Part shown: piece by piece, positions 1-64,000 of the stretch
Layout of the letters: every line of letters begins with the position of its first letter
Numbering within the stretch: position 1 is the stretch's first letter
DNA from: Lentisphaerota bacterium
GTDB taxonomy: Bacteria > Verrucomicrobiota > Lentisphaeria > Victivallales > Victivallaceae
Assembly (NCBI GenBank): GCA_024225035.1
Contig: JAAEMX010000211.1
Location: 22,658 to 86,657 of the forward strand
Direction of reading: 5' to 3'
DNA: 64,000 bases
Notes under the pieces: model-generated
Database searches by the model: none
What the model saw: the letters and a program-made list of their open reading frames with translations, nothing else
What the model was told of the DNA's origin: nothing
Position numbers and translations under genes: made by a program

Positions 1-501
1 TTGACAAACATGATTGACACCGCACGACGAGTTTCGTGCGGTGCCAATGTGCAATTGTTGCGCTATATAGTCATCCAGAATAAGAATATTGTTAAGGATG
101 TCTTTGAAACAACAGCCTGGGGCGGATTTGTCACTCCGCGCCGCACACCCGAGTTTGGGAAAAATGCCCCTCTTACATTCATAGCAGTTACCGCCCTTGG
201 CGATAGCACTGAGATAATTCATGCTAACGCCGGGGCAGCCATCCAGGCAATGCAGTATGCGGCTTGGGATGTTGGACTTGGATGTTGTTGGATTGGAGCA
301 TTTAATAAGCAAAAAGCTTCAGAGATTTTAGAAATACCTACAGAATCAACGTTGCTTTACTTGCTTGCGGTGGGGTATCCTGACGAAGCTCCGGTACAGG
401 ACGATATTGATATGAGTGGCTCTGCCAAATACTATCTCGATGATAATGACGTGTTACACGTCCCGAAATATAAGGTCGAATCTATTACCGAATGGCGGTA
501 A
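1..501 (+). CDS. nitroreductase family protein, 5' partial (runs off window start)
   Basis: C-terminal nitroreductase-fold motifs (GLGCCWIGAF, LLAVGYPDE); the ORF has no start codon inside the window. Confidence 0.7.
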   Translation: MTNMIDTARRVSCGANVQLLRYIVIQNKNIVKDVFETTAWGGFVTPRRTPEFGKNAPLTFIAVTALGDSTEIIHANAGAAIQAMQYAAWDVGLGCCWIGAFNKQKASEILEIPTESTLLYLLAVGYPDEAPVQDDIDMSGSAKYYLDDNDVLHVPKYKVESITEWR

Positions 502-514
502 TAGTAATCTAAAA

Positions 515-1498
515 ATGGAAATTTCTTTCGCAACTGATATACTTACTGTTAATATCTTACTTTTTGTTGTTGGTCTTGCATTGCTGATAAAAGGGTGTGA
601 TTTTTTTATTGACGCTGCAGCCCAAATTGCCCGGGAATTCAAAATTCCTGAAATTGTAATTGGCCTCACCTTGGTGAGCATTGGCACCTCTCTTCCTGAA
701 TTTGCAACTGATATTTATGCATCAGTCCAAGGGCAGGGGAATATTGTTATTGGGGATTTAGTTGGTAGTAATATTACCAATATATCGCTGGTTCTTGGGG
801 TGGGAATAATGCTGACTGGTGGAATGTCTATTCCTAAGCATCTCATAAAAAGGGATGCTCTTTTTATGCTTGGGTCATTTTTCCTGGTTGGCGGTATTGC
901 TTTTATTGCTAATGGCGAACTGCCTCGCTGGAGCGGTGTAATTTTATTGATTCTTATGACAGGCTACTTTATTTACCTGTTTAAAAATCGCAATGCCCTT
1001 GCTGAACTTGAAGAAGGCGAGGAACATGAAGAAGCTGCATTTAAGTCTATTAAGGTAGCTTGGATATTTCTGTTGATTGGTTTAGTCATGATTTTTATTG
1101 GTGCAAAAGCTTTGGTTGACAACGTGATTTACGTGGCTAACCGTTTACACCTTAACAAAGCCTTGATTGCTGCGACAGTTGTTGCATTTGGCACCTCTGT
1201 TCCTGAACTGGCTGTAACGATCGGAAGCGTGATCAAGAACAAGAAATCAATAGCACTTGGTAATATTATAGGTAGTTGCATATTTAATCTGGTTTTTATC
1301 ATGGGACTGTGTGCTATTATCAATCCTATTCCAGTTGCAAAGGAAATTCTTTACGTAATAAATCCGATTATGATACTTTGCGGTATCATGCTGGTGGTTT
1401 TTATGCGTACTGGCTGGCGCCTTGTCAGACTAGAAGGCATAATCTTTTTACTCACTTATGTCGGATTTATTATCTATAACGTTTTCAAGGTCTGTTGA
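515..1498 (+). CDS. Ca2+/Na+ antiporter, CaCA (YrbG/NCKX-like) family
   Basis: Two alpha-repeat signatures (GLTLVSIGTSLPEF and VAFGTSVPELAV) and about 10 TM helices. Start set at the first Met after the upstream stop (ATG at 515). Confidence 0.8.
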   Translation: MEISFATDILTVNILLFVVGLALLIKGCDFFIDAAAQIAREFKIPEIVIGLTLVSIGTSLPEFATDIYASVQGQGNIVIGDLVGSNITNISLVLGVGIMLTGGMSIPKHLIKRDALFMLGSFFLVGGIAFIANGELPRWSGVILLILMTGYFIYLFKNRNALAELEEGEEHEEAAFKSIKVAWIFLLIGLVMIFIGAKALVDNVIYVANRLHLNKALIAATVVAFGTSVPELAVTIGSVIKNKKSIALGNIIGSCIFNLVFIMGLCAIINPIPVAKEILYVINPIMILCGIMLVVFMRTGWRLVRLEGIIFLLTYVGFIIYNVFKVC

Positions 1499-2260
1499 AC
1501 TCGGAGCATCTTCGGTTTTGCTGAGATGCTCATTGAATAAAACAGTTCCTCCTGCCACTGCCGCTGGTAATAGTAAGATCATTGCCAGCGGAATCAGTGA
1601 GAAAACATAAGCTGCAAGGCCAAACCCTAACACTTTCATTCTATTTCCGCGCAAATGTACTTTATATTCTTTTCGTCTGATTTTCCTGTGTTCAGCGCTG
1701 TATACAAGGAACGATAAAGCAAAAAAGTATCCCACAATCAATGCATAAAGAATCGGCCCCACTACTGGAATAAAAATTGATACCGGCAGCAGTAGCAGCG
1801 TCCACAAAATAGTTATAATATTAAGAACAATTCCGTCATATATTGAATGGGTAGTGCACACTACAAACTTCCATCCCTTGGGCTCTTTATAGTCATATTT
1901 AAACTCTTTGGCTTCCAATTTTGCTACCATAGTATCAAAAAAAGGTGATGACAAGGCTGTATAGATAGTTGTTACCCCCATTAGTAATATACTGAATCCA
2001 ACCAGAAACGCCGCAGTCGCGGTCAACCAACGCAATGGGTAAATAAAAAATTTAAGCCATTCTGCATGCGCGGCAGGGTCAGGTAAAAATGAAAGTAACC
2101 ATGGATTGAGAAATTGGAAGTAAGCCCATATTCCAATACTGTAAAGAGCTATAATAATCAGCATAGGAATTATTGCATAGTGCCAGTAACGATAGTTACC
2201 GTAGAATAATTTAACTCCGTGAAAGAAAGTTTTTGCGCCAGTAAGAATGTCCTTAATCAT
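1448..2260 (-). CDS. polytopic membrane protein, possibly EI24/CysZ-like family
   Basis: 270 aa with several hydrophobic helices and no catalytic motif. Its 3' end overlaps the convergent antiporter by about 50 nt. Confidence 0.4.
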   Translation of the reverse strand: MIKDILTGAKTFFHGVKLFYGNYRYWHYAIIPMLIIIALYSIGIWAYFQFLNPWLLSFLPDPAAHAEWLKFFIYPLRWLTATAAFLVGFSILLMGVTTIYTALSSPFFDTMVAKLEAKEFKYDYKEPKGWKFVVCTTHSIYDGIVLNIITILWTLLLLPVSIFIPVVGPILYALIVGYFFALSFLVYSAEHRKIRRKEYKVHLRGNRMKVLGFGLAAYVFSLIPLAMILLLPAAVAGGTVLFNEHLSKTEDAPSSTDLENVIDNKSDISE

Positions 2261-2332
2261 TTTGCAGTCCGAGCCTCATAATTATTATTAACAATAAAAT
2301 ATAATATTGCTCGCCTGTGTAATAAAGCAAAT

Positions 2333-2366
2333 AAAAAAAACACTGCTTAAGAAAGCAGTGTTTTAT
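2333..2366 (-). terminator. rho-independent terminator downstream of the NifX/MinD cluster (minus strand)
   Basis: Inverted repeat aaaacactgctt/aagcagtgtttt with a 4-nt loop. An A8 run on the plus strand gives a U8 tail in the minus-strand transcript. Confidence 0.6.
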
Positions 2367-2395
2367 ACCATACCATTTAACGTGCAGGAAATGTT

Positions 2396-2743
2396 TTAGT
2401 GGGAACAGGCATTTTCTCCTGTACTCAAACTTTCGTTTAAAAAAGCTTCAACAATTTTCTTAGGAGCTTCAGCAGGAGCTCCGGTAACAACTTTGATCCC
2501 CGCATCATTTAATAACTGCTGAGCACGCATTCCCATGCCTCCGGCAATAACTAAATTAACACCGTTTTCATTTAGCCAGCGAGGTAAAACTCCAGGCTCG
2601 TGAGGTGGTGGTGTTTGAAATTCGCTATTAGTTATAGTTTGATTTTCATCCACTTCGATAAAGTTAAACTCTTGACAATGTCCGAAGTGCATACACAGGA
2701 CTCCATTTGCTACAGGTAAAGCTAATTTCATTTTTGTCTCCAT
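2396..2743 (-). CDS. NifX/NifB-type dinitrogenase FeMo-cofactor-binding domain protein
   Basis: About 115 aa with the typical NifX-NifB fold motifs (LALPVANGVL..HFGHCQEF, VNLVIAGGMGMRAQQLL..GIKVV). Confidence 0.8.
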   Translation of the reverse strand: METKMKLALPVANGVLCMHFGHCQEFNFIEVDENQTITNSEFQTPPPHEPGVLPRWLNENGVNLVIAGGMGMRAQQLLNDAGIKVVTGAPAEAPKKIVEAFLNESLSTGENACSH

Positions 2744-2752
2744 TTTTATTAA

Positions 2753-3049
2753 TTAAATTTCAAATACTTCTTGTATTTTATTACTTATTTCAATGACTGC
2801 GTCACGGACAGGGCAGTGGGCCGATTCGATCAGGTTGCAGCTGTTAGTTATTGCTACTCCAACATCTTCATCAAAAGGGACTTCACCAATTACCGGCACA
2901 TTAAGAACTTTACATTTTTCTTTTATTGTTTCCGTTTCTTTCAGGTTAATATCGTATTTATTGATGACCACTCCTGCGTTGATGCCAAAGTGTTTTGTCA
3001 GCTTTAAAGCCCTAAGCATATCATGAGTACCTGACAAGCTCAGTAACAA
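2753..3049 (-). CDS. C-terminal fragment of a MinD/CooC-like ATPase, separated from its N-terminal part by a frameshift near 3041
   Basis: The HFGINAGVVINKYD..PVIGEVPFDE segment aligns to the C-terminus (HMDIPTGIVINRSG..IPILSKI) of the intact paralogue at 3787-4554. The ORF begins with TTG and sits in a different frame from 3021-3749. Confidence 0.5.
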   Translation of the reverse strand: MLLSLSGTHDMLRALKLTKHFGINAGVVINKYDINLKETETIKEKCKVLNVPVIGEVPFDEDVGVAITNSCNLIESAHCPVRDAVIEISNKIQEVFEI

Positions 3050-3749
3050 TTAAGGCTACTCGACAGCCTGTAACTGATGCAATAACAGGACAGCCTGTTC
3101 CGGGAGGTCCATCGCCAATGACTTTAGACACGTGTTCAGTTATGGCCATGTTTAATGCCTGATTTCTGACTTGTGTCACCAACTTGCCTGAATTTTCCTC
3201 TCCAATGTTCAGAAATGCGTGTGCCAACTTTCCATATTTGCTTTCGGCAGTATAAACAAAACCGGTATTTCCGGGATTCATTTTTATTGCATCATATGGA
3301 CACACCAGTTTGCAAAGACCGCAGCCTTCACAGGCGCTTTCAATTACTTCGAAATAGCCGTTTGAACCAAGTTTTATGGCTCCAAATCGGCAAAGGGAAG
3401 CACTTTTTCCACATTTTATACATTTATCCTTTACTATCTCAGCCTTAGCGCCGGAAGTAAAAAGTCTTGAAGTAAGCGGTTCGCTTTTTAAAAGAATTGG
3501 TAAATTTGAAGCATCAACATCTGCATCAAAAAATACTGAACCGGGACGCATAGCGGCAAGGGCTGCAGTTAAAGTTGTCTTACCAGTCCCCCCTTTCCCG
3601 CTTATTATAACAATCTCATTTTTGACTTTGTGCTCATTAACGCTTACCGGTGTTGAAATGTAATCGACTTTTTCTAATTTGCCCGAAATAAATTTTGACT
3701 TTTGTCCTGATTCTTTCAAATCAATAATTTTATCAGCAAGCTCTTTCAT
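3021..3749 (-). CDS. MinD/ParA-family P-loop ATPase with inserted 2x[4Fe-4S] ferredoxin domain (N-terminal part; frameshifted gene)
   Basis: Walker A motif ISGKGGTGKTT, then CIKCGKSASLC..CEGCGLCKLVCP ferredoxin motifs, then DGPPGTGCPV. Start reassigned to Met (MKELADK) at 3749 to avoid overlapping the upstream paralogue. The reading frame stops where the paralogue continues. Confidence 0.7.
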   Translation of the reverse strand: MKELADKIIDLKESGQKSKFISGKLEKVDYISTPVSVNEHKVKNEIVIISGKGGTGKTTLTAALAAMRPGSVFFDADVDASNLPILLKSEPLTSRLFTSGAKAEIVKDKCIKCGKSASLCRFGAIKLGSNGYFEVIESACEGCGLCKLVCPYDAIKMNPGNTGFVYTAESKYGKLAHAFLNIGEENSGKLVTQVRNQALNMAITEHVSKVIGDGPPGTGCPVIASVTGCRVALIVTELVRYS

Positions 3750-3786
3750 TACACCAGCTATTTCCGGGTGAGCTTCAGCAAGAAAA

Positions 3787-4554
3787 TCACCTTTTGAATA
3801 GCTTACAGCGTATTTTTGACAGAATTGGAATGTTTGCCTCTGCAGCAAAATCTTCAATGATTTTATCATTTTTACCGGAACGGTTGATTACAATTCCAGT
3901 CGGGATATCCATGTGAGAACTGAGTTGTGCTGCGAGTTTCAAGTCATTCAATCCGAACGGTGTGGGTTCTGTAACCAGCAAGGTGATACTTGCATTAGTC
4001 AGTGTTTCACGTACGGCGCAACCGCACCCCGGTGAAGCATCGAGAATGTTAATGTGATTATCATTCAGCTCTTTTCGAAGATCCTTGATTATATCAGGTG
4101 CTTGTACTTGCCCAATATCAAGTTCACCCCATGAAAGTTTGAATGGTAAACCTACATTGACCTTATGGATTGAACCAATGCGGACATCATGACTGTTTAT
4201 GGCTTTTTGCGGGCAGACATATGAGCAAGCGCCACAAGCATGACACATTTCTTCAAAAACCAACGGTTTGCCACCAATAACAGTTACAGCATTATAGTTG
4301 CAAACTTTGGCGCATTTTCCGCAACCATCGCAACCATCGCTGTTGAATTTTGGTTTTGGTAGACAAACTGGGGTATTTGAAGCCAGCCTCGTATCCAGAA
4401 AGAGGTGATCATTGGGAGCTTCGACATCACAGTCTACTAAATGAACTTTTCGATCATTATTTTGACTCAAAGTCCAAGCTAAATTAACGGCCACAGTTGT
4501 TTTACCAGTACCGCCTTTTCCACTTGCAATACAGATTTGCATGACTACATCCAA
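3787..4554 (-). CDS. MinD/ParA-family P-loop ATPase with inserted 2x[4Fe-4S] ferredoxin domain (intact)
   Basis: Walker A motif IASGKGGTGKTT, then CDGCGKCAKVC and CHACGACSYVCP motifs, and a MinD-type C-terminus. This is the classic partner of NifX-like proteins in anaerobes. Confidence 0.85.
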   Translation of the reverse strand: MDVVMQICIASGKGGTGKTTVAVNLAWTLSQNNDRKVHLVDCDVEAPNDHLFLDTRLASNTPVCLPKPKFNSDGCDGCGKCAKVCNYNAVTVIGGKPLVFEEMCHACGACSYVCPQKAINSHDVRIGSIHKVNVGLPFKLSWGELDIGQVQAPDIIKDLRKELNDNHINILDASPGCGCAVRETLTNASITLLVTEPTPFGLNDLKLAAQLSSHMDIPTGIVINRSGKNDKIIEDFAAEANIPILSKIRCKLFKR

Positions 4555-4907
4555 TGTCCTTCAACGTTAGGAACTTCAGCAGAAGTAAGAGCTCCCTGTT
4601 CGAATTTTTTAACAAGATCCTGTATCGTACCTTCCACGCCGCAAATGACTTGTATGCCAGCTGCTTTGAGTGTGCGGAATGCCTTAGGACCGCAATGTCC
4701 GCAAAGCACACAATCTGCCCCCATATTAACTACGTGAGTTGCAGCTTGAATTCCTGCCCCCTGAGCCGCATTCAGGTTTTGAGAATTATCAGTGTAAGAG
4801 GTTTCATTTGTTTCTGTATTGTAAACTAAAAAACCGGGGCAACGGCCAAAACGTTGATCAAGAGAGCTGCTAAGAGTTTTTCCCGCAGCGGCGAATGCTA
4901 ATTTCAT
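4545..4907 (-). CDS. NifX/NifB-type FeMo-cofactor-binding domain protein
   Basis: About 120 aa with NifX-NifB fold motifs (LAFAAAGKTL..RFGRCPGFLVY, MGADCVLCGHCGPKAF..GIQV). Confidence 0.8.
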   Translation of the reverse strand: MKLAFAAAGKTLSSSLDQRFGRCPGFLVYNTETNETSYTDNSQNLNAAQGAGIQAATHVVNMGADCVLCGHCGPKAFRTLKAAGIQVICGVEGTIQDLVKKFEQGALTSAEVPNVEGHWM

Positions 4908-4924
4908 TATTATACCTGTGTGAT

Positions 4925-5161
4925 TTAATTGTTAGAAAAGCCGTTTCTAAATCCACCTCTGAAGCCGGCGCCACGCCCTCTGCGCATACCTTGACAGCAA
5001 CCTCTACCAAACCCTCGTCGTCGACCAAAGCCGAAACCTGCATTATTAGCATTCTCCCCTGTCTGGTTATTCTGCGGTTGAATTTGATTACGACAAGGCC
5101 CCATTCCACGACCAGTGAAGGCGCCTTGTCCCAGCGGTCCAGTTCCATCCATACCAGGCAT
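4925..5161 (-). CDS. DUF5320-family Gly/Arg-rich protein
   Basis: The N-terminus MPGMDGTGPLGQGAFTGRGMGPC matches the DUF5320 signature (MPrgDGTGPmGmGPmTGRG), followed by GFGRGRG repeats. Preferred over the overlapping alternative-frame ORF 4870-5148. Confidence 0.55.
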   Translation of the reverse strand: MPGMDGTGPLGQGAFTGRGMGPCRNQIQPQNNQTGENANNAGFGFGRRRGFGRGCCQGMRRGRGAGFRGGFRNGFSNN

Positions 5162-5220
5162 GATACTCTCCCACGTTATTTGGTTTTAAAATATTATGCA
5201 GTTATAAGCTGCATCTAAAA

Positions 5221-5691
5221 TCAATTGTTTTCTCTGCCGCGACCGTTGCCGCGTCTCTTTCGTCCTCTAAAGAAAAATTCTTCTTTAAAGGCATCATCAG
5301 GAATTTCCTGCTCAGAGCTTTTACATTCAGGACAGTTGGTTTGTTCCTGTTTAGTTTTGCGCCATACTAATCCGCAATTTCCGCACCTTTGCATTGAGTC
5401 AGAATAGCTAATCCCGGTTGACACAATGCGTAGAGCTTTACCATTAACAAGGGCATCTGCTATTTTCTGTCTTGCCCTCTTTATTATGTTGCCAAAAGTT
5501 TGACGTGATACGTTCATTTTCTCTGCTGCGTCATTTTGGTAGAGGTTTTCTACATCAGCCAGCCGTATTGCTTCAAGCTCATCAATTGTCAATTCAACTT
5601 CTGAAAGCATTGACATTGGCACACTGCGCGGTTTGTAATAATCCGCCTTAAAACAGCCACCAATTTTGCGATTTTTAAAAGGTCTTGGCAT
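5221..5691 (-). CDS. DUF134 (UPF0251) family predicted DNA-binding protein
   Basis: Starts MPRPFKNRK..YYKP, followed by a sigma-70 region-4-like HTH (LTIDELEAIRLADVENLYQNDAAEKMNVSRQTF) and a C-terminal CxxC..CxxC Zn-ribbon. It is the first gene of the nif-like cluster. Confidence 0.7.
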   Translation of the reverse strand: MPRPFKNRKIGGCFKADYYKPRSVPMSMLSEVELTIDELEAIRLADVENLYQNDAAEKMNVSRQTFGNIIKRARQKIADALVNGKALRIVSTGISYSDSMQRCGNCGLVWRKTKQEQTNCPECKSSEQEIPDDAFKEEFFFRGRKRRGNGRGRENN

Positions 5692-5727
5692 AAATTAAAA
5701 TCTTTTTATTATTGGCATATGCTATTT

Positions 5728-5755
5728 ATTATAGTGAAAAAAAATGCCATTGCAA
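5728..5755 (-). promoter_or_regulatory. putative sigma-70 promoter for the DUF134 / NifX / MinD cluster
   Basis: On the minus strand, TTGCAA is followed after 16 nt by TATAAT, about 35 nt upstream of the DUF134 start codon. Confidence 0.4.
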
Positions 5756-5798
5756 CCCGTTAAAAGGCTGTAATGGCAAAAATATTGAAAATTATTTA

Positions 5799-6791
5799 TT
5801 AAGAGAATAACTTTGAGGATACATCCACAGGAGTAACAACCCCAACCGGACTTCCTGATCTGTCCCGAACTGCTAAAAGTCTACAGTTAAGTTTTTGAGC
5901 AGTGGCAATCACATCCGGTATATCTTCACTTTCCTGTAAGGAGTAAAGCTGTTTCATGCAGTCTTCGACTTTGGTTATATTCCATTCACTTTCATCTAAA
6001 GAGAAAATTGCTTTGTAAATACTGAAAACACCAACCCAGTTCAGCTGTTTTATATCTTCAGGAATTTCGCGTCTGGCTCTAACGGGGAGTCGTGAAACAT
6101 CGTGCTTTCTGCACAGTTCCGCAGCTTCTTTAACGGTTGCTCTGGCAGGTATCATAATAACCTTTTCAACAGGTGTAAGTATATCACTTACCCTCAGGTT
6201 ATAGAAATCCAAAGACCGGTCAAGAATATCAGCCGCTTCATTGTCGATAACTCCTTCATTTTCGCTGTCACGAATCAATACACGAAAATCTTCGCGCATA
6301 AGAAGTGAAGTTTTGTCTGTGTTTTCATCAGGCTTGAAAATTCGGAGGCATAAACTTGTAATAGAAGCCATGACCCATGATGCCGGGTACAGCACAAAAT
6401 ATACTACCATCAGAAGCGGCGCAAAGAACAGGCAGCGATTCTCAGGATCCTCTCTGAACCAATTCTTAGGAAGTATTTCCGGTATCAGCATTACTAATGG
6501 CAGTATACAGGAAATGAGTATAGTTCCTATATATTCAGGCATCCCGGCATAGATTACAAAACGCTTGGCGAAGACTGAAGCTGAGGTAAGGCAAATATTA
6601 GTGCCCACCAGCATTGTTGCCAGCATGAACCCAGGCCGTTTCAATACGTAATCTATAAACAGGGCTCGTTTGCTTCCCTTTCTTATATGAGTCATTATAC
6701 GCGGTTTTTGACAAGAGATAAGGCCGATTTCGTTACCTGTAAAGAATGCCATCAGTGTTAGTGTTATGATAAGAAGTATGAGGTATGTCAT
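5799..6791 (-). CDS. CNNM/DUF21 + CBS-pair family membrane protein (HlyC/CorC-type transporter)
   Basis: N-terminal DUF21 motif (FFTGNEIGLIS..LVGTNICLTSASVFA) and tandem CBS domains. It overlaps the upstream paralogue by 4 nt. Confidence 0.8.
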   Translation of the reverse strand: MTYLILLIITLTLMAFFTGNEIGLISCQKPRIMTHIRKGSKRALFIDYVLKRPGFMLATMLVGTNICLTSASVFAKRFVIYAGMPEYIGTILISCILPLVMLIPEILPKNWFREDPENRCLFFAPLLMVVYFVLYPASWVMASITSLCLRIFKPDENTDKTSLLMREDFRVLIRDSENEGVIDNEAADILDRSLDFYNLRVSDILTPVEKVIMIPARATVKEAAELCRKHDVSRLPVRARREIPEDIKQLNWVGVFSIYKAIFSLDESEWNITKVEDCMKQLYSLQESEDIPDVIATAQKLNCRLLAVRDRSGSPVGVVTPVDVSSKLFS

Positions 6792-8086
6792 GCTGTCCCC
6801 TCACTAGCTTCGACTGGTGGCTGATGTGGTAACTTTTTAACTCTTATTTTTATCACTCTTCGTCTGGAAATAGCTTCAGCATGCATAATTATTCCATCAA
6901 CGTTTGCTTCATCTCCTGCAACAGGTATCTTGCCTGCAAGTTCGCAAAAGAGGCCGTTTACAGTACTTGATTCAAATTCTTCTGGAATTTCAATCTTTAA
7001 AGTTTCCTCAAGAGCAAACAGCGGCATCATACCTTGAACCAGCCATTCATTTTTATCTGTTTTCTCTATACTGTATTCAGGTTGATTGTACACTGTTTCG
7101 ACATCCCCTGTGAGTTGAGCATATATTTCTTTCAGTGAAATCAATCCGGTTGTCCGTCCGTACTCATCCACCACGAGAGCTGCGGATATATTTTTAGACC
7201 GCATGGTATTGAGCGCCAAAGTCAGGTTTGAGTTAGCAGGTATGAACTCAGTGTTAAACGAACATGTTTTGTCCCATGCTTGACGCTCATCAACAGAATT
7301 CAGGAAAAACTTTTTTGCAGACAATAGACACTCGGTGTCATCAATATCTTTGTTTATTACCGGGTAAAATTCACGTTTTTCTTCCCGTATGATTTTGCCA
7401 ACTTCTTCAGGTGACATTGTCTTATTCACATTAACCAGGTCAATACGGCAGGTCATTATTTCTTCAGCCGTAATCTCACGTAATTGAAAAGCTGATTCAA
7501 GAAGTGCGAGTTCTTTTCGCGTAAAAGCCCCGACAGAAGCCGACATTTCCAGATAAGAAGAATATTCCTCAGGAGTGAGGGCCTCGTGTGTTTTGCGTCC
7601 TATTAAATTAAGAATTATATTAAAAAACTTGTCAGTAACCCAGATTATCGGGAACAGCAGTTTTCTGAGGTATAATATTGGCAATGCGATTTTTTCAGAG
7701 ATTGGTTCAGCATAGATTAGGGCAATTGTTTTTGGTGCTATTTCACCAAATATCAGCAATACAACTACTGAAAAAGAAATCGTAATTACTTTTTGTAAAA
7801 TTGGGCTAAAGTTTTTAAAAGAAGCAAAGATAGCATCATTTGATAATGTTAACCCGGTATTAACAAGTATATTACCGAAGACAATACCAATCAGAGTAAA
7901 CTGATAAGTCTTCATGAGTTTCACAATGGCCTGCCGCTGCTTTGATGCATCAGATTTATAACTTAATAGACGCGCTCTGCTTAGTGAAAAAAGTGCAGTT
8001 TCCGAACATGAGAAAATAGCGGAAAGGGTGATGCACACAAAAAGCAGGATGAAGTTTATGTAGTTCTCTGCCAGGAAATTCAACAT
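6788..8086 (-). CDS. CNNM/DUF21 + CBS + CorC_HlyC family protein (putative Mg2+/Co2+ efflux)
   Basis: DUF21 motif (IFSCSETALFSL), a CBS pair and a C-terminal CorC_HlyC transporter-associated domain. Start moved to MLNFLAENY (8086), which has a GGAGGG Shine-Dalgarno 7 nt upstream. Confidence 0.8.
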   Translation of the reverse strand: MLNFLAENYINFILLFVCITLSAIFSCSETALFSLSRARLLSYKSDASKQRQAIVKLMKTYQFTLIGIVFGNILVNTGLTLSNDAIFASFKNFSPILQKVITISFSVVVLLIFGEIAPKTIALIYAEPISEKIALPILYLRKLLFPIIWVTDKFFNIILNLIGRKTHEALTPEEYSSYLEMSASVGAFTRKELALLESAFQLREITAEEIMTCRIDLVNVNKTMSPEEVGKIIREEKREFYPVINKDIDDTECLLSAKKFFLNSVDERQAWDKTCSFNTEFIPANSNLTLALNTMRSKNISAALVVDEYGRTTGLISLKEIYAQLTGDVETVYNQPEYSIEKTDKNEWLVQGMMPLFALEETLKIEIPEEFESSTVNGLFCELAGKIPVAGDEANVDGIIMHAEAISRRRVIKIRVKKLPHQPPVEASEGTA

Positions 8087-8383
8087 GTGAACCCTCCACG
8101 GCATAAAAAGCACAATATTCCTTTTGCAACTGGGACTAAAACGATAGACGAGTTATTAATAGACCAGGGGTCTGGTGGTTCGTCGCTGCCTAAGTCAGGC
8201 GTTTCTTCTTTCATGGTTTTTAAAAATATCTCCATTTTGTTTAAAGATTGTTGTAATATAATTCATAATTATATAAAACGCAAATATAAATACTCTCTCC
8301 TCAGTAACTTATTTTGGTTGCTTTTAAGAATATTGAGAATTATAATATGCAATTCTATATATAAATAATAACAATTTAAAAAT

Positions 8384-8917
8384 ATGCTTCATATGAATAT
8401 TACCGTAAGGCAGGAAGTTAAGCGTGATTACGCTGTTGTTTTCGAAATTAACAAAGCCGCATTTGAACAGAATGAAGAGGCTGAGCTTGTAGACGCATTG
8501 CGCAAAAGTAAGGCATTCATCCCGGAGTTATCATTAGTTGCGGTTGCAGGATGCAAAGCTGTTGGTCATATACTGTTTACTAAGGCTATCATCAAAAACG
8601 AGTCTGGAGAAGAGTTTGAAAGTCTTGCTTTAGCTCCAATGGCAGTGCATCCAGATTTTCAAATGGCTGGAATCGGCAGTAAAATGATAAATTATGGGCT
8701 GGACAAAGGCAGAGAGTTAGGTTTTAAGTCCGTTACCGTACTGGGGCATGATATGTATTACCCAAAGTTTGGTTTTATGCCGGCATCCAATTGGAATATA
8801 CGAGTACCTTTTGACGTTCCTGAAAATATCTTTATGGCTATTGAACTGACTCCCGGCGGATTGGATGGTGTTTCAGGGATTGTTCATTATGCTGATGAAT
8901 TCCAGTCTGTGTGCTAA
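8384..8917 (+). CDS. GNAT family N-acetyltransferase
   Basis: Acetyl-CoA-binding-fold motifs (VAVAGCKAVGHILF, QMAGIGSKMINYGLD) and a typical size of 177 aa. Confidence 0.75.
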   Translation: MLHMNITVRQEVKRDYAVVFEINKAAFEQNEEAELVDALRKSKAFIPELSLVAVAGCKAVGHILFTKAIIKNESGEEFESLALAPMAVHPDFQMAGIGSKMINYGLDKGRELGFKSVTVLGHDMYYPKFGFMPASNWNIRVPFDVPENIFMAIELTPGGLDGVSGIVHYADEFQSVC

Positions 8918-8998
8918 GTAAAAAGTGTCATTAAGAGTTTGAATTTTGACCTGCTGAAGACTACTTTTAACAATCGTAAAAACGACAGGAAACTTTCA

Positions 8999-10144
8999 AT
9001 GAACTTTATCATACGAGATATACAAGGTACCGAGCATGGTCCAATTGACGAAGAGACTATTGCTAAATGGGTTGATGAAGACCGCGTGACACCTGAAACC
9101 CCAGTTAGAAACAGCTTGCTTAAGACTTGGAAAGCAGCTGGGGATTTAAACTTTCTGCAAGAACGATTTCAGGAACAGGAAAAACGACGCACTGAGGCAG
9201 AAACATCAACTCAAAAATCAACCCGAACCTTAAAAGATGTTGCAAGATCTTTTAAACGTTCCAAAGAATCTGAGACAATGTTTAAACATAAGCATATTCC
9301 AGAATATGCTAATACCGGCAGAAGAATTTTAGCTTTTGTTTACGACATGGTAATTGTGTTCATTGTTGGTATTATAATTTTTAGCGGCGGCATGTATTAT
9401 GCACGCGAACTGGCGGTAAAACAGACTAATAACTCTAAAAAAGAACTTGCTGAACAGGATAACTTTGCGCCAGAAGAAAAAATAAAACCTAAAGTCAAAG
9501 CTAAAAAGAAAATTAAAAGCAAGCAACCTGTTAAAAACGAGAAAAAGGGAAAAGAAAACCTTGCAGAGAAAGAGGGCGAAGCTGCCGAAAAGGCTGCAAA
9601 AGAAGAAATTGGTATAACTGAAAAATACCTGACTGAAGCTGCTGATAAAGTTAATACCGCTGTTAAAGAACAGGAAAAAATTTATGCATTGCACGAGGAC
9701 AACCTGACGGCTGTCTATCCTCCATATACTTATGCCGATGAACGGGGCGGGTATGGGGTCAGCTCTGTATGGATTGATACGGTAAGCAATGAAAAGTATG
9801 TGTGTCTCGGTGCTGATCAAAGCAATGCATGTTGGATAAAAGTTTCAAAATTATCAATGATTTTCACTTGGTGTTTTGTAATATTACTTGGAATTACTCT
9901 TTTGTATTACGGTGTTACATTGGGCTACTTTGCCCAGACTTACGGAATGTGGTTCTGGGGTATTTTCATCGCTAGAAAAAACATTACAGAGGCATATTAC
10001 TTCAGAACATTTATCTGGACATTGTTTATGTTTACTATGGGGATTCTGATGCCATTTTTAAACTATATTTTCCATCGCGGTTTGCATGACATGCTTTCTG
10101 GAGTTAGGATTATAAAAGTTGGCGGAGCCACACGAGAAGAATAA
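8999..10144 (+). CDS. hypothetical membrane protein: GYF/DUF4339-like N-terminus, Lys-rich low-complexity linker, C-terminal TM domain
   Basis: Start moved to Met (MNFIIRD) at 8999, preceded by AGGAAA. It has an N-terminal W-containing small domain and a KPKVKAKKKIKSKQPVKNEKKGK stretch. TM helices are at about residues 130-150 and 300-360. Confidence 0.5.
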   Translation: MNFIIRDIQGTEHGPIDEETIAKWVDEDRVTPETPVRNSLLKTWKAAGDLNFLQERFQEQEKRRTEAETSTQKSTRTLKDVARSFKRSKESETMFKHKHIPEYANTGRRILAFVYDMVIVFIVGIIIFSGGMYYARELAVKQTNNSKKELAEQDNFAPEEKIKPKVKAKKKIKSKQPVKNEKKGKENLAEKEGEAAEKAAKEEIGITEKYLTEAADKVNTAVKEQEKIYALHEDNLTAVYPPYTYADERGGYGVSSVWIDTVSNEKYVCLGADQSNACWIKVSKLSMIFTWCFVILLGITLLYYGVTLGYFAQTYGMWFWGIFIARKNITEAYYFRTFIWTLFMFTMGILMPFLNYIFHRGLHDMLSGVRIIKVGGATREE

Positions 10145-10146
10145 TT

Positions 10147-10887
10147 ATGGAACAACTACTTGATTTAATTAGAAACGCAGAATTTTGTACCGCTTTTACG
10201 GGTGCAGGAGTTTCTACATTCTCAGGTATAAAAGACTTCCGAGGCAAGGACGGTATTTACCGTAACAGCAAAATCGACGCTGACAAGATTTTTTCTCTTG
10301 ATTACTTCATGAATGATCCTAGTTATTATTACATAAACTCAAAAGATTTTATTTACAATATCCATACGCTTCAGCCAAGCATTGTTCATAAGGTTCTTGC
10401 AGCAATGGAAGAGCAGGGGATGCTAAAAGCTGTAATCACACAGAATATCGACATGTTGCACCAGCGTGCAGGTACTAAAAAAATAGTTGAGCTGCATGGA
10501 ACTCCAACTGAACATTATTGCATGTCGTGCGGTAAAACATATACTTTTGATGAGATTGCTGAAGTTGTATGTAATGATGAAGTTCCACAGTGCAGTATAT
10601 GTGGGGGTGTAGTTAAACCTCGGATCACTTTCTTTGGTGAAATGCTTTCCGAAGGAGCCTTGGAAGAGGCTTTTGAACTTGCTGATAAATCTGACCTTAT
10701 GATCGTTCTGGGATCAACTTTGGTTGTGCAGCCAGCGGCGTCTATTCCTTCAATTGCTGTCCGGAACGGAGCAAAACTGGTTATTGTTAACGACATGCCA
10801 ACCCCATTAGATCACAGGGCAGCGCTACGCTATAATGATCTTGAGGAAGTCTTTACTTTTCTGGATAATAACCTGCTTTCTGAATAG
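10147..10887 (+). CDS. cobB: NAD-dependent protein deacylase, Sir2 family
   Basis: Sir2 motifs GAGVSTFSGIKDFRG and QNIDMLHQRAG, plus a Zn-binding CxxC..CxxC (CMSCG..CSICGG). Start is 3 nt after the upstream stop. Confidence 0.8.
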   Translation: MEQLLDLIRNAEFCTAFTGAGVSTFSGIKDFRGKDGIYRNSKIDADKIFSLDYFMNDPSYYYINSKDFIYNIHTLQPSIVHKVLAAMEEQGMLKAVITQNIDMLHQRAGTKKIVELHGTPTEHYCMSCGKTYTFDEIAEVVCNDEVPQCSICGGVVKPRITFFGEMLSEGALEEAFELADKSDLMIVLGSTLVVQPAASIPSIAVRNGAKLVIVNDMPTPLDHRAALRYNDLEEVFTFLDNNLLSE

Positions 10888-11012
10888 TTATTTTCCCTTT
10901 TTTGAGTGATTTGCTCTATTTATCTAATTTTTACTATTGATTTTATTTTGTATTGTTGTATGCTTTAATAGATATAAAAATATAAATATATCCATATAAT
11001 GGTTTATTTAAT

Positions 11013-11270
11013 ATGTCGAAACCTGAAATAGTAATTTGTCTGGGAAGTTCCTGCTCCGCACGTGGCAATGAACGCAATCTTGAAATGATTGAGAATTATC
11101 TGCAGAATAATGGATTGCAAGATAGTGTTGACGTTGATTTTAACTGTTCATTATGTCAGGGAAAATGTAGTGAAGGACCTAATATTTTCGTTGATGGTAA
11201 ACTTTACAATCATGTTGATGAAGGCGTGACCAGAGAAATACTAATGAAAATATTACCTGTTACAAAATAA
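11013..11270 (+). CDS. thioredoxin-like [2Fe-2S] ferredoxin (NuoE/HymA-like small subunit)
   Basis: 85 aa with a C-x4-C (CLGSSC) ... C-x3-C (CQGKC) spacing typical of NuoE-fold 2Fe-2S proteins. It immediately precedes a hydrogenase-like gene. Confidence 0.6.
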   Translation: MSKPEIVICLGSSCSARGNERNLEMIENYLQNNGLQDSVDVDFNCSLCQGKCSEGPNIFVDGKLYNHVDEGVTREILMKILPVTK

Positions 11271-11284
11271 TGCCTGAGGATTAG

Positions 11285-12175
11285 GTGATGAATCATAATT
11301 ACCCGGTATTTACTGTAGCAAATGAATGTCAGGACTGTTGCAAATGTGTCCGTCATTGTCCATCCAAAGCTATCAGAGTTGTAGATGGCAGGGCCAGTGT
11401 AATGCCGGAATTGTGTGTCGCTTGTGGCCTTTGTGTCAAAATCTGTCCTGCTGGCGCTAAGCGCATTCGTGATGATTTGTCCAGAGCGAACTATTTACTT
11501 AATGAAAAAGAGAGAGTGTTTCTTTCATTGGCCCCAAGTTGGAAAAGTTATTTTAAGGGGCTTAAATGCGAGCAGTTAGTAAGTGCTGTGAAAAAGCTAG
11601 GCTTTGCAGGGGTGAGCGAGACCGCTCTAGGAGCTGAGCTAGTGAGCGCTGTTTCCGGCCAGATACTTAACAGGAATAACCCCGGATTATACATCTCTTC
11701 GGCCTGTCCGGCTGCTGTTGATTTTATCCGTAAGTATTTGCCTGAATGTACTGCCGCAATCACTCCGGTATTGTCACCACTTTTGACGCATGCCAAAATG
11801 CTGCGTCAGCACTATGGTGATGATATTGGAGTGGTCTTTGCAGGGCCCTGCGCCGCAAAAAAACAGGAAGCTGATCGTTATCCAGAGCTGGCTAATGTAG
11901 CATTAACTTTTGAAGATATAGAACACTGGTTTATCAGAGAGAGAGTTTTCCCACACAGGGAAAGAGGGAAGGCTAGGTTCGTACCATACTCTGCCGTGGA
12001 GGGTAGAGTGTATCCGCTGGAAGGCGGCATGATTGAAACCTTACGCGAGCGAGACCGGGATGACAGTAAGTATTTTATTACTGTCACTGGTCTCAGCAAT
12101 ATTGAACGGACTTTAAGTTGTGCGGTTTCTGATTATAATGATATGCAAGCCTGGCTTGTGAAGGCGGTTGTGTAA
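11285..12175 (+). CDS. sensory-type (HydS-like, group C) [FeFe]-hydrogenase homolog, N-terminal part (gene interrupted by a frameshift near 12140-12150)
   Basis: Two 4Fe-4S motifs (CQDCCKCVRHCP, CVACGLCVKICP), then H-domain motifs SSACPAA (L1, with the first Cys of TSCCP replaced) and GPCAAKKQE (L2). The L3 motif continues in another frame. Confidence 0.7.
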   Translation: MMNHNYPVFTVANECQDCCKCVRHCPSKAIRVVDGRASVMPELCVACGLCVKICPAGAKRIRDDLSRANYLLNEKERVFLSLAPSWKSYFKGLKCEQLVSAVKKLGFAGVSETALGAELVSAVSGQILNRNNPGLYISSACPAAVDFIRKYLPECTAAITPVLSPLLTHAKMLRQHYGDDIGVVFAGPCAAKKQEADRYPELANVALTFEDIEHWFIRERVFPHRERGKARFVPYSAVEGRVYPLEGGMIETLRERDRDDSKYFITVTGLSNIERTLSCAVSDYNDMQAWLVKAVV

Positions 12176-13020
12176 ATGGTCCCGGCATGAGAGATACTGG
12201 CGGAACCATTGCTGATTTAGTTGCAACTTGTAGTGATGCTGCACGTGAAAGCAGCTTAAAGCGTGTTGTTGATATCGATTTAAAAGAGAGTTTGAAGCCT
12301 GAAAAAATTTATTATAAGAAACTTAGCGAGGGAAAAGTTAATAACGCTTTGGACTCGGTTGGCAAAGTGTCCGTAGAGGATGAATTGAATTGCGGCGGGT
12401 GTGGTTATGGAACCTGCAGAGATTTTGCGAGAGCTATGCTTGAGGGTAAAGCGGAGGCCGCTATGTGCCTGTCATATCTAAGAAAACTGGCTCAGCGTAA
12501 GAGTAATGCTTTAATTAAATATATTCCTGCCGGCGTGGTTATTGCTGACAGAAACTTAAATATCATAGAGTGCAACCAGAATTTTAGTCGACTTTTTGAT
12601 GAAAGCACCAGATTGGCATTTGAGGCTGTGCCGGGATTGAGTGGAGTTAATTTAAAGAAAATTGTTGATTTTTATGATCTTTTTGAGGCTGCATTGGCTT
12701 CCGGGAAAGACGTGTGCCGTGATAATTACCTAAGTGGTGACCACATCCTGAATATCAGTGTTTTTACAATAGAAAAACATCGCACTATAGGAGCAATTGT
12801 TCAGGATGTGACACAGGCGGAAATACATCGTGAACATATTTCAGAAATGGCACAGGAGGTTATCCGCAAAAACGTGAACACTATTCAGAAAATGGCCAAA
12901 TATCTGGGTGAACACATGGCAGATACAGAAATACTGCTGCGTGAAGTCGCCAGCGGATACAAATCTAACACTAAACGCAGGGAGCTTGGCAATGATTTTA
13001 CTGGAAGAGACATTCATTGA
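12142..13020 (+). CDS. sensory [FeFe]-hydrogenase homolog, C-terminal part: H-cluster L3 motif, extra 4-Cys cluster and PAS domain
   Basis: This frame is open from 12142 and encodes KLACEGGCVNG (L3). It continues to CGGCGYGTC-x16-C (a Cx2Cx4Cx16C motif) and a PAS-like fold (IPAGVVIADRNLNIIECNQNF...). Confidence 0.65.
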   Translation, partial: YASLACEGGCVNGPGMRDTGGTIADLVATCSDAARESSLKRVVDIDLKESLKPEKIYYKKLSEGKVNNALDSVGKVSVEDELNCGGCGYGTCRDFARAMLEGKAEAAMCLSYLRKLAQRKSNALIKYIPAGVVIADRNLNIIECNQNFSRLFDESTRLAFEAVPGLSGVNLKKIVDFYDLFEAALASGKDVCRDNYLSGDHILNISVFTIEKHRTIGAIVQDVTQAEIHREHISEMAQEVIRKNVNTIQKMAKYLGEHMADTEILLREVASGYKSNTKRRELGNDFTGRDIH

Positions 13021-14176
13021 AATAGAGTGCTGCCAGCGCATCAAAACCGGCGAGTCTGTTTGTGGTGATGATTTTAGAAGTATCAGGCTGGATGATGAAA
13101 GCCGTTGCATCTCGGTATTATCAGATGGTTTAGGCAGCGGAATAAAGGATTCATTGATGGCCAGTATGACAACGTCAATGGTGCTGCGGTTTGTTTCCCG
13201 GGATATGGAGATAATCCCATCTGCTGAAATAATAATGGATACCTTGCCGGTTTGTGAGGTTAGAAAGATAAGTTATGCCACTTTTACTGTTGCCGATATA
13301 CTGGCAAATGACCGCGTCAGGATTATTGAAATGGATAACCCGCCTTATATACACTTGCGGGACGGTGAAGATGTTCAATGGGAAAAACAAACTGTTTTCT
13401 CTGCTGCATGGCCTGACCGCAAACTTAATTTATCAAAGTTTAAAGCTGTTCCGGGAGATAGAATTATATTCTTTTCTGATGGTGTAACCCAGGCAGGGCT
13501 CGGACATTCAATTGCCAAGTTTGGCTGGAAAAGGCAAGGATGTCTGGAGTTTGTGCAGAATATTATCAAACGTGAACCGAACATTTCGGCTCGTGATTTG
13601 TCACATTCTATTGTAGCACAAGCTTGTACAAAGAACCCTGGGTTTTCGTGTATTGACGATATTTCATGCACTGTAATATATTTTCGTAAGCCAAGGCACA
13701 TCCGACTGTTAACAGGGCCTCCTTTCAGAAATGATAAGGATCGTGACTTTGCCAAAACTGTTCTCGATTTTAATGGCAGGTCTGTGATTTGCGGTGGAAC
13801 AACTGCAGGAATAGTTGGCAGAGAGCTAAACCGTGAAGTAAGAACAGACCTCAGATTGCGGGGAGGGGGATTGCCACCAATATCTACAATGAAAGGTATT
13901 GACTTGGTTACTGAAGGCATTCTTACATTGACCGAAACAGACAGACAGCTTGAGTTGGATAACAGACAACAATCTGCTCCCTTAGCAGCAGCAAAGTTGA
14001 TTGAGTTGTTACAGGAAAGTGATGTTATCGAATTCATCGCAGGTACTAGAGTCAACGAAGCTCATCAGGATCCCAGCCTGCCTGTTGATTTGGAAATCAG
14101 GCGTAACATAATCAAGCGGCTCAAGACTGTGTTGGAAAATAAGTACATGAAAAAAGTAACTATCAAGTATTATTAA
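12992..14176 (+). CDS. PP2C/SpoIIE-family serine phosphatase
   Basis: SpoIIE-type motifs GESVCGDDF and LSDGLGSGIKDSLMAS, then FFSDGV. Start taken at MILLEETF, which overlaps the hydrogenase 3' end by about 29 nt. Confidence 0.7.
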   Translation: MILLEETFIEIECCQRIKTGESVCGDDFRSIRLDDESRCISVLSDGLGSGIKDSLMASMTTSMVLRFVSRDMEIIPSAEIIMDTLPVCEVRKISYATFTVADILANDRVRIIEMDNPPYIHLRDGEDVQWEKQTVFSAAWPDRKLNLSKFKAVPGDRIIFFSDGVTQAGLGHSIAKFGWKRQGCLEFVQNIIKREPNISARDLSHSIVAQACTKNPGFSCIDDISCTVIYFRKPRHIRLLTGPPFRNDKDRDFAKTVLDFNGRSVICGGTTAGIVGRELNREVRTDLRLRGGGLPPISTMKGIDLVTEGILTLTETDRQLELDNRQQSAPLAAAKLIELLQESDVIEFIAGTRVNEAHQDPSLPVDLEIRRNIIKRLKTVLENKYMKKVTIKYY

Positions 14177-14195
14177 AGATATACAGGATTTACTC

Positions 14196-14459
14196 ATGAC
14201 CAAGAAAAAAGTAAAGGTAGAGATATGTGTTGGGACAACCTGTTTTCTGCTTGGAGCATCTAAGCTTCAGGAAATGGAAAGGTTTCTTCCGCCGGATCTT
14301 ACCGGTAGAGTTGAAGTGCAGGGCACCGCATGTCTTGGATGCTGCAGAAATGACAACTTTGGCAGCGCTCCGTTCGTCAAGGTTGATGATACTGATGTTA
14401 TTGCTAATGCTACCCTTGAAAAAGTTATAAATAGAGTCAGACGCAGCCTGAACCTCTAA
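14196..14459 (+). CDS. thioredoxin-like [2Fe-2S] ferredoxin (NuoE/HymA-like)
   Basis: 87 aa with CVGTTC ... CLGCC motifs. It sits immediately upstream of the catalytic hydrogenase. Confidence 0.6.
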   Translation: MTKKKVKVEICVGTTCFLLGASKLQEMERFLPPDLTGRVEVQGTACLGCCRNDNFGSAPFVKVDDTDVIANATLEKVINRVRRSLNL

Positions 14460-14467
14460 GGAGATAA

Positions 14468-15919
14468 GTGATGATAATGAAAGTAGCCAATAACGCTGAA
14501 AGAATCAGGCGTGAGCTGCTGATAAGAATAATCCGCAACTTTATGCGTGGAACCCTTAAGGATGTTATTGACCGTATTGCGGTTGATATGCGTCCTCGCA
14601 AGGAAAGGCCTTCACGCTGTTGTGTTTATAAAGACAGAGCCGTTCTTAAATATAGAGTTATGGCAATGCTTGGGTTTGGTATTGAAGATGAAATAGATGA
14701 AGCAAAGGCATTGAGCAAATATCTGAAAGAGGCTACAGAACGACAAGCCCCGGACGATAATATATTGAGTGTATTAGACGTGGCATGTTCAGCATGTGTT
14801 GAAAGTCAGTACTTAGTAACTAATGCATGTCGTGGTTGTTTTGCCCGACCATGTACCTTCAATTGTCCTCGTGATGCAATTCAAGTTGTTGACGGGCAGG
14901 CACGGATTGACCATAGTTTGTGCATTGACTGTGGTAAATGTACAAAAGTCTGCCCATATCATGCAATTATACGAGTGCCAATTCCATGTGAAGAAGCATG
15001 TCCGGTAAACGCTATTAAGAAACGTTCTGACGGAACGCAGGTGATTAACTTTAAAAGCTGCATTTCCTGCGGTAAATGCATGCAGGCGTGTCCTTTTGGA
15101 GCAATTCTGGAGCGTTCCCAGATTATTGATGTACTTAACGCAATTAAAAAAGGTAAAAAAGTCGTGGCAATGGTCGCACCCTCTATTGTCGGTCAGTTTC
15201 CTGGAAAACTCGCGCAGATAGCTGAAGCCGTCAAGCTGGTTGGGTTTGAGCTTATGGAAGAAGTTGCTCATGGAGCTCAAATGACCACTGAGCACGAGAC
15301 TAAAGAGTTTTTTGAACATATGGAGCAGGGAGACCACATTATGACTTCTTCGTGCTGCCCGGCTTATGTTGAGACCGTCAAAAAACATGTACCTCTTTTG
15401 CAGCCATATGTTTCTGATACTCCGAGCCCAATGCGTTTTACTGCCAGAGTCGTTAAAGAGAAATATGGATGTGACTGTGTTAGTGTGTTTATCGGGCCCT
15501 GTGTTGCAAAGCGCAAGGAAGCGCAAAGGTCTCCAAAAGTTGACTACGTATTAACATTTGAAGAACTAGGTTCTTTCTTTGCGGCCATGAATATCGATGT
15601 TGCGTCTCTGAAAGGAATTAAACTTCCGAGAAAAGTAGAAGGTTACGCACGTGGATTTGCCAGTAGTTGCGGGGTGACCTCTGCAATGCTGAAAGAGTCT
15701 ACCAAGACTGTGGCAGACAGCAACTTGGATAATGACGCGAAGTTTATAAACGGACTTGACCAAAAAACAGTTAAACAACTTCATCTTTACGGTAAAGGCA
15801 AACTCCCGGGCAATTTCCTCGAAGTAATGGCTTGCGAAGGAGGCTGTGTTGGAGGTCCTTGCGTGCTGGGTGATGTTAAGCTTGCTACTCGCGCGGTAAA
15901 AGCATCAACGGAAGAATAA
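14468..15919 (+). CDS. [FeFe]-hydrogenase catalytic subunit (monomeric, Fe-S-rich N-terminus; group B-like)
   Basis: All three intact H-cluster motifs are present: TSSCCPAY (L1), GPCVAKRKE (L2) and MACEGGCVGGPC (L3). Two 4Fe-4S ferredoxin motifs and extra N-terminal Cys clusters are also present. Confidence 0.85.
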   Translation: MMIMKVANNAERIRRELLIRIIRNFMRGTLKDVIDRIAVDMRPRKERPSRCCVYKDRAVLKYRVMAMLGFGIEDEIDEAKALSKYLKEATERQAPDDNILSVLDVACSACVESQYLVTNACRGCFARPCTFNCPRDAIQVVDGQARIDHSLCIDCGKCTKVCPYHAIIRVPIPCEEACPVNAIKKRSDGTQVINFKSCISCGKCMQACPFGAILERSQIIDVLNAIKKGKKVVAMVAPSIVGQFPGKLAQIAEAVKLVGFELMEEVAHGAQMTTEHETKEFFEHMEQGDHIMTSSCCPAYVETVKKHVPLLQPYVSDTPSPMRFTARVVKEKYGCDCVSVFIGPCVAKRKEAQRSPKVDYVLTFEELGSFFAAMNIDVASLKGIKLPRKVEGYARGFASSCGVTSAMLKESTKTVADSNLDNDAKFINGLDQKTVKQLHLYGKGKLPGNFLEVMACEGGCVGGPCVLGDVKLATRAVKASTEE

Positions 15920-15969
15920 ATTTAAATGCTATTTTCCCTCCGCCATAGGCGACGGAGGGAGTTAATATG

Positions 15970-18900
15970 TTATTTCTTGTCAAAACGCTTTTCAACTGTG
16001 TAATAAACAGCAGGCAGCAAGAACAAAGTAAGAAGTGTTGAACTCGCAAGACCAACTACAACTATAGCTGCCAGCGGGCGTTGGATTTCAGCTCCGACTC
16101 CATGCGAAAGCAATAACGGAGCCAGACCGAAAAGGGTAGTCAGGGTTGTGAGTACAACTGGCCTAAACCTTATAACGCTGCCTTCGACTACCGCTTCGAG
16201 CAGAGGCTTCCCTTCTTCACGCAACTGATTGAAGTCAGTAACCATAACCACTGCATCCTGCATGGCTATACCAAACAGGGCAATAAAGCCCACAGATGCT
16301 GCAACTGAAAGGAATTGCCCGGTTAACAACAACCCGATAATTCCGCCTATCAATGCCAAAGGTACGTTCAGCATTACAATAAGCGCATGTCTGCCTGACC
16401 GGAAGGTTGCCCAAAGCAGGAAGAAAATTAACAGAATCACCAATGGCACAATTATTCCAAGCTTTTTCATTGCGCGCTGCTGATTCTCGAATTGTCCACC
16501 AAATTCAACAAAATATCCAGAAGGAAGTTTGACTGAACTGTCAAGCTTTTTCTTGATATCTTTTATGACATGGCTAAGAGCACGACCTGAAATATTGCCT
16601 TGAATTATCCAGCGACGATGGTTTTTCTCACGGTTAATCTGAACAGGCCCTTCAGTTACTTTGATTTTTGCAATCTGCCCCAGCATAATAGTGGCTCCGC
16701 TTTTGGTCTTTACCGGCAGCTGTTTCAGCATTTCAATATTAGACCTCCAGTCAGAAATAAAGCGAAAATTGATCGCGTATTTTCGGGTGTTTTTATACAT
16801 GAAATCAATATCGCCGCCGCCGACAGCAGTTTCTATCAACTGCATTACAGAAGCTCCTGAAATTCCAAAGCGAGCTGCTTTCGGTCGGTTCAGGATGATT
16901 TGTATTTGCGGTTGTCCGAAACTTTGTTCGGTTGCCAGGTCTACAATGCCGGGAATATCTTTTATAGCGTTACGAATTTCCTCAGATTTTTCACGCAAAA
17001 CAGTAAGGTCCTCGCCATATAGCTTAATTGCGAAAAATGCTTTAATACCTGAAAGCAGTTCGTCAAAGGAATTCTGAATCGGCTGTGAAAAGTTTATTTG
17101 AATCCCGGGATAAACCGATAGTTCTTTTCTTAACTTTTGCAGTAATTCATTCTTGTTTTTAAAGCCCTGCCATTGCTTATAAGGCTTGAGCTCAATATGA
17201 ACTTCAGCAAAATTTACCGGATGAGGGTGGCTGCCGGCTTCTGGACGACCTATTCTGGAAACGGTTTCCCGAACAGGCTGCTCTTTAATAATAATCTTTT
17301 CAAGCTTTTGCACTGTTGCTTTTGCTTCATCCAGGCTTATAGAAGGAGCCATGGTTACTCCAACAAGGATAGAACCTTCCTCCAGAACAGGCATAAACTC
17401 TTTGCCGATTCGTCCTAGAGCAATCACGCTTAATGTTACGGCTATGAGAACTGCAATATACATGAACCATCGCAGTTTTATCGCTATTTCAAGCATAGGT
17501 TTATAGTGCTTGCTGTCAAAGTTACGCATTAGCTGAAATCTCGTTTTAATACCCTTTTTAAGCATAAAACTACAGAGTACAGGCGCAATAACCGTTGCGG
17601 CCGCAATAGATCCCAGCAAAGCAAGGCATATTGAAAAAGCCATAGGCTTGAACAGCTTGCCTTCTACCCCGTGCAGAGTAAACAATGGCAAAAACACTGC
17701 GGTTATGATTAATAATGCAAATGCGATGGGACGTCCGACTTCATGAGCTGCTACGCCGATTAAACGCAGAACACTTTTATCTTTGTTTTCCGGATCTGAT
17801 AAGTAACGCATTATGTTTTCTGTAACCACAATGGAGCCATCTACCAGCATCCCCAGAGCAACGGCAATACCACCTAGTGACATAAGGTTTGAGGATATTC
17901 CCATCAGCTTCATTCCTACGAGAGCCAGTCCTGCACAGAACGGCATCGACATGGCGACGATCAAAGCTGAGCGTAAGTTACCTAGAAATAATGCCAGTAC
18001 AATAAGCACCAGAATACCACCTTGGAGGAGTGCGTTTTTAACTGTATCTGTGGCTTTCTGTACTAAATGAGATTGCTCATAATAAGGAACCAGTTTTACA
18101 CCGGCAGGCAAGGTCTTCTGTATTTGAGCAACTTTTTTATAAAGATCTGAAATTACTTTTGAGGTATTTTCTCCATACAGCTTCATGACTATTCCAGAGA
18201 CAATCTCCTCCTCGCCATTACGAGTTACTACCCCACGCCTGATGGCATTTCCGTATTCAACAGTTGCAATATCACCAACAGTTATAGGCGTGCCGCTGAA
18301 CTCCTTTACGGGCACCTTGCGCAGTCCGGCAAGGTTTTTTAGTAAACCTATACCACGCACGAGATATTCCTCCGATCCTAGAACTAAATACTGCCCGCCA
18401 ACATTACGGTTATTTTCGTTCACCGCTTCAATGACATCATCTATAGTAATGTCATACTTACGCATTTTATTGGGATCGGCATTTATGCGATATTGCAGCA
18501 CATGCCCCCCCATCGAAAGTACTGCCGTTACTCCGGGGACTGTCTGTAACTGATACTTGACTACAAAATCATTTAGCTCGCGCAAGTATGTGTTGACATC
18601 TTTGCCTTCTGTGTTTACTTTGCCGTCAGCTTTCAGATAATACATGAAAACTTGACCTAAGCCGCTGGAAATGGGGCCCAGTGCCGGCTTTTCTAAACCG
18701 GGAGGCAATTGAGCTGCAGCTGCATTTAACCTTTCGGCAACAAGTTGACGCGCAAAGTACATATCAACACTGTCTTTGAAGTAGACATATATAACAGCCA
18801 TTCCGAAAGCAGAAGTAGACTTGATTAAAGTTACATCAGGCAAGCCGTTCATTGCTGACTCAATAGGATAGGCTATTAGGCGTTCTACCTCTTCAGGGGC

Positions 18901-19068
18901 CAATCCCTGAGCCTCCGCAAAGACTGGTACCATTATCGGAGAAACATCCGGGAAAGCATCAACCGGCATTGTCTTATAGCAATATACTCCAGCGCCCAAT
19001 ACAGCAACAAGGAATATTATTGACAGCATTCGAAACTTCAATGCCATTTTTATTAATCTATCTATCAT
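15970..19068 (-). CDS. czcA: heavy-metal efflux RND transporter, CusA/CzcA family
   Basis: 1032 aa with 12-TM RND architecture and an N-terminus typical of the HME-RND family. Confidence 0.9.
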   Translation of the reverse strand: MIDRLIKMALKFRMLSIIFLVAVLGAGVYCYKTMPVDAFPDVSPIMVPVFAEAQGLAPEEVERLIAYPIESAMNGLPDVTLIKSTSAFGMAVIYVYFKDSVDMYFARQLVAERLNAAAAQLPPGLEKPALGPISSGLGQVFMYYLKADGKVNTEGKDVNTYLRELNDFVVKYQLQTVPGVTAVLSMGGHVLQYRINADPNKMRKYDITIDDVIEAVNENNRNVGGQYLVLGSEEYLVRGIGLLKNLAGLRKVPVKEFSGTPITVGDIATVEYGNAIRRGVVTRNGEEEIVSGIVMKLYGENTSKVISDLYKKVAQIQKTLPAGVKLVPYYEQSHLVQKATDTVKNALLQGGILVLIVLALFLGNLRSALIVAMSMPFCAGLALVGMKLMGISSNLMSLGGIAVALGMLVDGSIVVTENIMRYLSDPENKDKSVLRLIGVAAHEVGRPIAFALLIITAVFLPLFTLHGVEGKLFKPMAFSICLALLGSIAAATVIAPVLCSFMLKKGIKTRFQLMRNFDSKHYKPMLEIAIKLRWFMYIAVLIAVTLSVIALGRIGKEFMPVLEEGSILVGVTMAPSISLDEAKATVQKLEKIIIKEQPVRETVSRIGRPEAGSHPHPVNFAEVHIELKPYKQWQGFKNKNELLQKLRKELSVYPGIQINFSQPIQNSFDELLSGIKAFFAIKLYGEDLTVLREKSEEIRNAIKDIPGIVDLATEQSFGQPQIQIILNRPKAARFGISGASVMQLIETAVGGGDIDFMYKNTRKYAINFRFISDWRSNIEMLKQLPVKTKSGATIMLGQIAKIKVTEGPVQINREKNHRRWIIQGNISGRALSHVIKDIKKKLDSSVKLPSGYFVEFGGQFENQQRAMKKLGIIVPLVILLIFFLLWATFRSGRHALIVMLNVPLALIGGIIGLLLTGQFLSVAASVGFIALFGIAMQDAVVMVTDFNQLREEGKPLLEAVVEGSVIRFRPVVLTTLTTLFGLAPLLLSHGVGAEIQRPLAAIVVVGLASSTLLTLFLLPAVYYTVEKRFDKK

Positions 19069-19084
19069 TATTCACCTCTGCTAC

Positions 19085-20407
19085 TCAATGGCCGTGACCG
19101 GCGTGACTGTCAATTCCGCTGGTAACCATAATGGATTTCAAGACAAAAGCTCCTTTTGAAACATATTTATCTCCCGGCTTTAATCCTGAAACGATTTCAG
19201 TAAAACCTTTTCCAGTGTGTCCTATAGTTACTTGCTGCGGCAGAAACCCATCATCTTCGGGAACAAAAATCACTCTTTCTCCATCAATCATAAGTATTGC
19301 ATTGGAAGGAACAAGTACGGTTTGTCCCGCTGATGGAATTGTAACTTTGGCAGTAGCAAATAACCCAGGTTTTAGTATGCCTTTTTCATTTTTCAACAGC
19401 ACTCTTACCAGAACAGTTCTGGAAAGCGGGTTAGCTGTAGAGGAAATATAGAATATATTACCAGTGAAATCAGGAAAGCCAACACCGAGGTCAACTGTTA
19501 CTTTCAGTCCTTTTTTTATTTTAGGAAGGTCTTTTTGTGCCGCATCAAGATCCAGCCAGACAGTGCTTAAATCGACAACAGTAAAGGTTGATTTTGTATT
19601 GTCAGATGAAAAATTTTCACCGATAGTGAGGTTTTTATTGACAATAGTACCGGAAATTGGTGACTTCAAAGGATAAAGGGTACATATTTTCTCGCTTGCC
19701 GATATATTGCCGGGGGCAGGGCATTGCTGCGCAGTGATTTGTGGATAAAACCCAAGCGCCTTTAATTTATCCTCATAACGGTGACGGTTTACTTTTGCCT
19801 CGGCATATATTTGCCTTGCTTTTATATATTCAATTTCAGAAACAGCTCTTTTCATGACCAGATTTCGCTTCATATCGCAGTCTACTTTTGCCATTAATTC
19901 ATATTCTCTGGCATAGCGATAGTCAGCGTGCAGTTCTCCAAGCTCATGACTTTGAAGAACAGCAAGAGTTTCACCTTTCTTTACTTTATCGCCTACGCTT
20001 TTGTAAATGGCAGTAACAAAACCCGGCATTTGAGGCATGATTTCAGCAATACGGTTATTATTGAATTTAATGACTCCCGGCAACACAACACTGCTGTTAA
20101 TTGACCCTTTTTCTGCAATAGATACTTTGAAGCCTGTAATTTTACGTTGCTCTGACGATAAATGAATAAGCCCTTCCTCCTGGTGTTCGGCCTCCTTGTC
20201 AGTACTCTGCGCAGGCGGGGGCGGGGTAGGATGATTATGATTATGTCCTTTATGAGCTTCGTCATTCTGGTGAGCACTGTGATCAACGTCTTGAGAATGA
20301 TCGTGTTGCAAAGTGCATTGTTGCGATGTTTTTTCTGTGTTTTGCTGTGCACCGAATACTACGGTGGCTGCCGCTGCTATAAACAGCGTCAGGAATGTCC
20401 TTTTCAT
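19085..20407 (-). CDS. czcB: RND efflux periplasmic adaptor (membrane fusion protein), CzcB/CusB-like, with His-rich termini
   Basis: Signal peptide, a His-rich N-terminal stretch (HDHSQDVDHSAHQNDEAHKGHNHNH) and a C-terminal HAGHGH. The barrel-sandwich/beta-barrel membrane-fusion-protein core is present. Immediately upstream of czcA. Confidence 0.85.
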   Translation of the reverse strand: MKRTFLTLFIAAAATVVFGAQQNTEKTSQQCTLQHDHSQDVDHSAHQNDEAHKGHNHNHPTPPPPAQSTDKEAEHQEEGLIHLSSEQRKITGFKVSIAEKGSINSSVVLPGVIKFNNNRIAEIMPQMPGFVTAIYKSVGDKVKKGETLAVLQSHELGELHADYRYAREYELMAKVDCDMKRNLVMKRAVSEIEYIKARQIYAEAKVNRHRYEDKLKALGFYPQITAQQCPAPGNISASEKICTLYPLKSPISGTIVNKNLTIGENFSSDNTKSTFTVVDLSTVWLDLDAAQKDLPKIKKGLKVTVDLGVGFPDFTGNIFYISSTANPLSRTVLVRVLLKNEKGILKPGLFATAKVTIPSAGQTVLVPSNAILMIDGERVIFVPEDDGFLPQQVTIGHTGKGFTEIVSGLKPGDKYVSKGAFVLKSIMVTSGIDSHAGHGH

Positions 20408-20488
20408 TATGAAAACCCTTATTGTGAAATTATATTTTTATAGTTGCAGTAGTTATTTTACTACTTTTATGTGGACACAAAGAGGGTA

Positions 20489-20860
20489 TCAGGTTAGCAT
20501 CACGACCCCTTGCAGATGCATGTCAAGCTGTTGCCGGCTCATAGGGCTGACACAGATCCTGATTCCTGTAAGGAGTGTCGCAGGAGAAATCGTTTTTATT
20601 TGAAGAGGATATTGTCGTGGTATTAAGCGCTTTTTGGCTGCTTTCTTATTAACTCTCGAAAATGATATATTTACTTTGGAAGTTTTTTGACAAGAATGAC
20701 ATTCGTCGTCAGAATCACAAGGAAGGTTGTATAGAGAACTGAATATACAGTTGTTCTCTGTCTCGTCAAGACAAAGCATGGATATTCCGCCTGGAGTCAA
20801 AATAAGTTGCACCAGACAGAAAAAACCTATTAAAATCATATTGTATTTATACCGCTTCAT
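20489..20860 (-). CDS. small secreted Cys-rich hypothetical protein upstream of czcBA
   Basis: N-terminal signal-like hydrophobic segment, then a CDSDDECHSC cluster. No homology recognised by eye and it could be non-coding. Confidence 0.3.
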   Translation of the reverse strand: MKRYKYNMILIGFFCLVQLILTPGGISMLCLDETENNCIFSSLYNLPCDSDDECHSCQKTSKVNISFSRVNKKAAKKRLIPRQYPLQIKTISPATLLTGIRICVSPMSRQQLDMHLQGVVMLT

Positions 20861-21068
20861 ATAGTCCTAATATATCGTGTTTTTTATGTAAATTCAACGG
20901 TGTTTCATGCTCAATTATTGTATCAAATCATAAATTTTTTTAAGGAAAATATCTTTTTTATGTCCGCTAAACATTTTTTCTTTGCATTATTGAATTTTAC
21001 ATATATATGTAACTAACTGACATTTGTTGCTGAACTTGAACATGGATTTATATAGCCGGAGGCGCTAA

Positions 21069-21554
21069 ATGAAAGTTTCTTTTACTAAATACATATCAAA
21101 AGATACCGTCCTTGTCCTTGACGGTAAAACTAAATTTGATGTTCTGGAAACACTGATAAGCAAAGCTGCTGAACTATCCAAGCTTGATCGTGATATGATT
21201 ATGCGTCTAACCTGGCGCCGTGAAAAAATGATGACAACAGGTGTAGGCTTTGGACTTGCTCTTCCTCATATTCGTGTGAATGATATACCGAACCCTATTG
21301 TCCTTGTTGGAATATGCAAAAATCCTGTTGAGGATTATGAAAGCCAGGATGATCAGCCGGTTCGCTTGATTGTTTATATTGTTGCACCGGATCAGAATCA
21401 GGAAGCCTACCTGCAATTACTGGGCAGTGTTTCCAGAAAACTACGCAATACAGCTCTGGTTGAAGAAGTTCTTGAAAATATCACAAGACCTTCTCAGATC
21501 CTGCGTATTTTAAAACGTCGCATCCCAGACGCAACAGGTGAAACTAAAGAATAA
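21069..21554 (+). CDS. PTS EIIA type-2 domain protein (PtsN/EIIA-Ntr-like)
   Basis: 161 aa with a PTS_EIIA_2 fold and the conserved His region (TGVGFGLALPHIRV). GGAGG Shine-Dalgarno upstream. Confidence 0.7.
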   Translation: MKVSFTKYISKDTVLVLDGKTKFDVLETLISKAAELSKLDRDMIMRLTWRREKMMTTGVGFGLALPHIRVNDIPNPIVLVGICKNPVEDYESQDDQPVRLIVYIVAPDQNQEAYLQLLGSVSRKLRNTALVEEVLENITRPSQILRILKRRIPDATGETKE

Positions 21555-21580
21555 TTAATTATTTTTATTTTTGTTATATA

Positions 21581-21612
21581 AAAAAGCTGCCATTTTTAAG
21601 GCAGCTTTTTTA
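21581..21612. terminator. bidirectional rho-independent terminator between the convergent EIIA gene and tyrS
   Basis: Stem agctgcc/ggcagct with a short loop, flanked by an A-run and a T-run. Confidence 0.6.
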
Positions 21613-21634
21613 GTATCTGTTATTCTGATTATCT

Positions 21635-22924
21635 TCAGCCTATAACAACCTTTTTGATATTCTTTTTACCAGCTTTAAGAATAATAAAACCTTCAGAGAA
21701 CGAATCTTTAGTAAGGTTCATATTCATATCTGAAATGCGTTCGTCATTGATGTAAGCTCCTCCGCCTTTAACTAAGCGTCTGGCGTCGCCGTTTGAGCCA
21801 CAGAGTCCAGCAGAAACCAATGCTTTAACAATCCACAGTCCTTCACCTTCAAGTTCAGCGGCAGGCAGCTTAGCTGTCGGCAAGTCTTCAAAACCAGCAT
21901 TTTTGTCAGCTTTAATATTTACAATTTCACTTGACGTAGAAATCTTACATTCAGCATCAGCAAATCCAAATTTGTTGCCAGCAGCAAGAAACGCTTTTTG
22001 TGCCTCTTCCTGACCATGAGCAAGTTTAGTTGCTTCATATGCCAGTATTTCTTTAGCACGATTAATCTCCGGAGCTTGAAGCCTGGACAGTTCATTTATT
22101 TCACTTACCGGAAGATTTGTGAAGAAACATAAGAGCTTTTTCACTTCATTGTCTTCACTATTACGCCAGAACTGGTAGTAATCAAAAACGCTGGTGCGGT
22201 TAGTGTCCAGCCAGACATTGTTTCCGCCTGCGGTTTTTCCAAACTTCTGACCATTACTGTCCAGCAGCAATGGGAAAGTTGTACAATATACTTCTTGTTG
22301 TGACATACGACGTGTCAGTTCAACACCTGAAACCATGTTTCCCCACTGGTCCTGCCCGCCAAACTGCATGCGACAGCCAAGTTCACGGTTCAGAACATAA
22401 AAGTCATATGCCTGCAGGATGGAGTAGTTAAACTCAAGGAAAGAAAGCCCGGCTTCCAGGCGGCCTTTTACTGACTCCTGAGATAACATGCGGTTTACAC
22501 TGAAGCGTGAACCAACATCACGTAGAAAGTCAATGTAAAGCATATCTTTGAACCAGTCGATATTGTTCACAAAGTGAGCTTCACCTTCTTTAACAGAAAT
22601 AAAACGAGCCAGCTGATTTTTAAGAGATTCAGCATTTGCAGCTACTTCATCCTTAGTTAAAATAGGACGAGCTGACTGCTTGCCTGACGGGTCTCCGACC
22701 TGCGCAGTTGCTCCGCCAACCAACACGACAGGAACATGTCCGGCTTGCTGTAGTAAACGCATTGCCATAATAGGCAGTAAGTGTCCAACATGCAGACTGC
22801 TGCCAGTAGGGTCAAAACCGACGTAGAATGTAACTTTGTCGTTTTCAAGAAGTTTCTTTGTTTTTTCTGCATCGGTTTCCTGGTAGATGAAACTACGATC
22901 ATGCAGCTCCTGGTAAATACTCAT
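21635..22924 (-). CDS. tyrS: tyrosine--tRNA ligase
   Basis: HIGH-type motif (GSSLHVGHLLP), KMSKS-type motif (KFGKT) and a C-terminal S4-like domain. Confidence 0.92.
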   Translation of the reverse strand: MSIYQELHDRSFIYQETDAEKTKKLLENDKVTFYVGFDPTGSSLHVGHLLPIMAMRLLQQAGHVPVVLVGGATAQVGDPSGKQSARPILTKDEVAANAESLKNQLARFISVKEGEAHFVNNIDWFKDMLYIDFLRDVGSRFSVNRMLSQESVKGRLEAGLSFLEFNYSILQAYDFYVLNRELGCRMQFGGQDQWGNMVSGVELTRRMSQQEVYCTTFPLLLDSNGQKFGKTAGGNNVWLDTNRTSVFDYYQFWRNSEDNEVKKLLCFFTNLPVSEINELSRLQAPEINRAKEILAYEATKLAHGQEEAQKAFLAAGNKFGFADAECKISTSSEIVNIKADKNAGFEDLPTAKLPAAELEGEGLWIVKALVSAGLCGSNGDARRLVKGGGAYINDERISDMNMNLTKDSFSEGFIILKAGKKNIKKVVIG

Positions 22925-22961
22925 TTTATTTCCCTGTATTTAAAAAGTGATTTATAATGCT

Positions 22962-22994
22962 AAAAAAAAGGCACTTCCTTTAATGGAAAGTGCC
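22962..22994 (-). promoter_or_regulatory. stem-loop plus U-run in the tyrS 5' leader (possible attenuator/terminator)
   Basis: On the minus strand the transcript reads ggcacuuuccauuaaaggaagugcc followed by U8, about 40 nt upstream of the tyrS ATG. No T-box consensus was found. Confidence 0.3.
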
Positions 22995-23418
22995 TGAAAA
23001 TCTATTATATATCCAATAATTTAAGCAGACACCGTCATTCCGCAATAATAATAAAGCAGATAATAAGCGCGTCTGTAGTAATTACTGAATAATTTCATTA
23101 TATACCGTTTATTTATTTAATACTGTCCTGTAAGCAGTAAAATGCTTTTGTACATAAACAGATAGAATATTAGTCCGTTAATGTTATAAAATCAAATCAA
23201 ATACAGAAAAAATTTATTTAAACAGAAACTTTGCTGTTGTAGGTGCTAATATTTTCCGAGAAGGGCTTATAACCGATGCAAGCTGTTTTGTGTTTTTTGC
23301 TGCTTTTTCATTTATTTTCTTGCCAGGTGTCTATTTATGGAACAATTGAACGTGACGTGTTGTCCTAATTTTTATTAGCTAGCTTATTGTATTACAAAAC
23401 AAGAGATCTGCGCATGAA

Positions 23419-24288
23419 ATGCCCTTGAACATACCTCATATCATAAGTTATCCTATCTGCGGGAAAACAGCTCCCAGTAAAGTGTGCCGAAAGTGCGGAA
23501 CTATAGTATGTAAGGATTGTTGTTCTTCTAAAAGGCCTTTCATTCCAGTTCTTGACCACACTCCTTTTGGTAAATTATACAACCCGCACAAGGACTTAGT
23601 TAATTTATGTAAAATATGTGTTCATTCACCTTACGTCTATTACATAAAAGATAAATTTAAAATGAGCTTCCCGAGCACTAAACGTATAGCTCATTTGGCC
23701 AAAAGAACTGTAGTGATGGCAAACTCAAGTTCCCCTGTATCCGTCTCAAGAATGGATCAGTATGGTGACTTTTATGAGGAGCAACTATATCCAAGTCATG
23801 ATGACAAAGAGCGTCACATGGATAATGTCGCTGATGTAATGCGTAATCCAAGAAAGTTCATAGATAAATATCCCGCTGCCAGAACTTCTTTTGATATTCT
23901 AGAGAATATAGTGTTACACTGTCTAAAATATTCGACTGCTAACTGTGCTGAAATGTCAATGTTCTGCTATCTTCTTTTTCATTATGCAATTTGTCGTGGT
24001 GAAGTAAATTTCAGCGAAGCAGAGATGTTTTTTACAGAAGGAAGAAGCCATGTCTTTTTAGTTATTACACCTCAGGGAGACAATCCTCTTCCAAGAGGGT
24101 CTTTTAGCGCTTCCGATCACTGCGTCAAATCTTCCAAATCAATTGTATGTGACCCTTGGATGAAGTCTGTTTTTTTAAAAAAAATTATTCAAAATACATT
24201 GGAAATGAAACTCTGCATTTTGATGATAATTCAGATATTAGATATTCCAGACTCAATACATACCACCGTACTAAAAATGACTCCATAA
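23419..24288 (+). CDS. hypothetical protein with N-terminal Zn-ribbon/B-box-like Cys cluster and possible papain-like Cys-His-Asp module
   Basis: Lies in a strongly AT-rich, ORF-poor region. N-terminus CGKTAPSKVCRKCGTIVCKDCC; C-terminal half has NCAEMSMF ... GRSHVFLVI ... VCDPW. Confidence 0.4.
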   Translation: MPLNIPHIISYPICGKTAPSKVCRKCGTIVCKDCCSSKRPFIPVLDHTPFGKLYNPHKDLVNLCKICVHSPYVYYIKDKFKMSFPSTKRIAHLAKRTVVMANSSSPVSVSRMDQYGDFYEEQLYPSHDDKERHMDNVADVMRNPRKFIDKYPAARTSFDILENIVLHCLKYSTANCAEMSMFCYLLFHYAICRGEVNFSEAEMFFTEGRSHVFLVITPQGDNPLPRGSFSASDHCVKSSKSIVCDPWMKSVFLKKIIQNTLEMKLCILMIIQILDIPDSIHTTVLKMTP

Positions 24289-24467
24289 ATCTTTATTTAA
24301 ACATCTAATATATCTTTGTTGTTTTTTGGACTATTCTCCAGTTCCCGACATTTACCCCCCCATTGGCAGAACTGAAACTTTACGGTTAAAACAATTGTTA
24401 ATTTTTATTGAACATTGCAATTTGAACAGATACTATATTAGTAAACCAAACAACCGAGGAGTCCAAA

Positions 24468-24806
24468 ATGAATATCGTCAATGTCAGAGAAACAGATGTA
24501 GTGATTAACCCCCATGGTATCAATGCTAAAAAATTATATGATACTGAAAATGCTCAGGTCATGCATATTGCTTTACAGTCTGGTGAGTCATTGGTCAGGC
24601 ACATAACTCCTTCTGATGTGTTTTTCTATGTATTGGAAGGTACTGGAATTGTTGAGATTGGTGATGAAAAACAGAAGGTTGGCCCAGATACGCTAATTGA
24701 CAGCCCTAAGGATATACCCCATTGTTGGTATAATGACAGCGATGGTGTTTTGCGTATTCTTGTAGCAAAAGTACCAAGGCCTACAGCTCCGACAAAATTT
24801 GTTTAA
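24468..24806 (+). CDS. cupin domain protein
   Basis: 112 aa with cupin-2 fold motifs (HIALQSGESLVRH, VFFYVLEGTG). Confidence 0.7.
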   Translation: MNIVNVRETDVVINPHGINAKKLYDTENAQVMHIALQSGESLVRHITPSDVFFYVLEGTGIVEIGDEKQKVGPDTLIDSPKDIPHCWYNDSDGVLRILVAKVPRPTAPTKFV

Positions 24807-24818
24807 TCAACAAATTTC

Positions 24819-26666
24819 TCAACTGGAAAGTTCGAGGAGTTGCATCATAAGCTGATTTTTCTCCTCGGGTAATGCGACACGCATTTTTTCAATTATCTCT
24901 TTTTTACGCTGTTCGACTCGTTGCTTTTGAATAACCTCAATACATTGTTCAAAAGCTTTTTGAGCCTGTGATTGCTTATATTGGGGCTCTGAGGAAAGAA
25001 TTTTGCTCAGAGATGGTGAAGGATTATCACGCTCCAGGTCGGTAAGATGGGTTACTGCATGATCCCATTCGCCATTGAGAACACAATTGATCAACTCATT
25101 TAATGCCTTGCCGATAACTGTGCTGCTAAGCATATCATGATCCAGGTTAGCATGCGCTATTCTGCTGGCAATGTCTTGAAACGCAAGGCCAAGTTCCAAA
25201 AGAGTTTCTTCTGCATGGCGTATTGCCGGAGGTAAATCAATAATCGGTTCTTGTTGGGCAGGTGTCGGCTGCTGTTCCATCGCCGGCGAGGCATTAAATT
25301 GCTGCTGGTTACTCTGTCGTTGTTGAAATTTAAATTTATTGTCTTTATTTAGCTTACTTAGCTCACCAAATATAGTTTCTGGTCTTACTCCAAGGCGAGT
25401 GCTAAGTGTTTGAACATAACTTTCTCTGACAACAGGTTTAGATATTTTGCGCAGGTAATTTATCATTTCTGAAATAACCCGTCCTTTACCATGCGGGGAC
25501 GTTACATCGTATTTAGGGAAAATAGCTTCACATAGAAAATCAAACATATCAAGCGCTGAATCAACTATCGAAGCAATTCCCTCCGCACCTTCAGCCGCAA
25601 AGACATCATCAGGATCACTGCCTTGCGGGAAGCGCATGATTTTAATTTCAAAATCCAATGGCATAAGAATATCAAGTGCCCGCACTGTAGCTTTTACTCC
25701 TGCAGTATCGCTGTCGAATGAAAGATATATTTTGTCTGTGTATCGTTTAAGGATTCTTGCCTGCTCATCAGTGAAAGCTGTCCCTTGTGGAGCAACAGAG
25801 CACTCAAACCCGGCTCGATGCATAGCTATAACATCCAATTGTCCTTCGCAAAGAATAGCCATATTTCTTTCCTGTATTGCCTTGCGGGCCAGGGGAAGGG
25901 CATAAAGAACATTACTCTTTTTGAATACTGGAGTTTCAGGACTGTTTACATACTTTGCGCCTTGTGGGTTTTGCTCTATAGTTCTGGCACTGAAACCGAC
26001 AACGCGTCCTTGCTCATTCCAGATTGGGAAAATAAGGCGGTTACGAAAACGGTCATAGATTTTTCTGGAGTTTTCATTGACAAGAATAATGCCTGATTCC
26101 AGCATCTCGTCTTGTGAATACCCTAACTGTCTTCCATGGTTCATCGAGGCGTCCCATGAATCAGGTGCTGCTCCAAGTTGAAATTTTTCGGCAATATCAG
26201 GAGGAATGCCACGATTCTCTAAATATTGACATACAGGCCATTCAGGATTACTGCGTAAAAATCCACTGTACCAATTAGCAAATTCATCGTTAATTCTGTA
26301 TAATCGTTCGCGACGGCCTGCACGCTGTTGTGCCTGTTGGCGCTCCTGCGGAGAGTTGTAAGTTCGCTCTGGAATTATGACATTGCATTTTGAAGCTAGA
26401 ATATGTGCAGCATTGGGAAAATCGACTTTTTCCCATTCCATAACAAAGCTGAATATATCACCGCCGCGACCACAGCCGAAGCAATGATAGCGTCCCCGCT
26501 GTTCGTTAACAGTAAACGAGGGGGTCTTTTCCTGATGAAAAGGGCATAGTCCCTTCCAGGAACCGCTGCCTGATTTTTTCAGCGGAATATAGCTGCGGAC
26601 AAGGTCAAGGATGTTGCAGCGTGAACGCAGTTCTTCAATTATTTCATCAGGGATGGCTCGATTCAT
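24819..26666 (-). CDS. dnaG: DNA primase
   Basis: CHC2 zinc finger (CPFHQEKTPSF..HCFGCGRGGD), a TOPRIM domain (ILCEGQLDVI) and a C-terminal helicase-interaction region. Confidence 0.92.
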   Translation of the reverse strand: MNRAIPDEIIEELRSRCNILDLVRSYIPLKKSGSGSWKGLCPFHQEKTPSFTVNEQRGRYHCFGCGRGGDIFSFVMEWEKVDFPNAAHILASKCNVIIPERTYNSPQERQQAQQRAGRRERLYRINDEFANWYSGFLRSNPEWPVCQYLENRGIPPDIAEKFQLGAAPDSWDASMNHGRQLGYSQDEMLESGIILVNENSRKIYDRFRNRLIFPIWNEQGRVVGFSARTIEQNPQGAKYVNSPETPVFKKSNVLYALPLARKAIQERNMAILCEGQLDVIAMHRAGFECSVAPQGTAFTDEQARILKRYTDKIYLSFDSDTAGVKATVRALDILMPLDFEIKIMRFPQGSDPDDVFAAEGAEGIASIVDSALDMFDFLCEAIFPKYDVTSPHGKGRVISEMINYLRKISKPVVRESYVQTLSTRLGVRPETIFGELSKLNKDNKFKFQQRQSNQQQFNASPAMEQQPTPAQQEPIIDLPPAIRHAEETLLELGLAFQDIASRIAHANLDHDMLSSTVIGKALNELINCVLNGEWDHAVTHLTDLERDNPSPSLSKILSSEPQYKQSQAQKAFEQCIEVIQKQRVEQRKKEIIEKMRVALPEEKNQLMMQLLELSS

Positions 26667-26709
26667 AATGCATCCGACAGTATGGTATTAATGTTTTGCG
26701 GAACGAAAA

Positions 26710-27492
26710 TTAACGTGGTGATATTTTTTCTATCCGCTTTTTAACGAATTCACGTTTCTTTTGCAGCTCAGGGTTACTTGCAGTAATATTCAGATACTGT
26801 TTATAAAAATCCACTGTGCTGTGCGACATACCAATATAAAAGTCTTTAAAAACAGCAAAATTCAAAAGAATATTGGGGTTGTCAGGAGCCATTCTATAAG
26901 CTTTTACCAAGCAAAGAGCCGCTTTCCTGTTTTCTTTCTGTTTGACATAGAAAACTCCCATCTGGTTCCAAAGCTCAGGGCGCTTATTAAAACGTGGAAA
27001 TTTAGCCAGCATTTCATAATACTTGATTGCATTGCTGATGTTCAAGCTGCTTGAACATTTAGCAAGAAGCACAAGAGTATTTTGGTCGTTGGGTTTTATC
27101 TTTAACGCTCGTAATAATGGGGCTACTGCATCCTGCATCTTTTTGGGTTCTTTGGCATATAAACGTCCAAGAGTATATTGTGCCGTAAAGTTGCCAGGTG
27201 CCTGGTTAACCGCACTTCTAGCGGCCTTGGTTGCCAATGTTAACTTATTACTGTGTTCACAGGCTATAGCTTTTAACAGCAGCGCGTTAATGTTTGCCGG
27301 TTCACGGGCAATCACAGCTTCCGAATATTTTAAAGCTTTGTCCCATTTGCCGTTTGCCGCAAAGTTCGCCGCATTATTTATCAAATAAGGAGTTGACTTT
27401 TCTGATAATTTTTCGCAACCGCATAGAACAGTAAGAGTTAACAACGCAGTAAAAATGAGGATTCCATGCTTTGTATTATTATTCATGCTCAC
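26710..27492 (-). CDS. TPR-repeat lipoprotein
   Basis: Signal peptide with a lipobox (LTVLCGC) followed by several TPR-like helical repeats. Confidence 0.65.
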   Translation of the reverse strand: MSMNNNTKHGILIFTALLTLTVLCGCEKLSEKSTPYLINNAANFAANGKWDKALKYSEAVIAREPANINALLLKAIACEHSNKLTLATKAARSAVNQAPGNFTAQYTLGRLYAKEPKKMQDAVAPLLRALKIKPNDQNTLVLLAKCSSSLNISNAIKYYEMLAKFPRFNKRPELWNQMGVFYVKQKENRKAALCLVKAYRMAPDNPNILLNFAVFKDFYIGMSHSTVDFYKQYLNITASNPELQKKREFVKKRIEKISPR

Positions 27493-27612
27493 TCTCTAGT
27501 AGTAATCGTTTTTTGAAATATCTATAAATCCGTCGTATATCAATTAATCAATTTACCGTACTATAAGGATCACGATTTTCAACCCCGAAATGACGTTAAA
27601 TATTAAAACAAA

Positions 27613-29715
27613 TCAAGCGTCTTCCAGAGCCTTGCTATACACTTGCTTACGGTTAAAAACAATCTGAAGTCTTATCATTTCAGTCAAATGATCACAAATA
27701 TGCTCTGTAATTTCTCCACTGTCAGCCAAATCCTGCAGAACCCCGATCTCTGTACTGTAAATCATATCACGAAGAGTTGCTGTGGTAACTGCCCTCAGTA
27801 GATCGAAATTCTTAGATTCAAGGCTGGCAAGTGTTTTAAATACACGATCACTAAGACCCTTGTAAAAAGTACGGCACTCTGACAATATTTCTTTGTAGAC
27901 TTTGAAAAACTCCGTTTCCTCAAGCTTGTCAATTTCCTCTAAGGCTTGATTGGCTCCTATCATGGTACTGCATAAGGTGAGATAATCGTCAAGTAAAGCC
28001 TTAGTACGAAAACGGTTTATAATATGATACGGGATGGGGAAACACCTTAGTATTCTGAACGCAATGGATTCCAGCCGCATTACCAACGGGTCATGAGTTA
28101 TTGTTGTTGGAAGCTTTGATGTAGTTATAATGCTTTCCAATAATTGAGCAGCATGAAAATCAATTCGTCTGTAAAGCCTTTCGTTAATAAAACCACATTG
28201 GAATAAGTAATTGAAAGATTTGCGCTCAGCAAAAATAACCCTTGACCATACAGTACGTTTCACTGCGTCTTCTTCCTGTTGTCTATACTTGAGAGCTTCA
28301 GACAGCCGTTGCTTTTGGTCACTAATCTTCATCTTATATTCTTCTTCAACAGCAGAAACGATCTCATGAGGAAATTTCCCTGTACTGGCAATATCCTGTA
28401 TACGTTTGAGTCCTTGCCGGCGTGCCATAAGCATAGCGTGAAGTTCTGAAAAACGCATAAACACCGTGGGTTTGTCAAGATTAAACATGCGCATGAGCAC
28501 CTTCACTGTAGTTCCCTGGAAGAAAAGAGTGAAAGCGACAACCCCTAAGGTAATTTCAATAATTAACACCCTGTGTGGCAAATCAGGAGGTAAACTGAAT
28601 ACCAGGGCGAGCGGGACAGCCCCGCGCAACCCACCCCAAAACATTATGAGCTGGTATTTAATATCAATTTTTTCTTCCTTGTTGCGCCGTCCTAACAGCG
28701 GACAAATTCCGAAAACAATTAAAGCACGTGATATCTGTATGGCAATAATACCCCACATGATATGCCTGAGCGTTATAGACATGGCATTGGTGTCAATGAG
28801 GTAAAAATCTTCGGTAAACCCCAGGAGCAGGAAAATAAAACTGTTGGCAACAAATGCGACAAAATCCCAGAATTGTCGCATGTACTCTTTTATCTTTGGA
28901 GTGAAGCGGGTCATGCCGTAATGGTTGATAACCATACCGGCACCAAGTGCTGCCATTACTCCGGAAGTATTGAATACCTTGTCAGCCACAATAAAGGCTG
29001 CGTAGGCAACAACTGTCGATAGTGCTACTTCAACCATAAAATCGTTTTCGGCAAAAAGGATTATCTGCACCATAATAAAACCAATCACAGCTCCAACGGC
29101 AAGACCTCCAAGAAAAATAATAATAAAGTCAATTCCACCTTGTACAAAAGTTCCCACTGAGAATGCTGCCCCTGCTACCACAATGCTTTTGATGATCGTA
29201 TACATCACAATAGCCGTAGCATCATTGAATAAGCTTTCGCCATCTACCAGTATGCGCAGTCGGCGTGGAGCTCCAATAATCTCAAAAAGGGAGATCACAG
29301 CAACTGGGTCAGTCGCCGAGATAAGTGCTCCAAACAGCATTGCCCCTCCTAGCTCAAGCGGAGTAAAAAAGAACATAATAACACCGACAAGAATTGTAGA
29401 AATAACCAGCCCCGGTGCTGCCAGTAAAAGAGTAGGGGACAGGTTTTTAAAAAGCAGTTTGGTATCTATGTTTACCGAGGCTGAAAAAATCAAAGCCGGC
29501 AATAATACATACATTATAAGGTCATGGTTAAGCTTTATATTTTGTGCAGCCTCCAGCCCGTCAACTCGGTTGCATATGAACGCAAGAACTATACCTACAA
29601 ACACAAGTCCTATAGTATATGGTATTCTAAGGCGTTTAAAAAATATAGCGGAGAGAGTAGCTATTAAAAGCAGAATGACCGCAGCCATTACAGACGTAGA
29701 AAGTCCTGTTCCCAT
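27613..29715 (-). CDS. Na+/H+ antiporter, CPA1 (NhaP-type) family, with large cytoplasmic C-terminal domain
   Basis: A transmembrane Na_H_exchanger domain of about 400 aa (ATDPVAV, FNDATAIV motifs) plus a soluble C-terminal extension of about 290 aa. Confidence 0.8.
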   Translation of the reverse strand: MGTGLSTSVMAAVILLLIATLSAIFFKRLRIPYTIGLVFVGIVLAFICNRVDGLEAAQNIKLNHDLIMYVLLPALIFSASVNIDTKLLFKNLSPTLLLAAPGLVISTILVGVIMFFFTPLELGGAMLFGALISATDPVAVISLFEIIGAPRRLRILVDGESLFNDATAIVMYTIIKSIVVAGAAFSVGTFVQGGIDFIIIFLGGLAVGAVIGFIMVQIILFAENDFMVEVALSTVVAYAAFIVADKVFNTSGVMAALGAGMVINHYGMTRFTPKIKEYMRQFWDFVAFVANSFIFLLLGFTEDFYLIDTNAMSITLRHIMWGIIAIQISRALIVFGICPLLGRRNKEEKIDIKYQLIMFWGGLRGAVPLALVFSLPPDLPHRVLIIEITLGVVAFTLFFQGTTVKVLMRMFNLDKPTVFMRFSELHAMLMARRQGLKRIQDIASTGKFPHEIVSAVEEEYKMKISDQKQRLSEALKYRQQEEDAVKRTVWSRVIFAERKSFNYLFQCGFINERLYRRIDFHAAQLLESIITTSKLPTTITHDPLVMRLESIAFRILRCFPIPYHIINRFRTKALLDDYLTLCSTMIGANQALEEIDKLEETEFFKVYKEILSECRTFYKGLSDRVFKTLASLESKNFDLLRAVTTATLRDMIYSTEIGVLQDLADSGEITEHICDHLTEMIRLQIVFNRKQVYSKALEDA

Positions 29716-29874
29716 TAGCTCTTCCCCATATGAATTTAACAGTTACAGCTAGCTTTTTCCTCAGATTACACTAACTAAAGTACTGGAAAAATGACTCTTT
29801 TCAATCTAAAAAAATAGAAGGTTTTCATTATTTATTAAGCCATTCCTCAATAGATTAAAGAGTGGAATCATTAT

Positions 29875-31158
29875 TTATTTCATAATGTTAGACATTCCCA
29901 GTGCGGCAACCTTTTTCCTGATCATTTCCGCATCAGTTAAATAAAGTTCATTGGTTTTCATGTGCTCAAAATACACCGAACCTGAAAATGTGCATTTTAT
30001 CCCGGATTTATCACTTTTCTGCATTTGTTCATTTGAATAGCTGATAAAATTACCAACTGCAAGTTTATCAGGAATTGTCAACAGGTTTTCATTTCTTAAC
30101 AGTTGAACCGCATTATACCCAGCAAGGCTGCCTGTACATATTGCTTCTGTATGCCCGATGCACGCTCCAGCCTTTTCTCCAGCACAGAATAAGTTATAAA
30201 TATCTCTTACCTTCAGCTTATTATCTCTTGGAGGTGCTGATACATAGCGAATTGAATTTCCAACTGAGCCGGCATATGGGTCTTCATATCTAACATTTTC
30301 AAAGCCTCTAATTTGTCGTAGCATATGCAAGGGAAAATATGGCATCATCATTTTAGCCATTCCGGTATTAATAAGAATAATGTTATCTTTATATGCAGGA
30401 TGAGTGTACTGCTGACATGACTTGCTTTTTAGAAGCTGAGTTATATTAGAATTATTTTTAAGTTTTTCCGGTATTGGTACAATTACTACACCTTTTTTGT
30501 TCAGTTCTGAAACAATTTCTTTACTTAATGAGTCTTTTACCAGCTTGCATGAACCACTCATTCCACCAATTTCCCCAGAACTAATAAGTGGAATCTCTTT
30601 TATTCCAGACTTTTCTGAAAGGCTAACTCTACCACCAAATGTTGGGCATCTCAAAATACACATGGCGCAGCCGTTTCCATATTTGCGGCAGTTAGCCATA
30701 GGACCGCCGCTACCAGTGGCGTCAATAAAAGCATCGCCGCTTATATCATTGTCACTACTGCAGTTATTTACTTTAACTGAGATGATTTGACTACCGGAAA
30801 GATTTACGTCAATCATCCTGCTTTGATATTTAACCACAACTCCAAGTTTTTGCAGATAAGAGCGAACGATGTCCTCAATTTTGATTGCATTATAAATATA
30901 GGCGTTTTTGTGGGCAGGGAGGTTTATATTTTGAAAAGGTGAGTTTTGGTCAATGAGAATAAAAAGCTCACCAGCTCCCATGGCAATCATCTCTTCTGCG
31001 GCAGTAAAACGACCATTGTTACGCATTATACCGCCTACCAGGCCAGTGCCAAGCAACATATCAGTTCGCTCAAGAATAGTTACTTCAGCACCATGTTTAC
31101 TGGCAATTACTGCAGCCGCACATCCAGCCCATCCGCCACCAACTATTACAACTTTCAT
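29875..31158 (-). CDS. FAD/NAD(P)-binding oxidoreductase with internal Cys cluster
   Basis: N-terminal Rossmann motif VVIVGGGWAGCAAA (start moved to this Met at 31158) and a CRKYGNGCAMCILRC cluster. The family is not resolved. Confidence 0.55.
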   Translation of the reverse strand: MKVVIVGGGWAGCAAAVIASKHGAEVTILERTDMLLGTGLVGGIMRNNGRFTAAEEMIAMGAGELFILIDQNSPFQNINLPAHKNAYIYNAIKIEDIVRSYLQKLGVVVKYQSRMIDVNLSGSQIISVKVNNCSSDNDISGDAFIDATGSGGPMANCRKYGNGCAMCILRCPTFGGRVSLSEKSGIKEIPLISSGEIGGMSGSCKLVKDSLSKEIVSELNKKGVVIVPIPEKLKNNSNITQLLKSKSCQQYTHPAYKDNIILINTGMAKMMMPYFPLHMLRQIRGFENVRYEDPYAGSVGNSIRYVSAPPRDNKLKVRDIYNLFCAGEKAGACIGHTEAICTGSLAGYNAVQLLRNENLLTIPDKLAVGNFISYSNEQMQKSDKSGIKCTFSGSVYFEHMKTNELYLTDAEMIRKKVAALGMSNIMK

Positions 31159-31394
31159 TATTACCCCAATGAGTACTTTGATTTCCCTCACAGATATATT
31201 AATAAATACCATTCTGTTTGAAGCTTGTCAATTGATAGCATGGAAGCAGGATAATTAACTTTATCACATCTTCCAGGTTTGAAATATAAATATTTCAGTG
31301 ATAGCTTAATAAGCTCTATGCAACGGTTATTCCTGGGGAGTGACCAACGCGGTATATAGTTTTAAATTAAGCAAATCGCAGGAGAGTATCAGTC

Positions 31395-32606
31395 ATGAAC
31401 GCATATGTAAAGGCTGCAGTTGGAATTATTTTAGTTATTGTACTAGGTGTGTTTTTATTGTCGAGAGGGTTGATTGGCAAAAATGAGATTCAAAACTTTC
31501 AGGTTGTTCAGTCACTTGGGGGAAATATTTCAATTAACTCAAAAGGCGGGTATTACAGTAAGTTTTTTCCAACCGTTTGGAATTATCCCAAAATAAGAAA
31601 CGTTTACTTTTCAAGAGACAAAAGAGAAGGCTCTCCTGTTGATGAGTCAATTGAAATCAGATTTAAGAACAAAGGAACTGGTTTTGTCAGCACTCGTGTA
31701 ACTTATAAGCTTTTTGGCGGTAAAGATGCAGTAATGGCTATGCATGAGAACTGCGCAGGTGATACTGAAATAGCTGACAGCATTGTTTTGGCCAAACTTA
31801 AAGAAGTAGCCAGAATTAAAGGAAGTGAGCTTACTTCATCTGAAGTTGTTGAAAAACAGGAAAGCTTCATCACTGATATCCGTAAAGACATGATCGGCAA
31901 TATGAGTTTGGCAAAAATGGGTATTATAGTTGAGAAGGTTGAATTGACCAGTGTAGACTTTGACAGTGAGACCTTGAAACTGTTTAAAGCTCAGCAGAAA
32001 GCTATCCTGCTCGGTAAAGAGGCCGAAGCAAACAAAATCAAATATGATATGCAGCTCAAAGAAACTGATGCAAAATACAAGCAGCAAATTGCCGAAGAAA
32101 AAGGTAAGGCTGAAATGCAGAAAATGAAAGCTGTTACTGATGCTCAAAGAGAAGCTGAACTCGCGAAAATTGAAGCTCAGAAAAAAGTGACAGTTGCAGA
32201 ACTTGAGAAAAAAGAGGCTTTGGTCAAACAACAGCGTATAGTAGAAGTATCTGAGCTTATTAAAAAAGGAGCCCTGGTTGATGCAAGTAAGAAAGAAGAG
32301 GTTGCAAGAATTGAGCTTGTGCAGGCTAAACTTGACGCTCAATCAAAAATAGAGCTTGCTCGTGCAAAGCAAAAAGAAGTAGAGCTTTCAGGAGCTATTA
32401 CCGAGAAAGAGAGAATATTAGCTGAGATAGATGCTAACCGTCAGATTGGTGTAGCTAAAAATATTGCAGAAAGTATAAGAGGCACTAAGCTCCCTGATAC
32501 AGTCATAATTGGAGAAAGTAAGGGTGACGGTAACTTGATGAAAATGTGGTTATTAAAGCAGATTCAAGGCAATAAGCCATTGCCTGCTAAGACACCTGTA
32601 AAATAA
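31395..32606 (+). CDS. SPFH/band-7 (flotillin-like) membrane protein with long coiled-coil
   Basis: N-terminal TM helix, an SPFH domain and an Ala/Lys/Glu-rich coiled-coil (KAEMQKMKAVTDAQREAELAKIEAQKK). Confidence 0.7.
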   Translation: MNAYVKAAVGIILVIVLGVFLLSRGLIGKNEIQNFQVVQSLGGNISINSKGGYYSKFFPTVWNYPKIRNVYFSRDKREGSPVDESIEIRFKNKGTGFVSTRVTYKLFGGKDAVMAMHENCAGDTEIADSIVLAKLKEVARIKGSELTSSEVVEKQESFITDIRKDMIGNMSLAKMGIIVEKVELTSVDFDSETLKLFKAQQKAILLGKEAEANKIKYDMQLKETDAKYKQQIAEEKGKAEMQKMKAVTDAQREAELAKIEAQKKVTVAELEKKEALVKQQRIVEVSELIKKGALVDASKKEEVARIELVQAKLDAQSKIELARAKQKEVELSGAITEKERILAEIDANRQIGVAKNIAESIRGTKLPDTVIIGESKGDGNLMKMWLLKQIQGNKPLPAKTPVK

Positions 32607-32826
32607 TCAGAAATAACTTTAAGCGTGGGCTAAATAATTTGGCGAGTCAATAATGTATAACAAAAATATCAACTAAGCTCATTTGCCGATTATGCTTGGT
32701 CTCGTTTGATGCAGAGTAGGCATTTAAGCATAAAAGTCCCAATGATAAAAAAGACACTACCCTCATTCTCTCCCCTTTTTGCTATTTTATAAGTATAATT
32801 TCACTGGTTATAAAATAATCAATGAA

Positions 32827-34164
32827 TTAGATTAAATCTCCGAAAAGTGATACTGGTGTGCAGCGATTAATTTTTACTTTTACAAGCTTACCGCGTTCGG
32901 TTTCTTCATCCGGAGGAAACATGACTACTTTGGCTGTAGAAGTCTTTCCTGACCAGCGTTCTGCATTACGCCTGCTTGGACCTTCAACCAGTACTTCCTG
33001 AACAGTTCCAACTAAGTTTTCATTATGTTCAGCAGTGCGTTCTTCCAAATCCTGCAATAAAAGTTGATTGCGACGCTCTTTATCTTCTTGCTGAACTTGA
33101 TCTTCCATTATCGCAGCCGGAGTGCCCTCACGTGGAGAATACTTAAATATAAAGGCATTATCAAATCCAACATTGTTCATAATATCACGAGTTTTGATGA
33201 AATCTTCCTCGGTTTCACCGGGGAAACCGACAATTACATCAGTAGAAAATGTTATATCCGGAATGCGCTGCTTCATTTTATTGGCTATTTCCAGGTACTT
33301 TTCTGCTGTATATTGACGATTCATTTTCTTTAGTATTCGGTCTGATCCGGACTGAAGAGGCAGATGCACGTTATGACACACTTTGGACAGGGTTGCCATT
33401 GCGTCGATAAGTTTATCATTAAAATAAGAAGGGTAGGGGCTGGTAAATCTGATGCGCACCAACCCGTCAATTTCATTAAGTTCTTTTAATAAATCAGCAA
33501 ATGGTGAAGTTCCTTTTGGAGGAGGTTTTGTATCGCCATTTAAACCATATGCCGCAACGTTTTGTCCTAAGAGCATGATTTCTTTTACGCCGCTGGAAAC
33601 CAGTTCTTTAGCTTCTTCAACTACATCATTAATTTCACGGCTAATTTCACGGCCTCTGACATGTGGGACTATGCAGTAAGAACAAAATCTATTACAACCA
33701 CGGGTCACTGCAATGAAAGCCTGACAAGGTTTTGAGTCTGGCATTTTGTAGTGTGATCCCATGGAGGTTAGAACCTCACACCCCTCGTCGAGCAGAGCCA
33801 GTTGAGAGCGTTCTTCTAAAATCGAGGTCAAAACTTCCGGAAGCTTATGAAGCTGGCCTGTTCCGATTACAAAATCAACATGCGAAAGGGTTTTCAATAG
33901 TTCCTCACCATGATTCTGGGCCATACAACCCATTATTCCTATAACAAGGTTGGGGTTGTCTTTTTTTAACTTTTTCATAAAGCCAACTTTGCCTATTGCC
34001 TTACGCTCAGCCTGTTCGCGAACGCTGCAGGTATTAAAAATCAGCACGTCAGCTTTTGATTCATGATCAACTATTTGGCAGCCTTCTTTTGTAAGCATGC
34101 CGGCAATGGCTTCAGAATCTCGCTCGTTCATCTGACAGCCGTAGGTTTTTATAAATACATTCAT
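32827..34164 (-). CDS. miaB: tRNA-2-methylthio-N6-dimethylallyladenosine synthase
   Basis: N-terminal MTTase domain (YGCQMNERDSE), radical-SAM motif CNRFCSYC and a C-terminal TRAM domain. Confidence 0.9.
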   Translation of the reverse strand: MNVFIKTYGCQMNERDSEAIAGMLTKEGCQIVDHESKADVLIFNTCSVREQAERKAIGKVGFMKKLKKDNPNLVIGIMGCMAQNHGEELLKTLSHVDFVIGTGQLHKLPEVLTSILEERSQLALLDEGCEVLTSMGSHYKMPDSKPCQAFIAVTRGCNRFCSYCIVPHVRGREISREINDVVEEAKELVSSGVKEIMLLGQNVAAYGLNGDTKPPPKGTSPFADLLKELNEIDGLVRIRFTSPYPSYFNDKLIDAMATLSKVCHNVHLPLQSGSDRILKKMNRQYTAEKYLEIANKMKQRIPDITFSTDVIVGFPGETEEDFIKTRDIMNNVGFDNAFIFKYSPREGTPAAIMEDQVQQEDKERRNQLLLQDLEERTAEHNENLVGTVQEVLVEGPSRRNAERWSGKTSTAKVVMFPPDEETERGKLVKVKINRCTPVSLFGDLI

Positions 34165-34185
34165 ATTATAAGTTCAGTTTTTTTG

Positions 34186-35316
34186 TCAGTTTACGCCTAT
34201 AAGGACTAGGTTGTTACGATGAATAATTACATCATCCGCATCGCGATGCAAAGCGCTTGAAATATCTTTACTCTGCAACCCGATTATATCTTCACAATCT
34301 TCATTATTAAAATTAGAAAGGCCGCGCGCGATAATCTGACGTTTAGTGTCGAGAATTTCAAGGGTATCGCCGCGTTTAAATTTACCAGTCACACCAAGTA
34401 CACCGGAAGGAAGCAGGCTGCGCCCACCTTTTCTGATAGCCTCAGCAGCGCCGTCATCAACAGTTATCGCGCCTTTGGTATTTGAAAAAAACTTAATCCA
34501 GCGTTTCCTAGCCTGCATCTGGCGCTTGCCCGGAATAAACAATGTGCCGACATCCTCACCAGCAATGATTTTCTCAATAGTATTGTTTTCACGTCCGTCA
34601 GCAATCCACAAATACTCTCCGGCTGAATTCACTATCTTAGCTGCATTAAGCTTTGAGCTCATGCCACCGATTGAGAACTCAGCATTATCAGTGCCGGAGG
34701 CTGTCAAACGCATTTCTTCAGTAATTCTGCTTACCAGCGAAATTCTATCTCCAAGCACACCGTCGTTTTTTTCACGAAGTCCGCTTTCTGTGGTAAGTAT
34801 GATTGTAAGGTTCGAGCGTGTCATCGCTGCCAGCAAGGCTGCAAGTCCATCATTGTCCCCAAATTTCAACTCATCGATCGAAACAGAGTCATTCTCATTT
34901 ACAATTGGAAGAATATCTTTTTTCAGCAGTTCATCTATGCAGTTCAGGACATTCAAATGGCGTTCTCTGGCTTGCAGGTCAGCTGTAGTCAGCAGTAACT
35001 GTGCTGACATAAAACCATGATGACGGCATTCTTTATCATATATAGCCATGAGCTTGTTTTGTCCGGTCGCCGCTAGTGCCTGTATTTGAGACAGTTTACG
35101 AGGACGTTTTTTCATTTCAAGCTCTTTCATGCCGATGCCTACCGCGCCGGAAGACACCAGTATAACCTCAATACCGCGCTCACGGAGTTTGGAGATTCCT
35201 TTTATCAGGACAGGAATACGGTGTGTGTCAGTAAGAAGCCTGGTTCCAACTTTCACCACAACTCGTTTACATTCTCTGATAATCTGCTTACGTTTATTCA
35301 CTGAATCAGTATTCAT
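34186..35316 (-). CDS. proB: glutamate 5-kinase
   Basis: Amino-acid kinase fold (VVVKVGTRLLT) plus a C-terminal PUA domain. Confidence 0.9.
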   Translation of the reverse strand: MNTDSVNKRKQIIRECKRVVVKVGTRLLTDTHRIPVLIKGISKLRERGIEVILVSSGAVGIGMKELEMKKRPRKLSQIQALAATGQNKLMAIYDKECRHHGFMSAQLLLTTADLQARERHLNVLNCIDELLKKDILPIVNENDSVSIDELKFGDNDGLAALLAAMTRSNLTIILTTESGLREKNDGVLGDRISLVSRITEEMRLTASGTDNAEFSIGGMSSKLNAAKIVNSAGEYLWIADGRENNTIEKIIAGEDVGTLFIPGKRQMQARKRWIKFFSNTKGAITVDDGAAEAIRKGGRSLLPSGVLGVTGKFKRGDTLEILDTKRQIIARGLSNFNNEDCEDIIGLQSKDISSALHRDADDVIIHRNNLVLIGVN

Positions 35317-35515
35317 AATCTTCGCTAAATGATTGTCTAATATAAAATTTAATTGCAGCGGTTAATATATATTCACGCTGCTGGTTGGCAAATCGTAATT
35401 AGTATTTTGACAATATATTGTTTATATATTATGTATGGTATCAAAGAAATCACCTTTACCCCCCTTGATTTAAGCACTAATCGTTGCTAGATTAGAAATT
35501 ATCGTACTTTATTCA

Positions 35516-36697
35516 ATGCAGCTTAGAAATTTTAGGCTCATTATTTCAGCAAGCGAGGCTATGAGATATTTTTGTAGAAAATGTCACGAATTCACCGAGA
35601 GAGATCAGGACAAATGTTGCACTAACTGTGGAGCATCCCTGGTAGATGCACCTATGGCTCCCGGAACTGATATAGGTGGTTTTGAAATTATAACGGAAAT
35701 CGGACGCGGAGCAAATGGAGTTGTCTATCTTGCCAAACAACTAACCCTTGAGCGTGATGTCGCATTAAAAGTATTGCCGGAACAGCGTGCTAATGATCCA
35801 GAATTTGTTAAAAACTTCCTGAAGGAAGCCAGAGCCGCGGCAAAACTCAATCACCCTAATATTGTACAGGCATATGATGCAGGAGTGAGCAGCCTTGGAA
35901 CATATTTCTTTGCAATGGAATACATTAGCGGTCGCACTCTGGACGAAAATCTCAAAGAGAATGGCCCACTGAAAGTTGCCCAAGCTATTAATATTGCTTT
36001 GAAGGTGGCTGAAGCACTTGATTATGCCTGGGAGAAACAGCGGTTATTCCACGGTGATATAAAACCAGACAATATTATTATGCGTAATGATGGCGATGTC
36101 AAACTGGCAGACTTGGGGCTTGCTGCAACCATTTTTGAAGAAAAATCAGAAGAAGTAATGGCAACTCCCATGTATGCTCCTCCTGAGGTTATCAGAGGCG
36201 AACATGATAAATTTGGCTGTAAAACTGATATGTACTCTTTTGGCGCAAGTCTTTATGAATTGTTTTCCGGGGAGCCGCCGCACAATGAATATGACTGCGG
36301 TAAAGTGTTGGAAATGCATTTACATGAAGCTCATATGCCATTAAAGGAAAAATTGACTGGGTTTCCGCAAAATGCTTCTGATTTAGTTGATTCTTTACTA
36401 GCTAAAAATCCTGATGAAAGACCCGATAGCTGGAAAGAAGTCATTGAACAATTGCAAGAAATTCAAGAAGCGGGCGCTGAAAAATCAAAGTCAGGTCACA
36501 ACAATTTTAAGAAAATAATCTTTTTTATTTTACCGGCACTGATTATTTTGTCAGGAATAGTTTTTTATTACTTAAAAGAGTCAAAGAAGAATGACGTTCC
36601 GGCTATTATTACAGCCACTTTAGATGAAGAACTGCATGGACAGAAAAGCACAGGTTCTCCAAAAAGTAAAATTTTTGATGTGAACAAAACAGCTTAA
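35516..36697 (+). CDS. Ser/Thr protein kinase with N-terminal Zn-ribbon and C-terminal TM anchor
   Basis: Hanks kinase motifs HGDIKPDNIIM, DLGLA and APPE. N-terminal CRKCHEF..CCTNCG. Single TM helix near the C-terminus. The start codon is ambiguous (35516 or 35561). Confidence 0.8.
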   Translation: MQLRNFRLIISASEAMRYFCRKCHEFTERDQDKCCTNCGASLVDAPMAPGTDIGGFEIITEIGRGANGVVYLAKQLTLERDVALKVLPEQRANDPEFVKNFLKEARAAAKLNHPNIVQAYDAGVSSLGTYFFAMEYISGRTLDENLKENGPLKVAQAINIALKVAEALDYAWEKQRLFHGDIKPDNIIMRNDGDVKLADLGLAATIFEEKSEEVMATPMYAPPEVIRGEHDKFGCKTDMYSFGASLYELFSGEPPHNEYDCGKVLEMHLHEAHMPLKEKLTGFPQNASDLVDSLLAKNPDERPDSWKEVIEQLQEIQEAGAEKSKSGHNNFKKIIFFILPALIILSGIVFYYLKESKKNDVPAIITATLDEELHGQKSTGSPKSKIFDVNKTA

Positions 36698-36701
36698 TCC
36701 C

Positions 36702-39245
36702 GTGTCGACCTCTAAGAATACGTCACCCCCTGTAAAGCGCAGAAGAAGAGGGCTGCCGACGAGTATTAGACGTGACCATGAGAGATTGAATCAAAAACTG
36801 CATGCAGCATTAAACAAGTGCAGCAAAGTACAGTTAAGGCAGTTGGAAAGAGATGTTCTCTCAATGAACAGGACGCTCAAACTCTACAGTCGCAGGTCTT
36901 CAGGAGAAGCAGAAAAAGCTATCGAAGTCATTAACGCATCTCTATTCAAAGTAAAAGAAGGTGTTGCCGAACGTGAAAAGGCAGCAAAAACAATAATTGC
37001 CATTCGGGCAAAAAACGCTGTTGAAAAGAAGCGACTGGATAAATTGCAGAAAGAGGTAAGAAGCGCTCTTAGACAGGCAAAATCTATTTCAGCAAAATCT
37101 ATTTCAGCAAAATATAAAATTCTATTTGCCTTTTCCAGTTTACCCACAGGAAAAAGGACGATCTCAAAGTTTAACTCTATTATAAAAGAAAATGGTAAAA
37201 GGCTTGGGCGTCAAGATAAAAAAATTATTGTCAGAATTGCAGCCTTATTAATAAACAATTACCAGCCGCAAAAAATATTGATAAAATACTTTGGACTTTT
37301 GAAAGATAAACAGCTCCCGTGGAGTATTAATGGCTATCAATATAAAATTATTGAAAATACTCCGAGATACTTCAAGATAAAGACGAAGTATAGCGAAGGA
37401 GCATATGGTATTAAAAAAATAAGTTGGAGCAGAATAACTGATGAGCATCTTTTGATGTTGTGGGATTGGTATATTATTGCATCCAAGGGGGAATTGACCG
37501 AAAGTGAAATTCAAAACGCCTCTCGCTGGCTCTTTACCGAAAAACATTATAAAATGTTAAAAGAATTTGCAGATAAGTATTGTTCAAAAAAGGATAAAGC
37601 ATTTTGGGACTCAATTCTCACCGAAACTGCAGATTCAGGAGTAGAATCCTCAGCTCTGTTATGTGCTGTCAATATTTTCAATGCCTTCAGGGCAGGGAAG
37701 AATGATAGACTTGTTTCACTTTCAGGACAATGGTGTAGAGAATTTACAGAAACTAAAACATATGCCAGGTTTAACAAGGTTATTGATAAAATAATAGCCA
37801 GAGGGAAAATCAGCTCTCCACTGGTCGCTGTTTCTAATGCATTATCAAAAGACCTTAAGCCTATTCAAATATGGGACATAGCCACAAGGTTCCAGCGACT
37901 TAAATGCGTTGACTCTGTAAGTAAAGAAGCTCTTCGAAAAAAATTTATGCTGGCGATGAACCAAATGAAAGGCAATCGAGAATATACTGGTACGTTTGGT
38001 GTATTCAATTATGTTCCAGCCGGAGGAATATACGGCTGGTCAGCTCCGGGAGATTCACAACAGATGTATTCTGCTCCTTTGCTTTATATACCGGCAATGA
38101 TGGATATCGGAGCATGGGCAAACGTTGCTGTCGTAATACTTAGGCGTCCAAATTCTTTAGGAATAAATGCACATTTTGATCAGGAGCTAAGACAGTGGCA
38201 TCCTTATTTTCTCTACAGTGCAGGTTGGGCAGCGTGGCAACTTGATTCTGAAGGCGTTCTAAAAATGTCTCTGGACAGACTCGAAAAGATTTTACGAACC
38301 GGAGGTGGTTTTGATAAAAGTGCGTATGCTTTGGCCGCAAATTTGGCAATGAAGAAGGAAAATCCTGAGCGCGCTATTAAGATTCTTAAACTATATAAAC
38401 CATCACGAAAAGAACATGATTTCCTGTTACCTTTATTCTATCTGAAAGCTTTAATAGCTCAAAATAAAATGAGTGAAAAACAAATTTCCGGATACAATGG
38501 AAAGTTAATTCGGCAGCACGGCAACAGCAAACTGCTTGAAAAAGATATTAAGCTACTTGGCATTTTAAAAAGTATAGTTTCTGGCAAAAAAGTTAATATA
38601 AGGTCAATAACGGCCAGTTTACTTGAAGGCTCATCGTATCCTCGGCTTTGGGGAGAACTGTTAACAGAGGCTGCCGCTAGAGATCTTTTATTGAGGAGAG
38701 ATTCACTTTCCTCTGTGGATTTTATAAAAGTTCTAAAAAAGATAAGTAAAGGGTCTGTCTTTTATGCTGATCTGAACCGCCAAATATTACTATATGAACT
38801 GGGCTCGCAAGAGCTGTATCCAGGCAGGGTACTTAGAATACTGGAGACTTCAATCACTGATTATCGTCCGAGCATGATGCCTCTTTATCCAGATATGGTA
38901 TTGCTGAGATCAGCATTTTACAGTTTGAACAGTAATGCTAAATCTATTGCTCATATTTTAAAATCATATTCTAATTACTGTCCCTTGTTTTCTAACTTTG
39001 AAATGCAGGCTTCTGTTCTAGCAAAAAGTTCTCCTGAAAAGGCATTAGCCTTATTCAAAAACTTAGAACGCAGGCGTCCACCTTCAGGAACTCTCTTGAA
39101 TTTAGGTATTCTTACTGCACTTGTACATTCCGACAGTAAATGCTCACAACAGGTTTTAAATGTTTTAAAGAAGCATGAAACGCAAATGAGCTGGACAGAG
39201 AAATTAATATTAAAGCGCTTTGAAACCTTGCTCAAAGCGCTTTGA
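36702..39245 (+). CDS. large hypothetical alpha-helical protein (847 aa), co-operonic with the Ser/Thr kinase
   Basis: GTG start 5 nt after the kinase stop. Basic N-terminus (KRRRRGLP); contains a KSISAKSISAK repeat; no recognisable catalytic motif. Confidence 0.45.
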   Translation: MSTSKNTSPPVKRRRRGLPTSIRRDHERLNQKLHAALNKCSKVQLRQLERDVLSMNRTLKLYSRRSSGEAEKAIEVINASLFKVKEGVAEREKAAKTIIAIRAKNAVEKKRLDKLQKEVRSALRQAKSISAKSISAKYKILFAFSSLPTGKRTISKFNSIIKENGKRLGRQDKKIIVRIAALLINNYQPQKILIKYFGLLKDKQLPWSINGYQYKIIENTPRYFKIKTKYSEGAYGIKKISWSRITDEHLLMLWDWYIIASKGELTESEIQNASRWLFTEKHYKMLKEFADKYCSKKDKAFWDSILTETADSGVESSALLCAVNIFNAFRAGKNDRLVSLSGQWCREFTETKTYARFNKVIDKIIARGKISSPLVAVSNALSKDLKPIQIWDIATRFQRLKCVDSVSKEALRKKFMLAMNQMKGNREYTGTFGVFNYVPAGGIYGWSAPGDSQQMYSAPLLYIPAMMDIGAWANVAVVILRRPNSLGINAHFDQELRQWHPYFLYSAGWAAWQLDSEGVLKMSLDRLEKILRTGGGFDKSAYALAANLAMKKENPERAIKILKLYKPSRKEHDFLLPLFYLKALIAQNKMSEKQISGYNGKLIRQHGNSKLLEKDIKLLGILKSIVSGKKVNIRSITASLLEGSSYPRLWGELLTEAAARDLLLRRDSLSSVDFIKVLKKISKGSVFYADLNRQILLYELGSQELYPGRVLRILETSITDYRPSMMPLYPDMVLLRSAFYSLNSNAKSIAHILKSYSNYCPLFSNFEMQASVLAKSSPEKALALFKNLERRRPPSGTLLNLGILTALVHSDSKCSQQVLNVLKKHETQMSWTEKLILKRFETLLKAL
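37079..37113 (+). repeat. 15-bp direct tandem repeat (2.3 copies) inside CDS
   Basis: aaaatctatttcagc x2 plus a partial third copy, encoding KSISA-KSISA. Confidence 0.6.
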
Positions 39246-39247
39246 AA

Positions 39248-39781
39248 TTATCTTTGGTAAAGATCATTTCCTTCTGAATCTATAGCGACAATCAAAGGCA
39301 TATTTTCAACTTCAAGTCGATGTATGGCTTCAGGACCGAGATCATCATAACAAACAACCTCACATGACTTAATGCAACGCGCAATTAAGGCAGCAGCACC
39401 GCCTGTTGCAGCAAAATATACACAACCATACTTTTTCATGGTGTCAATCACCTCAGGACTGCGTCCGCCTTTTCCAATCATCGCCCGTAATCCAGTGCTG
39501 GCTATAACAGTTGGAGAATAGGCATCCATGCGATAACTGGTAGTAGGGCCGGCACTGCCAATTGGTTGCCCTGGCTTTGCGGGGCATGGGCCGACAAAAT
39601 ATATTGTCTGACCATTGAGATCTACTGGCAGCTCTTTACCTGCTTCTATAAGGTCACATAAGCGTTTATGAGCAGCATCACGACCAGTGTATATAACGCC
39701 AGAAAGCAAAACTTGATCGCCTGCTTTCAATTTTCTTACGGTATTTTCGTCAAATGGGGTACTTAAACTAACTAAACTCAT
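39248..39781 (-). CDS. class I (Fe-S) fumarate/tartrate hydro-lyase, beta subunit (C-terminal-domain type); mesaconase candidate
   Basis: TtdB/FumA-C motifs (GPCPAKPGQPIGSAGPTTSYRMD, VYFAATGGAAALIA). Last gene of the glutamate mutase operon. Confidence 0.85.
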   Translation of the reverse strand: MSLVSLSTPFDENTVRKLKAGDQVLLSGVIYTGRDAAHKRLCDLIEAGKELPVDLNGQTIYFVGPCPAKPGQPIGSAGPTTSYRMDAYSPTVIASTGLRAMIGKGGRSPEVIDTMKKYGCVYFAATGGAAALIARCIKSCEVVCYDDLGPEAIHRLEVENMPLIVAIDSEGNDLYQR

Positions 39782-39790
39782 TGCGTTTCC

Positions 39791-40696
39791 TCAAATCTCA
39801 AATCCGGCATGCCTTGCTGCATGACAGTTAAGGTTAACGGCTACAGGCAGAGAAGCTATATGACATGGGAATTTCTCTATATGGACAGCCAGAGCCGTAG
39901 TATCACCGCCCAGTCCTTGAGGCCCAACGCCGGAAGCATTGATTTTCTTTAGAATTTCCTGTTCAAGCTCAGCGTATTCTTTTTCATCATGAGGCTGACC
40001 AACTTCTCTAAGCAAAGACTTTTTCGCTAAAAAAGCAGCCTTTTCAAATGTTCCGCCAATTCCTACGCCCACAATTGTAGGCGGACACGGGTTGCCGCCA
40101 GCGCCGGTAACAGTCTGTACAACAAAATCAATTATGCCTTCTTTACCATCTGATGGTTTCAGCATTTTAAGTTGACTCATATTTTCTGAACCACCGCCCT
40201 TAGGAGCTAGTACAACACTAATTTTATCGCCGGGAACGAGTTTCAGATGGATAATTGGCGGAGTATTATCTCCCGTATTCTCACGGTTAAAAATCGGGTC
40301 TTTTACGATTGACTTACGGAGATACCCTTCTTTATAACCTTTACCTGTTCCTTCGGTAATAGCTTCATAAATTGTGCCGCCATCAACTTTCACCAATTCT
40401 CCCATTTCTACAAAGAAAACAGCAAACCCTGTATCTTGACATATAGGCATACGCTCAGTTGAAGCAATTTCCGCATTCTCCAAGTACTGCCGCAAAAATT
40501 CTTTTGCACGCACCGAGTTTTCAGAATTGAGATATTCCTTTAGCTTATTAAGAACATCCTGAGGTAGGTCGTAAGCTGCCTTCATGCAGCAAGCAGCAAC
40601 TTCATTGACAATTCTGTCGTACGGAACATGCCTGAGCATATCCTTGAGGCTTTTATTCTTCGCTATTTTTAAGACTCCCATGACCTGATTCACCAA
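39791..40696 (-). CDS. class I (Fe-S) fumarate/tartrate hydro-lyase, alpha subunit; mesaconase candidate
   Basis: TtdA/FumA-N fold with the CQDTG motif and Cys ligands. Confidence 0.85.
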   Translation of the reverse strand: MVNQVMGVLKIAKNKSLKDMLRHVPYDRIVNEVAACCMKAAYDLPQDVLNKLKEYLNSENSVRAKEFLRQYLENAEIASTERMPICQDTGFAVFFVEMGELVKVDGGTIYEAITEGTGKGYKEGYLRKSIVKDPIFNRENTGDNTPPIIHLKLVPGDKISVVLAPKGGGSENMSQLKMLKPSDGKEGIIDFVVQTVTGAGGNPCPPTIVGVGIGGTFEKAAFLAKKSLLREVGQPHDEKEYAELEQEILKKINASGVGPQGLGGDTTALAVHIEKFPCHIASLPVAVNLNCHAARHAGFEI

Positions 40697-40705
40697 TATA
40701 TTTGT

Positions 40706-41653
40706 TTAAGTTGAGACATTATCCTCTTCGCTATTTTTAGGAGGAAGGGTGCTGAACCCAGTTATTTCTTCCTGACCGGCAAGGCCGACAAGCAGATATT
40801 CTTTGCTGATTGGGTCCATGAAAAACTTCTTAAGCAGCCGGAAGTTCTCTATTTCACCAGTTGATTTGACATGAATACGCTTACCGGTACAATATATTTT
40901 ATCCTTTCGAACTTCAATATAGTTGCCTTCAGCGGCTTTTATCGGAATATCCTGTTTGATCAACTCCTTGATACGGTTTTCAAGTTCGTTAATATCAAAG
41001 TTCGGTTCTTCCGGAAAACCTATTACAAAGCCGTGTTTAACGTCAGAATGCAATTCCGGCAACTTACAATTATAAACATTTTTAAGCAGCCAGCAAGTAA
41101 GGTCCTCGGCACTGTGGGCCATAAGACGGTACTTGGCGTTTTTTTCAATACTGGACTTTATATCCAATGGAGACGGGCCAAACACTGTTGGTCGGAATAC
41201 GCGTAAATCTTCACCAATAGCAAAAATGATCTGCGCATTATAGCCTAAGTGATTATAAATAAGGTCAAAATGCTCAACAACAACTCTTTTTCCTGCTGTG
41301 ATAGCTCGGTTTACTGCTTCAGCAATCTCAAAAAGTTGATGGAAGGCCGATTCGAACCGGATGTCAATATGAAAGGTATGACCTGCAAAATAATCATCTT
41401 CTGAAAAGTCATAAAGCGGAGCGCGACGATTATTTATACCATCATCATCATTAGTCAGCTCAAGGCCTGGGAATAGACCTCTGATAAGGGTAGACTTACC
41501 GGAACCTTCACATCCGATAATTCCGACAAGTCTATCTTCTGCATCCAAATAGCGCTGCGATAAAAAGTGAGCCATTCTGTACAGGCGACGCTTCCCGCGC
41601 GGCGCATGATACTGCGCTGTTATCAAATTGTTTTCCAGCAATCGGCCGGGCAT
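40706..41653 (-). CDS. uncharacterised P-loop NTPase
   Basis: Walker A motif GCEGSGKSTL. No further recognisable family. Embedded between the DUF4387 gene and the fumarase genes. Confidence 0.5.
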   Translation of the reverse strand: MPGRLLENNLITAQYHAPRGKRRLYRMAHFLSQRYLDAEDRLVGIIGCEGSGKSTLIRGLFPGLELTNDDDGINNRRAPLYDFSEDDYFAGHTFHIDIRFESAFHQLFEIAEAVNRAITAGKRVVVEHFDLIYNHLGYNAQIIFAIGEDLRVFRPTVFGPSPLDIKSSIEKNAKYRLMAHSAEDLTCWLLKNVYNCKLPELHSDVKHGFVIGFPEEPNFDINELENRIKELIKQDIPIKAAEGNYIEVRKDKIYCTGKRIHVKSTGEIENFRLLKKFFMDPISKEYLLVGLAGQEEITGFSTLPPKNSEEDNVST

Positions 41654-41655
41654 AT

Positions 41656-41973
41656 TTATACCTCTAGTTCAAGTTTAAGCAATGGCGCGTGCTGTTGAGC
41701 CCCGTAAACGTCAGTGTCACCGGGTGCGCCTGAAGCCACAGGGCGATCCATGACCGCCTTAATAGCTCTTGCAACATCAAAGTAGATAACTTTTTTTACT
41801 TTATCCAACGGAATTCCATAGGCTTCCGCAATGACTTCTTTATTGATGGCATTGGCATCCTTGATAGCTTGGAAGTCAGCTTCATCTTTAATGATGATAT
41901 CCATTGTCAATTCAAAAGGACTGCAGTTCTTGGAACGAATCACCGTTGCCGCGTCAATTAATTTCATTTTCAT
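41656..41973 (-). CDS. DUF4387-like small protein (AtuA C-terminal-domain-like)
   Basis: 105 aa, immediately downstream of the DUF1446 gene, as in split AtuA-like pairs. Confidence 0.5.
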   Translation of the reverse strand: MKMKLIDAATVIRSKNCSPFELTMDIIIKDEADFQAIKDANAINKEVIAEAYGIPLDKVKKVIYFDVARAIKAVMDRPVASGAPGDTDVYGAQQHAPLLKLELEV

Positions 41974-41990
41974 AGCAGGTGCCCCCCTTA

Positions 41991-43352
41991 TTATAGCTCA
42001 TGAATTTCAGTTTTAAACACGTCATTCTCGTCAATCTCCAACAAATGGTAAATAGAGAACTTGTAGACATCTCCAGCGCTGATATCAGATGGAGAGAACG
42101 GGAACGCCAGATTTCCGGCAGTTGCAATGCGCCCGGGATATCCGTAATGCAGCAATGTTGAACGAACAATACTGCAGATAGCATCAGCATCATTCTGGCT
42201 GTCAGCCAGAGTTTCAATCAGTACGCAAACTTCAAGTGATTCCATTTTTTCAGGCTCAAGGTCGGCCATTACGCCATTTTTACCATAAACATGGAAGAAA
42301 ATTTCACCTTTTACACCCTCAGATTCAAGCATGGAAGAGGTGTTTTCTTTGACAGTTTCAAGGATTGAATCAATCTGCCTGATCATAATCGGATCACGAG
42401 TACCGGCTATAGATATTGTTCTGCAGCCGACCTTTTCAGTTCCCTCGAGTTTCACTGTTGGGTTTTCTTCAGGAATGAATTTGGTGCCGGATACTTTAAT
42501 TCTTCCTTCAGGAAGCTCTTCAAATTTAACTTCGCTCAGATCAAGCATTCCACCTGGTCCAGGCAGTAAATATGGGTCTGATTTTTCATATAATGAATGA
42601 GCTGCAGTAGAGTTTTTAGTGAATTCTCTAATTGGATTAAGAGGAACTAATTCAAAATAGTCATCATGCAGAATGCCCATAACACAGTCGCAGCCTGACC
42701 CCGGACTTGCCGCTATAGCTGCGCATTCAAGAATTTTGCCCATGTGCAGAGCCAGAGCCGGATCAAAACCTAACGAAATCGGCTTTGCTGCAAAGGCTGT
42801 AGGATCGTACGCTCTCCCCGCAAGGACGACCTGGCAACCTTGATCAAAGGCATTTTTAATAGGACCAATTCCCATCTGAGCTACGATATTAGTAGCTTTG
42901 TCTACGGTTGCATCGTCAAGCTCTGGTAGTCCGCCTAGGGGTCTGGTTTTACCTGCTTTTATTGCAGTCTTGATTATTTCTTTATCAACATCTGCATAAA
43001 TAACGCCCATAGTGAACGCTAAATTATCTTCTTCTGCAATTTCTTCTGCAATCTCACGACACCAGTCAACATGAGGCTTGGCTCCGCATCCGCCAGCTGA
43101 CCCGATGACGGCAGGAATGTCAAGGTTATATGCAGCTTTCAGGATGTACCTTAAGTCACGTTTTACTCCGTCACGATTGGTAAAGGATTTACCTGAACCA
43201 AGGTAGTACGGGCCTGGGTCAACCGAACCAGCATCGATAGCAATCATATCTGGCTGCATCTCGATTCCGCGATTGAAAGATTCTTCCGGGAATCCATAGC
43301 CTAAGATTCCACTGGGTGAAAGGACTTTGAATTCTGTTTGAGGGATGTTCAT
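41991..43352 (-). CDS. DUF1446 (AtuA-like) family protein
   Basis: 453 aa. N-terminal GILGYGFPEESF and AIDAGSVDPGPYYLG motifs resemble the AtuA/DUF1446 family. The start overlaps the mal stop by 4 nt. Confidence 0.6.
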   Translation of the reverse strand: MNIPQTEFKVLSPSGILGYGFPEESFNRGIEMQPDMIAIDAGSVDPGPYYLGSGKSFTNRDGVKRDLRYILKAAYNLDIPAVIGSAGGCGAKPHVDWCREIAEEIAEEDNLAFTMGVIYADVDKEIIKTAIKAGKTRPLGGLPELDDATVDKATNIVAQMGIGPIKNAFDQGCQVVLAGRAYDPTAFAAKPISLGFDPALALHMGKILECAAIAASPGSGCDCVMGILHDDYFELVPLNPIREFTKNSTAAHSLYEKSDPYLLPGPGGMLDLSEVKFEELPEGRIKVSGTKFIPEENPTVKLEGTEKVGCRTISIAGTRDPIMIRQIDSILETVKENTSSMLESEGVKGEIFFHVYGKNGVMADLEPEKMESLEVCVLIETLADSQNDADAICSIVRSTLLHYGYPGRIATAGNLAFPFSPSDISAGDVYKFSIYHLLEIDENDVFKTEIHEL

Positions 43353-44602
43353 TCTTCTTCTCCGTATTTTGAGCGAAGCAGCGCAATGGAACGCTGCATT
43401 TCATTATTGGTGATCATGTAGCCTTCGTCAAAACCCATTCCCGGCTTGGCGAGAATGCGGGCAGGGCGGGTTGCCAGCGCCGCCTGGGTACAGCATCTGG
43501 CAGAAACGTCAGTTTCGTTACAAGTGCCGCCTTGATAAGCTTCCATGTCGTTTCTCTGACAGTAAAGAACAGCCTTGACAGTATTGTGAATGCTGCCAAG
43601 ATCCGGGGTTTTTATCTGAACCATATGGCAGCACTTAGTATCAGTGAAGTCAACAATGTCCTCATAAGTGTTGCACCATTCATCAGCGACAATCTTAGTA
43701 GCCGCTCCCATACGTTCCATTTCTTCTTTGATTTTACCGAGCATTTCGATTTGAGGTTCTTTGGCTTCCATGTCAACAGGACCTTCAATATATAAAGGCA
43801 GGCCTTTTGTCAATTTGCCAAGGTCAGTCAGGTATTGAGCAATTTTTACAGGATCATTATCAAAAATCGGTCCCAGGTTGCCATATACATCAATATGGAT
43901 AGCAGGACGGTAATCCCCGTCAGGGCCTAATTCGAAAATTCTATTAGTCAGCCATTCAATATATTCAGCAAGCTTTTCGCCGTTGAGCCCAAGCTTGGTT
44001 TCTATATGATTGATAAGTGCGTGTGGCAACACATCAACACCCTTAATAATCATTTTATCTGAAGCATTGTAGCGATCGTCACCACTCTGACCAAAAATTG
44101 GAATTTTTTCAGCTATTACAGGCAGTGAAAACTCTTCGCACAACACTTCGCACATTAATTTGCCTTCGCTTTTGGCCTTAGCGTCAAGCAAAGCCTGACT
44201 CAAACCATAGCGTAAAGCTGTATGTAATGGTTTTCCATCAATCTTCAGCTGATCAATATAAGCAGCAGTTTCGCGGAAACTGTCGATACTCAAGCCTAGT
44301 AAAATAGGACTGATATGTTCTTCCATGAAAGGAATATAAGTTTCAGCAAGGAGCAAGGGATCACGGCCGCCAGCTCCACTGTACTGTACAGCAGCAGCAT
44401 CGCCAACGCCTACCTGACCATTTTCCATTTCAAGCATGATTGAGATTGACTCTCCTGACTGCCTGATAGCGGTAAAGCCTTCTGTTACCGGATCACCTAC
44501 ATAGGTAAATCCATCATGGCCTGCGCCCTGTTTGATTGCACGTTGATCATCGAAGAAAAAACCGGTTTTACCTGCAGAATATGTTATATTTTTTATTTTC
44601 AT
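43349..44602 (-). CDS. mal: methylaspartate ammonia-lyase (beta-methylaspartase)
   Basis: N-terminus MKIKNITYSAGKTGFFFDDQRAIKQGAGHDGFTY closely matches the MAL N-terminus; enolase-superfamily length (417 aa). Confidence 0.9.
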   Translation of the reverse strand: MKIKNITYSAGKTGFFFDDQRAIKQGAGHDGFTYVGDPVTEGFTAIRQSGESISIMLEMENGQVGVGDAAAVQYSGAGGRDPLLLAETYIPFMEEHISPILLGLSIDSFRETAAYIDQLKIDGKPLHTALRYGLSQALLDAKAKSEGKLMCEVLCEEFSLPVIAEKIPIFGQSGDDRYNASDKMIIKGVDVLPHALINHIETKLGLNGEKLAEYIEWLTNRIFELGPDGDYRPAIHIDVYGNLGPIFDNDPVKIAQYLTDLGKLTKGLPLYIEGPVDMEAKEPQIEMLGKIKEEMERMGAATKIVADEWCNTYEDIVDFTDTKCCHMVQIKTPDLGSIHNTVKAVLYCQRNDMEAYQGGTCNETDVSARCCTQAALATRPARILAKPGMGFDEGYMITNNEMQRSIALLRSKYGEEE

Positions 44603-46044
44603 CGTGGCCTCCCGACTAGTCTGCCTTTACTTATTGAATAAATATCATCAATTACCATTTGAAAACTTGCTTCACGTTTTTCAATGTCTGCTCTTTTCTG
44701 GATCAATTCTTTATGAATTTTTCGGATATCTTCAGGAATTGGAACTTTGCCGAAATCCAAAATACGAATTGCTCCATGATTGTCGCGAACCGGCATCATT
44801 TTGCCTGGGTTGGCAAGAGAAGGAGCAAATGGGATATCTATAACTCCGGCCTGAAATGCTCTTACAGCTCCCTCTGCAATATTACCGTTTCCAAGCTGTA
44901 AAGTAGCATCCATCAAAGCACGAGTTTCACGTTTAATAAGTTCAACTTCCCAGAGCATCTGTTTGGTTTCAGGAACTTCCTGATCAGCCAGCATGTTAAC
45001 AATCTGCCGAGTGCATTTCAGCCCTTCGAGATTGGCTTCTTTGGTAGGAATACCAAATGCTTCATGCGGAGTTTTTACGATAACTTTTGTCGCTTTTGCA
45101 AGTGCCGCAGCAGTTCCGCCCCAGGTTATCACAGAAAATGCTTTAGCCTGGTCTTCAGGGAAACCTCCCATCCATTGATGCAGAACAGTACTTAACTCGT
45201 AATCATTGTATCCAGCTTTCTGGAAATATTCATCTGCTAATTCACGCAAGGCCATCATAGCAGCGATATCCTGAATCATATTGCCGGCCTGACCATAACC
45301 GAGAGTGATCGACCTTACTCCCTGTTCAAGTGCCATTAGACCTTCCAGTATAGCAACTGTATGGCTGGCAAACGGCGGCACCAGAGTGCCGGAAAGAGGG
45401 CCAAAAGGTTCACGGTTTATTCTTACGCCTTGCTCCTCAAAATATCCAACGAGTCGGTCAATGTACTGCCAGCAGGAAATGGAATGCTCCAAAGTAACTT
45501 TTTTAGCATAAGGAATATTATAAGAGATACCGCCCCCCTCATATGAGGTAAAGCCGGCTGCAAATGAAATTTCCGCCAGCAAACGTGCATCTGGAGTTCC
45601 ATGTCTGATTTCTACAGGTTTACTAAGGCTTTCGACTAATCGACGGCATTCTGCTATGCCGTGGTTAACAGCAGGGAATCCATTTAATAAAGATTGGCCT
45701 GCAGCCTTTGACTTTTCGATGCCGCGTTGAGCTTCGTTATATTGATTGAGTCGTGTGTATGCGTCGATAGTTGTGGGGAGCAGGTCGCATTCAGGCTCTA
45801 GAAATTTCAGCAATTGAATATGCTCTTCAACCAATGCTACTCCTGCACGAGGTTGTAAGAGAACCTGTTTGGCCTGGTCCGCTTCATGCATCTTTTTCGC
45901 AAAGTTCATACTGTCGGGTAAGCCGCGCTGGTATTGAACCGCGTCTTCGAGGTCAACGTCCTGACCTGTCGGCCAGGTTTGCAAAGCGCCTTCGCGCATT
46001 TGCATGAATTCGCTTTCGGGAATTTTCCCTTGGTAAAGCTTCAT
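44599..46044 (-). CDS. glmE: glutamate mutase (methylaspartate mutase) E/epsilon subunit
   Basis: 481 aa TIM-barrel subunit with a characteristic N-terminus, in operon order S-L-E-mal. Confidence 0.9.
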   Translation of the reverse strand: MKLYQGKIPESEFMQMREGALQTWPTGQDVDLEDAVQYQRGLPDSMNFAKKMHEADQAKQVLLQPRAGVALVEEHIQLLKFLEPECDLLPTTIDAYTRLNQYNEAQRGIEKSKAAGQSLLNGFPAVNHGIAECRRLVESLSKPVEIRHGTPDARLLAEISFAAGFTSYEGGGISYNIPYAKKVTLEHSISCWQYIDRLVGYFEEQGVRINREPFGPLSGTLVPPFASHTVAILEGLMALEQGVRSITLGYGQAGNMIQDIAAMMALRELADEYFQKAGYNDYELSTVLHQWMGGFPEDQAKAFSVITWGGTAAALAKATKVIVKTPHEAFGIPTKEANLEGLKCTRQIVNMLADQEVPETKQMLWEVELIKRETRALMDATLQLGNGNIAEGAVRAFQAGVIDIPFAPSLANPGKMMPVRDNHGAIRILDFGKVPIPEDIRKIHKELIQKRADIEKREASFQMVIDDIYSISKGRLVGRPR

Positions 46045-47435
46045 TTTGATATCTCCCTCAAGGCAATTTTGTTTAAAGCTGTAGCTGCTGCGGCTTTTGG
46101 AGCTATACGAGCTGTATTAGCTAAAAGCGGCAGCAAATATTCATGGTCAGCGAAGAACTCAGGGTTTTCCGGTAACAGTATCTCCTCTTCCGGATTAACA
46201 GATGTGGCACCTGCAAAAGTATCCTTCAGAATTTCATTACCAGCCTGAGCAAGAAAACCGCCGGTTCCGATTATAGTCTGGATCCGCTGCAGGTTTTTTC
46301 CTGTTTGAACAGAAGTCGGCCCTACAATTGTGTAAACGGTTCTTCTTCGCCCGGAGTGTCTGACTGCCGCAGTTCTCAAACAGACAGCTGCAAGCAGTTT
46401 TTCCAGTTTTTTTTCAGTGTCATTTTTGGGCAGGTATGAAGGCTCTTCTTTAAATTTAAAAAGAAAAGCATCCAGTTCATCTCTGCTAAGTGAGTTTTCC
46501 TCCAGCTTAAATTCTACAAATCTTGCATCTGACGCAATTGCAGCATCGGCACAAATACGCATCCCAACGTCACCTTCTACCGTACGTTTTATATCCGGTT
46601 CAGGAAGACCTCTGGTTATTACGCTATCCGAATCAAGCTCACGCCTGGTACGAGAATAAAAATCTGTCGTTGCACCACCCATATCGATAATACAAAACTC
46701 GCGTGGTGATTTAGAGTAATCAGCCAGCACTTTGACAAATTCAAGCATGGAGTAGGGGGTCGGTACTGGAGTTTGTCCAGTACGCTCCATTAATTCATCA
46801 AGCCCTTTACCGGTGACAATCTGCTTGAGAAATATTTCTCTTATTTTTGATTGTGCCGGTACTGGATTGGGACAGTTAAGCTCCGGCAGTACATTTTCAA
46901 TTATGTGCAATTGATGCTTAGCAAGCAACTCTCTGGCTTGCTTATGCAGACTGCGGTTAGCTGCAAATATGATCGGGATATTCTTGGAAATATCTTTTAT
47001 CATATGCAGATTATGCCCGACAATTATCTCATTGCCGCCGTCAGTTCCGCCGGTAAAAAGAATAATATCAGGACGTTGATTATTAATGAGAGTTATATCT
47101 TCGTCTGTAAGTTTGTAGGCAAAAACAGATTGGATTTTGCCGCCTGCGGAACAGGCGGCCTCCTTTGCCATTTTAAGCGTTAGTTCCGGCACAACACCAA
47201 TAGCTGCTATAGCCAGGCCGCCTTTGGCAGAAGAAGAATAAACCAAACTGCAGTTTCCCGGTATCTCTTCACTGCCGAACAGATCAAGACAACACGAAGA
47301 AAAGCCATCAGCAAGATGACTTGTTGTTGTCGGAACGCAGGTTCTGCTTATAAGTTCAAGGCTTTCATCATAATATCTGAATAAAGCCCCTTTCGTAAAA
47401 GTGGAACCAATATCAATACTGACTATTTTGTCCAT
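46041..47435 (-). CDS. glmL: glutamate mutase accessory/chaperone protein GlmL (MutL)
   Basis: ASKHA-fold N-terminus MDKIVSIDIGSTFTKGALF; located between the S and E subunits. Confidence 0.8.
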   Translation of the reverse strand: MDKIVSIDIGSTFTKGALFRYYDESLELISRTCVPTTTSHLADGFSSCCLDLFGSEEIPGNCSLVYSSSAKGGLAIAAIGVVPELTLKMAKEAACSAGGKIQSVFAYKLTDEDITLINNQRPDIILFTGGTDGGNEIIVGHNLHMIKDISKNIPIIFAANRSLHKQARELLAKHQLHIIENVLPELNCPNPVPAQSKIREIFLKQIVTGKGLDELMERTGQTPVPTPYSMLEFVKVLADYSKSPREFCIIDMGGATTDFYSRTRRELDSDSVITRGLPEPDIKRTVEGDVGMRICADAAIASDARFVEFKLEENSLSRDELDAFLFKFKEEPSYLPKNDTEKKLEKLLAAVCLRTAAVRHSGRRRTVYTIVGPTSVQTGKNLQRIQTIIGTGGFLAQAGNEILKDTFAGATSVNPEEEILLPENPEFFADHEYLLPLLANTARIAPKAAAATALNKIALREISK

Positions 47436-47859
47436 CTTCAGCCCTGCGACCCAAAATATCTTGTTTCAGAAAATTTATACAATCTTCAAGAGGGGTATCC
47501 GGAGTAAAAACTCTGTCATATCCCATACTCTTGAACTTAGTTACAATTTCTTCGTTTGGAGTTTTTCCGACAACCAGGTTGCCGCCGACATATAGAATTA
47601 CGTTTTCAAGGCCGCGTTCGACACAGCGTTCGCGAAAACCCTGGCAGTCTATTTCGCCATGCCCGTAAAGGGAGGAGACTATAATTGCTTCTGCCCCGGT
47701 TTCTATTGCAGCATCTATGTATTCATCTTGACTTACCATTACGCCAAGGTTCACAACATTGAATCCTGCTTCGCTGAAAACTCTTTCGAGAATTTTATTT
47801 CCAACAGCGTGACAGTCAGCACCTATCACACCCAAAACCATGGTTGCATGTTCCATCAT
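47413..47859 (-). CDS. glmS: glutamate mutase S/sigma subunit (B12-binding)
   Basis: B12-binding DxHxxG motif (GADCHAVGNKIL) in a 148-aa protein. Confidence 0.85.
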   Translation of the reverse strand: MMEHATMVLGVIGADCHAVGNKILERVFSEAGFNVVNLGVMVSQDEYIDAAIETGAEAIIVSSLYGHGEIDCQGFRERCVERGLENVILYVGGNLVVGKTPNEEIVTKFKSMGYDRVFTPDTPLEDCINFLKQDILGRRAEDGQNSQY

Positions 47860-47885
47860 TCAAACCCGTTACAGTGTAACGCTCC

Positions 47886-48896
47886 TTAACGTTTTTCCAT
47901 TAGTTCTGAAATCTTTTCCTCAATCCTGATCAAAGCCGTTCTTTCCAATTGGTATTCGAAACGAATTATTATCCCACCACGCTGAAGGAAGTCACTGAAT
48001 GCATTACTGCAGACTTTGTCTTCTTCCAATGTGCACTTGGGAGGCGTAATCAGAACTGTCTTGTTTTCCAAAAAGGCATTAATATTTTCAGGAGAACTTT
48101 CTGGAAGCCATGGTTTATTTTTCAGGCTTATATGAAATTCCCCGAGTTTATTTTTAATAATATTATAGAAATTCTCGCTTTGAGAAATAATCCCTATATT
48201 GTTGTTCCTCGGGATGGTTGCCAGGTCAATTATTGTCTGCTGGCTGGGAGTTACTACAGCTTGAATTAAGCGATCTTTACACTCAGACAAAACACCACTG
48301 ATCTCCGGATAATGAGTTGTGGTTGTAAGAATAAGATCAAAATTTCTCAGTTGTTTACAAGTTCTGGGTTTTGATAGTTTATTGAGCAGAAACTTATGGA
48401 GGCGAACATTCGCCAAATGTTGCAGTTGTGACTCAAATATTGAAAGAGCTTCAGGATTACAGTCAACTCCGGCAATATGGAAATTTTCCAGTCTGCGCTG
48501 TCTGTCCATAAGTAGAAGCTGCAGCATGGTGCTGATTTCCTGATGAGTGAAATTTAGCTTTTCGAGAGATTCTATACTTTGATTAAGCAGCTTAACAGCT
48601 GTTTCTTTACGGCTGACCGGAACAACATCCTGCTGCGAGGATACAAAAGTTCCTCTGCCATGCACGATTTGAATAACATGATTAACGGCCAGGCGTTCAT
48701 ACGCTTTTTTTACGGTGCCTCGTGCTGTCCCGATTTCCTGAGCAAGTTCACGTTCAGGAGGTAGTTTATCTCCTGCTTTCAGCTGACCACTTTGGATCTG
48801 CTGTGTCACGCGCTCAATAATCTGACGATATACTGGCATATCTGAGTTTTTGTCAATCGTAATGCGCATTGTTTTCCTTATCTTTTTTGATAGCAA
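47886..48896 (-). CDS. GntR-family transcriptional regulator with C-terminal ligand-binding domain
   Basis: N-terminal winged HTH (PVYRQIIERVTQQIQSGQLKAGDKLPPERELAQEIGTARGTVKKAY); directly upstream of the glm operon. Confidence 0.7.
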   Translation of the reverse strand: MLSKKIRKTMRITIDKNSDMPVYRQIIERVTQQIQSGQLKAGDKLPPERELAQEIGTARGTVKKAYERLAVNHVIQIVHGRGTFVSSQQDVVPVSRKETAVKLLNQSIESLEKLNFTHQEISTMLQLLLMDRQRRLENFHIAGVDCNPEALSIFESQLQHLANVRLHKFLLNKLSKPRTCKQLRNFDLILTTTTHYPEISGVLSECKDRLIQAVVTPSQQTIIDLATIPRNNNIGIISQSENFYNIIKNKLGEFHISLKNKPWLPESSPENINAFLENKTVLITPPKCTLEEDKVCSNAFSDFLQRGGIIIRFEYQLERTALIRIEEKISELMEKR

Positions 48897-49062
48897 ACGT
48901 TGACTACTAAAAAGTTCACATTAAAAATATAGAGGTATATACCAATAATTCAACAAAAAAAAGCATAAAAACATTAAATTTATAACATTTTTATGCAGGA
49001 AGTTATTAATATCTATTTTTAATAGCATAGTACATCACTAGGCAGGACTATACCTTTATGGT

Positions 49063-49860
49063 TCAGTCTGCAATAATCTGCATCATTTCGTCCAGTCCTC
49101 TGAAGACATTTCTAGGACGATAAGCGAATGACTCAAGTTCTTCGCGCTGAGTCACTCCACTAAGAAGCAGCACTGTATCAACCTCAGCCTCTATGCCGGC
49201 AATGATATCAGTGTCCATACGGTCGCCAATTATCACAGTGTCGCGACTGGGGGTTTCAAGAGTCTTTACGGCACGTCTCATCATCAGGGCATTAGGTTTA
49301 CCAACAAAATAAGCCTTGACTCCGGTGGCAAGCTCAATTGGAGCGATTAGAGAACCGGTGGCTGGAACAATACCCTTTTCGGTCGGGCCGGTCATATCGG
49401 GATTTGTACCGATAAGTCTTGAACCTTTTTGAATCATGAATACTGCTTTTTCAATTTGCTCAAAGTTATAAGTACGGGTATCACCCACAATCACGTAATC
49501 CGGATCTGTATCATTCATTGAGATACCACGTTCATATAATGCATTTGTCAGTCCGGCTTCACCTATAACATAGGCACTGCAACCGGGACGCTGCTTGGCC
49601 AGAAACTCAGCAGTTGCCAACGCGCTGGTATAAAAGTGTTCTTTAGGAACATCAACACCCAAGCGCAATAATTTTTCATGCAGCTCTCGACGTGTACGTT
49701 CGCTGCTGTTGGTTAAAAACAGGAATTTTTTATTATTTCTGTTCAACCAGTCAACAAACTCAGCAGCCCCCGCCAGTAAACGGTTACCGTGATAAATCAC
49801 ACCGTCCATATCCGAGATGAATGCTGATTTTTTCTTTAATATTTCATAACTTTTTTTCAT
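49063..49860 (-). CDS. HAD-IIA family hydrolase (NagD-like sugar phosphatase)
   Basis: HAD motifs FISDMDGV, LTNSS and GDRMDTDI. Confidence 0.8.
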   Translation of the reverse strand: MKKSYEILKKKSAFISDMDGVIYHGNRLLAGAAEFVDWLNRNNKKFLFLTNSSERTRRELHEKLLRLGVDVPKEHFYTSALATAEFLAKQRPGCSAYVIGEAGLTNALYERGISMNDTDPDYVIVGDTRTYNFEQIEKAVFMIQKGSRLIGTNPDMTGPTEKGIVPATGSLIAPIELATGVKAYFVGKPNALMMRRAVKTLETPSRDTVIIGDRMDTDIIAGIEAEVDTVLLLSGVTQREELESFAYRPRNVFRGLDEMMQIIAD

Positions 49861-50188
49861 AATCTTCTTTTATACTCCGTTTGTTTTACGGACTTACTGA
49901 GTTAAAAAACTCAGTCTTTATGTAATAATGTATCTTAAGCTTGTATTATACAACTATATATTTAACATTTTTATTTTTAATAACATCCGGCGTTTGACAG
50001 TTTTAAACTGTAAATGTTCCATCCTTTTCCTGTTTTGTAGAAAAACGCACCATATTTAACCCAAAACTAGCCATGAGCTCATTAATTGGTGGTGTTTAAA
50101 CTGATTTTTTTATCTGATTCTCTGGACAAAGCTGAATATTCATTAATATTATAAAGAACTTTTGATTTATATATAGTGGAGGAATCCT

Positions 50189-52852
50189 TTGAGCGAAATA
50201 AAACTTACGCCAATGATGAAGCAATACCAGCAGGCAAAGTCTGAAATACCTGAAGACGCGATTCTGCTGTTCAGGCTTGGGGATTTCTATGAAATGTTTT
50301 TTACAGACGCAGCCAAGGCCAGTGCCATTATGGGCATTGCGCTTACTAAACGCGGCGGCATACCTATGTGCGGGTTCCCATATCATAACCTTGAGGTTCA
50401 ATTACCAAAACTCCTGAATGCCGGAGTAAAGGTGGCAATTGCCGAACAAGTGGAAGACCCCAAACTGGCAAAAGGCATTGTCAAGCGAGAAATCACCCGA
50501 ATTATAACACCTGGTACGGTTGTGGACAGCTCTGTCCTGCAGCCCGAAAAAAATAATTTCCTTGCCGCTCTTTGTGCCGGCAAGAAAACTTACGGTCTGG
50601 CATCTCTTGATATCAGCACCGGAGAGTTCAAAGTAACTGAACTTGATACTATCGATAAAGTTGAAACTGAGCTTCTGCGCCTCGGCGTTCGCGAGTGTCT
50701 GCTCGCAGAGTCCCTACATGCACAATGGGAAAAAGAAAACTGTATTCCAGCACAGGGCACAAAGCTGCTCTGGACCCCCTTGGATGATTGGGTATTTGCT
50801 TTTGACTGCGCAGAAGAGTCACTGAAACGTCAGTTTGACGCTGCGTCTCTGGATGGCTTTGGCTGCAGAGGGTTGAAAGCCGGAGTATCTGCTGCTGGCG
50901 CGGTTCTACATTACGCTACTGAAAACTTACGCCAAAACGCTACCCATGTAAAGAAGCTCAGAGTTTACAGCAGTACCTCTTATATGGAGCTGGATTCTAT
51001 ATCGCAGCGTAATCTGGAGCTTGTTGAGCCAATGTTTGGCAACGGTAAAGCCGGTACTTTGCTTGGCGTACTGGACAAAACCTGTACCCCTATGGGAGGG
51101 CGTTTGCTGCGAGACTGGATATTGCGCCCGCTTTTTGAAAAAGATGCTGTAACAGCAAGACTGGATACAGTTGAAGCATTTAGAGATGACCCGTTATCTC
51201 TGGCTGAACTCCGCGAAATAATCAGTGGAGTCCGTGACCTCGAGCGCATAACTGCCCGTTTAAATATAGGCAGTGCCAATGCCCGTGATATGCTTGCACT
51301 AGCTAACGGTTTGGCTGTAGTACCTGACATAAAGCATATGCTGGAAAATTTTGATACCGTTTTGATTGATGATCTACAACAGAATATTCACGACCTGCCT
51401 GAGCTTAACGAACATATACAGCAGACAATTGCCGATGAGCCGCCACTCACATTAATGGATGGCGATATAATCAGGACAGGTTACAACGAGCGTCTTGATG
51501 AGTTGCGCAGTGCCTCAACTGAAGGCAAAAGCTGGCTTAGCGGAGTGCAGAGCCGAGAGCAGGAGCGCACCGGCATTAAATCATTAAAGGTAAAATACAA
51601 CAAAGTATTTGGGTATTATATCGAAATAAGCAAGTCCAACCTGGGCAATGTGCCTGATGATTATATTCGCAAGCAGACTTTAGTTAATGCTGAAAGGTTT
51701 ATCACTCCTGAGCTTAAAGAGATTGAGAGTAAAATTCTCGGTGCTGAAGATAAGTCCAAAGCATTGGAATATCAACTTTTTCAGGAATTGCGGGAATTTG
51801 CACTGCAATTTACGACAAGCATTCAGGATACCGCTGCATCATTGGCTGTACTTGATGTGTTGTGCTCACTGGCGGAATGCGCCCGTTCATATAACTACAT
51901 CCGACCAAGAATATCTGAGGATGAAACTCTTTACCTGAAAGGCGGCAGACACCCTGTGCTTGACGCTTACATGCAGGGTGAGCGCTTTGTTCCTAATGAT
52001 ACAATTCTTGATGGTGACCTTAACCGCATAATGATAATAACCGGCCCTAACATGGCTGGTAAATCAACATACATCAGGCAAACCGCTCTACTGGTACTAA
52101 TGGCGCAGATGGGATCGTTTATCCCCGCAGAAAAAGCTACAGTCGGATTGGTTGACCGGATATTCACGAGGGTAGGGGCTGCTGACGACATTTCACGAGG
52201 GCAGAGTACCTTTATGGTTGAGATGGTTGAAACAGCAAATATATTGAATCATGTGACAGGAAAGAGTCTGGTTATTCTGGATGAAATTGGTCGCGGCACC
52301 AGCACATTTGACGGCTTAAGCATTGCCTGGGCTGTGGCTGAATTTTTGCATGACGCTCCTGAATGCCAGGCGAGAACACTTTTTGCAACGCATTATCATG
52401 AACTCACAGAAATGGCGCTCACCAAGCGTGGAGTTAAAAATTATAATGTAGCAGTAAAGGAATATGGTGATCAGATTATCTTCCTGAGACAAATTGTTCC
52501 GGGAGGCACCGACAAAAGCTACGGCATACATGTAGCCAAACTGGCAGGGTTACCTCAATCTGTGGTTAGCAGGGCTAATGAAATTCTGGTCAATCTGGAA
52601 AATTCAGCTATGGGTAAAAATGGTGAACCTGTTCTTGCTGTTCATCACAAGGAAACTGAGTTAGAATATGCTCCAGCGACAAGCAAGAGTTATACTTTTG
52701 TAGAGGAGGAAGTTTCTGAAGATAATGAAGCTCCCTCTCCAAAAAAGAAAAAAGCTAAAAGAAAAGCTGCAAAACCTGTTCGCAAAAAAGTAAAAGGAAA
52801 AAAAACATATAAAGAAGCAGATTCAGATTCAGTACAACCTATGTTGTTTTAA
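50189..52852 (+). CDS. mutS: DNA mismatch repair protein MutS
   Basis: N-terminal mismatch-binding motif (TPMMKQY, GDFYE), Walker A GPNMAGKST, and a C-terminal Lys-rich tail ending in QPMLF. Confidence 0.95.
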   Translation: MSEIKLTPMMKQYQQAKSEIPEDAILLFRLGDFYEMFFTDAAKASAIMGIALTKRGGIPMCGFPYHNLEVQLPKLLNAGVKVAIAEQVEDPKLAKGIVKREITRIITPGTVVDSSVLQPEKNNFLAALCAGKKTYGLASLDISTGEFKVTELDTIDKVETELLRLGVRECLLAESLHAQWEKENCIPAQGTKLLWTPLDDWVFAFDCAEESLKRQFDAASLDGFGCRGLKAGVSAAGAVLHYATENLRQNATHVKKLRVYSSTSYMELDSISQRNLELVEPMFGNGKAGTLLGVLDKTCTPMGGRLLRDWILRPLFEKDAVTARLDTVEAFRDDPLSLAELREIISGVRDLERITARLNIGSANARDMLALANGLAVVPDIKHMLENFDTVLIDDLQQNIHDLPELNEHIQQTIADEPPLTLMDGDIIRTGYNERLDELRSASTEGKSWLSGVQSREQERTGIKSLKVKYNKVFGYYIEISKSNLGNVPDDYIRKQTLVNAERFITPELKEIESKILGAEDKSKALEYQLFQELREFALQFTTSIQDTAASLAVLDVLCSLAECARSYNYIRPRISEDETLYLKGGRHPVLDAYMQGERFVPNDTILDGDLNRIMIITGPNMAGKSTYIRQTALLVLMAQMGSFIPAEKATVGLVDRIFTRVGAADDISRGQSTFMVEMVETANILNHVTGKSLVILDEIGRGTSTFDGLSIAWAVAEFLHDAPECQARTLFATHYHELTEMALTKRGVKNYNVAVKEYGDQIIFLRQIVPGGTDKSYGIHVAKLAGLPQSVVSRANEILVNLENSAMGKNGEPVLAVHHKETELEYAPATSKSYTFVEEEVSEDNEAPSPKKKKAKRKAAKPVRKKVKGKKTYKEADSDSVQPMLF

Positions 52853-52875
52853 TTCATTTTTATAAATTTAAGCAT

Positions 52876-52919
52876 AAAAAATCCCGGTCAAATGAATTTC
52901 TGACCGGGATTTTGTTTTT
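52876..52919. terminator. bidirectional rho-independent terminator between mutS and metG
   Basis: 10-bp perfect stem atcccggtca/tgaccgggat flanked by an A-run and a T-run. Confidence 0.7.
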
Positions 52920-52926
52920 ATAAATC

Positions 52927-54876
52927 TTAGCCTACAGTCGCTCCGCTTGGGAACTCTCCGTCGACAGTAACAATTTTCAAGTCTTTTCCAGTTTTGGCCG
53001 CAAGCAGCATACCTTGTGATTCAACCCCACGTATTTTGGCTGGTTTCAGGTTAGCTACAACAACAACAACTTTGCCTATGATATCCTCCGGAGAGTAAAA
53101 TTCGGCAATTCCAGCAATTAACTGACGTTGCTCATCACCAACTTCAATTTGAAGTTTCAGCAGTTTATCAGCACCTTTCACTTTTTCAGCTTCGAGGATT
53201 TTCGCTGTACGCAGCTCAGTTTTGAAGAAATCATCAATAGTAATAACACCTTCAGGAAGCTCAACTTTCTTTTCAGCTTTTTGCTTTTTCTTAGCTGGTT
53301 TTGGCGGCTCAAGTTTAATTGCTTCAATCTCTTCAAGTTTTACCCTCAGGAACAGCGCATCAATGTCATTCATTTCCAGCCCGCTGAGAATATTATCATT
53401 TTTCTTAAGATCACCGATATGACAGTTGTCAAGCTTTTCGCCGGAAAGCCCGAGAGCTTTTCGCAAGTCAGCCATTTTACCAGGCATAACAGGGTGCAGC
53501 AGCACTGATACTTTACGCAACGCTTCCGCAGCACAGTACAGCACTGTATCCAAGCGTTCGTTATCGCCTTTCTTGGCCAGAGTCCATGGTGCAGTTTGCT
53601 CCATATAACGGTTACCGGCACGAACTGCATTCATTACATGATCAATACCCTGGTTCAGGCGCATATCTACAATAGCTTTTTCCATTTCCTCAACTGCATT
53701 ATCAACAGCAGCCATAAGTGTTTTTTCAGCTTTAGTATAAGCGTTGGGCTGTGGTATAAGTCCATCACGGTGTCTAAGGTTCATCTTAACTACACGGCTA
53801 AGAAGATTTCCAAGGTCATTTGCCAAGTCGCTGTTGTAGCGGTTTACAAAAGCTTCTTCTGTGAATGAAGCATCCTGTCCGAGAGTCATTTCAGCCATCA
53901 GGAAATAACGGAATGAATCAACCCCATATTTCTGGATCATTTCCATCGGATTTACTACATTACCAAGAGATTTACTCATTTTGTCTCTACCGGTCAGCCA
54001 CCAGCCATGAGCATAAATCGTTCTTGGCAGCTCAATACCGATCGCTTTCATCATTGTCGGCCAGTAAACAGTATGAGTTGTAAGAATATCCTTACCAATG
54101 AGGTGATATGATGCCGGCCACCATTTTTTGAACTGTTCATCGTTCTGATTAAAGCCAACTCCTGATATGTAGTTAATCAACGCATCAAACCAGACATAAC
54201 AGACATAGTCATTATCAAAAGGCAGTTCAATGCCCCATGAAAGACGTGATTTAGGACGTGATATACAAAGGTCACCTAAAGGCTGTTTCAGGAACCCTAA
54301 AGTTTCATTAGCCCTGAAAGCAGGCTGAATAAACTCAGGGTTCGTTTTTATATAATCAATCAGCCACTCTTGATACTGGCTCATGCGGAAAAAGTAATTT
54401 GACTCCACAATTTCCTGAATATCACGCTGACATTCAGGACAGCATTTATTTTCATCGATATCTTTTTCTGTAAAGAAACGTTCACAGGGAACACAGTAGT
54501 AACCGCTATATTCATCCTTATAAATAAGGTCGCGATCGAAAAGGTCCTGAAGTATTTCCTGAACAACTTTTTTATGAGCCCCGTCAGTTGTACGAATAAA
54601 TTTATCATTGGTTATTTCCAGCTCACGCCAAAGCTCTTGAAATCTTATAACTGTATCATTGCATTGTTCCAGTGGTGATATGCCTTTAGCTTCAGCGGCT
54701 TTCTGTACTTTTTGCCCGTGTTCATCTGTTCCTGTCAGAAAAAATGTAGGGGCATCAAGTGACCGGTTATATCTGGCTAGAACATCGGCAAGGATGGTTG
54801 TATAAGCATGCCCGATGTGCGGTTTATCATTAACATAATATATTGGAGTAGTAATATAAAACTTTTCCTGACTCAT
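52927..54876 (-). CDS. metG: methionine--tRNA ligase with C-terminal tRNA-binding (EMAP-like) domain
   Basis: HIGH motif (PHIGHAYT), KMSKS motif, Zn knuckle (CPECQ) and a C-terminal OB-fold. Start moved to MSQEKFYITTP at 54876. Confidence 0.92.
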   Translation of the reverse strand: MSQEKFYITTPIYYVNDKPHIGHAYTTILADVLARYNRSLDAPTFFLTGTDEHGQKVQKAAEAKGISPLEQCNDTVIRFQELWRELEITNDKFIRTTDGAHKKVVQEILQDLFDRDLIYKDEYSGYYCVPCERFFTEKDIDENKCCPECQRDIQEIVESNYFFRMSQYQEWLIDYIKTNPEFIQPAFRANETLGFLKQPLGDLCISRPKSRLSWGIELPFDNDYVCYVWFDALINYISGVGFNQNDEQFKKWWPASYHLIGKDILTTHTVYWPTMMKAIGIELPRTIYAHGWWLTGRDKMSKSLGNVVNPMEMIQKYGVDSFRYFLMAEMTLGQDASFTEEAFVNRYNSDLANDLGNLLSRVVKMNLRHRDGLIPQPNAYTKAEKTLMAAVDNAVEEMEKAIVDMRLNQGIDHVMNAVRAGNRYMEQTAPWTLAKKGDNERLDTVLYCAAEALRKVSVLLHPVMPGKMADLRKALGLSGEKLDNCHIGDLKKNDNILSGLEMNDIDALFLRVKLEEIEAIKLEPPKPAKKKQKAEKKVELPEGVITIDDFFKTELRTAKILEAEKVKGADKLLKLQIEVGDEQRQLIAGIAEFYSPEDIIGKVVVVVANLKPAKIRGVESQGMLLAAKTGKDLKIVTVDGEFPSGATVG

Positions 54877-55124
54877 ATCTGTTGATCCTTTATTTAAATG
54901 GATATTTTTATTGTAAAACATGTAATTTACCTTGTTGTACAGATATTGCAATTAGTTCCCGGAAAAACCTTTTGACTCAGTCTAAATAAGAAAGCAAATT
55001 AGAAAAATGAGATAATACTGAACAATATTTTACTGCTCTTGAAAATAAAGAAATATCCAGAATAAAACCCTAAAGCTAAAAGACTGAAGCTGGCAGCGTT
55101 AATGAAATTGCAGGATAGCCTTAT

Positions 55125-56030
55125 CTACATCATTGAACTACTGAAGTAGCGTTCAACACGGTCAGGAAGAACAGTGCCTATTCGAGCGCCAGGGAATTCT
55201 GCAGCTATTTTTCGAGCCGCAAAAATATTAGCTCTGGCAGAAATGCCCGTCATTAATCCGTACTTGCAGTTTAACTCTCTTGCTGTCTCAATTGCTTCAT
55301 CATCTGTTACTTCAATAACTTCATCAATCATAGATGGATTAAGTATTTTAGGTATAAAACCGTCTCCTATACCCTGTATTTGATGTAAGCCCGGCTCATG
55401 GCCCATTAACGCCGAAACATTTTTGGGTTCAACCGCTATGAGTTTGACGTTTGGCTTGTGCTTTTTAAGAAATTCTCCTATACCCTGTAACGTTCCACCG
55501 CTGCCGACTCCGGCTACAAAAACATCAATATTGCCTCTCATTTGCCGCCATAGTTCACGGGCGGTTCCCTCAAAATGAACTAGCGGATTATCCGGGTTTT
55601 CAAATTGCTGCAGAGTAAAAGCATTTGGATTGCCGGCAACAATTTCTTCTGTCTTTTTTACTGAGCCTTCAATACTGGCTTTTGCAGGGGTAAGAATTAA
55701 TTCTGCACCAAGGCTGGTTATCAGCTTTTTACGTTCTTCGCTCATATTCTCAGGCATTACAATAACAACTTTATAACCTTTCAGCCTGCCGACTAAAGCG
55801 AGTCCTATGCCTGTATTACCTGAAGTTGGTTCAACAAAAATGGTATTTTTGTTGATTTTACCACTACGCTCGGCACCCTCAATCATAGCGAGGGCTACTC
55901 GGTCTTTTATGCTGCCGCCGGGGTTTAAAAACTCTGCTTTGGCAAAGATTTTATGCGGTTTGATTTCGATTAAAGGAGTATTTCCTATTAAATCCAATAC
56001 ATTGTCAGTTGTCATTTGTAACCATACCAT
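55125..56030 (-). CDS. cysK: cysteine synthase (O-acetylserine sulfhydrylase) family PLP enzyme
   Basis: PLP-Lys motif (PGGSIKDR), a TSGNTG loop and a GxGSGGT loop. The start could instead be the internal Met at 56015. Confidence 0.8.
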   Translation of the reverse strand: MVWLQMTTDNVLDLIGNTPLIEIKPHKIFAKAEFLNPGGSIKDRVALAMIEGAERSGKINKNTIFVEPTSGNTGIGLALVGRLKGYKVVIVMPENMSEERKKLITSLGAELILTPAKASIEGSVKKTEEIVAGNPNAFTLQQFENPDNPLVHFEGTARELWRQMRGNIDVFVAGVGSGGTLQGIGEFLKKHKPNVKLIAVEPKNVSALMGHEPGLHQIQGIGDGFIPKILNPSMIDEVIEVTDDEAIETARELNCKYGLMTGISARANIFAARKIAAEFPGARIGTVLPDRVERYFSSSMM

Positions 56031-56251
56031 ATGATTTATTATTGTGCTTCGAGAAAGACTTTTGCTGATAGCAAATATTTCCTTTAATATAGCCTGCTTT
56101 TGAAAGAGACTATACTAACAATTTAGCAAAAATACCGTCTTTTTCAAGCAATAATATTAAATAACATACTCAAGGCAAACTTGAAAAGTTTATAATATAC
56201 AATTATCTTGTCTGCAAGAGAAACAGTAATTTTAAATCCTGGTAAATAATT

Positions 56252-57427
56252 ATGAAGATTATTACAATTGCCGCAGGATTATCAGGCTTAATCGGAATAA
56301 CTTCCGTAAGCGCTTTTGATAATTATGAAGAAGCATTCAAACTGGCTCAATCCAGATACGATCAAGGGCATTATATCAGAAGTGCCGAGTTTAGTCATAC
56401 CGCTTCTGAGATGACCAAAAATTCCAAACAAAAATATAATGCTTTAATGCTCGAAGGTGAAGCCCTCAGAGCCGGACGTGATTTTGTCAAAGCTATAAAA
56501 GTTTTTACTCAAGCCGAAAAGGTGTCCGGAATAACCACTTCAAGTAAGAATATTGCATACTGTGCCAAACTTCGTGCTTTGTATTTAGGTAAACAGTATA
56601 ATCTATTAATGAATACATGCACTGAGACATTAAAAAGTAATCCAGCTTCTAAGCAAAGAATCCGATTCTCATCATTTTATGGCTGCCTGGCTGCGAAAGG
56701 AATGGGGGACTTCGCAAAAGAGCAGACAATGGCTAAAAAACTTTTTCAAGACGAACCGGATGGAAGTCCATGGAAAGTCAGAGGATTACTATTCAGACTA
56801 CAAGCATTATGTAACCTAAAGAAATATGACGAAGCTATAGATGTTATTAATGCTGCTCAAATGCAGAAAATACCTTTGCCGATGCTTGCCGAGTGGAATG
56901 TGATTTGCGGTTTCTGCGAAGAGAAAGCCGGAGACCCCAATAAGGCTTTAAAGTTTTACGAAAAAGCTCAAAAGTATGATCAGGGCTATTATCAGGGGTT
57001 AGCTTTCCTGCGTGCCGGAATTATTGCGTCACAAAAACAGGCAACACAACAGTTGGCAGTAACTGATTTCAAGAAAGTTTTAAAGTCAGGTGCTCATCCC
57101 CAACACAAAATACAAGCTGTATACCGCTGCGGAGAGCTGCTTGGTAAACAAAAAAAATACAAGGAAGCTCTTGTTTTCTTAAGAAATGAAGAAAGCATTA
57201 AATGCAATTCAAGGTGGCGTGCCGAAATTTTCAGACTTGAAGGTACTATTTACCATCAGCAGGGTAAACTGGCTAAAGCTGAATACTTCCTCCTTGCAAG
57301 CCTGGAACAGCCGGGCTGTCCTCTAAAATGTAAATTGGCTGCTACAGGACTTCTGAATAAAATAAAAAGAGAACGCAAAGATATTGAAAACCGTAAAACA
57401 ATATCAGAAAATTCAGCCAAAAGTTAA
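56252..57427 (+). CDS. secreted TPR-like repeat protein
   Basis: Signal peptide followed by helical repeats; paralogous to the next gene. Confidence 0.55.
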   Translation: MKIITIAAGLSGLIGITSVSAFDNYEEAFKLAQSRYDQGHYIRSAEFSHTASEMTKNSKQKYNALMLEGEALRAGRDFVKAIKVFTQAEKVSGITTSSKNIAYCAKLRALYLGKQYNLLMNTCTETLKSNPASKQRIRFSSFYGCLAAKGMGDFAKEQTMAKKLFQDEPDGSPWKVRGLLFRLQALCNLKKYDEAIDVINAAQMQKIPLPMLAEWNVICGFCEEKAGDPNKALKFYEKAQKYDQGYYQGLAFLRAGIIASQKQATQQLAVTDFKKVLKSGAHPQHKIQAVYRCGELLGKQKKYKEALVFLRNEESIKCNSRWRAEIFRLEGTIYHQQGKLAKAEYFLLASLEQPGCPLKCKLAATGLLNKIKRERKDIENRKTISENSAKS

Positions 57428-57572
57428 ATAATTGTTAAGAGTCCTAAATTTTCAATCTAAATGCTGGATTTTTAAATTTTTATTTGTATACTAAATAATG
57501 CATTGGTTTTTCCTGAAACTCTTGCTGCTTTTTAAAACTGTCCTTCTTCGGACCGATATCACGGGTGAAATT

Positions 57573-58706
57573 ATGATGAAAAAGATACTTTCTTGCGCCT
57601 TACTGTTGTCTCTTGCGGGAGTTGTGCTTGCAGAGGACTGGCAGACTATTTACGAGAACGCCAGCAATGAATACAACGGCAAAAGATATGAAGATGCCTA
57701 TGATTTTTTCAAACAGTCTGTAGAAGAGGCCTCTACTCCACAGCAAAAATACAAATCATACTTACATTGTGCGTATTCAGCTTACGCCTTAGGTAAATAT
57801 TCAGAAAGCCAGCGCTATGCCTCGCGCGCAATTTCTGTTAAGGGAATTTCTGATGATCAGAAGACTAGAGCCTATTATTACAAGCTGGTGGCTCGATACA
57901 GACTTGACAAAAAAGACAATGCCGAAGCAATGGCTGAAATTATATCAAAAAACAAACCTTTCAGCGGATCACTGCTTGGAGCTTCAATGTACTTTAGTTC
58001 TTATAACTGGTACCTGAAAAAAGACTATAAAAAAGCGTTAAAACTTTCTGATGTAGGCATTGAGCTGTCAAAACCATATACAACTTACTATTACCTTAAT
58101 ACAGTCCAGCAAATACGCTGTCTTAGAAAACTTAATAAGTTTAATGAGGCCTTTAAACTTGCTGAAGAGACTGATTTAAAGAAATGGCCTGGGCGCTACC
58201 TCGGTGAATTATATTATGAAATAGGCTACTGTTGTTTCTTGAACGAAGAACGCCAGGAATACCCTGACAAGCGGGATTATACCAGAGCGCTTAAATTTTT
58301 CAAAATGTCCGTAAATGCGCATGAAGATGATTGCAGAAAAGCTAAATCAATATATTTTGCAGGACTTTCTCACAAAAAAATGAAGAAATACAAAGAAGCC
58401 AAAACTTCATTTGACCTTATTCTTGATATGGCTGACTCCCCGGAGCGCTATAAGTACCGCGCTCAATTTCACATAGCTGATATATATTTTATTCTGAAAA
58501 ATTACAAAAAGGCTTCTACTGAATTCAGTAAAGTACCCGGAATGGAATGCGTTACTGTTTACTGGAAGTCTCGCGCTCTTCTCATGGAAGGAGAATCTTA
58601 CAAAGAACTGGGTAATAAAAAAGCATCACAAAATGCTTTTAGTCAAGCTGCAGGCCTTGAAGGCGCTCCAATATGGGTAATAAAAGAAGCTAAAAAAAAT
58701 ATATGA
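57573..58706 (+). CDS. secreted TPR-like repeat protein (tandem paralog)
   Basis: Start moved to the signal-peptide Met (MMKKILSCALLLSLAGVVLA). Same repeat organisation as the upstream gene. Confidence 0.55.
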   Translation: MMKKILSCALLLSLAGVVLAEDWQTIYENASNEYNGKRYEDAYDFFKQSVEEASTPQQKYKSYLHCAYSAYALGKYSESQRYASRAISVKGISDDQKTRAYYYKLVARYRLDKKDNAEAMAEIISKNKPFSGSLLGASMYFSSYNWYLKKDYKKALKLSDVGIELSKPYTTYYYLNTVQQIRCLRKLNKFNEAFKLAEETDLKKWPGRYLGELYYEIGYCCFLNEERQEYPDKRDYTRALKFFKMSVNAHEDDCRKAKSIYFAGLSHKKMKKYKEAKTSFDLILDMADSPERYKYRAQFHIADIYFILKNYKKASTEFSKVPGMECVTVYWKSRALLMEGESYKELGNKKASQNAFSQAAGLEGAPIWVIKEAKKNI

Positions 58707-58734
58707 TGAATTTTTGACCAAGTTTGTAAATAAA

Positions 58735-58761
58735 GCTCGCCTTATGGCGGGCTTTTTTTGT
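58735..58761 (+). terminator. rho-independent terminator
   Basis: Stem gctcgcc/ggcgggc (one G-U pair), loop ttat, then T7. Confidence 0.65.
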
Positions 58762-58877
58762 GCCCAAATCGTTATAAAACCGTTAATAAATTGCATTGAG
58801 GGTTTATTCCGAAAGAATCTTGTATTATAATAATTTTATACGGAGTTGAGGTTTTCATAACTTATGAGGAGTTTGTT

Positions 58878-59282
58878 ATGCCGGAATTTTGTACCCCTTT
58901 CAGTGTTTTACATTCAGATCGTAAACTTACAAATGGTGAGTTGACCAGAGCTATTCGTTTTATGATTGCCGCTGAATACGAAGCTATTCAGCTATATCTG
59001 CAACTTGCCGAGTCTACTGACAACAAACTGGCACATGATGTTCTGGTGGATATTGCTAACGAAGAAAAAGTCCATGCTGGAGAGTTTATCAGACTGTTAA
59101 AAGAGCTCAACCCTGACGAACAGCGTTTTTATGATGAAGGGGCTCATGAAGTTGATGAAATTATTCAAGAAATAGCTTTGAATAAAAAGCCTGCTCCTCC
59201 ACCAATACCGCCCAAACCTCCTAAAAAAGGGGAGAAGCCTCCAAAACCTGATAATGAAGGTCCTCCAACGTGGTCATCTTAA
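58878..59282 (+). CDS. ferritin-like/rubrerythrin-like diiron-domain protein with Pro/Lys-rich C-terminal tail
   Basis: E..E..H-type diiron ligand spacing (AAEYEAIQLY, EEKVHAGEF). C-terminus PAPPPIPPKPPKKGEKPPKPDNEGPP. Confidence 0.55.
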   Translation: MPEFCTPFSVLHSDRKLTNGELTRAIRFMIAAEYEAIQLYLQLAESTDNKLAHDVLVDIANEEKVHAGEFIRLLKELNPDEQRFYDEGAHEVDEIIQEIALNKKPAPPPIPPKPPKKGEKPPKPDNEGPPTWSS

Positions 59283-60140
59283 CTAAGCTTTTTTTCGCCC
59301 GGTATTACTTGCCGGGCTTTTTTTACTTACAAAAATAAAGTGTATTATTCCAGCAAAGTAGCTTACGCCGAGCAATACTGCTCCTGTCTGTTGCCAGCCT
59401 TTTTGGAATAGGGCAAAAAAACCGGTACATGTTGCCAATGTTAAAAGTATTCCGCAAGCAGTAAGCTTCCAATCAACTTTAAACAGGGACTGCCTAAGGA
59501 AGAACGCAGTATTAAAAACAGGAGCAAAACGAATCATTCTTATATGTTTTGGTCCGTTGCTTGTTGGCACAAACATACCAGCAATATATCCTGCTAGATA
59601 AATCACTCCACAAGTAACAGCAAGCTGGCGTTTCTTTTCTATCAGGCTGTGTATTCCAACTATTAGTGATGCTAAAGAAGCAACAAGTAAAATAAAATAA
59701 AATGCAGCCGGCATGACTCCAAGCACCAGCATAAATATAAAATAGATCAGGTTCAGGCCAGGTATAAACGGCAAGTAAAAAAGGATATTTGATGACTGAG
59801 CTTTACTATTCTTGCTGCTTTTACTCTTAACAGTTTGAGAATTTGCAGTTGTACGCTTTCGACGCGGGCATTTAATTCTGGAAAGCGCCGTCAATACTTC
59901 ATCGCTTGTTGTCTTGTAGGTTTTAAATTCAGCTAAGACATCGTGCTCAGCTTCGTGTATGGCTTTGTTGCGCATTGAAGCAAGCATATGTAAGCGTTTC
60001 ACCAGAGTTTCAGGTAATTTTTCTGCAATACTGTTGGTCAGCTCATGAAGCCCTTTACCTTCAGCTTTCAGCCGTTTTAATTCCTTCTCCAGTTGTTTGG
60101 AGATTTCAATTATTTCGCCTATTGCAATTCTGCGTTCCAT
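59283..60140 (-). CDS. hypothetical protein: N-terminal HEPN-like (Rx4H) helical domain fused to C-terminal multi-pass membrane domain
   Basis: LHMLASMRNKAIHEAEHD matches the R-N-x-x-x-H HEPN / DUF4145-type motif. Four to five TM helices in the C-terminal half. Confidence 0.45.
   Translation of the reverse strand: MERRIAIGEIIEISKQLEKELKRLKAEGKGLHELTNSIAEKLPETLVKRLHMLASMRNKAIHEAEHDVLAEFKTYKTTSDEVLTALSRIKCPRRKRTTANSQTVKSKSSKNSKAQSSNILFYLPFIPGLNLIYFIFMLVLGVMPAAFYFILLVASLASLIVGIHSLIEKKRQLAVTCGVIYLAGYIAGMFVPTSNGPKHIRMIRFAPVFNTAFFLRQSLFKVDWKLTACGILLTLATCTGFFALFQKGWQQTGAVLLGVSYFAGIIHFIFVSKKSPASNTGRKKA
59297..59324 (+). terminator. rho-independent terminator (overlaps the 3' end of the convergent gene)
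   Basis: Stem gcccgg/ccgggc with a 9-nt loop, followed by T7. Confidence 0.5.
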
Positions 60141-60279
60141 ACAAAGTTTTCATCCATCAAAATTATTTACTGACAAAACATAAAATTATAAGCTTTTTAT
60201 ATTTGTTCAAGTCGTCTGACATAAATAAGTGGAAAAGCTGTGATATTGCATTATTGTAAGCGAGAAAAACAGGAAAACG

Positions 60280-61140
60280 ATGCATTCTCATCTGGAAAAA
60301 ACCGAATATGAGCCGTTTAAAAGGCTGCTATTAGAAATTAGCTACGATGGTAGCGAATATAGCGGCTGGCAGGTTCAACCCCACTGTGAGACTGTCCAGC
60401 TGGTTCTACAGCAACTTCTGCGCAGACTGTATGGAGGGAAGTCAATAAATGTACTCGGCAGCAGTCGGACTGATGCCGGAGTTCATGCTGTAGGCTTTGC
60501 TGCATGTTATTTATGCCCGGAACGCCCTGATATCCCGACTCCTAAGCTAATGACAGCCCTGAACAGCATGTTGCCGTCTGCGATAAGGATTAGAAATATT
60601 GAAGAAGTACCGCTCAGCTTCCATGCCAGATATGACGCCATAGGCAAAGCTTATACCTATGTGCTGAATTTTGGGAAGGAATCACCATTTACGAGTAAAT
60701 ATACATGGCACATACGCACCAAAACAGACATTACCGCAATGCGACAGGCCGCTGAGATGCTGGTTGGAACTCATGATTACTCCAGTTTTGTTGTTGAGCG
60801 TCATAAATATGATAACGCAATAAGAACAATTCAAAGCATAGATTTCATTTTTACTGGCAGCATGTTATGCATTTCATTTAAAGGTAATGGGTTTTTGTAT
60901 AAAATGATTCGCTGCATTGTAGGAGCGTTGGAATCTGTTGGCAGGGGGTACATTACTGTCGAACAATTTAAAACTATTTTTGAAGCTAAGGATCGCACGC
61001 AGGCTCCTGAAACAGCGCCAGCACATGGATTATTTCTTGTAAAAGTTTTTTATGACCAGAGCGAGATGGATAGTTTTGAGCTTAAAACAATACCTTTTTG
61101 CATGAATATTTCCGAAAAGCCTTCCAGAATTAAGACTTAA
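60280..61140 (+). CDS. truA: tRNA pseudouridine(38-40) synthase
   Basis: ISYDGSEYSGWQ and the catalytic-Asp region RTDAGVHA. Confidence 0.88.
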   Translation: MHSHLEKTEYEPFKRLLLEISYDGSEYSGWQVQPHCETVQLVLQQLLRRLYGGKSINVLGSSRTDAGVHAVGFAACYLCPERPDIPTPKLMTALNSMLPSAIRIRNIEEVPLSFHARYDAIGKAYTYVLNFGKESPFTSKYTWHIRTKTDITAMRQAAEMLVGTHDYSSFVVERHKYDNAIRTIQSIDFIFTGSMLCISFKGNGFLYKMIRCIVGALESVGRGYITVEQFKTIFEAKDRTQAPETAPAHGLFLVKVFYDQSEMDSFELKTIPFCMNISEKPSRIKT

Positions 61141-62294
61141 ACGTAAAAATACCCCGGAACTTCAAAGAATTCAGCCAAGGGCAGGGTCGCTGCTCCTATT
61201 GCGTCAATATGTTCCAGGCTTGACACATAAAGTTCAATTTGGTTCAAGCTTCCAAACGGGCAATTTTTTTGCAATGCATCTTGAATACAAGCAATCAAAT
61301 CCTTTCCAAAAAGCTTGACGACGGCTCCGGAAAGAAAAATTACTTTCGGACACATTATATTTATCACGGCTCCCAACCCTCTGGCCAAGTGCTCTCCTGT
61401 TTGACGCATTATTTTACGGTACTCTTCATCTGAAACGCTGTCTTTATTGAAATAACAAAGGCGTTCAAAATGCAGCCCGCTGGCTTCACTGAGAAGTTTT
61501 GCTACTTTTCTTTCAGACGCATATGCTTCAAGACAGCCATGGTTACCACAGCGACACAAATCTCCGTCAGGAGTAATGACAATATGGCCGATTTCACCTG
61601 CATACTGTCCTGCTCCTTTAAAAAGGTGGCGATCGTTAACAATTCCCATACCAATACCACCGGATACTTCAACAACTACAAAATCGTTATAATCTTTGCC
61701 GCGACCAAACCATTTCTCAGCTAAGGCGATAGAACGGGATTCTTCTTCAAAAAACAGTTTTCCTGGTATAATAGATGAAAAGTTTTCTTTGAAATTGACT
61801 TGGTTTAAAGATGGAATGTTTACAGAATCAAGCATTACATAATTTACCATATCCATAATTCCCGGCATACAGATGCCAACACCTAAATCTGGACAGTGTT
61901 TTTTGGAAAGAACCTGGTAAACATTTTCAACAGCTTTGTTAATGGTAACCAAATCAGTATATAAAGGATATTCAACTTCGTGCGAGGAATGAATATTTCC
62001 GTAGAAGTCCAGAAGAACACCACGTGTGTAGTGCGGGGCAATATATATGCCAATTGCATATTTATCAATAAATTTAAGCATGGTGAAAGGGCGTCCGGAA
62101 ACATTTCCCTGCTTGCCTGATTCTTCAACGATCCCCTCGTCCAGCAGTTCATTTATGAAGTTAGTTATGCTCTTGCGATCCAAATCTGTAACTGCGGCAA
62201 TTTGAGATCGTGCAATTGGACTTTTCAGCCTGATCGAATTTAATATTTTAGCACGATTGATTTTCTTTATCAGCGAATGGTTTTTTAAGCCCAT
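61137..62294 (-). CDS. ROK-family transcriptional repressor/sugar kinase (NagC/XylR-like)
   Basis: N-terminal wHTH plus a ROK core containing a CxCGxxGC-like Zn motif (CRCGNHGC). Confidence 0.8.
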   Translation of the reverse strand: MGLKNHSLIKKINRAKILNSIRLKSPIARSQIAAVTDLDRKSITNFINELLDEGIVEESGKQGNVSGRPFTMLKFIDKYAIGIYIAPHYTRGVLLDFYGNIHSSHEVEYPLYTDLVTINKAVENVYQVLSKKHCPDLGVGICMPGIMDMVNYVMLDSVNIPSLNQVNFKENFSSIIPGKLFFEEESRSIALAEKWFGRGKDYNDFVVVEVSGGIGMGIVNDRHLFKGAGQYAGEIGHIVITPDGDLCRCGNHGCLEAYASERKVAKLLSEASGLHFERLCYFNKDSVSDEEYRKIMRQTGEHLARGLGAVINIMCPKVIFLSGAVVKLFGKDLIACIQDALQKNCPFGSLNQIELYVSSLEHIDAIGAATLPLAEFFEVPGYFYV

Positions 62295-62377
62295 TTTTAT
62301 TATCCATATAAGTTTAAGTTAACTATATAAGTTAAACATCAATCGATACAATTCAAATTACGAATCAGGTTTTCGAG

Positions 62378-63891
62378 CTATTCCTTGTCAACAGAAGACG
62401 CCTTGTATAGTTTTGCTGCTTCTACAGCTCTTCTCCAACGTTCCAGTAGCGCGACTCGCCGTTTGGCTGAAATACGAGGATAGAAGTTGGTAGTTGCTTT
62501 TAAGTTATCATAGATTTTGTCAAAATTCTCCCATACCCCGCAGTACTTTCCGGCAGCTAATGCTACACCTAGCGCTGACGCTTGAGTTATCTGTGAACGG
62601 ATCACAGGAATACCAAGAATGTCAGCTTGAAACTGCATCATAAATGAATTTTCAGAAGCGCTGCCCGAAGCCTTTAAGCAATCATAAGAATTTCCTGTTT
62701 CCTGTTCCATGGCAAAAAATAGAGCCGCACATCTATATGCAATACCTTCAAGAGCCGCACGTGCCAGGTGCGCAAGCGTACAGCCGGCATCTATCCCGAG
62801 TATAGTTCCTCTTATGTCAGAGTCCCCGTATGGGGCCCCAAGCCCGAAAAAGGCAGGTATAAACAATATATCGCCACCGGAACCCGCTGTTTTTGCAAGA
62901 TCTTCTGAGTCTTCTGGGGCATCAATAATATGCAATTTGTCACAAAGCCATTGTATTGCAGCTCCGCCGAAAAGAACTCCGCCATTCAGTAAGAAACGCC
63001 GGTTTTTATCCATTTTCCAGGCTACAAGAGAGTTAAACATTGTTTCGCTTTTGACTCTTGTCTTGCCTGTATTTACACTGGCAAAGCAGCCCGTGCCATA
63101 GTTAATACTAATCTCATGTGGTCCTGTACAGTTTTGCCCAAACATTGCAGCCTGTTGATCTCCAAGCATACTGCATACGGGAATTTCAACATTAAACAGC
63201 TCGGGTTTCACCTTCCCAAAATCTCCAATACTGGGCCGTATTTCCGGTAAAATATTTTCTGGAATACCAAACAGTTCAAGCATTTTACTATCCCAGCAAT
63301 TATCTTTTATATTATAAAGCATGGTCATGGATGCATTTGAAGGCTCTGTCGCATGCACTCCAGTAAGTTTAAAAAGGAGCCATGAATCCACAGTACCGAA
63401 GCAAACTTGGTTTTTTTCAACTTAGCTTCAATTCCCGGCGTGTGCTCCAGAAGCCATTTCAATTTAGTTGCTGAAAATATTGGATCAGGAACGAGTCCAG
63501 TGCGTTGGTGGATAAGTTTGGACAGACCATGATTAACTAACTCCTGACACATATGGGACGTGCGGCGGCATTGCCAGACTATAGCATTACAAAACGGTTC
63601 TCCTGTCTTTCTGTCCCAAAGTAAAGTTGTACCGCCTTGGTTTGAAATTCCTATTGCAGTTATATCATTTGGAGGAACGCCTGAGGTCTTAAATAATTCT
63701 TGTATGCATTTTAGCATAGTTTGCCACATGGCATTAGGGGGGTGTTCTACCCAGCCGGGGGCAGGGAATGACACACCAAACTTTCGACTGCTGGAAGTGA
63801 CAACCGTTGCATCAGACGCAAAAAGCATTGCGCGTGATTTGATTGCTCCCTGGTCAAGACCAATAATGTATTTACCCATAATTTCCCTCAA
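62378..63891 (-). pseudogene. glpK: glycerol kinase gene disrupted by a frameshift near 63392-63400
   Basis: ORF 63325-63891 encodes the FGGY N-domain (IIGLDQGAIKSRAMLF...) and ends out of frame. ORF 62378-63391 continues with DSWLLFKLTG in another frame. The junction reads aagtttgcttcggtactgtggattcatgg. Confidence 0.75.
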
Positions 63892-64000
63892 TTCTCTGTA
63901 TTAATCAATACTAACAAGCTAATTAATAAAAGTCAATAGTTTGTTGTGAAAATAAACTATTTTATTCAACTCACTTGTTAAAATGATGATACTATTTATA

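Follow-up and report, generated by a model that had tools for sequence, protein, structure and literature searches.

A probable Orp ("orange protein") operon with a disrupted, fused ATPase gene in a Lentisphaerota genome

Structure of the locus

The gene cluster described here lies in a 64-kb stretch of Lentisphaerota DNA (the window). All of its genes are on the minus strand (5691..2396), and the features are as follows, from upstream to downstream.

5728..5755, minus strand: sigma-70-like promoter; TTGCAA at 5755..5750, a 16-nt spacer and TATAAT at 5733..5728
5713..5724, minus strand: palindrome TAGCATATGCCA, 4 nt past the -10 box; candidate DUF134 operator
5221..5691, minus strand: DUF134 (UPF0251) HTH protein, 156 aa; Pfam PF02001, E 3e-20
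4925..5161, minus strand: DUF5320 protein, 78 aa; Pfam PF17253, E 1.9e-9
4545..4907, minus strand: NifXa, an ORP/Orp8-like single-domain Nitro_FeMo-Co protein, 120 aa; PF02579, E 1.2e-23
2753..4542, minus strand: fused Orp3-Orp4-like gene, disrupted; two MinD-type P-loop halves, both carrying a 2x[4Fe-4S]-type ferredoxin insert
3819..3820, minus strand: frameshift site 1; 17 nt deleted compared with L001, RIPFxR codons lost, +1 frame
3034..3035, minus strand: frameshift site 2; 5-nt deletion relative to L001, P-T of the VTEPT motif gone, +1 frame
2396..2743, minus strand: NifXb, a stand-alone homologue of the MrpORP/Orp9 Di-Nase ([3Fe-4S]-binding) domain, 115 aa; NF041136 and PF02579, the latter E 1.5e-19
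2327..2364, minus strand: intrinsic terminator, 32 nt past the NifXb stop codon; 12-bp stem, 4-nt loop and T-run

An earlier note on this DNA had proposed six co-directional genes between a sigma-70-like promoter and an intrinsic terminator. The shared direction and both flanking elements were confirmed, as were the domain families, since the Pfam scan identified DUF134, DUF5320, two Nitro_FeMo-Co domains and, in the ATPase region, CbiA/ParA P-loop and Fer4 dicluster matches. The count of six has to be revised. What had been taken for two separate P-loop ATPase genes, each with a ferredoxin insert, is represented here by three ORFs that overlap, each in a different frame (4554..3787, 3869..3021 and 3049..2753, all minus), and in the closest relative, Lentisphaerota strain zth2 (L001), the same DNA is one 607-aa ORF. 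This single ORF, together with two gaps in the window, indicates an ancestral set of five genes, of which the ATPase gene is disrupted here by two frameshifts. In the database the fusion is shared by no fewer than 120 proteins, each about 600 aa long. What was read as two ATPase genes is ancestrally a single fusion of about 600 aa, and relatives from the PVC group have it in this form.

The two small NifX-fold proteins are distinct in type. The best PDB match of NifXa is 2WFB, the ORP of Desulfovibrio gigas (E 1.1e-19; 40% identity over 114 aa), and it is nearer to ORP than to MTH1175 (73.7 versus 52.2 bits); its match to true NifX (9IAN) is marginal (E 0.0024). NifXb, which probably starts at 2731 and would then be 111 aa long, aligns with positions 263-365 of the NCBIfam MrpORP model NF041136 (E 2e-39; 135.9 bits against a cutoff of 450) and has no NifX match at E <= 0.01. 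In its sequence, CMHFGHCQE, TPPPHEPGVLP and a C-terminal CSH correspond to the motifs published for the Di-Nase domain, which are CxHFGHC, TPPPHxPGxxP and C-x-H (PMC6345978).

Both ATPase halves, of about 290 aa each, have the Walker A sequence GKGGTGKTT. In one ferredoxin motif the third Cys is replaced by Ser here, a position that is Cys in 118 of 120 homologues. The structure predicted for an intact orthologue (P0001; pLDDT 90.2, pTM 0.90) has MinD, FlhG, NifH and ApbC as its nearest solved folds, with FleN also among the best. The predicted fold belongs to the SIMIBI MinD/NifH/ApbC class. In each half the Walker A is of the deviant type, and a two-cluster ferredoxin domain is inserted.

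The remaining two genes encode proteins of the DUF families. The DUF5320 protein (39 bits against a gathering cutoff of 27) is cationic and rich in Gly, Arg and Phe, with 22 G, 11 R, 7 F and 3 C in 78 aa. The DUF134 protein (73.1 bits against a gathering cutoff of 27) is 76.5% identical to its L001 orthologue, has weak sigma-70 region 4/HTH matches in Pfam, and scores under the cutoff of NCBIfam PRK04217. Its C-terminal part has a CxxC...CxxC zinc-ribbon-like segment followed by an Arg/Gly tail.

Conservation of the arrangement and its promoter

Using the ATPase of the window, 80 related loci were retrieved. NifXa was found in 71 of these and NifXb in 57; the ATPases are separate in 66 and fused in 11. 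A NifX-ATPase-ATPase-NifX core thus recurs across many phyla, far beyond what chance would give, which answers the call of the earlier note for a check of neighbourhood conservation. The recurrent neighbours are of the Fe-S biogenesis type, namely Mrp, a NifU-Mrp fusion, FeS_assembly_P and a radical SAM enzyme. Two relatives (L077 and L072) have a complete MrpORP protein that passes the equivalog cutoff of 450 bits (543 and 538 bits), and 16 of the 80 loci have PAS-sigma54 activators of the OrpR architecture. DUF5320 lies directly upstream of NifXa in 28 of the 80 loci, and in four (L049, L030, L010 and L012; PF17253 at least 27 bits) it is fused to the C-terminus of the NifXa homologue, with a fifth (L057) near threshold. 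The architecture of these DUF5320-ORP-like fusions recalls that described for IssA.

The promoter boxes match at 10 of 12 positions, and about 50 nt around them are almost 100% identical to L001, compared with just about 72% for coding DNA. In 15 of the 23 loci that carry DUF134, which come from several phyla, the DUF134 start is preceded at a distance of 19-59 nt by a CATATG-centred palindrome (binomial P ~7e-21). The sequence RRCATATGYY occurs at 21 sites in 1.01 Mb, 13 of them inside stretches upstream of DUF134. This distribution suggests that TAGCATATGCCA at the promoters of DUF134-led operons is likely to be the DUF134 operator, and that the DUF134 protein is the probable regulator of the operon. 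Transcription would begin at the sigma-70-type promoter, and DUF134 would probably act as a repressor by binding the palindrome overlapping the transcription start.

Disruption of the ATPase gene

The 17-nt and 5-nt gaps are the sole indels over 1.8 kb in the DNA alignment with L001, and nowhere else is the window gapped at columns that are filled in at least 90% of 120 homologues. At site 1 six columns are missing (P in 120/120, I in 119/120 and F in 116/120), and at site 2 the lost residues are P in 120/120 and T in 103/120. The disrupted gene is either a pseudogene or an assembly fault. The ATPase cannot be made from the operon as written, and if the assembly is right the gene is a recent pseudogene.

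At least two other window genes are also frameshifted, an FGGY kinase gene, split at an A7 homopolymer, and, near 12140, a sensory hydrogenase-like gene, so the quality of the sequence is doubtful and the organism itself may have an intact ATPase. It is conceivable, if rather unlikely, that all of these frameshifts are sequencing or assembly artefacts and that the organism makes a functional fused Orp3-4 ATPase from an intact locus. The small genes flanking the ATPase gene are intact, and its three segments have accumulated no internal stop codons and are still 62-77% identical to L001, all of which would favour such artefacts. However, the lesions in the ATPase gene are multi-nucleotide rather than homopolymer slips, they delete residues invariant in 120 homologues, and two lesions within one 1.8-kb gene fit decay following a first inactivation.

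Possible function

The Orp operons are an anaerobe-specific type of operon encoding small NifX-fold metal-cluster carriers and an iron-sulfur ATPase. In our analysis the locus is, with good probability, a Lentisphaerota Orp operon for metallocluster trafficking, with a putatively DUF134-controlled promoter and a disrupted ATPase gene. The Orp system is already known and has been partly studied in Desulfovibrio, although it is poorly understood, and the Lentisphaerota locus adds another copy. The general idea in the earlier note of metallocluster carriers working with an ATPase is sound, but its statement that the architecture is not experimentally characterised does not hold, as Orp clusters have been studied in D. 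vulgaris, D. gigas and D. alaskensis and a crystal structure of ORP is available (2WFB) (PMC6345978, PMC8359166). Orp3, Orp4 and Orp8 co-purify, and MrpORP passes Fe-S clusters to them in vitro (PMC6345978). ORP holds a Mo-Cu-S cluster non-covalently.

In the mechanism we propose, the two ATPase halves would form an ATP-closed pseudo-heterodimer, a geometry suggested by the pTM of 0.90 of the predicted model. Low-potential electrons would reach it through the [4Fe-4S] inserts, and it would dock the small NifX-fold proteins, which would hold inorganic metal-sulfide clusters. In the ORP-like protein the cluster would be non-covalent, with the DUF5320 tail as counter-charge, while in NifXb it would be ligated by Cys and His. 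The complex would load, reduce or pass on a metal-sulfide cluster, so that its role would be metallocluster trafficking rather than nitrogenase or hydrogenase maturation.

A storage role can also be envisaged, in which the ORP-like NifX protein, with DUF5320 as a cationic tail in trans, keeps an anionic iron-sulfide or thiometallate polymer that the ATPase mobilises. IssA, which binds thioferrate, combines an IPR003731 domain and a tail that is cationic and Gly/aromatic-rich, and a non-thermophilic "IssX" clade with Gly-rich tails has been noted (PMC5524996). The composition of the window DUF5320 protein, the fusion of DUF5320 to the NifXa homologue in at least four relatives and its frequent adjacency are consistent with such a store. 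On the other hand, NifXa is closest to ORP, a binder of a discrete Mo-Cu-S cluster; the likeness in composition between DUF5320 and the IssA tail is weak evidence; and, according to the authors of the MrpORP study, Orp9 lacks the IssA-type tail (PMC6345978). We regard this store as improbable.

At a similarly low level of confidence, we speculate that a different, undescribed module may run Orp operons outside Desulfobacterota. In it DUF134 would be a dedicated repressor at the CATATG-centred palindrome (TGGCATATGCCA / GAGCATATGCTC) overlapping the transcription start, DUF5320 would be a detachable cationic tail, and this tail and the ORP-like NifX domain would make up a split IssA-like protein in which an anionic metal-sulfide cluster or polymer is held. 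The fused Orp3-4 ATPase would load or mobilise the cluster. If true, two widespread DUFs would each gain a first function, and the Orp system would be connected with that of IssA.

A link between Orp proteins and cell division was first proposed in D. vulgaris, and the best structural matches of the ATPase (MinD, FlhG and FleN) might suggest that the Orp ATPases are MinD-like spatial regulators that place the septum or otherwise act in division. We consider this very unlikely. The ATPase is far under the cutoffs of the MinD models (TIGR01968, 80.4 versus 212.9 bits; TIGR01969, 130.4 versus 201.75), minC and minE are not among the neighbour families recurring in at least 6 of the 80 loci, and the ferredoxin inserts, NifX-fold partners and Mrp, NifU and FeS_assembly_P neighbours indicate metal-cluster chemistry.

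The absence of nitrogenase reported in the earlier note is upheld within the 64 kb: Pfam detected no nif genes in the cluster or in 50 further window ORFs, with no Oxidored_nitro, Fer4_NifH-grade or NifB match, and tblastn with a validated NifH query gave 0 matches in the window and in the 80 related loci (+/-8 kb). An orphan nitrogenase module was rejected as an identity for the locus, NifXa being nearest to D. gigas ORP and nitrogenase genes being absent from the 64 kb. Maturation of [FeFe] hydrogenase requires HydE/F/G. The suggestion in the earlier note of an orphan FeMo-cofactor-like scaffold, carrier and insertase set serving other enzymes, specifically the nearby hydrogenases, has Nitro_FeMo-Co domains, NifH-class ATPase folds and an [FeFe] hydrogenase gene (TIGR04105, 517 bits) with a sensory hydrogenase-like gene at 11.0-15.9 kb, about 5-6 kb from the cluster, in its favour, but it is largely refuted because no [FeFe]-hydrogenase homologue (or NifH) occurs within +/-8 kb in any of the 80 related loci, and it is highly improbable given also that the hydrogenase genes occupy the other strand and lie beyond five unrelated genes on either strand, that no HydE/F/G was seen in the window, and that the NifX-fold proteins group with ORP, TM1290, MTH1175 and the MrpORP Di-Nase domain rather than with NifX (9IAN).

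Comparison with known systems

In D. vulgaris Hildenborough the Orp cluster is organized as orp3-orp4-orp5 / orpR / orp7-orp8-orp9 (DVU2103-2109). The Lentisphaerota locus shares with this cluster and with the ORP of D. gigas an ORP-like single-domain Nitro_FeMo-Co protein (NifXa), tight clustering and an anaerobe host. It also has, as in the published description of Orp3/Orp4, a MinD-type ATPase pair with two [4Fe-4S] ferredoxin motifs each, and the size of its ATPase halves agrees with the approximately 31 kDa reported for Orp4. It differs in that its two ATPases are joined in a single, disrupted gene. NifXb has all three Di-Nase motifs of MrpORP/Orp9, but the locus has the Di-Nase part only, without the Mrp/NBP35 P-loop, and neither the cluster nor the scanned window ORFs include an Mrp-type gene. 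In contrast to the known cluster, there are no divergent operons, sigma54 promoter or OrpR, and a sigma-70-like promoter is combined with DUF134 and DUF5320 genes. No Sigma54_activat domain was detected by Pfam in the scanned window ORFs, and according to the literature OrpR is limited to Deltaproteobacteria.

With IssA of Pyrococcus furiosus, compared by description, the locus has in common a NifX-fold domain and a cationic, disordered segment rich in Gly, Arg and aromatic residues, the two being fused in some relatives; in the window the tail-like segment is a separate DUF5320 gene upstream of NifXa. The FeMo-cofactor carriers NifX, NafY and NifB-C share PF02579 and the general role of holding complex metal-sulfur clusters, but the neighbourhood here is different, without nifHDK, nifEN or nifB, and the match to NifX is marginal. 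NifH, CooC, Mrp/NBP35/ApbC, ATPase-type HypB and MinD share with each half of the ATPase its fold, its deviant Walker A motif (GKGGxGK[ST]) and the Cys that is conserved in the PGxGC loop. In contrast to the dimeric metal-handling ATPases of the SIMIBI class, the halves in the window are covalently fused and each has a two-cluster ferredoxin insert, an organization with no solved structure like it.

Organization of the locus

The gene cluster at 5691..2396 on the minus strand is real: minus-strand ORFs span exactly these coordinates, each has Pfam support, and the promoter and terminator that the earlier note had placed around them are both present. The genes are separated by gaps of 2-59 nt. 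That note had counted six genes with two ATPases; the family content stands, and the separate ATPase genes do not, these being one fused gene that is broken.

Features of the locus (window positions)
5755..5728, minus: promoter-like site TTGCAA-16-TATAAT, 37 nt upstream of the first ATG
5724..5713, minus: palindrome TAGCATATGCCA, 4 nt downstream of the -10 box
5691..5221, minus: DUF134 protein, 156 aa; Pfam DUF134 73 bits, weak sigma-70 region 4 / HTH matches
5161..4925, minus: DUF5320 protein, 78 aa; Pfam DUF5320 39 bits
4907..4545, minus: NifXa, 120 aa; Pfam Nitro_FeMo-Co E 1.2e-23
4554..3787, 3869..3021 and 3049..2753, minus: three overlapping ATPase ORFs; Pfam CbiA/ParA P-loop, Fer4 dicluster
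3402..3404, minus: Ser in CIKCGKSASLC, third Cys position of the first ferredoxin motif, second ATPase half
2743..2396, minus: NifXb, 115 aa; Pfam Nitro_FeMo-Co E 1.5e-19
2364..2337, minus: intrinsic terminator, 12-bp stem and T-run, 32 nt past the last stop

Between the DUF134 and DUF5320 genes a hairpin with a 6-bp stem (ATGCAG...CTGCAT) is found at 5196..5214 (minus), with an A/T-rich stretch after it. It may serve as a partial terminator or an attenuator, setting the regulator apart from the structural genes.

Relationship to Orp clusters

The locus is a further member of the known, partly characterised Orp ('orange protein') system and not a nitrogenase-like pathway. The best solved relative of NifXa is the D. 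gigas ORP (2WFB; E 1.1e-19, 40% identity, full length), followed by TM1290 and MTH1175, while the match to genuine NifX (9IAN) is marginal, with an E value of 0.0024. The NCBIfam model for the iron-sulfur cluster carrier protein MrpORP, NF041136, matches NifXb over model positions 263-365 (E 2e-39), and NifXb has the motifs CMHFGHCQE, TPPPHEPGVLP and a C-terminal CSH. The family assignment of these proteins in the earlier note is correct, with ORP and MrpORP closer to them than genuine NifX. In Desulfovibrio, Orp3 and Orp4 are paralogues with two [4Fe-4S] ferredoxin motifs apiece, they co-purify with Orp8, and the cluster donor is MrpORP (PMC6345978).

Through the first ATPase half of the window 80 related loci were retrieved, and the neighbourhood proved to be conserved: a NifXa-type gene is present in 71/80 and a NifXb-type gene in 57/80, and the ATPases are separate and adjacent in 66 and fused in 11. 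PAS-sigma54 activators of the OrpR architecture occur in 16 of the 80 loci. Full MrpORP was found in L077 and L072 (543 and 538 bits against an equivalog cutoff of 450), and in L002 the Mrp P-loop is a separate gene adjoining NifXb. The ORP match, the MrpORP match, the features of the ATPases and the related loci thus place the window locus in the Orp cluster family, with which, by most tested features, it groups and appears to work alike. The architecture, which had been thought uncharacterised, is accordingly one that is partly characterised in Desulfovibrio. The literature calls this family anaerobe-specific and possibly of archaeal origin; Orp clusters are common among anaerobes, and the window locus is a PVC-group example. 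A literature search on DUF134, DUF5320, COG1149 and Orp3/4 gave nothing relevant beyond the Marseille/Lisbon papers.

The Mrp component is modular in the related clusters, occurring as an MrpORP fusion (L077:9676-10926, L072:10978-12240), as a Mrp P-loop alone beside a separate Di-Nase gene (L002:10183-11031) and as a fusion of a NifU-like domain with the Mrp P-loop (L053:10997-12295). Recurrent accessory genes encode a metallo-beta-lactamase-fold protein (22 loci), radical SAM (20), a third Nitro_FeMo-Co paralogue (18), a PadR regulator (17), FeS_assembly_P (10) and a CGGC-domain protein (9); examples are L006:5385-6215, L079:11852-12802, L067:5323-5718, L067:10488-10949 and L051:3400-3699. 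None of them is present in the window cluster.

Nitrogenase and hydrogenases

The claim that the window has no nitrogenase held. In Pfam scans of 50 further ORFs of the 64-kb window no nitrogenase component, NifB, sigma54 activator or Mrp was found, and tblastn with A. vinelandii NifH, a query validated against PDB at 632 bits, gave no match in the window or in the 1.01 Mb of related loci. The suggestion that the cluster might serve the hydrogenases is unsupported: none of the 80 loci has a homologue of the window [FeFe] hydrogenase (TIGR04105, 517 bits) in the 8 kb to either side of its cluster, and the window hydrogenase itself is on the opposite strand, with five unrelated genes between (two CNNM/CBS, one without a Pfam match, RDD and Sir2). 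Overall, part of what the earlier note observed is confirmed, and part of its interpretation is supported.

Disruption of the fused ATPase gene

ORF and Pfam analysis showed that the 255-aa ATPase ORF stops early, that a 282-aa ORF in another frame holds the missing C-terminus, the linker and the N-terminal two-thirds of the second ATPase, and that a 98-aa ORF in the third frame holds its final third. Lentisphaerota bacterium zth2 (L001, CP071032.1) is the closest relative, and there the homologous DNA is one 607-aa ORF. A global DNA alignment of the two over 1.8 kb is collinear at ~72% identity and has exactly two gaps, of 17 nt after window position 3820 and 5 nt after 3035, each causing a +1 shift. 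The frame-corrected ATPase matches at least 120 proteins of ~600 aa in a 5.8-billion-protein collection, from Lentisphaerota, Victivallales, Kiritimatiellia, Planctomycetota and others, the top one among the matches listed being 69% identical. In an alignment of 120 homologues the only columns gapped in the window and filled in at least 90% of the homologues are six and two, at the two junctions; the residues lost include Pro (120/120, both sites), Ile (119/120) and Phe (116/120).

Two other explanations, programmed +1 frameshifting and transcriptional slippage, were rejected: with invariant residues deleted, a return to the right frame would still not bring back the intact protein. At site 1 there is no more than an A5 run. 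The lesions are multi-nucleotide and do not involve homopolymer slips. The ATPase segments have no internal stops and are 77, 67 and 62% identical to L001 (neighbouring genes 75-85%, the low-complexity DUF5320 63%), and the disruption is therefore either a recent event or an assembly fault. If the deletions are real, this is an organism losing the ATPase yet keeping the carrier genes, which would make the ATPase dispensable there.

No relatives turned up when metagenomes were scanned with the middle ATPase segment, and exact-protein look-ups with NifXb, DUF134 and the EI24 neighbour gave no match. The sole match in the look-up with NifXa was a 619-bp contig that lies outside the frameshift sites (L081; GCA_024449895.1, JAANSX011408357.1) and is 100% identical to window 4398..5016. 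The number in its name implies an assembly of >1.4 million contigs, and the organism may have been present in that sample as an associate or a contaminant.

Two further window genes are split, and poor sequence quality is therefore possible. The first is a sensory-type [FeFe]-hydrogenase-like gene (11285..13020, plus; junction near 12135-12150), in which the Fe_hyd_lg_C match breaks off at position 222 of the 245 in the profile and a ACEGGCVNGPGM motif, out of frame near 12140, runs into the next ORF, which carries a PF04060 FeS domain. Next comes, with an overlap of 113 nt, a SpoIIE phosphatase ORF (12908..14176); together these look like a HydS/Hfs-type hydrogen-sensing module beside the group B [FeFe] hydrogenase (14468..15919). 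In the second, an FGGY-family sugar kinase (62378..63891, minus), two overlapping ORFs meet at an A7 homopolymer (junction near 63395-63405; FGGY_N profile 1-155 and 157-245). This adds another kind of frameshift to the window, one that bears on sequence quality. The window also has a methylaspartate-pathway cluster for glutamate fermentation (41991..47859, minus; B12-binding MutS subunit, MutL, MutE, methylaspartate ammonia-lyase and AtuA-like genes), with class I fumarase genes at 39248..40696.

Possible function of the ATPase

Both ATPase halves have the deviant Walker A motif GKGGTGKTT and, in the 120-homologue alignment, one invariant Cys in a PGxGC loop. Of 16 ferredoxin-type Cys residues 15 are present in the window; the window and L001 have Ser in place of the third Cys of the first motif in the second half, a position that is Cys in 118/120 fused homologues. 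This lineage may have a three-Cys cluster, Ser-ligated or [3Fe-4S]. The intact orthologue P0001 is confidently predicted to form a single compact body (pLDDT 90.2, pTM 0.90). The solved folds nearest to this model are archaeal MinD, FlhG/FleN, McdA, NifH, ApbC, Cfd1, BchL and ATPase-type HypB, none of which has the ferredoxin insert.

SIMIBI dimers are ATP-closed. By analogy, the fused halves would form an ATP-closed pseudo-heterodimer, wired electronically by the ferredoxin inserts. The small NifX-fold proteins would dock to it, and it would load an inorganic metal-sulfide cluster, reduce it or pass it on. ORP binds [S2MoS2CuS2MoS2]3- non-covalently, and the Di-Nase domain of Orp9 binds [3Fe-4S] (PMC6345978). 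In the Desulfovibrio literature a positioning role has been proposed on phenotypic grounds. The recurrent neighbours in the related loci (Mrp, the NifU-Mrp fusion, FeS_assembly_P, radical SAM, the CGGC protein and the third Nitro_FeMo-Co paralogue) favour metallocluster chemistry over MinD-like positioning.

A candidate operator for DUF134

Over ~50 nt of the promoter region the window and L001 are almost 100% identical, compared with ~72% in coding DNA. A CATATG-centred palindrome lies 19-59 nt upstream of the DUF134 start in 15/23 DUF134-bearing loci (L001-L005, L048, L027, L062, L019, L016, L022, L065, L076, L040 and L071), with the variants TGGCATATGCCA, GAGCATATGCTC/GTTC and GAACATATGCTC. 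These loci span Lentisphaerota, Verrucomicrobiota, Acidobacteriota and other phyla, and a naive binomial test that ignores phylogeny gives P ~7e-21. In DUF134-led operons from several phyla the palindrome directly follows the -10 box. RRCATATGYY occurs 21 times in the 1.01 Mb, 13 of them within the 80-nt stretches upstream of DUF134. The palindrome is thus a strong candidate, from its distribution, for the operator of DUF134 as an autoregulated repressor, which makes one domain of unknown function directly testable.

A sigma54 promoter, as in the DvH orp operons, was rejected by eye: the conserved TGGCAT-N5-TTCAC is without the -12 GC element, and the activator gene is absent. Neither Rfam, at gathering thresholds, nor a tRNA search gave any match across the window, so the operon is not under riboswitch control.

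DUF5320 and the ORP-like protein

DUF5320 is directly upstream of NifXa in 28/80 loci. It is fused to the C-terminus of the NifXa homologue in L049, L030, L010 and L012 (6999-7589, 3735-4343, 7146-7802 and 11540-12325; PF17253 27.4-43.8 bits) and, near the PF17253 threshold, in L057 (247-840). These extensions have GRGMG repeats followed by a coiled-coil-like end. IssA, a thioferrate Fe-S storage protein of Pyrococcus, has a NifX-fold domain and a cationic Gly-rich tail, and its authors mention an uncharacterised non-thermophilic clade with a Gly-rich tail (PMC5524996). IssA has domain and tail in one protein, an architecture that the DUF5320-extended relatives resemble, whereas in the window DUF5320 (4925..5161) and the ORP-like NifXa (4545..4907) are separate adjacent genes. 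As a lead, the window may encode an IssA-like architecture as two polypeptides. The fusions make a second domain of unknown function directly testable, and the main value of the locus lies in the candidate DUF134 operator and the DUF5320-ORP link rather than in nitrogenase-like novelty.

Comparison with the Desulfovibrio system

Desulfovibrio Orp clusters have two ATPases, and Orp4, at 31 kDa, equals each window ATPase half in size; in the window the two are fused and the gene is disrupted. The covalent fusion in the PVC group supports the Orp3-Orp4 heterodimer inferred from co-purification. Orp9 of Desulfovibrio combines a Mrp P-loop with the Di-Nase domain, while in the window the Di-Nase domain stands alone, with the Mrp P-loop absent. 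Instead of OrpR and sigma54, the window locus has a sigma-70-like promoter, DUF134 and DUF5320.

Follow-up and report, generated by a model that had tools for sequence, protein, structure and literature searches.

A putative H2-sensing hydrogenase and protein phosphatase paired with an H2-producing hydrogenase in an uncultured Lentisphaerae bacterium

In explaining how fermentative bacteria sense H2 and switch between H2 and other electron sinks, the gap lies at the output step of the group C/hfs systems. An operon of five genes comes from the MAG of an uncultured Lentisphaerae bacterium. The operon lies in a stretch of 64,000 nucleotides (the window, from whose first letter all positions are counted). 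The five-gene unit is a putative H2-sensing hydrogenase and a protein phosphatase, paired with an H2-producing hydrogenase. It probably represents the group C/hfs type of phosphatase-linked 'sensory' [FeFe]-hydrogenase modules, placed before a group B ferredoxin-dependent, H2-evolving hydrogenase. Domain scans, an alignment to CpI, a structure prediction and the synteny in 76 of 80 related genomes all support it. The locus does not supply the missing output step. The preliminary description had proposed an H2 sensor and a phosphatase that control a catalytic hydrogenase. As an assignment of the parts this holds; however, the sensor frame is broken in this DNA. Against the sensor reading, the literature contains no experiments showing H2 sensing by a group C hydrogenase or its control over a phosphatase, and the function is still called 'putative'.

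Layout of the operon, its small [2Fe-2S] proteins and its group B hydrogenase

All genes of the operon are co-directional (Table 1). The spacings between them are, in order, 14, -29, 19 and 8 nt from the coordinates. The negative value is the overlap of the sensor end with the phosphatase start, which is 4-14 nt in the four relatives examined. Scans for consensus promoters and terminators were uninformative.

Table 1. Features of the operon and its leader, with positions in the window
Feature	Position	Strand	Basis or content
AT-rich leader, 125 nt	10888..11012	+	presumed promoter region, from sequence
Small thioredoxin-like [2Fe-2S] protein, 85 aa	11013..11270	+	PF01257
Sensor ORF-A	11285..12175	+	two [4Fe-4S] motifs, H-domain through L1 and L2
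Lesion site in sensor	12146..12153	+	protein alignment and codon-level comparison
Sensor ORF-B	12187..13020	+	L3, Cx2Cx4Cx16C, PAS, helix; frame open from 12142
SpoIIE/PP2C Ser/Thr phosphatase, 394 aa	12992..14176	+	
Second small thioredoxin-like [2Fe-2S] protein, 87 aa	14196..14459	+	PF01257
Group B monomeric [FeFe] hydrogenase, 483 aa	14468..15919	+	TIGR04105, PF02906

Each hydrogenase had been described as preceded by a NuoE-like 2Fe-2S protein, and both small proteins indeed score above the PF01257 cut-off of 24.8 bits (36.1 bits for the 85-aa and 26.9 bits for the 87-aa protein). The 85-aa protein carries Cys at residues 9, 14, 45, 48 and 52, and its matches to the NuoE/HoxE family are weak.

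The last gene encodes an enzyme of 483 aa when read from a GTG (480 aa as called). It matches the group B model TIGR04105 (NCBIfam) with 517 bits against a cut-off of 450, with residues 8-467 covering model positions 3-459 of 462, and PF02906 at 1.2e-56. It also has two [4Fe-4S] motifs. Its catalytic motifs are intact: TSSCCP (15344-15361) and MACEGGC (15827-15847), both reported before, and GPCVAKRKE (15494-15520). Group B hydrogenases are ferredoxin-linked H2 producers (PMC12578642).

Elsewhere in the window, an A7 run is the site at which an FGGY kinase gene is broken. A ParA/Fer4 gene goes on in another frame and is probably frameshifted too.

Sensor residues and the broken reading frame

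The sensor starts with two CxxCxxCxxxCP motifs (11327-11362 and 11414-11449), matching the two ferredoxin motifs noted earlier. They are followed by L1 (SSACPAA, 11696-11716) and L2 (GPCAAKKQE, 11843-11869), the latter again as described. In the alignment to CpI, SSACP lies over TSCCP and GPC over MPC. The proton-relay Cys299 is thus replaced by Ala while the ligating Cys300 is kept, so the substitution claimed from the sequence is borne out and TSCCP is not intact; Met353 is replaced by Gly. The position of CpI Met497 is taken by Leu. From a reading of the same alignment, the relay glutamates E279 and E282 appeared to be non-conserved in the sensor. SSACP is present in nearly all close sensor homologues, and in the alignments the family keeps the complete set of H-cluster ligands, while the proton relay is lost.

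The additional Cx2Cx4Cx16C motif expected behind the H-domain was located at 12391-12468 (CGGCGYGTCRDFARAMLEGKAEAAMC), with a PF04060 FeS match at 9.8e-10; its cysteines are invariant across the sensor family. The PAS domain that should follow is a case of its own. The Pfam profile PAS_8 remains sub-threshold (19.8 vs 21.8 bits), but the AlphaFold model of ORF-B (pLDDT 85) displays a PAS fold at residues 116-207 (~12532-12807). All top matches of ORF-B in a Foldseek search against the PDB are PAS/LOV domains (e.g. 4gcz, E 8.5e-6, and 3a0s, TMt 0.73). The PAS domain is taken as confirmed by this predicted structure. A long C-terminal helix closes ORF-B (~12811-12981).

The stretch 11285-13020 had been taken for one gene. 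This did not survive the analysis: it consists of two ORFs in different frames, with L1 and L2 in the first and everything from L3 onward in the second. L3 (LACEGGC, 12151-12171) can be read in the second frame only and lies upstream of the called ATG of ORF-B. The assembly calls ORF-A as a 295-aa gene, of which the final 8 codons (AWLVKAVV, then the stop) are out of frame. All H-cluster ligating cysteines of L1, L2 and L3 are encoded, but L3 is not in frame with L1 and L2; the ACEGGC of the preliminary description is thus present without belonging to the same ORF. An H-domain with a complete ligand set exists here only if the lesion is an artefact.

All homologues in the comparison are intact (120 listed proteins and 80 genome loci), and relative to every one of them the window is 13 nt short (net) at 12149-12150. 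The last family-consistent codon, Gln at 12146-12148, is followed by a stray GC (12149-12150) and then by the Leu of LACEGGC in the -1 frame. Five residues are missing, (I/L/V)F(I/V)E(C); among them are F and E, both invariant in the strand that precedes L3. The codon-level comparison was made with the related loci L003 and L005-L008, and all 61 sensors that a regex captured in the 80 loci have F-[IVL]-E-x. Since the frame is broken and a conserved core strand is gone, the DNA as written cannot yield the sensor protein described earlier. As the sensor ORF is broken in the window, this organism may lack a working circuit.

It is about an even question whether the gap is an artefact of assembly or consensus, in which case the organism would have an intact 581-aa sensor and a working circuit. 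No further decay is seen, as both sensor halves agree outside the gap with 151 of 154 family-conserved columns. One, possibly two, more frameshifted genes in the 64-kb window are typical of an indel-prone consensus, and another MAG (L046) carries a split PP2C gene. Judged by the homologues, the lost bases would be rich in AT and low in complexity (AAA ATY TTT ATT GAA T). However, consensus errors are seldom as large as 13 nt, and the gap is not a homopolymer slip. The same lesion is carried by the deposited MAG (GCA_024226475.1), and a search for an independent copy of the junction found none. Moreover, three broken genes in ~58 ORFs are little above ordinary pseudogene rates. Given at least one further frameshifted gene and probably a second, an artefact and a real null allele look alike in this assembly.

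That the deletion is real is quite possible, although we lean slightly against it. It would then be a recent loss-of-function allele of the sensor, leaving the phosphatase and the group B hydrogenase unregulated. The removal of the invariant F and E from the strand leading to the L3 cysteines, together with the shifted frame, makes the product very probably unable to bind the H-cluster, and the downstream genes are intact. There is a precedent in the hfsB mutations selected in Thermoanaerobacterium, which arise spontaneously and alter the balance of fermentation while growth is unimpaired (PMC5707799, PMC11837493). The lack of a second lesion is equally compatible with an artefact, though, and other indel noise occurs in the same contig. 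Moreover, each of the 80 related genomes and each of the 120 listed protein homologues has an intact sensor, so its loss is not common in nature.

Very improbable is the expression of both ORFs as they stand, whether through a programmed -1 frameshift or as two working halves of a split protein, with the FeS-PAS part of ORF-B acting alone on the phosphatase. ORF-B has its own ATG, is predicted with confidence as FeS motif, PAS domain and helix, and still overlaps the phosphatase start. Yet a slippery heptamer is absent at 12140-12160, and a shifted product would still miss the five conserved residues. ORF-A on its own is without the L3 cysteines, and none of the 120 listed proteins and none of the 80 loci shows a split homologue. 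In practice, the frameshifted sensor gene of this record is unsuitable as a template without a read check.

Comparison to known hydrogenase modules

The arrangement as such is already known and widespread, both as the phosphatase-linked group C enzymes (HydDB 'C3') with group B and as the hfsABCD operon. The pairing of C3 hydrogenases with group B enzymes was reported for Vallitalea (PMC6163223), and the hfsABCD operon has been studied genetically (PMC5707799, PMC11837493).

The sensor resembles HydS from Thermotoga maritima (TmHydS), a group C (M2f) enzyme, in its two N-terminal [4Fe-4S] motifs and, if the lesion is an artefact, in an H-domain with all cluster cysteines. Likewise, the Cx2Cx4Cx16C motif is followed by a PAS domain, and the gene stands beside that of a catalytic hydrogenase. 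TmHydS has a low activity, a PAS domain and Ala and Gly at the same positions (PMC10055695, PMC8163306); its A131 and G177 are identical to the Ala and Gly found here at CpI Cys299 and Met353. As in C3, a Ser/Thr phosphatase gene lies next to the sensor, here overlapping its 3' end. Unlike TmHydS and group C, the sensor has Leu instead of Ser at CpI Met497. The Lentisphaerae host is also different, as is the frameshifted gene that lacks the strand before L3 in this assembly. The putative membership of group C is based on the motifs, the PAS fold and the residues common with TmHydS.

The Leu at Met497 is the state of TamHydS from Thermoanaerobacter mathranii (group D, M2e), with which the sensor also shares the lost proton-relay Cys and the C-terminal Cx2Cx4Cx16C. 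However, enzymes of the TamHydS type have no PAS domain and carry Ser or Thr at Met353. Membership of group D was rejected, given the PAS fold and the Gly.

By description, the hfsABCD operon of Thermoanaerobacterium saccharolyticum and T. thermosaccharolyticum has the same co-directional order: a small gene, a PAS-containing hydrogenase-like protein (HfsB/HydS), a Ser phosphatase (HfsC) and a ferredoxin-linked hydrogenase (HfsD/HydA2). HfsA was described as unlike known proteins, whereas the first gene here encodes a clear thioredoxin-like [2Fe-2S] protein, and an additional small [2Fe-2S] gene precedes the enzyme. The hydS-hydA2 locus of Ruminococcus albus is grouped with the hfs-type logic and order; a Ser/Thr kinase is said to adjoin it there, in contrast to this locus, where none is adjacent.

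Of 80 genomes, 76 again have the module, in which a small 2Fe-2S gene and HydS are followed by an overlapping PP2C gene and by a hydrogenase, either group B or trimeric; in as many loci the PP2C gene lies directly 3' of the sensor. At least 62 of the 80 loci have a small Fd-like gene directly 5' of the sensor. Further downstream, a group B enzyme follows in 32 loci and a trimeric HydABC-type set in 13; a second small gene at the same position as here occurs in 32 related loci. In ~14 loci a hydrogenase is absent within at least 3 kb downstream, so that the target need not be the adjacent enzyme. Upstream, Rex (19/80) and AdhE (13/80) genes recur. This neighborhood fits the hfs genetics, in which a regulatory role is tied to adhE and rex, and cells that lose hfsB express more adhE and have a higher hydrogenase activity (PMC5707799).

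The phosphatase and a possible route of the signal

The gene behind the sensor had been named a SpoIIE/PP2C Ser phosphatase, and both fold and motifs agree. The PP2C domain (residues 1-232) is catalytically complete, with invariant GDDF, SDGLGSG, FSDG and DDIS. SpoIIE and the RsbU domain of Rv1364c are among its best matches by structure. With the SpoIIE/RsbU partner-switching phosphatases it shares the PP2C fold and all metal-binding motifs. It differs from them by a distinct, conserved C-terminal alpha/beta domain (residues 235-394, 13694-14173) without a Pfam family. Neither a STAS protein, an RsbW-type kinase (HATPase_c_2) nor a histidine kinase is encoded in the 64-kb window, and in 80 genome neighborhoods neither a kinase nor a STAS partner nor a substrate is conserved close to the module. 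A partner-switching module was rejected on the lack of STAS and HATPase_c_2 genes in the window and of conserved ones in the 80 neighborhoods. The earlier statement that the window holds no kinase, STAS or anti-sigma partner is correct for these families, but not for kinases in general: a Hanks-type Ser/Thr kinase is encoded at 35516-36697, ~20 kb from the module, with nothing linking the two.

Taken as a working group C/hfs-type module, the HydS-like protein would bind the H-cluster through its conserved cysteines. Lacking the catalytic proton relay, it would turn over H2 slowly, reporting H2 pressure or redox state. The signal may then pass from the C-terminal [4Fe-4S] motif via the PAS domain to the long output helix. 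In a group D relative, however, the C-terminal cluster is unresponsive to H2 (PMC13104023), which speaks against the sensor reading. The output would modulate the PP2C phosphatase, the gene of which overlaps the sensor end here and in four relatives. By dephosphorylating a phosphoprotein, the phosphatase could shift electron disposal between group B H2 production and sinks such as AdhE. The two small [2Fe-2S] proteins are probably dedicated electron carriers for the sensor and the enzyme. The gap between L2 and L3 disrupts the sensor of this assembly, which is either mis-assembled or a very recent null allele.

It is unlikely that the HydS-like protein instead serves as a hydrogenase of slow turnover, or that it senses the ferredoxin/NADH redox pool via its small [2Fe-2S] partner, with PP2C following redox and not H2. 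TmHydS and TamHydS do keep measurable, reversible H2 turnover, a dedicated [2Fe-2S] gene is nearly always found just 5' of the sensor, and Rex, an NADH/NAD+ sensor, is a frequent neighbor. For a pure redox sensor, however, the retention of the full ligand set alongside the loss of the proton relay is hard to explain; according to the literature, this is the pattern of regulatory hydrogenases.

More speculatively, and in our view quite improbably, the module is a self-contained post-translational switch, neither partner-switching nor transcriptional. The H2-loaded sensor would direct PP2C, via its C-terminal domain, onto a metabolic enzyme or an operon product (hydrogenase, [2Fe-2S] carrier or AdhE) phosphorylated by one of the Hanks-type kinases that these bacteria have in large number, and the broken allele would be a natural 'sensor-off' state. 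This idea is based on the lack of a conserved kinase or STAS gene, the conserved unclassified phosphatase domain and the often adjacent AdhE and Rex genes in the 80 genomes.

For the group C/hfs-type module in general, the comparative data narrow the search for the phosphatase substrate: the gene overlap (the window and 4/4 relatives), the uncharacterised conserved domain, the lack of a linked kinase or STAS gene and the Rex/AdhE neighbors. Lentisphaerota and other PVC bacteria commonly have the module, among them the gut bacterium Victivallis, where its presence is relevant because group B hydrogenases are now viewed as major H2 producers in the gut.

Operon layout and the interrupted sensor gene

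The hydrogenase operon comprises five co-directional, closely spaced genes downstream of a 125-nt AT-rich leader, as was seen from the ORF listing and translation. In Pfam and NCBIfam scans, the two small products scored above the PF01257 cut-off, as thioredoxin-like [2Fe-2S] proteins, and the 394-aa product was recognised as a SpoIIE/PP2C phosphatase. The 483-aa product matched the group B monomeric [FeFe] hydrogenases over its full length (TIGR04105, 517 bits; cut-off 450), and its TSSCCP, GPC and MACEGGC motifs are all intact. Upstream, the operon is bordered by a Sir2-family gene; on its downstream side lies a CusA/CusB-like RND efflux pair in convergent orientation. Matches to a Rex operator upstream of the operon were no better than chance, and promoter and terminator scans of the operon were uninformative.

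Coordinates of the hydrogenase operon and of other features in the window
Feature	Position	Strand	Product or remark
ORF in another frame, apparent continuation of ParA/CbiA gene	2753-3049
ParA/CbiA + 4Fe-4S ferredoxin gene	3021-3869	-
Two neighbouring CNNM/CorC-type transporter genes	5799-8113	-	441 aa (upstream), 330 aa (downstream)
Small [2Fe-2S] protein gene	11013-11270		85 aa
Sensor, first piece (ORF-A)	11285-12175
Sensor, second piece (ORF-B)	12187-13020
Interval containing the sensor frame shift	12142-12156
Phosphatase	12992-14176		394 aa; 29-nt overlap with the ORF before
C-terminal domain of the phosphatase	13694-14173	+	~160 aa
Second small [2Fe-2S] protein gene	14196-14459		87 aa
Group B hydrogenase	14468-15919		483 aa
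RND pump and fusion protein	15970-20407	-	1032 aa, 440 aa
Hanks-type Ser/Thr kinase	35516-36697	+	393 aa
Kinase plus following ORF	35516-39245	+	847-aa ORF, 4 nt after the kinase
Glutamate fermentation (methylaspartate) cluster	39248-48896	-	complete-looking
FGGY/glycerol-kinase gene	62378-63891	-	two ORFs; frames change at ~63.33-63.39 kb

The preliminary description had read the sensor as one gene (11285-13020). No such single ORF exists: the motifs it listed are present, but L1/L2 and everything from L3 onward lie in different frames. One frame holds the two [4Fe-4S] motifs, L1 (SSACPAA) and L2 (GPCAAKKQE), and terminates with a stop after "...DYNDMQAWLVKAVV". The -1 frame holds L3 (LACEGGC), the Cx2Cx4Cx16C motif and all sequence after it. 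By one-base insertions at successive positions, the frame shift could be confined to the short interval listed in the table.

A single-base slip was rejected, as five conserved residues are absent in the alignment, corresponding to a 13-nt deficit. Where the closest homologues all read "...DM-K-IFIEC-LACEGGC...", the window reads "...DM-Q-[GC]-LACEGGC"; at the codon level, the distance from the Met codon to the Leu codon is 18 nt in the homologues versus 5 nt in the window. Among the lost residues are the F and E of the strand equivalent to FIEV in the reference hydrogenase CpI. This strand preceding L3 was found in all 61 sensors captured by a regular expression among the 80 loci compared, and it is at least 95 % conserved among 120 protein homologues. 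Outside the lesion, both halves agree with 151 of the 154 highly conserved columns, the three mismatches being one conservative L to I exchange and the two deleted residues.

Either the circuit has been mis-assembled in the window record, or it is sensor-null by nature. The sensor gene is free of further decay, which would fit an assembly or consensus artefact, as would at least one more frameshifted gene in the same window (FGGY/glycerol-kinase, at an A7 run), the ParA/CbiA-Fer4 gene near 3030, which probably runs on in another frame, and a split phosphatase in another MAG. However, 13 nt is large for a consensus error and the site is no homopolymer. Both points argue for a real mutation instead, as do the spontaneous, selectable loss-of-function mutations documented in the homologous hfsB. 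A programmed frameshift is very unlikely, given that a slippery site is lacking, that its product would still miss the residues and that none of the homologues is split.

Independent copies of the junction were also sought. The contig JAAELS010000011.1 (GCA_024226475.1) is identical to the window and has the sensor annotated as two genes (295 + 277 aa). The phosphatase shares 100 % identity with a protein that bears the label "MAG: ... [Lentisphaerae bacterium]". ORF-A and the phosphatase were found on the same contig only. In a second assembly of the same organism (GCA_024449895.1), the 565-bp contig is identical as well but stops ~650 nt short of the lesion. The metagenome contig collection does not contain the junction pattern, and the repaired sensor protein had no match in the genome-contig collection, so the species is absent from the latter. 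A literature search retrieved no paper describing the assembly.

In the FGGY/glycerol-kinase gene, one ORF covers FGGY_N positions 1-155 and the other positions 157-245 plus FGGY_C, with the frames changing within the A7 homopolymer (TTGAAAAAAACC); this is the second frameshift in the window. The ParA/CbiA-Fer4 gene seems to be continued in another frame of the same (minus) strand ('...ALIVTE' then 'LSGTHDM...'); this points to 2 or 5 lost nt and makes the gene a possible third broken one. Clustered with it are another ParA-Fer4 gene and genes for a DUF134 protein and a dinitrogenase FeMo-cofactor-binding-like protein. In an unrelated MAG (CASERY010000096.1), the phosphatase just downstream of the sensor seems split (129 + 250 aa), which illustrates frameshifting among MAG copies of this module.

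Assignment of the sensor

When the repaired sensor is aligned with CpI, SSACP lies over TSCCP (Cys299 to Ala, with the ligand Cys300 retained), GPCAAKK over MPCTSKK (Met353 to Gly) and LACEGGC over MACHGGC (Met497 to Leu). At these three positions the group C enzyme TmHydS has Ala131, Gly177 and Ser267, whereas the group D enzyme TamHydS has Ser at Met353 and Leu at Met497. According to the literature, groups C (M2f) and D (M2e) share the Cx2Cx4Cx16C cluster and are told apart by the PAS domain that follows it. In the sensor, Pfam PAS_8 scores just under its threshold (19.8 versus 21.8 bits), and the PAS fold was therefore checked by structure prediction. In the AlphaFold model of ORF-B, built from 55 homologues (pLDDT 85), residues 116-207 form a beta-beta-alpha-alpha-alpha-beta-beta-beta unit, and a helix of ~57 residues comes after it. 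The best Foldseek hits of this model to PDB structures are PAS/LOV domains throughout: YF1 (4gcz, E 8.5e-6), YtvA, the ThkA PAS domain (TMt 0.73), PYP and NifL. Judged by the motif residues and the predicted PAS fold, the sensor is group C-like. Neither an intact TSCCP (CpI alignment) nor the lack of a PAS domain (AlphaFold/Foldseek), the two observations incompatible with the preliminary description, was found.

Relatives, phosphatase and putative mechanism

The sensor has more than 6000 homologues. Each of the best 120 is a single polypeptide 561-590 aa long; most come from Lentisphaerota/Victivallales and Planctomycetes. Gene neighbourhoods were compared in 80 species-representative genomes, with synteny counted by tblastn and four sensors verified by hand. 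The sensor is intact in all 80; a PP2C gene lies directly 3' of it in 76 and a small ferredoxin-like gene directly 5' in at least 62. Further downstream, 32 loci carry the small gene and group B enzyme as in the window and 13 a NuoE/NuoF/HydA-type trimeric set, while about 14 are without a hydrogenase within 3 kb or more. Clustering of all other neighbours in the 80 genomes gave no conserved kinase or STAS gene. Upstream and on the same strand, 19 of the 80 loci (L011-L090) have a Pfam-confirmed Rex repressor gene and 13 an AdhE-like gene.

Some Victivallales genomes contain two sensor-phosphatase copies (L018/L006 on the 5.6-Mb contig CAXXSX010000002.1; L029/L057 on CAXXKX010000003.1). On CAXXKX010000003.1 a group B enzyme follows one copy and a trimeric hydrogenase the other, which suggests that every H2-producing enzyme has a sensor of its own.

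In the phosphatase, the PP2C metal-binding motifs GDDF, SDGLGSG, FSDG and DDIS are all invariant among 50 homologues. Its start overlaps the sensor stop in each relative examined, and this overlap suggests translational coupling and a stoichiometric complex. The C-terminal domain is highly conserved (CGGTTA, EGILTLT, NEAHQDP), belongs to no Pfam family and, by structure, matched nothing more specific than generic Rossmann-like folds; this uncharacterised domain is peculiar to the phosphatases linked to such sensors.

The same arrangement, "group C3 next to group B", has been reported by HydDB users for Vallitalea (PMC6163223). The window operon also parallels hfsABCD, with the PAS-hydrogenase HfsB, the Ser phosphatase HfsC and the ferredoxin-linked hydrogenase HfsD. 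In that system, deletion of hfsA or hfsB raises adhE expression, deletion of hfsB alone raises hydrogenase activity, and the phenotype depends on hfsC and hfsD (PMC5707799, PMC11837493). Group C enzymes are "thought to differentially regulate" hydrogenases (PMC12578642), and the C-terminal cluster of TamHydS shows no response to H2 (PMC13104023).

Beyond the observed domain content, motif states, fold assignments, synteny and gene overlap, a putative sensing mechanism can be outlined. Slow H2 turnover at an H-cluster without proton relay would report H2 or the redox state, and the signal would exit via the PAS domain and output helix to the bound PP2C. The latter would dephosphorylate some target, thereby changing how electrons are shared between the group B hydrogenase and alternative sinks (AdhE/Rex regulon). 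The proposal of a putative H2 sensor and phosphatase controlling a hydrogenase is partly supported. On the substrate of the phosphatase, a genuine question, the window locus alone offers no better test than the many intact homologues do.

Other genes in the window

Within the 64-kb window no STAS protein, RsbW-type kinase, histidine kinase, Rex or AdhE was found. A Hanks-type Ser/Thr kinase, the only protein kinase in the window, had been missed in the preliminary description, which saw none. Nothing connects it to the hydrogenase operon. The ORF that follows it is without a Pfam match.

The methylaspartate cluster encodes a GntR regulator, the B12-binding MutS subunit, MutL, MutE, methylaspartate ammonia-lyase, AtuA-like and DUF4387 proteins, a 315-aa ORF without Pfam match and a two-subunit class I fumarate hydratase, possibly a mesaconase. 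This pathway would supply the reduced ferredoxin that a group B hydrogenase disposes of.

The pair convergent with the operon consists of a CusA/AcrB-type RND pump and a CusB/HlyD-type fusion protein. The His-rich N- and C-terminal stretches of the latter (HDHSQDVDHSAHQNDEAHKGHNHNH ... HAGHGH) suggest metal efflux. Of the two CNNM/CorC-type transporters, the upstream copy has the CorC_HlyC domain; the downstream copy is without it and may be a shorter paralogue or truncated.

Follow-up and report, generated by a model that had tools for sequence, protein, structure and literature searches.

Gene content and layout of the cluster

The window, by which we mean the whole 64,000-nucleotide stretch of DNA analysed, which derives from a Lentisphaerae MAG, contains ten minus-strand open reading frames (ORFs) at 39248-48896. 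The ORF list and profile HMMs confirmed this set, with all coordinates as first listed, and the HMM check upheld the gene calls of the original prediction. At the head of the cluster is a GntR-family transcriptional regulator (47886..48869; Pfam GntR HTH, 70 bits). Its start is probably the ATG at 48869, which gives 327 aa and equals the NCBI call, while the ORF list reaches a TTG at 48896. A C-terminal YmtS_Ross domain (PF27163) is recorded for the identical NCBI product, and 37 related loci likewise have a homologous regulator upstream that is read in the same direction.

The regulator is followed by the genes of glutamate (methylaspartate) mutase. The B12-binding small subunit encoded by glmS (47413..47859; NF002612, 224 bits, cut-off 110; TIGR01501, 213 bits) and the catalytic subunit encoded by glmE (44599..46044; TIGR01503, 734 bits, cut-off 390) both scored above equivalog cut-offs. 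Between them lies glmL (mutL; 46041..47435), which encodes the glutamate mutase accessory or reactivase protein (Pfam MutL, 400 bits; TIGR01319, 421 bits, cut-off 204); against the stricter equivalog NF040745 it reached 442 bits, just under the cut-off of 475. Next is mal (43349..44602), encoding methylaspartate ammonia-lyase (MAL; TIGR01502, 535 bits, cut-off 286, plus MAAL_N and MAAL_C). These profiles support the earlier assignment to the methylaspartate route, and judged by sequence families this is a methylaspartate-route glutamate operon. Downstream of mal lie genes for a DUF1446 protein, a DUF4387 protein, a P-loop protein and two fumarase subunits.

The genes had been described as tightly coupled, with 4-nt ATGA overlaps or gaps under 20 nt. 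Three such overlaps are real (glmL/glmE, glmE/mal and mal/DUF1446), and gaps of 17 nt, 2 nt and 9 nt separate the DUF1446 and DUF4387 genes, the DUF4387 and P-loop genes, and the two fumarase genes, respectively. However, glmS and glmL overlap by 23 nt rather than 4, and 26 nt lie between the regulator and glmS. The spacing between the P-loop gene and the fumarase alpha gene is 9 nt if the latter starts at a TTG (40696) and 66 nt if it starts at ATG 40639, the start favoured by the family profiles and the NCBI call. Scans for promoters and terminators gave counts no higher than expected from shuffled sequence. The sole element retained was a terminator-like hairpin 3' of the last operon gene (39210..39245), which has a 13-14 bp, G+C-containing stem and may serve both strands, the operon and a convergent plus-strand gene; its identification is a consensus match.

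Candidate mesaconase and citramalate lyase genes

The last two genes encode the alpha (39791..40639, minus strand; 282 aa from the ATG) and beta (39248..39781, minus strand) subunits of a class I Fe-S fumarase. The alpha subunit matched Pfam Fumerase with 386 bits and NF004885 with 405 bits (cut-off 276), and the beta subunit matched Fumerase_C with 213 bits and NF005310 with 272 bits (cut-off 238). Neither reached the tartrate dehydratase models (TtdA, 180 bits against a cut-off of 365; TtdB, 120 bits against 264), so that by profile HMM the pair is a two-subunit class I fumarase distinct from tartrate dehydratase. Of 63 related loci centred on the P-loop gene, 51 likewise have a class I fumarase downstream of it. 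Class I fumarases are broadly promiscuous, and that of the E. coli cluster prefers mesaconate (Kronen & Berg 2015, PMC4682846). We agree with the original prediction that the alpha and beta proteins are a mesaconase candidate (MesA and MesB), a substrate specificity that we infer from their family.

It had also been proposed that the operon lacks a citramalate lyase. A CitDEF-type enzyme is indeed missing from what was searched: no CitE (HpcH_HpaI), CitF or CoA-transferase was found in the 64-kb window among ORFs of at least 150 aa or NCBI genes at 29.8-52.8 kb, and no CitD among NCBI's called genes for the same 29.8-52.8 kb. A lyase is nevertheless present. Using phmmer, we found that the DUF1446 protein (cmlA; 41991..43352, minus strand) matches the chain deposited as "Citramalate lyase, subunit A (cmlA)" in PDB 9ERQ/9EVF with E = 2.5e-164, the alignment to 9erq_A spanning residues 7-445 of 453. 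Over its full length it is 57-58% identical to both the crystallised CmlA and the orthologue from E. coli; the latter (58% identical) is encoded directly downstream of mal. The DUF4387 protein (cmlB; 41656..41973, minus strand) matches 9erq_B, "Citramalate lyase, subunit B (cmlB)", over residues 1-104 (E = 1.7e-27), scores 119 bits against the DUF4387 model and shares 42% identity with the protein encoded next to cmlA in E. coli. By sequence similarity, the pair is the orthologue of CmlAB, the large and small subunits of citramalate lyase. In a metagenome scan for cmlA loci, in which an alignment query gave loci and a single CmlA protein query gave none, cmlB followed cmlA in all 68 loci.

These matches change how the step is to be viewed. 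The DUF1446, DUF4387 and P-loop genes had been singled out as an uncharacterised trio at the position of the citramalate step; the first two would supply that step as CmlAB, but the P-loop gene is not part of the lyase unit (see below). The suggestion that the step is novel is outdated, because the two-subunit enzyme has already been crystallised and named (PDB 9ERQ/9EVF). In 2015, Kronen & Berg (PMC4682846) remarked on a DUF1446 gene following mal and left the fate of citramalate open. A 2026 preprint used the two-subunit CmlAB of R. planticola for direct cleavage of citramalate to pyruvate and acetate, and reported that R. planticola cmlAB alone supports mesaconate-dependent growth of E. coli and labelling of acetyl-CoA. 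The probable function of CmlAB is taken from the names given by the PDB depositors and from one preprint; our literature search returned no primary CmlAB paper and nothing linking AtuA with citramalate.

It is conceivable that the DUF1446/DUF4387 pair is instead an AtuA-family paralogue acting on another substrate, and that another part of the genome encodes a CitDEF-type or citramalyl-CoA lyase for citramalate. AtuA is a broad family, the Pfam AtuA/DUF1446 model gave CmlA only 67 bits, cmlAB-like pairs also occur without glm or mal, and our view of the genome is limited to 64 kb. We nonetheless consider this highly improbable given the full-length identity to crystallised CmlA and its E. coli orthologue, the invariable position of cmlA right after mal with a 4-nt overlap, and the window's lack of CitE, CitF and CoA-transferase genes noted above. 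In addition, operons with a CitE-like lyase (L081, and L009 as far as its contig reaches) are without cmlAB, as would be predicted if the two lyases were alternatives for a single step. Current Pfam and NCBIfam models give the CmlA and CmlB families no function, so the final step of the pathway will continue to escape genome annotation.

A conserved P-loop protein that accompanies the pathway

The remaining gene (40706..41653, minus strand) encodes an uncharacterised 315-aa protein with the Walker A motif GCEGSGKST, a mildly acidic pI of ~6 and no match to any Pfam or NCBIfam family. If the trio had been absent from the glm operons of relatives, its presence here would have been incidental; we looked for such absence and found the trio conserved, with glmE-mal-cmlA-cmlB upstream of the P-loop gene in 51 of 56 loci anchored on that gene, from many phyla, so its occurrence in this operon is not incidental. 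Only the gene families of the operon were conserved across these loci. The P-loop gene is also retained where a module of CoA-ligase and CitE-like lyase replaces cmlAB. In L012, L022 and L029 it comes immediately after mal; in L081 it is found between glmL and glmE. It occurs in 18 of 20 non-enterobacterial loci with glm, mal and cmlAB, as opposed to 1 of 10 cmlAB loci without glm and mal. Because it is kept across lyase modules and is scarce in cmlAB loci without glm and mal, the gene is not part of the lyase; it goes with the pathway whichever lyase module is present.

Structure prediction divided the protein into a TsaE-like P-loop ATPase domain (residues ~1-160) and a domain with the fold of the AlaX/ThrRS-N2 editing domains (residues ~165-295). 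The predicted likeness to TsaE is in fold only: hhalign against E. coli TsaE gave 18% probability, confined to the Walker A region, and comparisons of the family with TsaE, ThrRS N2 and PDB chains yielded only Walker A matches or non-significant alignments. In the second domain, the invariant residues H180-S-A-E-D184 and C255-x5-H261 lie where editing motifs would be expected, in an alignment made by eye and without statistical support. There, AHSAED falls opposite RHSCAH of ThrRS, and C255-x5-H261-V-x8-F-R-L-L-K opposite C182-x3-H186-V-x8-F-K-L-M-K. Judged from these models, the gene is built from two tRNA-enzyme folds. It appears to be undescribed so far.

The protein is most likely an ATP-dependent accessory or damage-control factor connected with glutamate mutase, MAL or their intermediate 3-methylaspartate. 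In one form of this, which we put forward tentatively, it would act as an ATPase that helps glutamate mutase or MAL with assembly, reactivation or the loading of cofactor. GlmL is an actin-fold ATPase, and the TsaE-like domain might dock on its partner much as TsaE does on the actin-fold TsaB-TsaD pair. The fold and matching motifs are consistent with such a role, as is the fact that the gene tracks the pathway and not the lyase type, both in the gene orders of L012, L022, L029 and L081 and in the 18 of 20 versus 1 of 10 distribution described above; cmlAB also works in E. coli without the P-loop protein. On the other hand, enterobacterial clusters have GlmS, GlmL, GlmE and MAL yet lack the gene, five operons that carry it have no glmL between glmS and glmE (L018, L037, L052, L055 and L074), and two loci (L032 and L094) combine it with cmlAB and have no glm or mal within the available flank. 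The median identity of the protein, 58%, is far above the 41% of the known chaperone GlmL, and the editing-like domain is left unexplained.

That domain could be accounted for if the protein were an ATPase-coupled, AlaX-like deacylase that hydrolyses tRNA or adenylate mischarged with 3-methylaspartate and so protects translation during operation of the pathway. 3-Methylaspartate, a non-protein amino acid made by glutamate mutase, is similar to both aspartate and glutamate. Both halves of the protein come from tRNA-related enzyme families, its invariant residues fall where editing motifs would align by eye, NCBI names it 'alanine-tRNA synthetase second additional domain-containing', and its degree of conservation is that of a catalytic enzyme. 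We regard this as unlikely, however. The second His of HxxxH is replaced by Asp and the Cys-His spacing differs, no significant sequence-profile link to ThrRS or AlaX was found, and the pI of the protein is on the mildly acidic side. The trans-editing factors known so far work without an ATPase, Enterobacteria handle the same intermediate without the protein, and none of the top-ranked literature matches was a paper joining methylaspartate with tRNA synthetases or editing. Were it true, translation quality control would lie inside a catabolic operon and be co-inherited across more than 10 phyla.

Two further candidates were rejected. The 314-aa hypothetical protein encoded upstream of glmS in E. 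coli showed no similarity to the P-loop protein and is not its analogue. Nor does the P-loop protein appear to stand in for the adenosyltransferase CobO: CobO occurs only in a single enterobacterial lineage, which leaves the complementarity of the two genes confounded by phylogeny, one locus (L141) has both side by side, and CobA-type structures were not among the fold matches.

The proposed pathway and its relation to known systems

Taken together, we propose, with a probability of about 85%, that the locus is a complete methylaspartate operon with a CmlAB lyase and a P-loop companion. With the GntR-type regulator at its head, it would provide an anaerobic Lentisphaerae bacterium with the whole methylaspartate route of glutamate catabolism. 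Adenosylcobalamin-dependent GlmS/GlmE, kept active by GlmL, would convert L-glutamate to (2S,3S)-3-methylaspartate, from which MAL would release ammonia to give mesaconate. The two-subunit fumarase would then hydrate mesaconate to (S)-citramalate, and CmlAB would cleave this to pyruvate and acetate, needing neither CoA nor an acyl-carrier subunit. Flux would presumably run in this direction, with pyruvate, acetate and ammonia as end products and the ATPase/editing-like protein as a conserved companion of the pathway.

Operons of this CmlAB type extend well beyond enterobacteria. We found it in Lentisphaerota, Spirochaetota, Planctomycetota, Acidobacteriota/Aminicenantes, Riflebacteria, Elusimicrobia and others, as a conserved nine- or ten-gene unit that outside enterobacteria nearly always carries the extra, highly conserved P-loop gene. 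The reason why most anaerobes would need this ATPase for a B12-dependent amino-acid fermentation might turn out to be an accessory or quality-control function of a new kind. The operon is open to testing because a cultured relative, Lentisphaerota strain zth2 (L003), carries the same ten genes.

Compared with its nearest structural counterparts, the P-loop protein stands apart. TsaE (YjeE), the ATPase of t6A tRNA modification, would be expected with tsaB/tsaD, whereas the P-loop gene sits in a catabolic operon, and its product has a second domain fused and no significant profile match to TsaE. Relative to the AlaX/ThrRS N2 trans-editing domains, to which its likeness is predicted from fold, the motifs differ, reading HxxxD and Cx5H, an ATPase is fused, and there is no match to Pfam tRNA_SAD.

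The closest known cluster is that of E. coli O157:H7 and its relatives (PMC4682846), taken together with the Raoultella-type CmlAB citramalate lyase (PDB 9ERQ/9EVF). It has the same order, glmS-glmL-glmE-mal-cmlA-cmlB, also includes a class I fumarase, and turns glutamate into pyruvate, acetate and ammonia by the same chemistry. Its fumarase is the single-chain FumD, whereas the two-subunit type encoded here is 29-37% identical to it. Further genes of the E. coli cluster encode a dicarboxylate/amino-acid symporter, CobO and a LysR regulator, and it has neither the GntR regulator nor the TsaE/AlaX-like gene of the present operon. The order mal-cmlA-cmlB is shared by about 1,100 E. coli genomes, the glmE-mal segment being present in 1,127 of 5,426. 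E. coli could not be brought to express or use its own cluster (Kronen & Berg 2015, PMC4682846), so physiological proof is thin even in the model organism. The clostridial pathway of C. tetanomorphum and C. tetani (glmSLE, mal, mesAB, citDEF and citCXG; PMC4682846) has in common with this operon glutamate mutase, MAL and an Fe-S mesaconase from the class I fumarase family, heterodimeric in both and here a candidate. Clostridia cleave citramalate with an acyl-carrier-dependent CitDEF-type lyase and its activation genes, none of which was found in the window in the searches described above, whereas CmlAB would take that place here. Overall, the operon encodes a known pathway in a variant that is widespread and has one uncharacterised component.

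Gene content and spacing of the operon

The interval 39248-48896 is filled by ten ORFs, all on the minus strand. The original prediction of a ten-gene glutamate operon was borne out, with the ORFs present and their families identified by Pfam and NCBIfam: a GntR regulator, GlmS (224 bits against a cut-off of 110), GlmL (TIGR01319, 421 bits), GlmE (734 bits), methylaspartate ammonia-lyase (MAL; 535 bits), an AtuA/DUF1446 protein, a DUF4387 protein and two fumarase subunits, both of which scored above the fumarase equivalog cut-offs and below those for tartrate dehydratase. The 315-aa Walker A protein encoded at 40706-41653 (minus strand), hereafter the P-loop protein, matched no family in either database. 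The tight coupling first described holds for the close spacing overall, but the exact overlaps and gaps differ: true ATGA overlaps occur at three junctions (glmL/glmE, glmE/mal and mal/DUF1446), the glmS/glmL overlap is 23 nt, and five other intergenic gaps measure 2, 9, 9, 17 and 26 nt. With its ATG start at 40639, which is backed by the profiles and by NCBI's call, fumarase alpha is preceded by a gap of 66 nt.

A strong hairpin lies directly 3' of the last gene. Convergent with the operon, and sharing its terminator hairpin, are genes for a Ser/Thr protein kinase and then an ~800-aa protein without a Pfam match (35516-39245, plus strand). Elsewhere in the window, genes for a putative Fe-S protein and a SpoIIE-type phosphatase lie between two large-subunit genes of the Fe-only-hydrogenase-like type (11285-15919, plus strand); the arrangement resembles a sensory hydrogenase module, which would fit an anaerobic lifestyle. 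Two neighbouring genes at 3021-5691 (minus strand), each encoding a MinD/CbiA-type P-loop domain fused to 4Fe-4S ferredoxin domains, adjoin a DUF134 gene.

Citramalate lyase and the proposed pathway

Using a sequence search against solved structures, we found that residues 7-445 of the DUF1446 protein match chain A of PDB 9ERQ/9EVF, "Citramalate lyase, subunit A (cmlA)" (E = 2.5e-164), and that chain B, "Citramalate lyase, subunit B (cmlB)", is matched by the DUF4387 protein (E = 1.7e-27). The citramalate lyase originally thought to be missing is therefore encoded in the operon, as CmlAB; this enzyme already has a solved structure and a name, and it accounts for the apparently lyase-less operon with its mystery step. 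Placing an uncharacterised trio at the citramalate step was right in position for two members of the trio, whose enzyme was already known. As originally noted, citEF-like lyase genes are absent; no CitE, CitF or CoA-transferase genes were found in the entire 64-kb window. A preprint reports that growth of E. coli on mesaconate depends on cmlAB and that label passes into acetyl-CoA. Our literature search found no primary paper on CmlAB, so its function is taken from the PDB names and this preprint.

The gene identities and orthology are shown, and their best-supported reading is a complete methylaspartate route, for which we infer fumarase specificity, flux direction and regulation. Glutamate would be converted to 3-methylaspartate by GlmS/E, with GlmL, and then by MAL to mesaconate and ammonia; the two-subunit class I fumarase would form (S)-citramalate, which CmlAB would cleave to pyruvate and acetate. 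The cluster would be controlled by the GntR regulator.

The P-loop protein and its genomic linkage

Relatives of the P-loop protein without a precomputed Pfam domain number at least 3,336, and NCBI labels some of them 'alanine-tRNA synthetase second additional domain-containing'. In an alignment of 16 diverse members, mean column identity was 67%, with ~90 invariant positions. Median identity across loci was 58% for the P-loop protein, compared with 62% for GlmE, 60% for MAL, 58% for CmlA and 41% for GlmL, which puts the protein on a par with the catalytic enzymes in conservation. Its AlphaFold2 model (pLDDT 80.7, pTM 0.74) has two domains, and the nine best Foldseek matches were TsaE and AlaX structures (E = 6e-6 to 8e-5). 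Aligned by eye, in our own reading, the family motifs GCEGSGKSTLIRGL, APLYDF, FHIDIRF and VVVEH pair with GDLGAGKTTFSRGF, SPTYTL, YHFDLYRL and CLVEW of E. coli TsaE, and AHSAED and YCTGKRIHV-x8-FRLLK with RHSCAH and MCRGPHV-x8-FKLMK of ThrRS. Profile comparisons of the family with TsaE and ThrRS were not significant. The modelled fold would suit a damage-control deacylase for 3-methylaspartate misloaded on tRNA or adenylate; however, the motifs are altered, an ATPase domain is present and we found no literature on such 3-methylaspartate mischarging, and we regard this role as unlikely.

Scanning one genome per species yielded 547 relatives, of whose loci the best 80 were analysed; these came from Lentisphaerota, Spirochaetota, Planctomycetota, Acidobacteriota/Aminicenantes, Riflebacteria/Ozemobacteraceae, Elusimicrobia, Latescibacterota, Holophagae and others. 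Where at least 6.5 kb of upstream sequence was available, glmE, mal, cmlA and cmlB lay upstream on the same strand in 51/56 loci. The cmlAB pair was upstream in 65 of 71 loci and a class I fumarase downstream in 51 of 63. Clustering of all ORFs revealed only the operon's own families as conserved, among them the GntR-type regulator in 37 loci and a fumarase that was single-chain in 33 loci and two-subunit in 12-13. The operon of the cultured Lentisphaerota strain zth2 consists of the same ten genes (enzyme identities 78-95%). A bacterial-type glmS-to-P-loop operon (59-69% identity) also occurs on contig JAIWHJ010000054.1, binned as 'Promethearchaeota archaeon', reflecting either binning contamination or gene transfer.

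In the converse scan of metagenomes, anchored on cmlA, cmlB followed cmlA in 68/68 loci. Among loci with adequate flanks, the P-loop gene was present in 18/20 non-enterobacterial glm+mal+cmlAB loci, 0/14 of the enterobacterial type and only 1/10 cmlAB loci without glm/mal. Loci with cmlAB pairs but without glutamate mutase or MAL include L103, L156 and L157, and also L114, L118, L139, L144, L145 and L149. Some of these pairs have just a class I fumarase beside them, pointing to a mesaconate/citramalate utilisation module; others lie in unrelated contexts.

Three operons (L012, L022, L029) lack cmlAB and carry the P-loop gene directly after mal. In locus L081 the order is glmS-glmL-Ploop-glmE-mal, and after mal come genes for two CoA ligase subunits, one SucC-like and one SucD-like, and for a CitE-like HpcH/HpaI lyase; in L009 the same module is directly upstream of the P-loop gene. 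In both (L081:13945-17365; L009:8-3365) the module replaces cmlAB and the P-loop gene is kept. The SucC-like subunit contains ATP-grasp_2 and Citrate_bind domains, and the module points to an ATP-dependent citramalyl-CoA route as a third means of completing the pathway. Given this locus linkage, including the cmlAB-less operons that keep it, the P-loop gene goes with the pathway rather than with the lyase, which fits cmlAB working alone in E. coli.

One possible, though doubtful, role for the P-loop protein is to serve glutamate mutase or MAL as an ATP-dependent accessory factor: enterobacteria do without the gene, glmL is absent from some operons that carry it, and in L032 and L094 it stands beside cmlAB with glm/mal not nearby. 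Another role, such as sensor or regulator, ranks third, after the accessory factor and the deacylase. Substitution for a CobO-type adenosyltransferase was not supported. In one locus (L141:3720-5179), the only one seen with both genes, the gene directly after the P-loop gene encodes a CobO-like adenosyltransferase with 32% identity to E. coli CobO.

Comparison with the E. coli cluster

The E. coli cluster has the order glmS-glmL-glmE-mal-AtuA-DUF4387-symporter-class I fumarase-cobO, its AtuA and DUF4387 proteins being 58% and 42% identical to those encoded in the window. Of 5,426 complete E. coli genomes, 1,127 contained the glmE-mal segment. Two hypothetical proteins of 314 and 140 aa are encoded immediately upstream of E. 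coli glmS (L002:4966-6413); the 314-aa protein, considered as a P-loop relative, is unrelated in sequence. Kronen & Berg (PMC4682846) characterised FumD as the mesaconase of the glm-mal cluster in E. coli O157:H7, and the CmlAB assignment now fills what had remained open in 2015. What is new is the extra TsaE/AlaX-like gene, which in many phyla is tightly co-inherited with the pathway and of which we found no description; it would be of greater interest only if its function proves unusual. The operon itself represents a known system in a widespread variant form.

Follow-up and report, generated by a model that had tools for sequence, protein, structure and literature searches.

The methylaspartate pathway ends with the cleavage of citramalate, a reaction which in Clostridium tetanomorphum and related clostridial clusters is associated with the classical CitDEF-type citramalate lyase, an enzyme whose acyl-carrier subunit bears a prosthetic group and which is accompanied by activation enzymes (CitC/CitG/CitX). 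Kronen and Berg (2015) noted that citramalate cleavage was unexplained in bacteria that possess glutamate mutase and methylaspartase and are without a CitDEF-type lyase. In E. coli O157:H7, the citrate, isocitrate and methylisocitrate lyases were found by these authors to be devoid of citramalate lyase activity, and a DUF1446 gene was flagged downstream of mal, the gene for 3-methylaspartate ammonia-lyase (MAL), in this organism as well as in Dictyoglomus.

Chains A and B of the PDB entries 9ERQ and 9EVF, from Raoultella planticola, are deposited as the citramalate lyase subunits CmlA and CmlB, which consist of a large DUF1446 and a small DUF4387 protein, respectively. According to a 2026 preprint, enterobacterial CmlAB splits citramalate in vivo, yielding pyruvate and acetate, and in E. 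coli growth on mesaconate is Cml-dependent, with label reaching leucine derived from acetyl-CoA. The function of CmlAB is supported by the names of the PDB molecules and by a single preprint in which the enzyme was used; our literature search returned no paper on DUF4387, or on AtuA in connection with citramalate lyase. The E. coli orthologue (O157:H7-type) is ~92% identical to 9ERQ_A and lies within the gene order glmS-glmL-glmE-mal-cmlA-cmlB-gltP-fumD-cobO, a cluster type that carries a LysR regulator.

Proteins of the same Pfam family (PF07287) are also known as AtuA from acyclic terpene utilisation in Pseudomonas and Thauera. AtuA consists of one chain of ~600 aa, with 615 aa in Thauera, a length which suggests fused DUF1446 and DUF4387 parts. 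It acts on a CoA-ester substrate, is encoded in the atu operon together with geranyl-CoA carboxylase and has tentatively been described as an acetate-releasing lyase of a tertiary hydroxy acid, a chemistry analogous to that of citramalate lyase.

Here, we report a gene cluster in a Lentisphaerota genome that places such a DUF1446/DUF4387 pair inside a methylaspartate-pathway operon, together with a third gene (X315). The window, which is the whole stretch of DNA that was analysed, covers 64 kb, and the features of the cluster are listed in Table 1. An earlier sequence-only reading of this DNA had called DUF1446, DUF4387 and Walker A proteins from three adjacent ORFs; the ORFs were recovered on the minus strand exactly at the positions it gave, and the first two calls agree with the Pfam matches listed.

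Table 1. Features of the methylaspartate-pathway cluster, with positions in the 64-kb window.
Feature	Position	Strand	Supporting match or remark
GntR-family regulator, 336 aa	47886..48896	-	Pfam GntR, E 9.8e-20; cluster head, 26 nt before glmS
glmS, glutamate (methylaspartate) mutase B12-binding subunit S	47413..47859	-	NCBIfam NF002612, 223.7 bits (cut-off 110)
glmL/mutL, glutamate mutase accessory protein	46041..47435	-	Pfam MutL, E 1.7e-119; NCBIfam TIGR01319, 420.9 bits (cut-off 204)
glmE, glutamate mutase catalytic subunit E	44599..46044	-	TIGR01503, 733.7 bits (cut-off 390)
mal, 3-methylaspartate ammonia-lyase	43349..44602	-	TIGR01502, 534.7 bits (cut-off 286)
cmlA (DUF1446/AtuA family), 453 aa, predicted large subunit of CoA/ACP-independent citramalate lyase	41991..43352	-	PDB 9ERQ_A/9EVF; Pfam AtuA, E 1.6e-18
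cmlB (DUF4387), 105 aa, predicted citramalate lyase small subunit	41656..41973	-	PDB 9ERQ_B, E 1.7e-27; Pfam DUF4387, E 1.6e-34
X315 (third gene), 315 aa, two domains	40706..41653	-	P-loop ATPase of TsaE/ABC type, residues ~1-160; ThrRS/AlaRS editing-like (AlaX-like), ~160-297
mesA, alpha subunit of class I fumarase-type hydratase, putative mesaconase	39791..40696	-	Pfam Fumerase, E 8.6e-116; NF004885, 404.8 bits (cut-off 276)
mesB, hydratase beta subunit, last operon gene	39248..39781	-	Pfam Fumerase_C, E 3.4e-63
Terminator-like hairpin, bidirectional, 13-14 pairs	39210..39245		just 3' of mesB

The genes are tightly packed on the minus strand in the order gntR-glmS-glmL-glmE-mal-cmlA-cmlB-X315-mesA-mesB, and the catabolic operon context that had been proposed for the trio is borne out by the glm, mal and mes genes on either side of it. 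The position of the GntR regulator at the head of the cluster is common to most related loci. The mal stop codon and the cmlA start share 4 nt (ATGA), as had been noted earlier; however, this overlap is not peculiar to the mal/DUF1446 junction, as the coordinates give 4-nt overlaps at the glmL/glmE and glmE/mal junctions too. A gap of 17 nt holding a Shine-Dalgarno-like GGGGGG run separates cmlA from cmlB, the gap between cmlB and X315 is 2 nt, and 9 nt lie between the end of X315 and the first candidate start of mesA, the true start of which may be the ATG at 40681. The hairpin behind mesB is common to the operon and a convergent ORF of 847 aa. A promoter scan found 30 candidates against 23.5 ± 4.8 expected, which is not above chance. 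Neither Rfam families nor tRNA genes were found in the window and therefore, no riboswitch or T-box is tied to the operon.

Homology establishes the predicted identities of the pathway genes: the scores of GlmS, GlmE and MAL exceed the NCBIfam equivalog cut-offs, both fumarase-type subunits (Fumerase and Fumerase_C) are present, and CmlAB completes the set. The fumarase-type subunits would constitute a mesaconase, as judged from orthology and context. CmlA matches 9ERQ_A with 58% identity over 435 residues (E 2.5e-164; residues 7-445 on 4-439), and CmlB is covered by its match to 9ERQ_B over residues 1-104 of 105. The match of CmlA to the Pfam AtuA/DUF1446 model is moderate by comparison (67 bits in two stretches, cut-off 22.8), and the protein is therefore taken to represent a divergent subfamily. 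Given the PDB matches, the use of the enzyme in the preprint and the known occurrence of DUF1446 downstream of mal, CmlAB is assigned to the final reaction of this pathway, and from orthology and context we infer that it would here cleave (S)-citramalate to pyruvate and acetate with neither a CoA nor an ACP cofactor. The C5-dicarboxylate substrate which the sequence-only reading had deduced from context would accordingly be citramalate. Two further statements of that reading are not supported, namely that the AtuA family is without assigned function, since its close homologues here are the CmlA/CmlB of the PDB and of the 2026 preprint, and that it is otherwise known only from terpene clusters, since Kronen and Berg (2015) had already placed DUF1446 downstream of mal.

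Compared with the enterobacterial systems, the cluster has the same large and small subunit genes at the same site, directly downstream of mal within a cluster for glutamate mutase, MAL and mesaconase. It differs in having a GntR regulator, a hydratase split into MesA and MesB and an additional 315-aa gene between cmlB and mesA, whereas the enterobacterial clusters continue with gltP-fumD-cobO and are without X315. The classical CitDEF-type lyase occupies the same pathway step and catalyses the reaction that homology predicts for CmlAB, but its proteins are unrelated. None of the ORFs scanned in the 64-kb window (all those of the operon and, elsewhere, those of at least 150 aa) encodes an HpcH/CitE- or CitF-type protein or matches the CitE beta, CitF alpha, ACP gamma or CitC/G/X families. 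In contrast to AtuA, the protein in the window comes as two chains of 453 and 105 aa, and its genes are without atu-type neighbours. It is conceivable that the DUF1446/DUF4387 pair here has some other AtuA-type function and that citramalate is cleaved by an enzyme encoded elsewhere, and the search for CitDEF genes, which extended over the 64-kb window only, leaves some room for this. However, we consider it highly unlikely in view of the full-length 58% identity to a solved CmlA, the retention of the pair between mal and mesaconase across many phyla, and the lack of a last enzyme in the pathway otherwise.

X315 is a TsaE/ABC-like P-loop ATPase fused to an AlaX/ThrRS-editing-like domain with conserved Cys- and His-containing motifs. 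The earlier label of P-loop NTPase is correct as to the Walker A domain (motif GCEGSGKST, residues 47-55) and incomplete as to the C-terminal half, which has an aminoacyl-tRNA editing-domain fold (ThrRS/AlaX-like). In Pfam and NCBIfam, nothing scored above cut-off; the match to tRNA_SAD reached 14.8 bits, below the cut-off of 24, and a sub-threshold match of this kind was seen in 19/30 members of the family. Invariant in the family are H180xxxD184 and C255x5H261, which we take to be variants of the HxxxH and CxxxH motifs of editing domains; such domains stand alone (AlaX) or are embedded in synthetases (ThrRS N2, AlaRS). The N-terminal half does not correspond to a stand-alone TsaE, the ~150-aa t6A ATPase and TsaBD partner that scores above the Pfam TsaE threshold. 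Members are compact and highly conserved, with 50-70% identity across many phyla. Sequence searches of solved structures with X315 and with the family profile returned ABC and ABCF ATPases only, at the level of the Walker A motif, and an exhaustive HMMER search for relatives yielded 318 representatives, mostly fragments, among which there was no remote relative of known function. One 577-aa protein (P0211) ends in a region that corresponds to the C-terminal part of the X315 family. No literature was found under the NCBI product name of X315. A hypothetical gene of 314 aa that precedes glmS in E. coli was considered as a displaced homologue of X315 and showed no similarity (BLASTP E 1.3).

A neighbourhood scan seeded with X315 was used to compare related loci (designated by L numbers), 64 of which had enough upstream DNA to be counted. 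The directly upstream pair position was occupied by cmlA in 59 of these 64 loci and X315 followed immediately after cmlB in 58-59, with a median distance between matches of ~46 nt; GlmE and MAL (and likewise glmS/glmE) co-occurred with X315 in 48/49 loci and a mesaconase lay downstream in 45/57, all of these being counts from phylogenetically non-independent loci. Gene order is kept far beyond chance. Outside the enterobacteria, most versions of the pathway include X315. It is absent from all 14 enterobacterial-type loci, the type from which CmlAB was solved, and from 6/7 cmlAB loci that are without glm/mal. Conversely, two loci (L007 and L018) retain X315 with glm/mal and are without cmlAB, and two others (L055 and L006) retain it with a succinyl-CoA-synthetase-like thiokinase and a CitE-like lyase in place of CmlAB. 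The immediate neighbour of X315 varies between cmlB, mal, glmL/glmE, a CitE-like gene and mesA. Pfam scans of the ORFs downstream in L018 and L077 were mostly uninformative. As the gene is the usual follower of cmlAB, is missing from enterobacterial and most glm/mal-less cmlAB loci, and is kept where CmlAB is absent, we regard X315 as a pathway-level accessory and not as a lyase subunit.

This distribution bears directly on whether X315 could be a dedicated third component of CmlAB outside the enterobacteria, for example a regulatory subunit, an activase or a factor for assembly or metal insertion, such that the trio forms one unit. Its placement directly after cmlB in nearly all counted loci, at a distance of only 2 nt in the window, would fit such a role, as would the numerous His, Cys, Asp and Glu residues that do not vary in the family and could bind metal. 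One locus (L096) consists of cmlA-cmlB-X315 alone amid unrelated flanking genes, with no glm/mal within 3 kb upstream, and for this arrangement a CmlAB-linked role is the better fit. Nonetheless, the solved CmlAB comes from a cluster type without X315, cmlAB by itself sustains growth in E. coli, X315 is missing from six cmlAB loci that have no glm/mal, the four loci named above keep it where cmlAB is missing, and in loci of the L111 type it follows mesA instead of cmlB. We therefore consider a CmlAB-dedicated component unlikely, and the functional trio proposed in the sequence-only reading is not supported, given the absence of X315 from enterobacterial clusters with a CmlAB that is active heterologously and its presence in clusters without CmlAB. 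The link to glutamate mutase, with which X315 co-occurs in 48/49 loci (as glmS/glmE), may instead indicate a nucleotide-dependent chaperone, cofactor-loading or repair factor for this B12 enzyme that complements or replaces GlmL or an adenosyltransferase. MeaB is a comparable factor for methylmalonyl-CoA mutase. X315 lies between glmL and glmE in L055 and occurs in loci that are without glmL (L020, L029, L032, L049, L071 and L078), and enterobacterial clusters without X315 carry cobO instead. However, the cobO anti-correlation is confounded by phylogeny, the fold is neither that of a G3E GTPase nor of any known adenosyltransferase, faint MeaB matches appeared in only 4/30 members and no B12-binding motif was detected in X315, so that a service to glutamate mutase seems to us rather improbable. 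The narrower proposal that X315 replaces CobO was weakened by L155, which has both X315 and a CobO-like gene.

The C-terminal fold raises the possibility that X315 is a trans-editing-type hydrolase, or an aminoacyl- or amino-acid-binding factor, and shields the cell from 3-methylaspartate, the non-proteinogenic amino acid of the pathway; it might for instance deacylate tRNA mischarged with this compound, with the TsaE-like ATPase coupling or regulating the reaction. Trans-editing factors are not known to require an ATPase, the X315 family is mildly acidic (median pI 5.9), and the pathway runs without X315 in Enterobacteria and clostridia. No literature tying methylaspartate to tRNA mischarging or to aspartyl-tRNA synthetase was found, and tRNA genes as neighbours amount to two cases, both at or near contig ends. 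Such a trans-editing role must on balance be called unlikely. It is likewise doubtful that X315 is a quality-control device embedded in the pathway, in which the editing domain and TsaE-like ATPase, co-expressed with glutamate mutase and methylaspartase, would remove mis-activated or tRNA-mischarged 3-methylaspartate or otherwise neutralise the analogue; if true, this would tie a catabolic operon directly to translational fidelity.

Taken together, the window operon probably encodes a complete methylaspartate pathway for glutamate fermentation with CmlAB as its lyase and X315 as an accessory outside the lyase itself. In the proposed route, GlmS and GlmE, aided by GlmL, would convert glutamate to (2S,3S)-3-methylaspartate, which MAL would deaminate to mesaconate. 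Hydration by MesAB would give (S)-citramalate, and CmlAB would cleave this product with no need for the acyl-carrier-protein machinery on which the classical CitDEF-type lyase relies. X315 would most likely serve the pathway as an ATP-dependent factor with an accessory or protective role.

CmlAB closes the gap in citramalate cleavage left by Kronen and Berg (2015). Clustering of CmlAB with methylaspartate ammonia-lyase and mesaconase in the window, in E. coli and in >100 other loci, the related loci coming from Lentisphaerota, Spirochaetota, Planctomycetota, Acidobacteriota (Aminicenantes), Rifleibacteriota and others, shows that the CmlAB route is common and not an enterobacterial oddity. In RefSeq these genes are named "acyclic terpene utilization AtuA family protein" and "DUF4387 domain-containing protein", and as the names lag behind, glutamate fermentation is under-called in metagenomes. 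The combination of an ATPase with an aminoacyl-tRNA-editing fold in X315 is an unexpected architecture for a catabolic operon, and its role could reveal an unrecognised need of the methylaspartate pathway, for example for cofactor or enzyme repair or for protection from a toxic intermediate.

The DUF1446 and DUF4387 genes and their neighbours form a tightly packed row on the minus strand of the window (39248-48896). The gene identities were established by homology, with every named gene of the operon backed by Pfam and NCBIfam and with the NCBIfam equivalog cut-offs well exceeded by GlmS, GlmE and MAL. The stop codon of mal overlaps the start of the DUF1446 gene as ATGA, and the same 4-nt overlap is found at the glmL/glmE and glmE/mal junctions; 17 nt separate the DUF1446 stop from the DUF4387 start, which is preceded by a G-rich ribosome-binding site, and the gene of the Walker-A protein (X315) starts 2 nt after the DUF4387 stop. 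A bidirectional terminator-like hairpin of 13-14 pairs lies 3' of mesB, the last gene of the operon. The sequence-only reading had described a trio of DUF1446, DUF4387 and P-loop NTPase genes coupled to mal in such an operon, and its coordinates and gene setting agree with the ORFs, the ATGA junction and the Pfam and NCBIfam matches.

Genes of the glutamate mutase/methylaspartase operon in the window
Gene	Coordinates	Strand	Product length
GntR-family regulator	47886-48896	-	336 aa
glmS	47413-47859	-	148 aa
glmL	46041-47435	-	464 aa
glmE	44599-46044	-	481 aa
mal	43349-44602	-	417 aa
DUF1446/AtuA protein (cmlA)	41991-43352	-	453 aa
DUF4387 protein (cmlB)	41656-41973	-	105 aa
Walker-A protein (X315)	40706-41653	-	315 aa
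Class I fumarase-type hydratase, alpha subunit (mesA)	39791-40696	-	301 aa
Class I fumarase-type hydratase, beta subunit (mesB)	39248-39781	-	177 aa

In the GntR-type regulator, a known domain accounts for no more than the first ~85 residues; the C-terminal ~250 residues have no Pfam family, yet are kept at cluster heads in many phyla and are a candidate effector-binding domain. On the plus strand (35516-39245), an 847-aa ORF without a Pfam family begins 4 nt after the stop of a Ser/Thr protein kinase gene (393 aa); the ORF is convergent with the operon and shares with it the terminator hairpin (39210-39245). Further away (11285-15919, plus strand), two [FeFe]-hydrogenase-like genes with Fe_hyd_lg_C and ferredoxin domains enclose genes for a small Fe-S protein and a SpoIIE-type phosphatase, a layout that recalls hydrogenases with sensory or regulatory roles.

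When searched against the sequences in the Protein Data Bank, the DUF1446 and DUF4387 products each gave one strong match, namely chain A of 9ERQ/9EVF (E 2.5e-164, 58% identity over 435 residues) and chain B (E 1.7e-27, whole length), named by the depositors "Citramalate lyase, subunit A (cmlA)" and "subunit B (cmlB)". The 9ERQ chain A is about 92% identical over its full length to the E. coli orthologue, which is encoded in the order glmS-glmL-glmE-mal-[AtuA family]-[DUF4387]-gltP-fumD-cobO, and the mal-cmlA segment was matched by blastn in 1123 of 5426 complete E. coli genomes. According to a 2026 preprint, an E. coli acetyl-CoA auxotroph grows on mesaconate in a Cml-dependent manner and label from mesaconate reaches leucine. 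The link between glm-mal and DUF1446 was already published in 2015, when the DUF1446 gene 3' of mal was noted in E. coli O157:H7 and Dictyoglomus; citramalate was not cleaved by the citrate, isocitrate and methylisocitrate lyases of E. coli O157:H7, and "the fate of (S)-citramalate ... unclear" was left as a gap (Kronen and Berg 2015, PMC4682846) that CmlAB closes precisely. The window ORFs that were scanned include no protein of the HpcH/CitE or CitF type.

In the proposed pathway, GlmS/GlmE with adenosylcobalamin, assisted by the accessory protein GlmL, would convert glutamate to (2S,3S)-3-methylaspartate, from which MAL would release NH3 to give mesaconate. MesAB, a class I fumarase-type Fe-S hydratase, would then form (S)-citramalate, and CmlAB would cleave this to pyruvate and acetate; for MesAB and CmlAB, we infer these substrates in the Lentisphaerota bacterium from orthology and context. 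The cmlA/cmlB pair is a new member, from Lentisphaerota, of an enzyme family that was established only recently, and the suggestion that the operon gives an uncharacterised family its substrate context has been overtaken by the structural and synthetic-biology work. Since AtuA in terpene utilisation is proposed to split acetate off a tertiary hydroxy acid, as in citramalate cleavage, the AtuA family was not entirely without proposed chemistry. Public annotation lags behind: in RefSeq/PGAP, the E. coli orthologues are still 'acyclic terpene utilization AtuA family protein' and 'DUF4387 domain-containing protein' (locus L001, NZ_CP128875.1, 9748-11432). A metagenome locus (L121, contig Ga0326728_10001251, 5244-11175) carries cmlA-cmlB without glm/mal, flanked by genes for a B12-binding radical SAM protein and for a succinate dehydrogenase/fumarate reductase flavoprotein and 2Fe-2S subunit; it could be a natural counterpart of the 'methylsuccinate module' built synthetically in the 2026 preprint, a route supplying citramalate lyase from methylsuccinate or a similar dicarboxylate.

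X315 has no Pfam or NCBIfam family. A large protein collection held 3336 homologues, the best 120 of which are all 55-100% identical (the 100% match comes from a Lentisphaerae MAG). HMMER, run exhaustively against 1.84 billion cluster representatives, gave only 318 matches, mostly fragments, and no remote relatives; the family is compact and isolated. In a 30-sequence alignment, the invariant positions comprise a Walker A motif (G-x-E-G-x-G-K-S-T), FPGLxLTNxD, H92/H95, E127-H128-F-D, R176-L-M-x-H180-x-A-E-D184, S203, G208-F209, C255-x3-R-x-H261, I268 and F271, with H202, D204 and H207 at least 90% conserved. The AlphaFold2 model is confident (pLDDT 84, pTM 0.78), and its second set of structure matches consists of the t6A ATPase TsaE/YjeE (5np9 10.5, 6nak 10.4, 1fl9 10.1). 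Sub-threshold Pfam matches to ABC_tran (30/30 members), TsaE (26/30) and tRNA_SAD (19/30, covering residues 260-275) agree with the structure matches. H180-S-A-E-D184 resembles the HxxxH helix found in editing domains, with Asp in place of the second His, and may be a variant of it; C255-T-G-K-R-I-H261-V-K-S-T-G-E-I-E-N-F-R-L is similarly like their C-x-x-x-H-V-x-x-T-G-x-I-x-x-F-K motif with a two-residue insertion, and E-H-F-D-L-I-Y is like the TsaE motif H-F-D-L-Y-R. Model, Pfam matches and motif likenesses together indicate that X315 probably joins a TsaE/ABC-like ATPase to an AlaX-like domain, so that its earlier label of P-loop NTPase holds for the ATPase part and misses the second domain.

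With X315 as seed, a scan that took a single genome for each species yielded 80 loci, spread over Lentisphaerota, Spirochaetota, Planctomycetota, Aminicenantes/Acidobacteriota, Rifleibacteriota, Holophaga, Propionivibrio, Desulfosporosinus and others; among them, strain zth2 is nearest to the window (93% identity, gene order as in the window). Of the 64 loci whose DNA extends far enough, 59 have cmlA/cmlB directly upstream of X315; GlmE and MAL occur in 48 of 49, and a split or fused mesaconase follows in 45 of 57. X315 occurs without cmlAB in L007 (glmE-mal-X315-mesA) and L018 (mal-X315). The Kofleriaceae locus L055 (7199-17365) reads gntR-glmS-glmL-X315-glmE-mal, then succinyl-CoA-synthetase-like beta and alpha genes and an HpcH/CitE-like lyase, and the Planctomycetales locus L006 (8-4339) reads thiokinase beta-alpha, CitE-like lyase, X315; tblastn found no mesaconase near either cluster. 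This gene content suggests that a CoA-ester route replaces CmlAB in both groups with X315 retained.

The reverse scan, seeded with CmlA in metagenomes, also returned 80 loci, and among those with good flanks X315 accompanies 17 of 20 non-enterobacterial glm/mal-cmlAB loci, none of 14 of enterobacterial type and one of seven with cmlAB but no glm/mal, a free-standing cmlA-cmlB-X315 unit (L096). Four loci (L111, L115, L129, L160) have the order glmE-cmlA-cmlB-mal-mesA-X315, and L155 carries X315 and a CobO-like adenosyltransferase. Seven loci (L020, L029, L032, L049, L071, L078, L101) keep X315 with no glmL detectable between glmS and glmE; L083, a glm-mal-cmlAB cluster without X315, has a tandem glmS pair (1972-2839) 71% and 68% identical to the window GlmS. 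No pathway genes lie near X315 in L005 (9992-12429) and L081 (272-2664), where the co-directional neighbours are gatB (tRNA-dependent amidotransferase subunit B) or rph-rdgB (RNase PH, Ham1); both loci are near contig ends and the adjacency may be coincidence. X315 is without a fixed operon neighbour and follows the glutamate mutase/methylaspartase part more closely than CmlAB, counts to be read as trends in loci that are phylogenetically non-independent.

X315 is no core lyase subunit, because the solved, heterologously active CmlAB comes from clusters without it; with its absence from enterobacterial-type loci and its retention where cmlAB is missing, the trio is not supported as a functional unit. 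We rank first, as an umbrella reading, the possibility that X315 assists or protects the pathway as a whole in an ATP-dependent manner. A role as an activase or third subunit specific to CmlAB is unlikely: adjacency to cmlAB and the L096 unit point to it, but the enterobacterial enzyme does without X315 and some loci have X315 without CmlAB. Comparably low odds attach to a trans-editing-type hydrolase or amino-acid-binding factor directed against the non-proteinogenic 3-methylaspartate, which would suit the editing-domain fold with its Cys/His motifs apparently kept, the origin of both halves in tRNA-linked families, the tie to glm-mal whichever downstream route is used and the two stray loci beside gatB or rph-rdgB; however, it leaves the ATPase unexplained, the pI is mildly acidic and the literature searched offers no support. 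A glutamate mutase/B12 chaperone, a role that would suit the L055 order, where X315 separates glmL from glmE, and the loci that have X315 but no glmL, is if anything a little less probable, as the fold speaks against it.

Compared with the characterised enterobacterial cluster, the window cluster has a GntR regulator and a split mesaconase, and the main difference is the extra conserved gene. X315 is a well-defined and widespread component with an unusual architecture.
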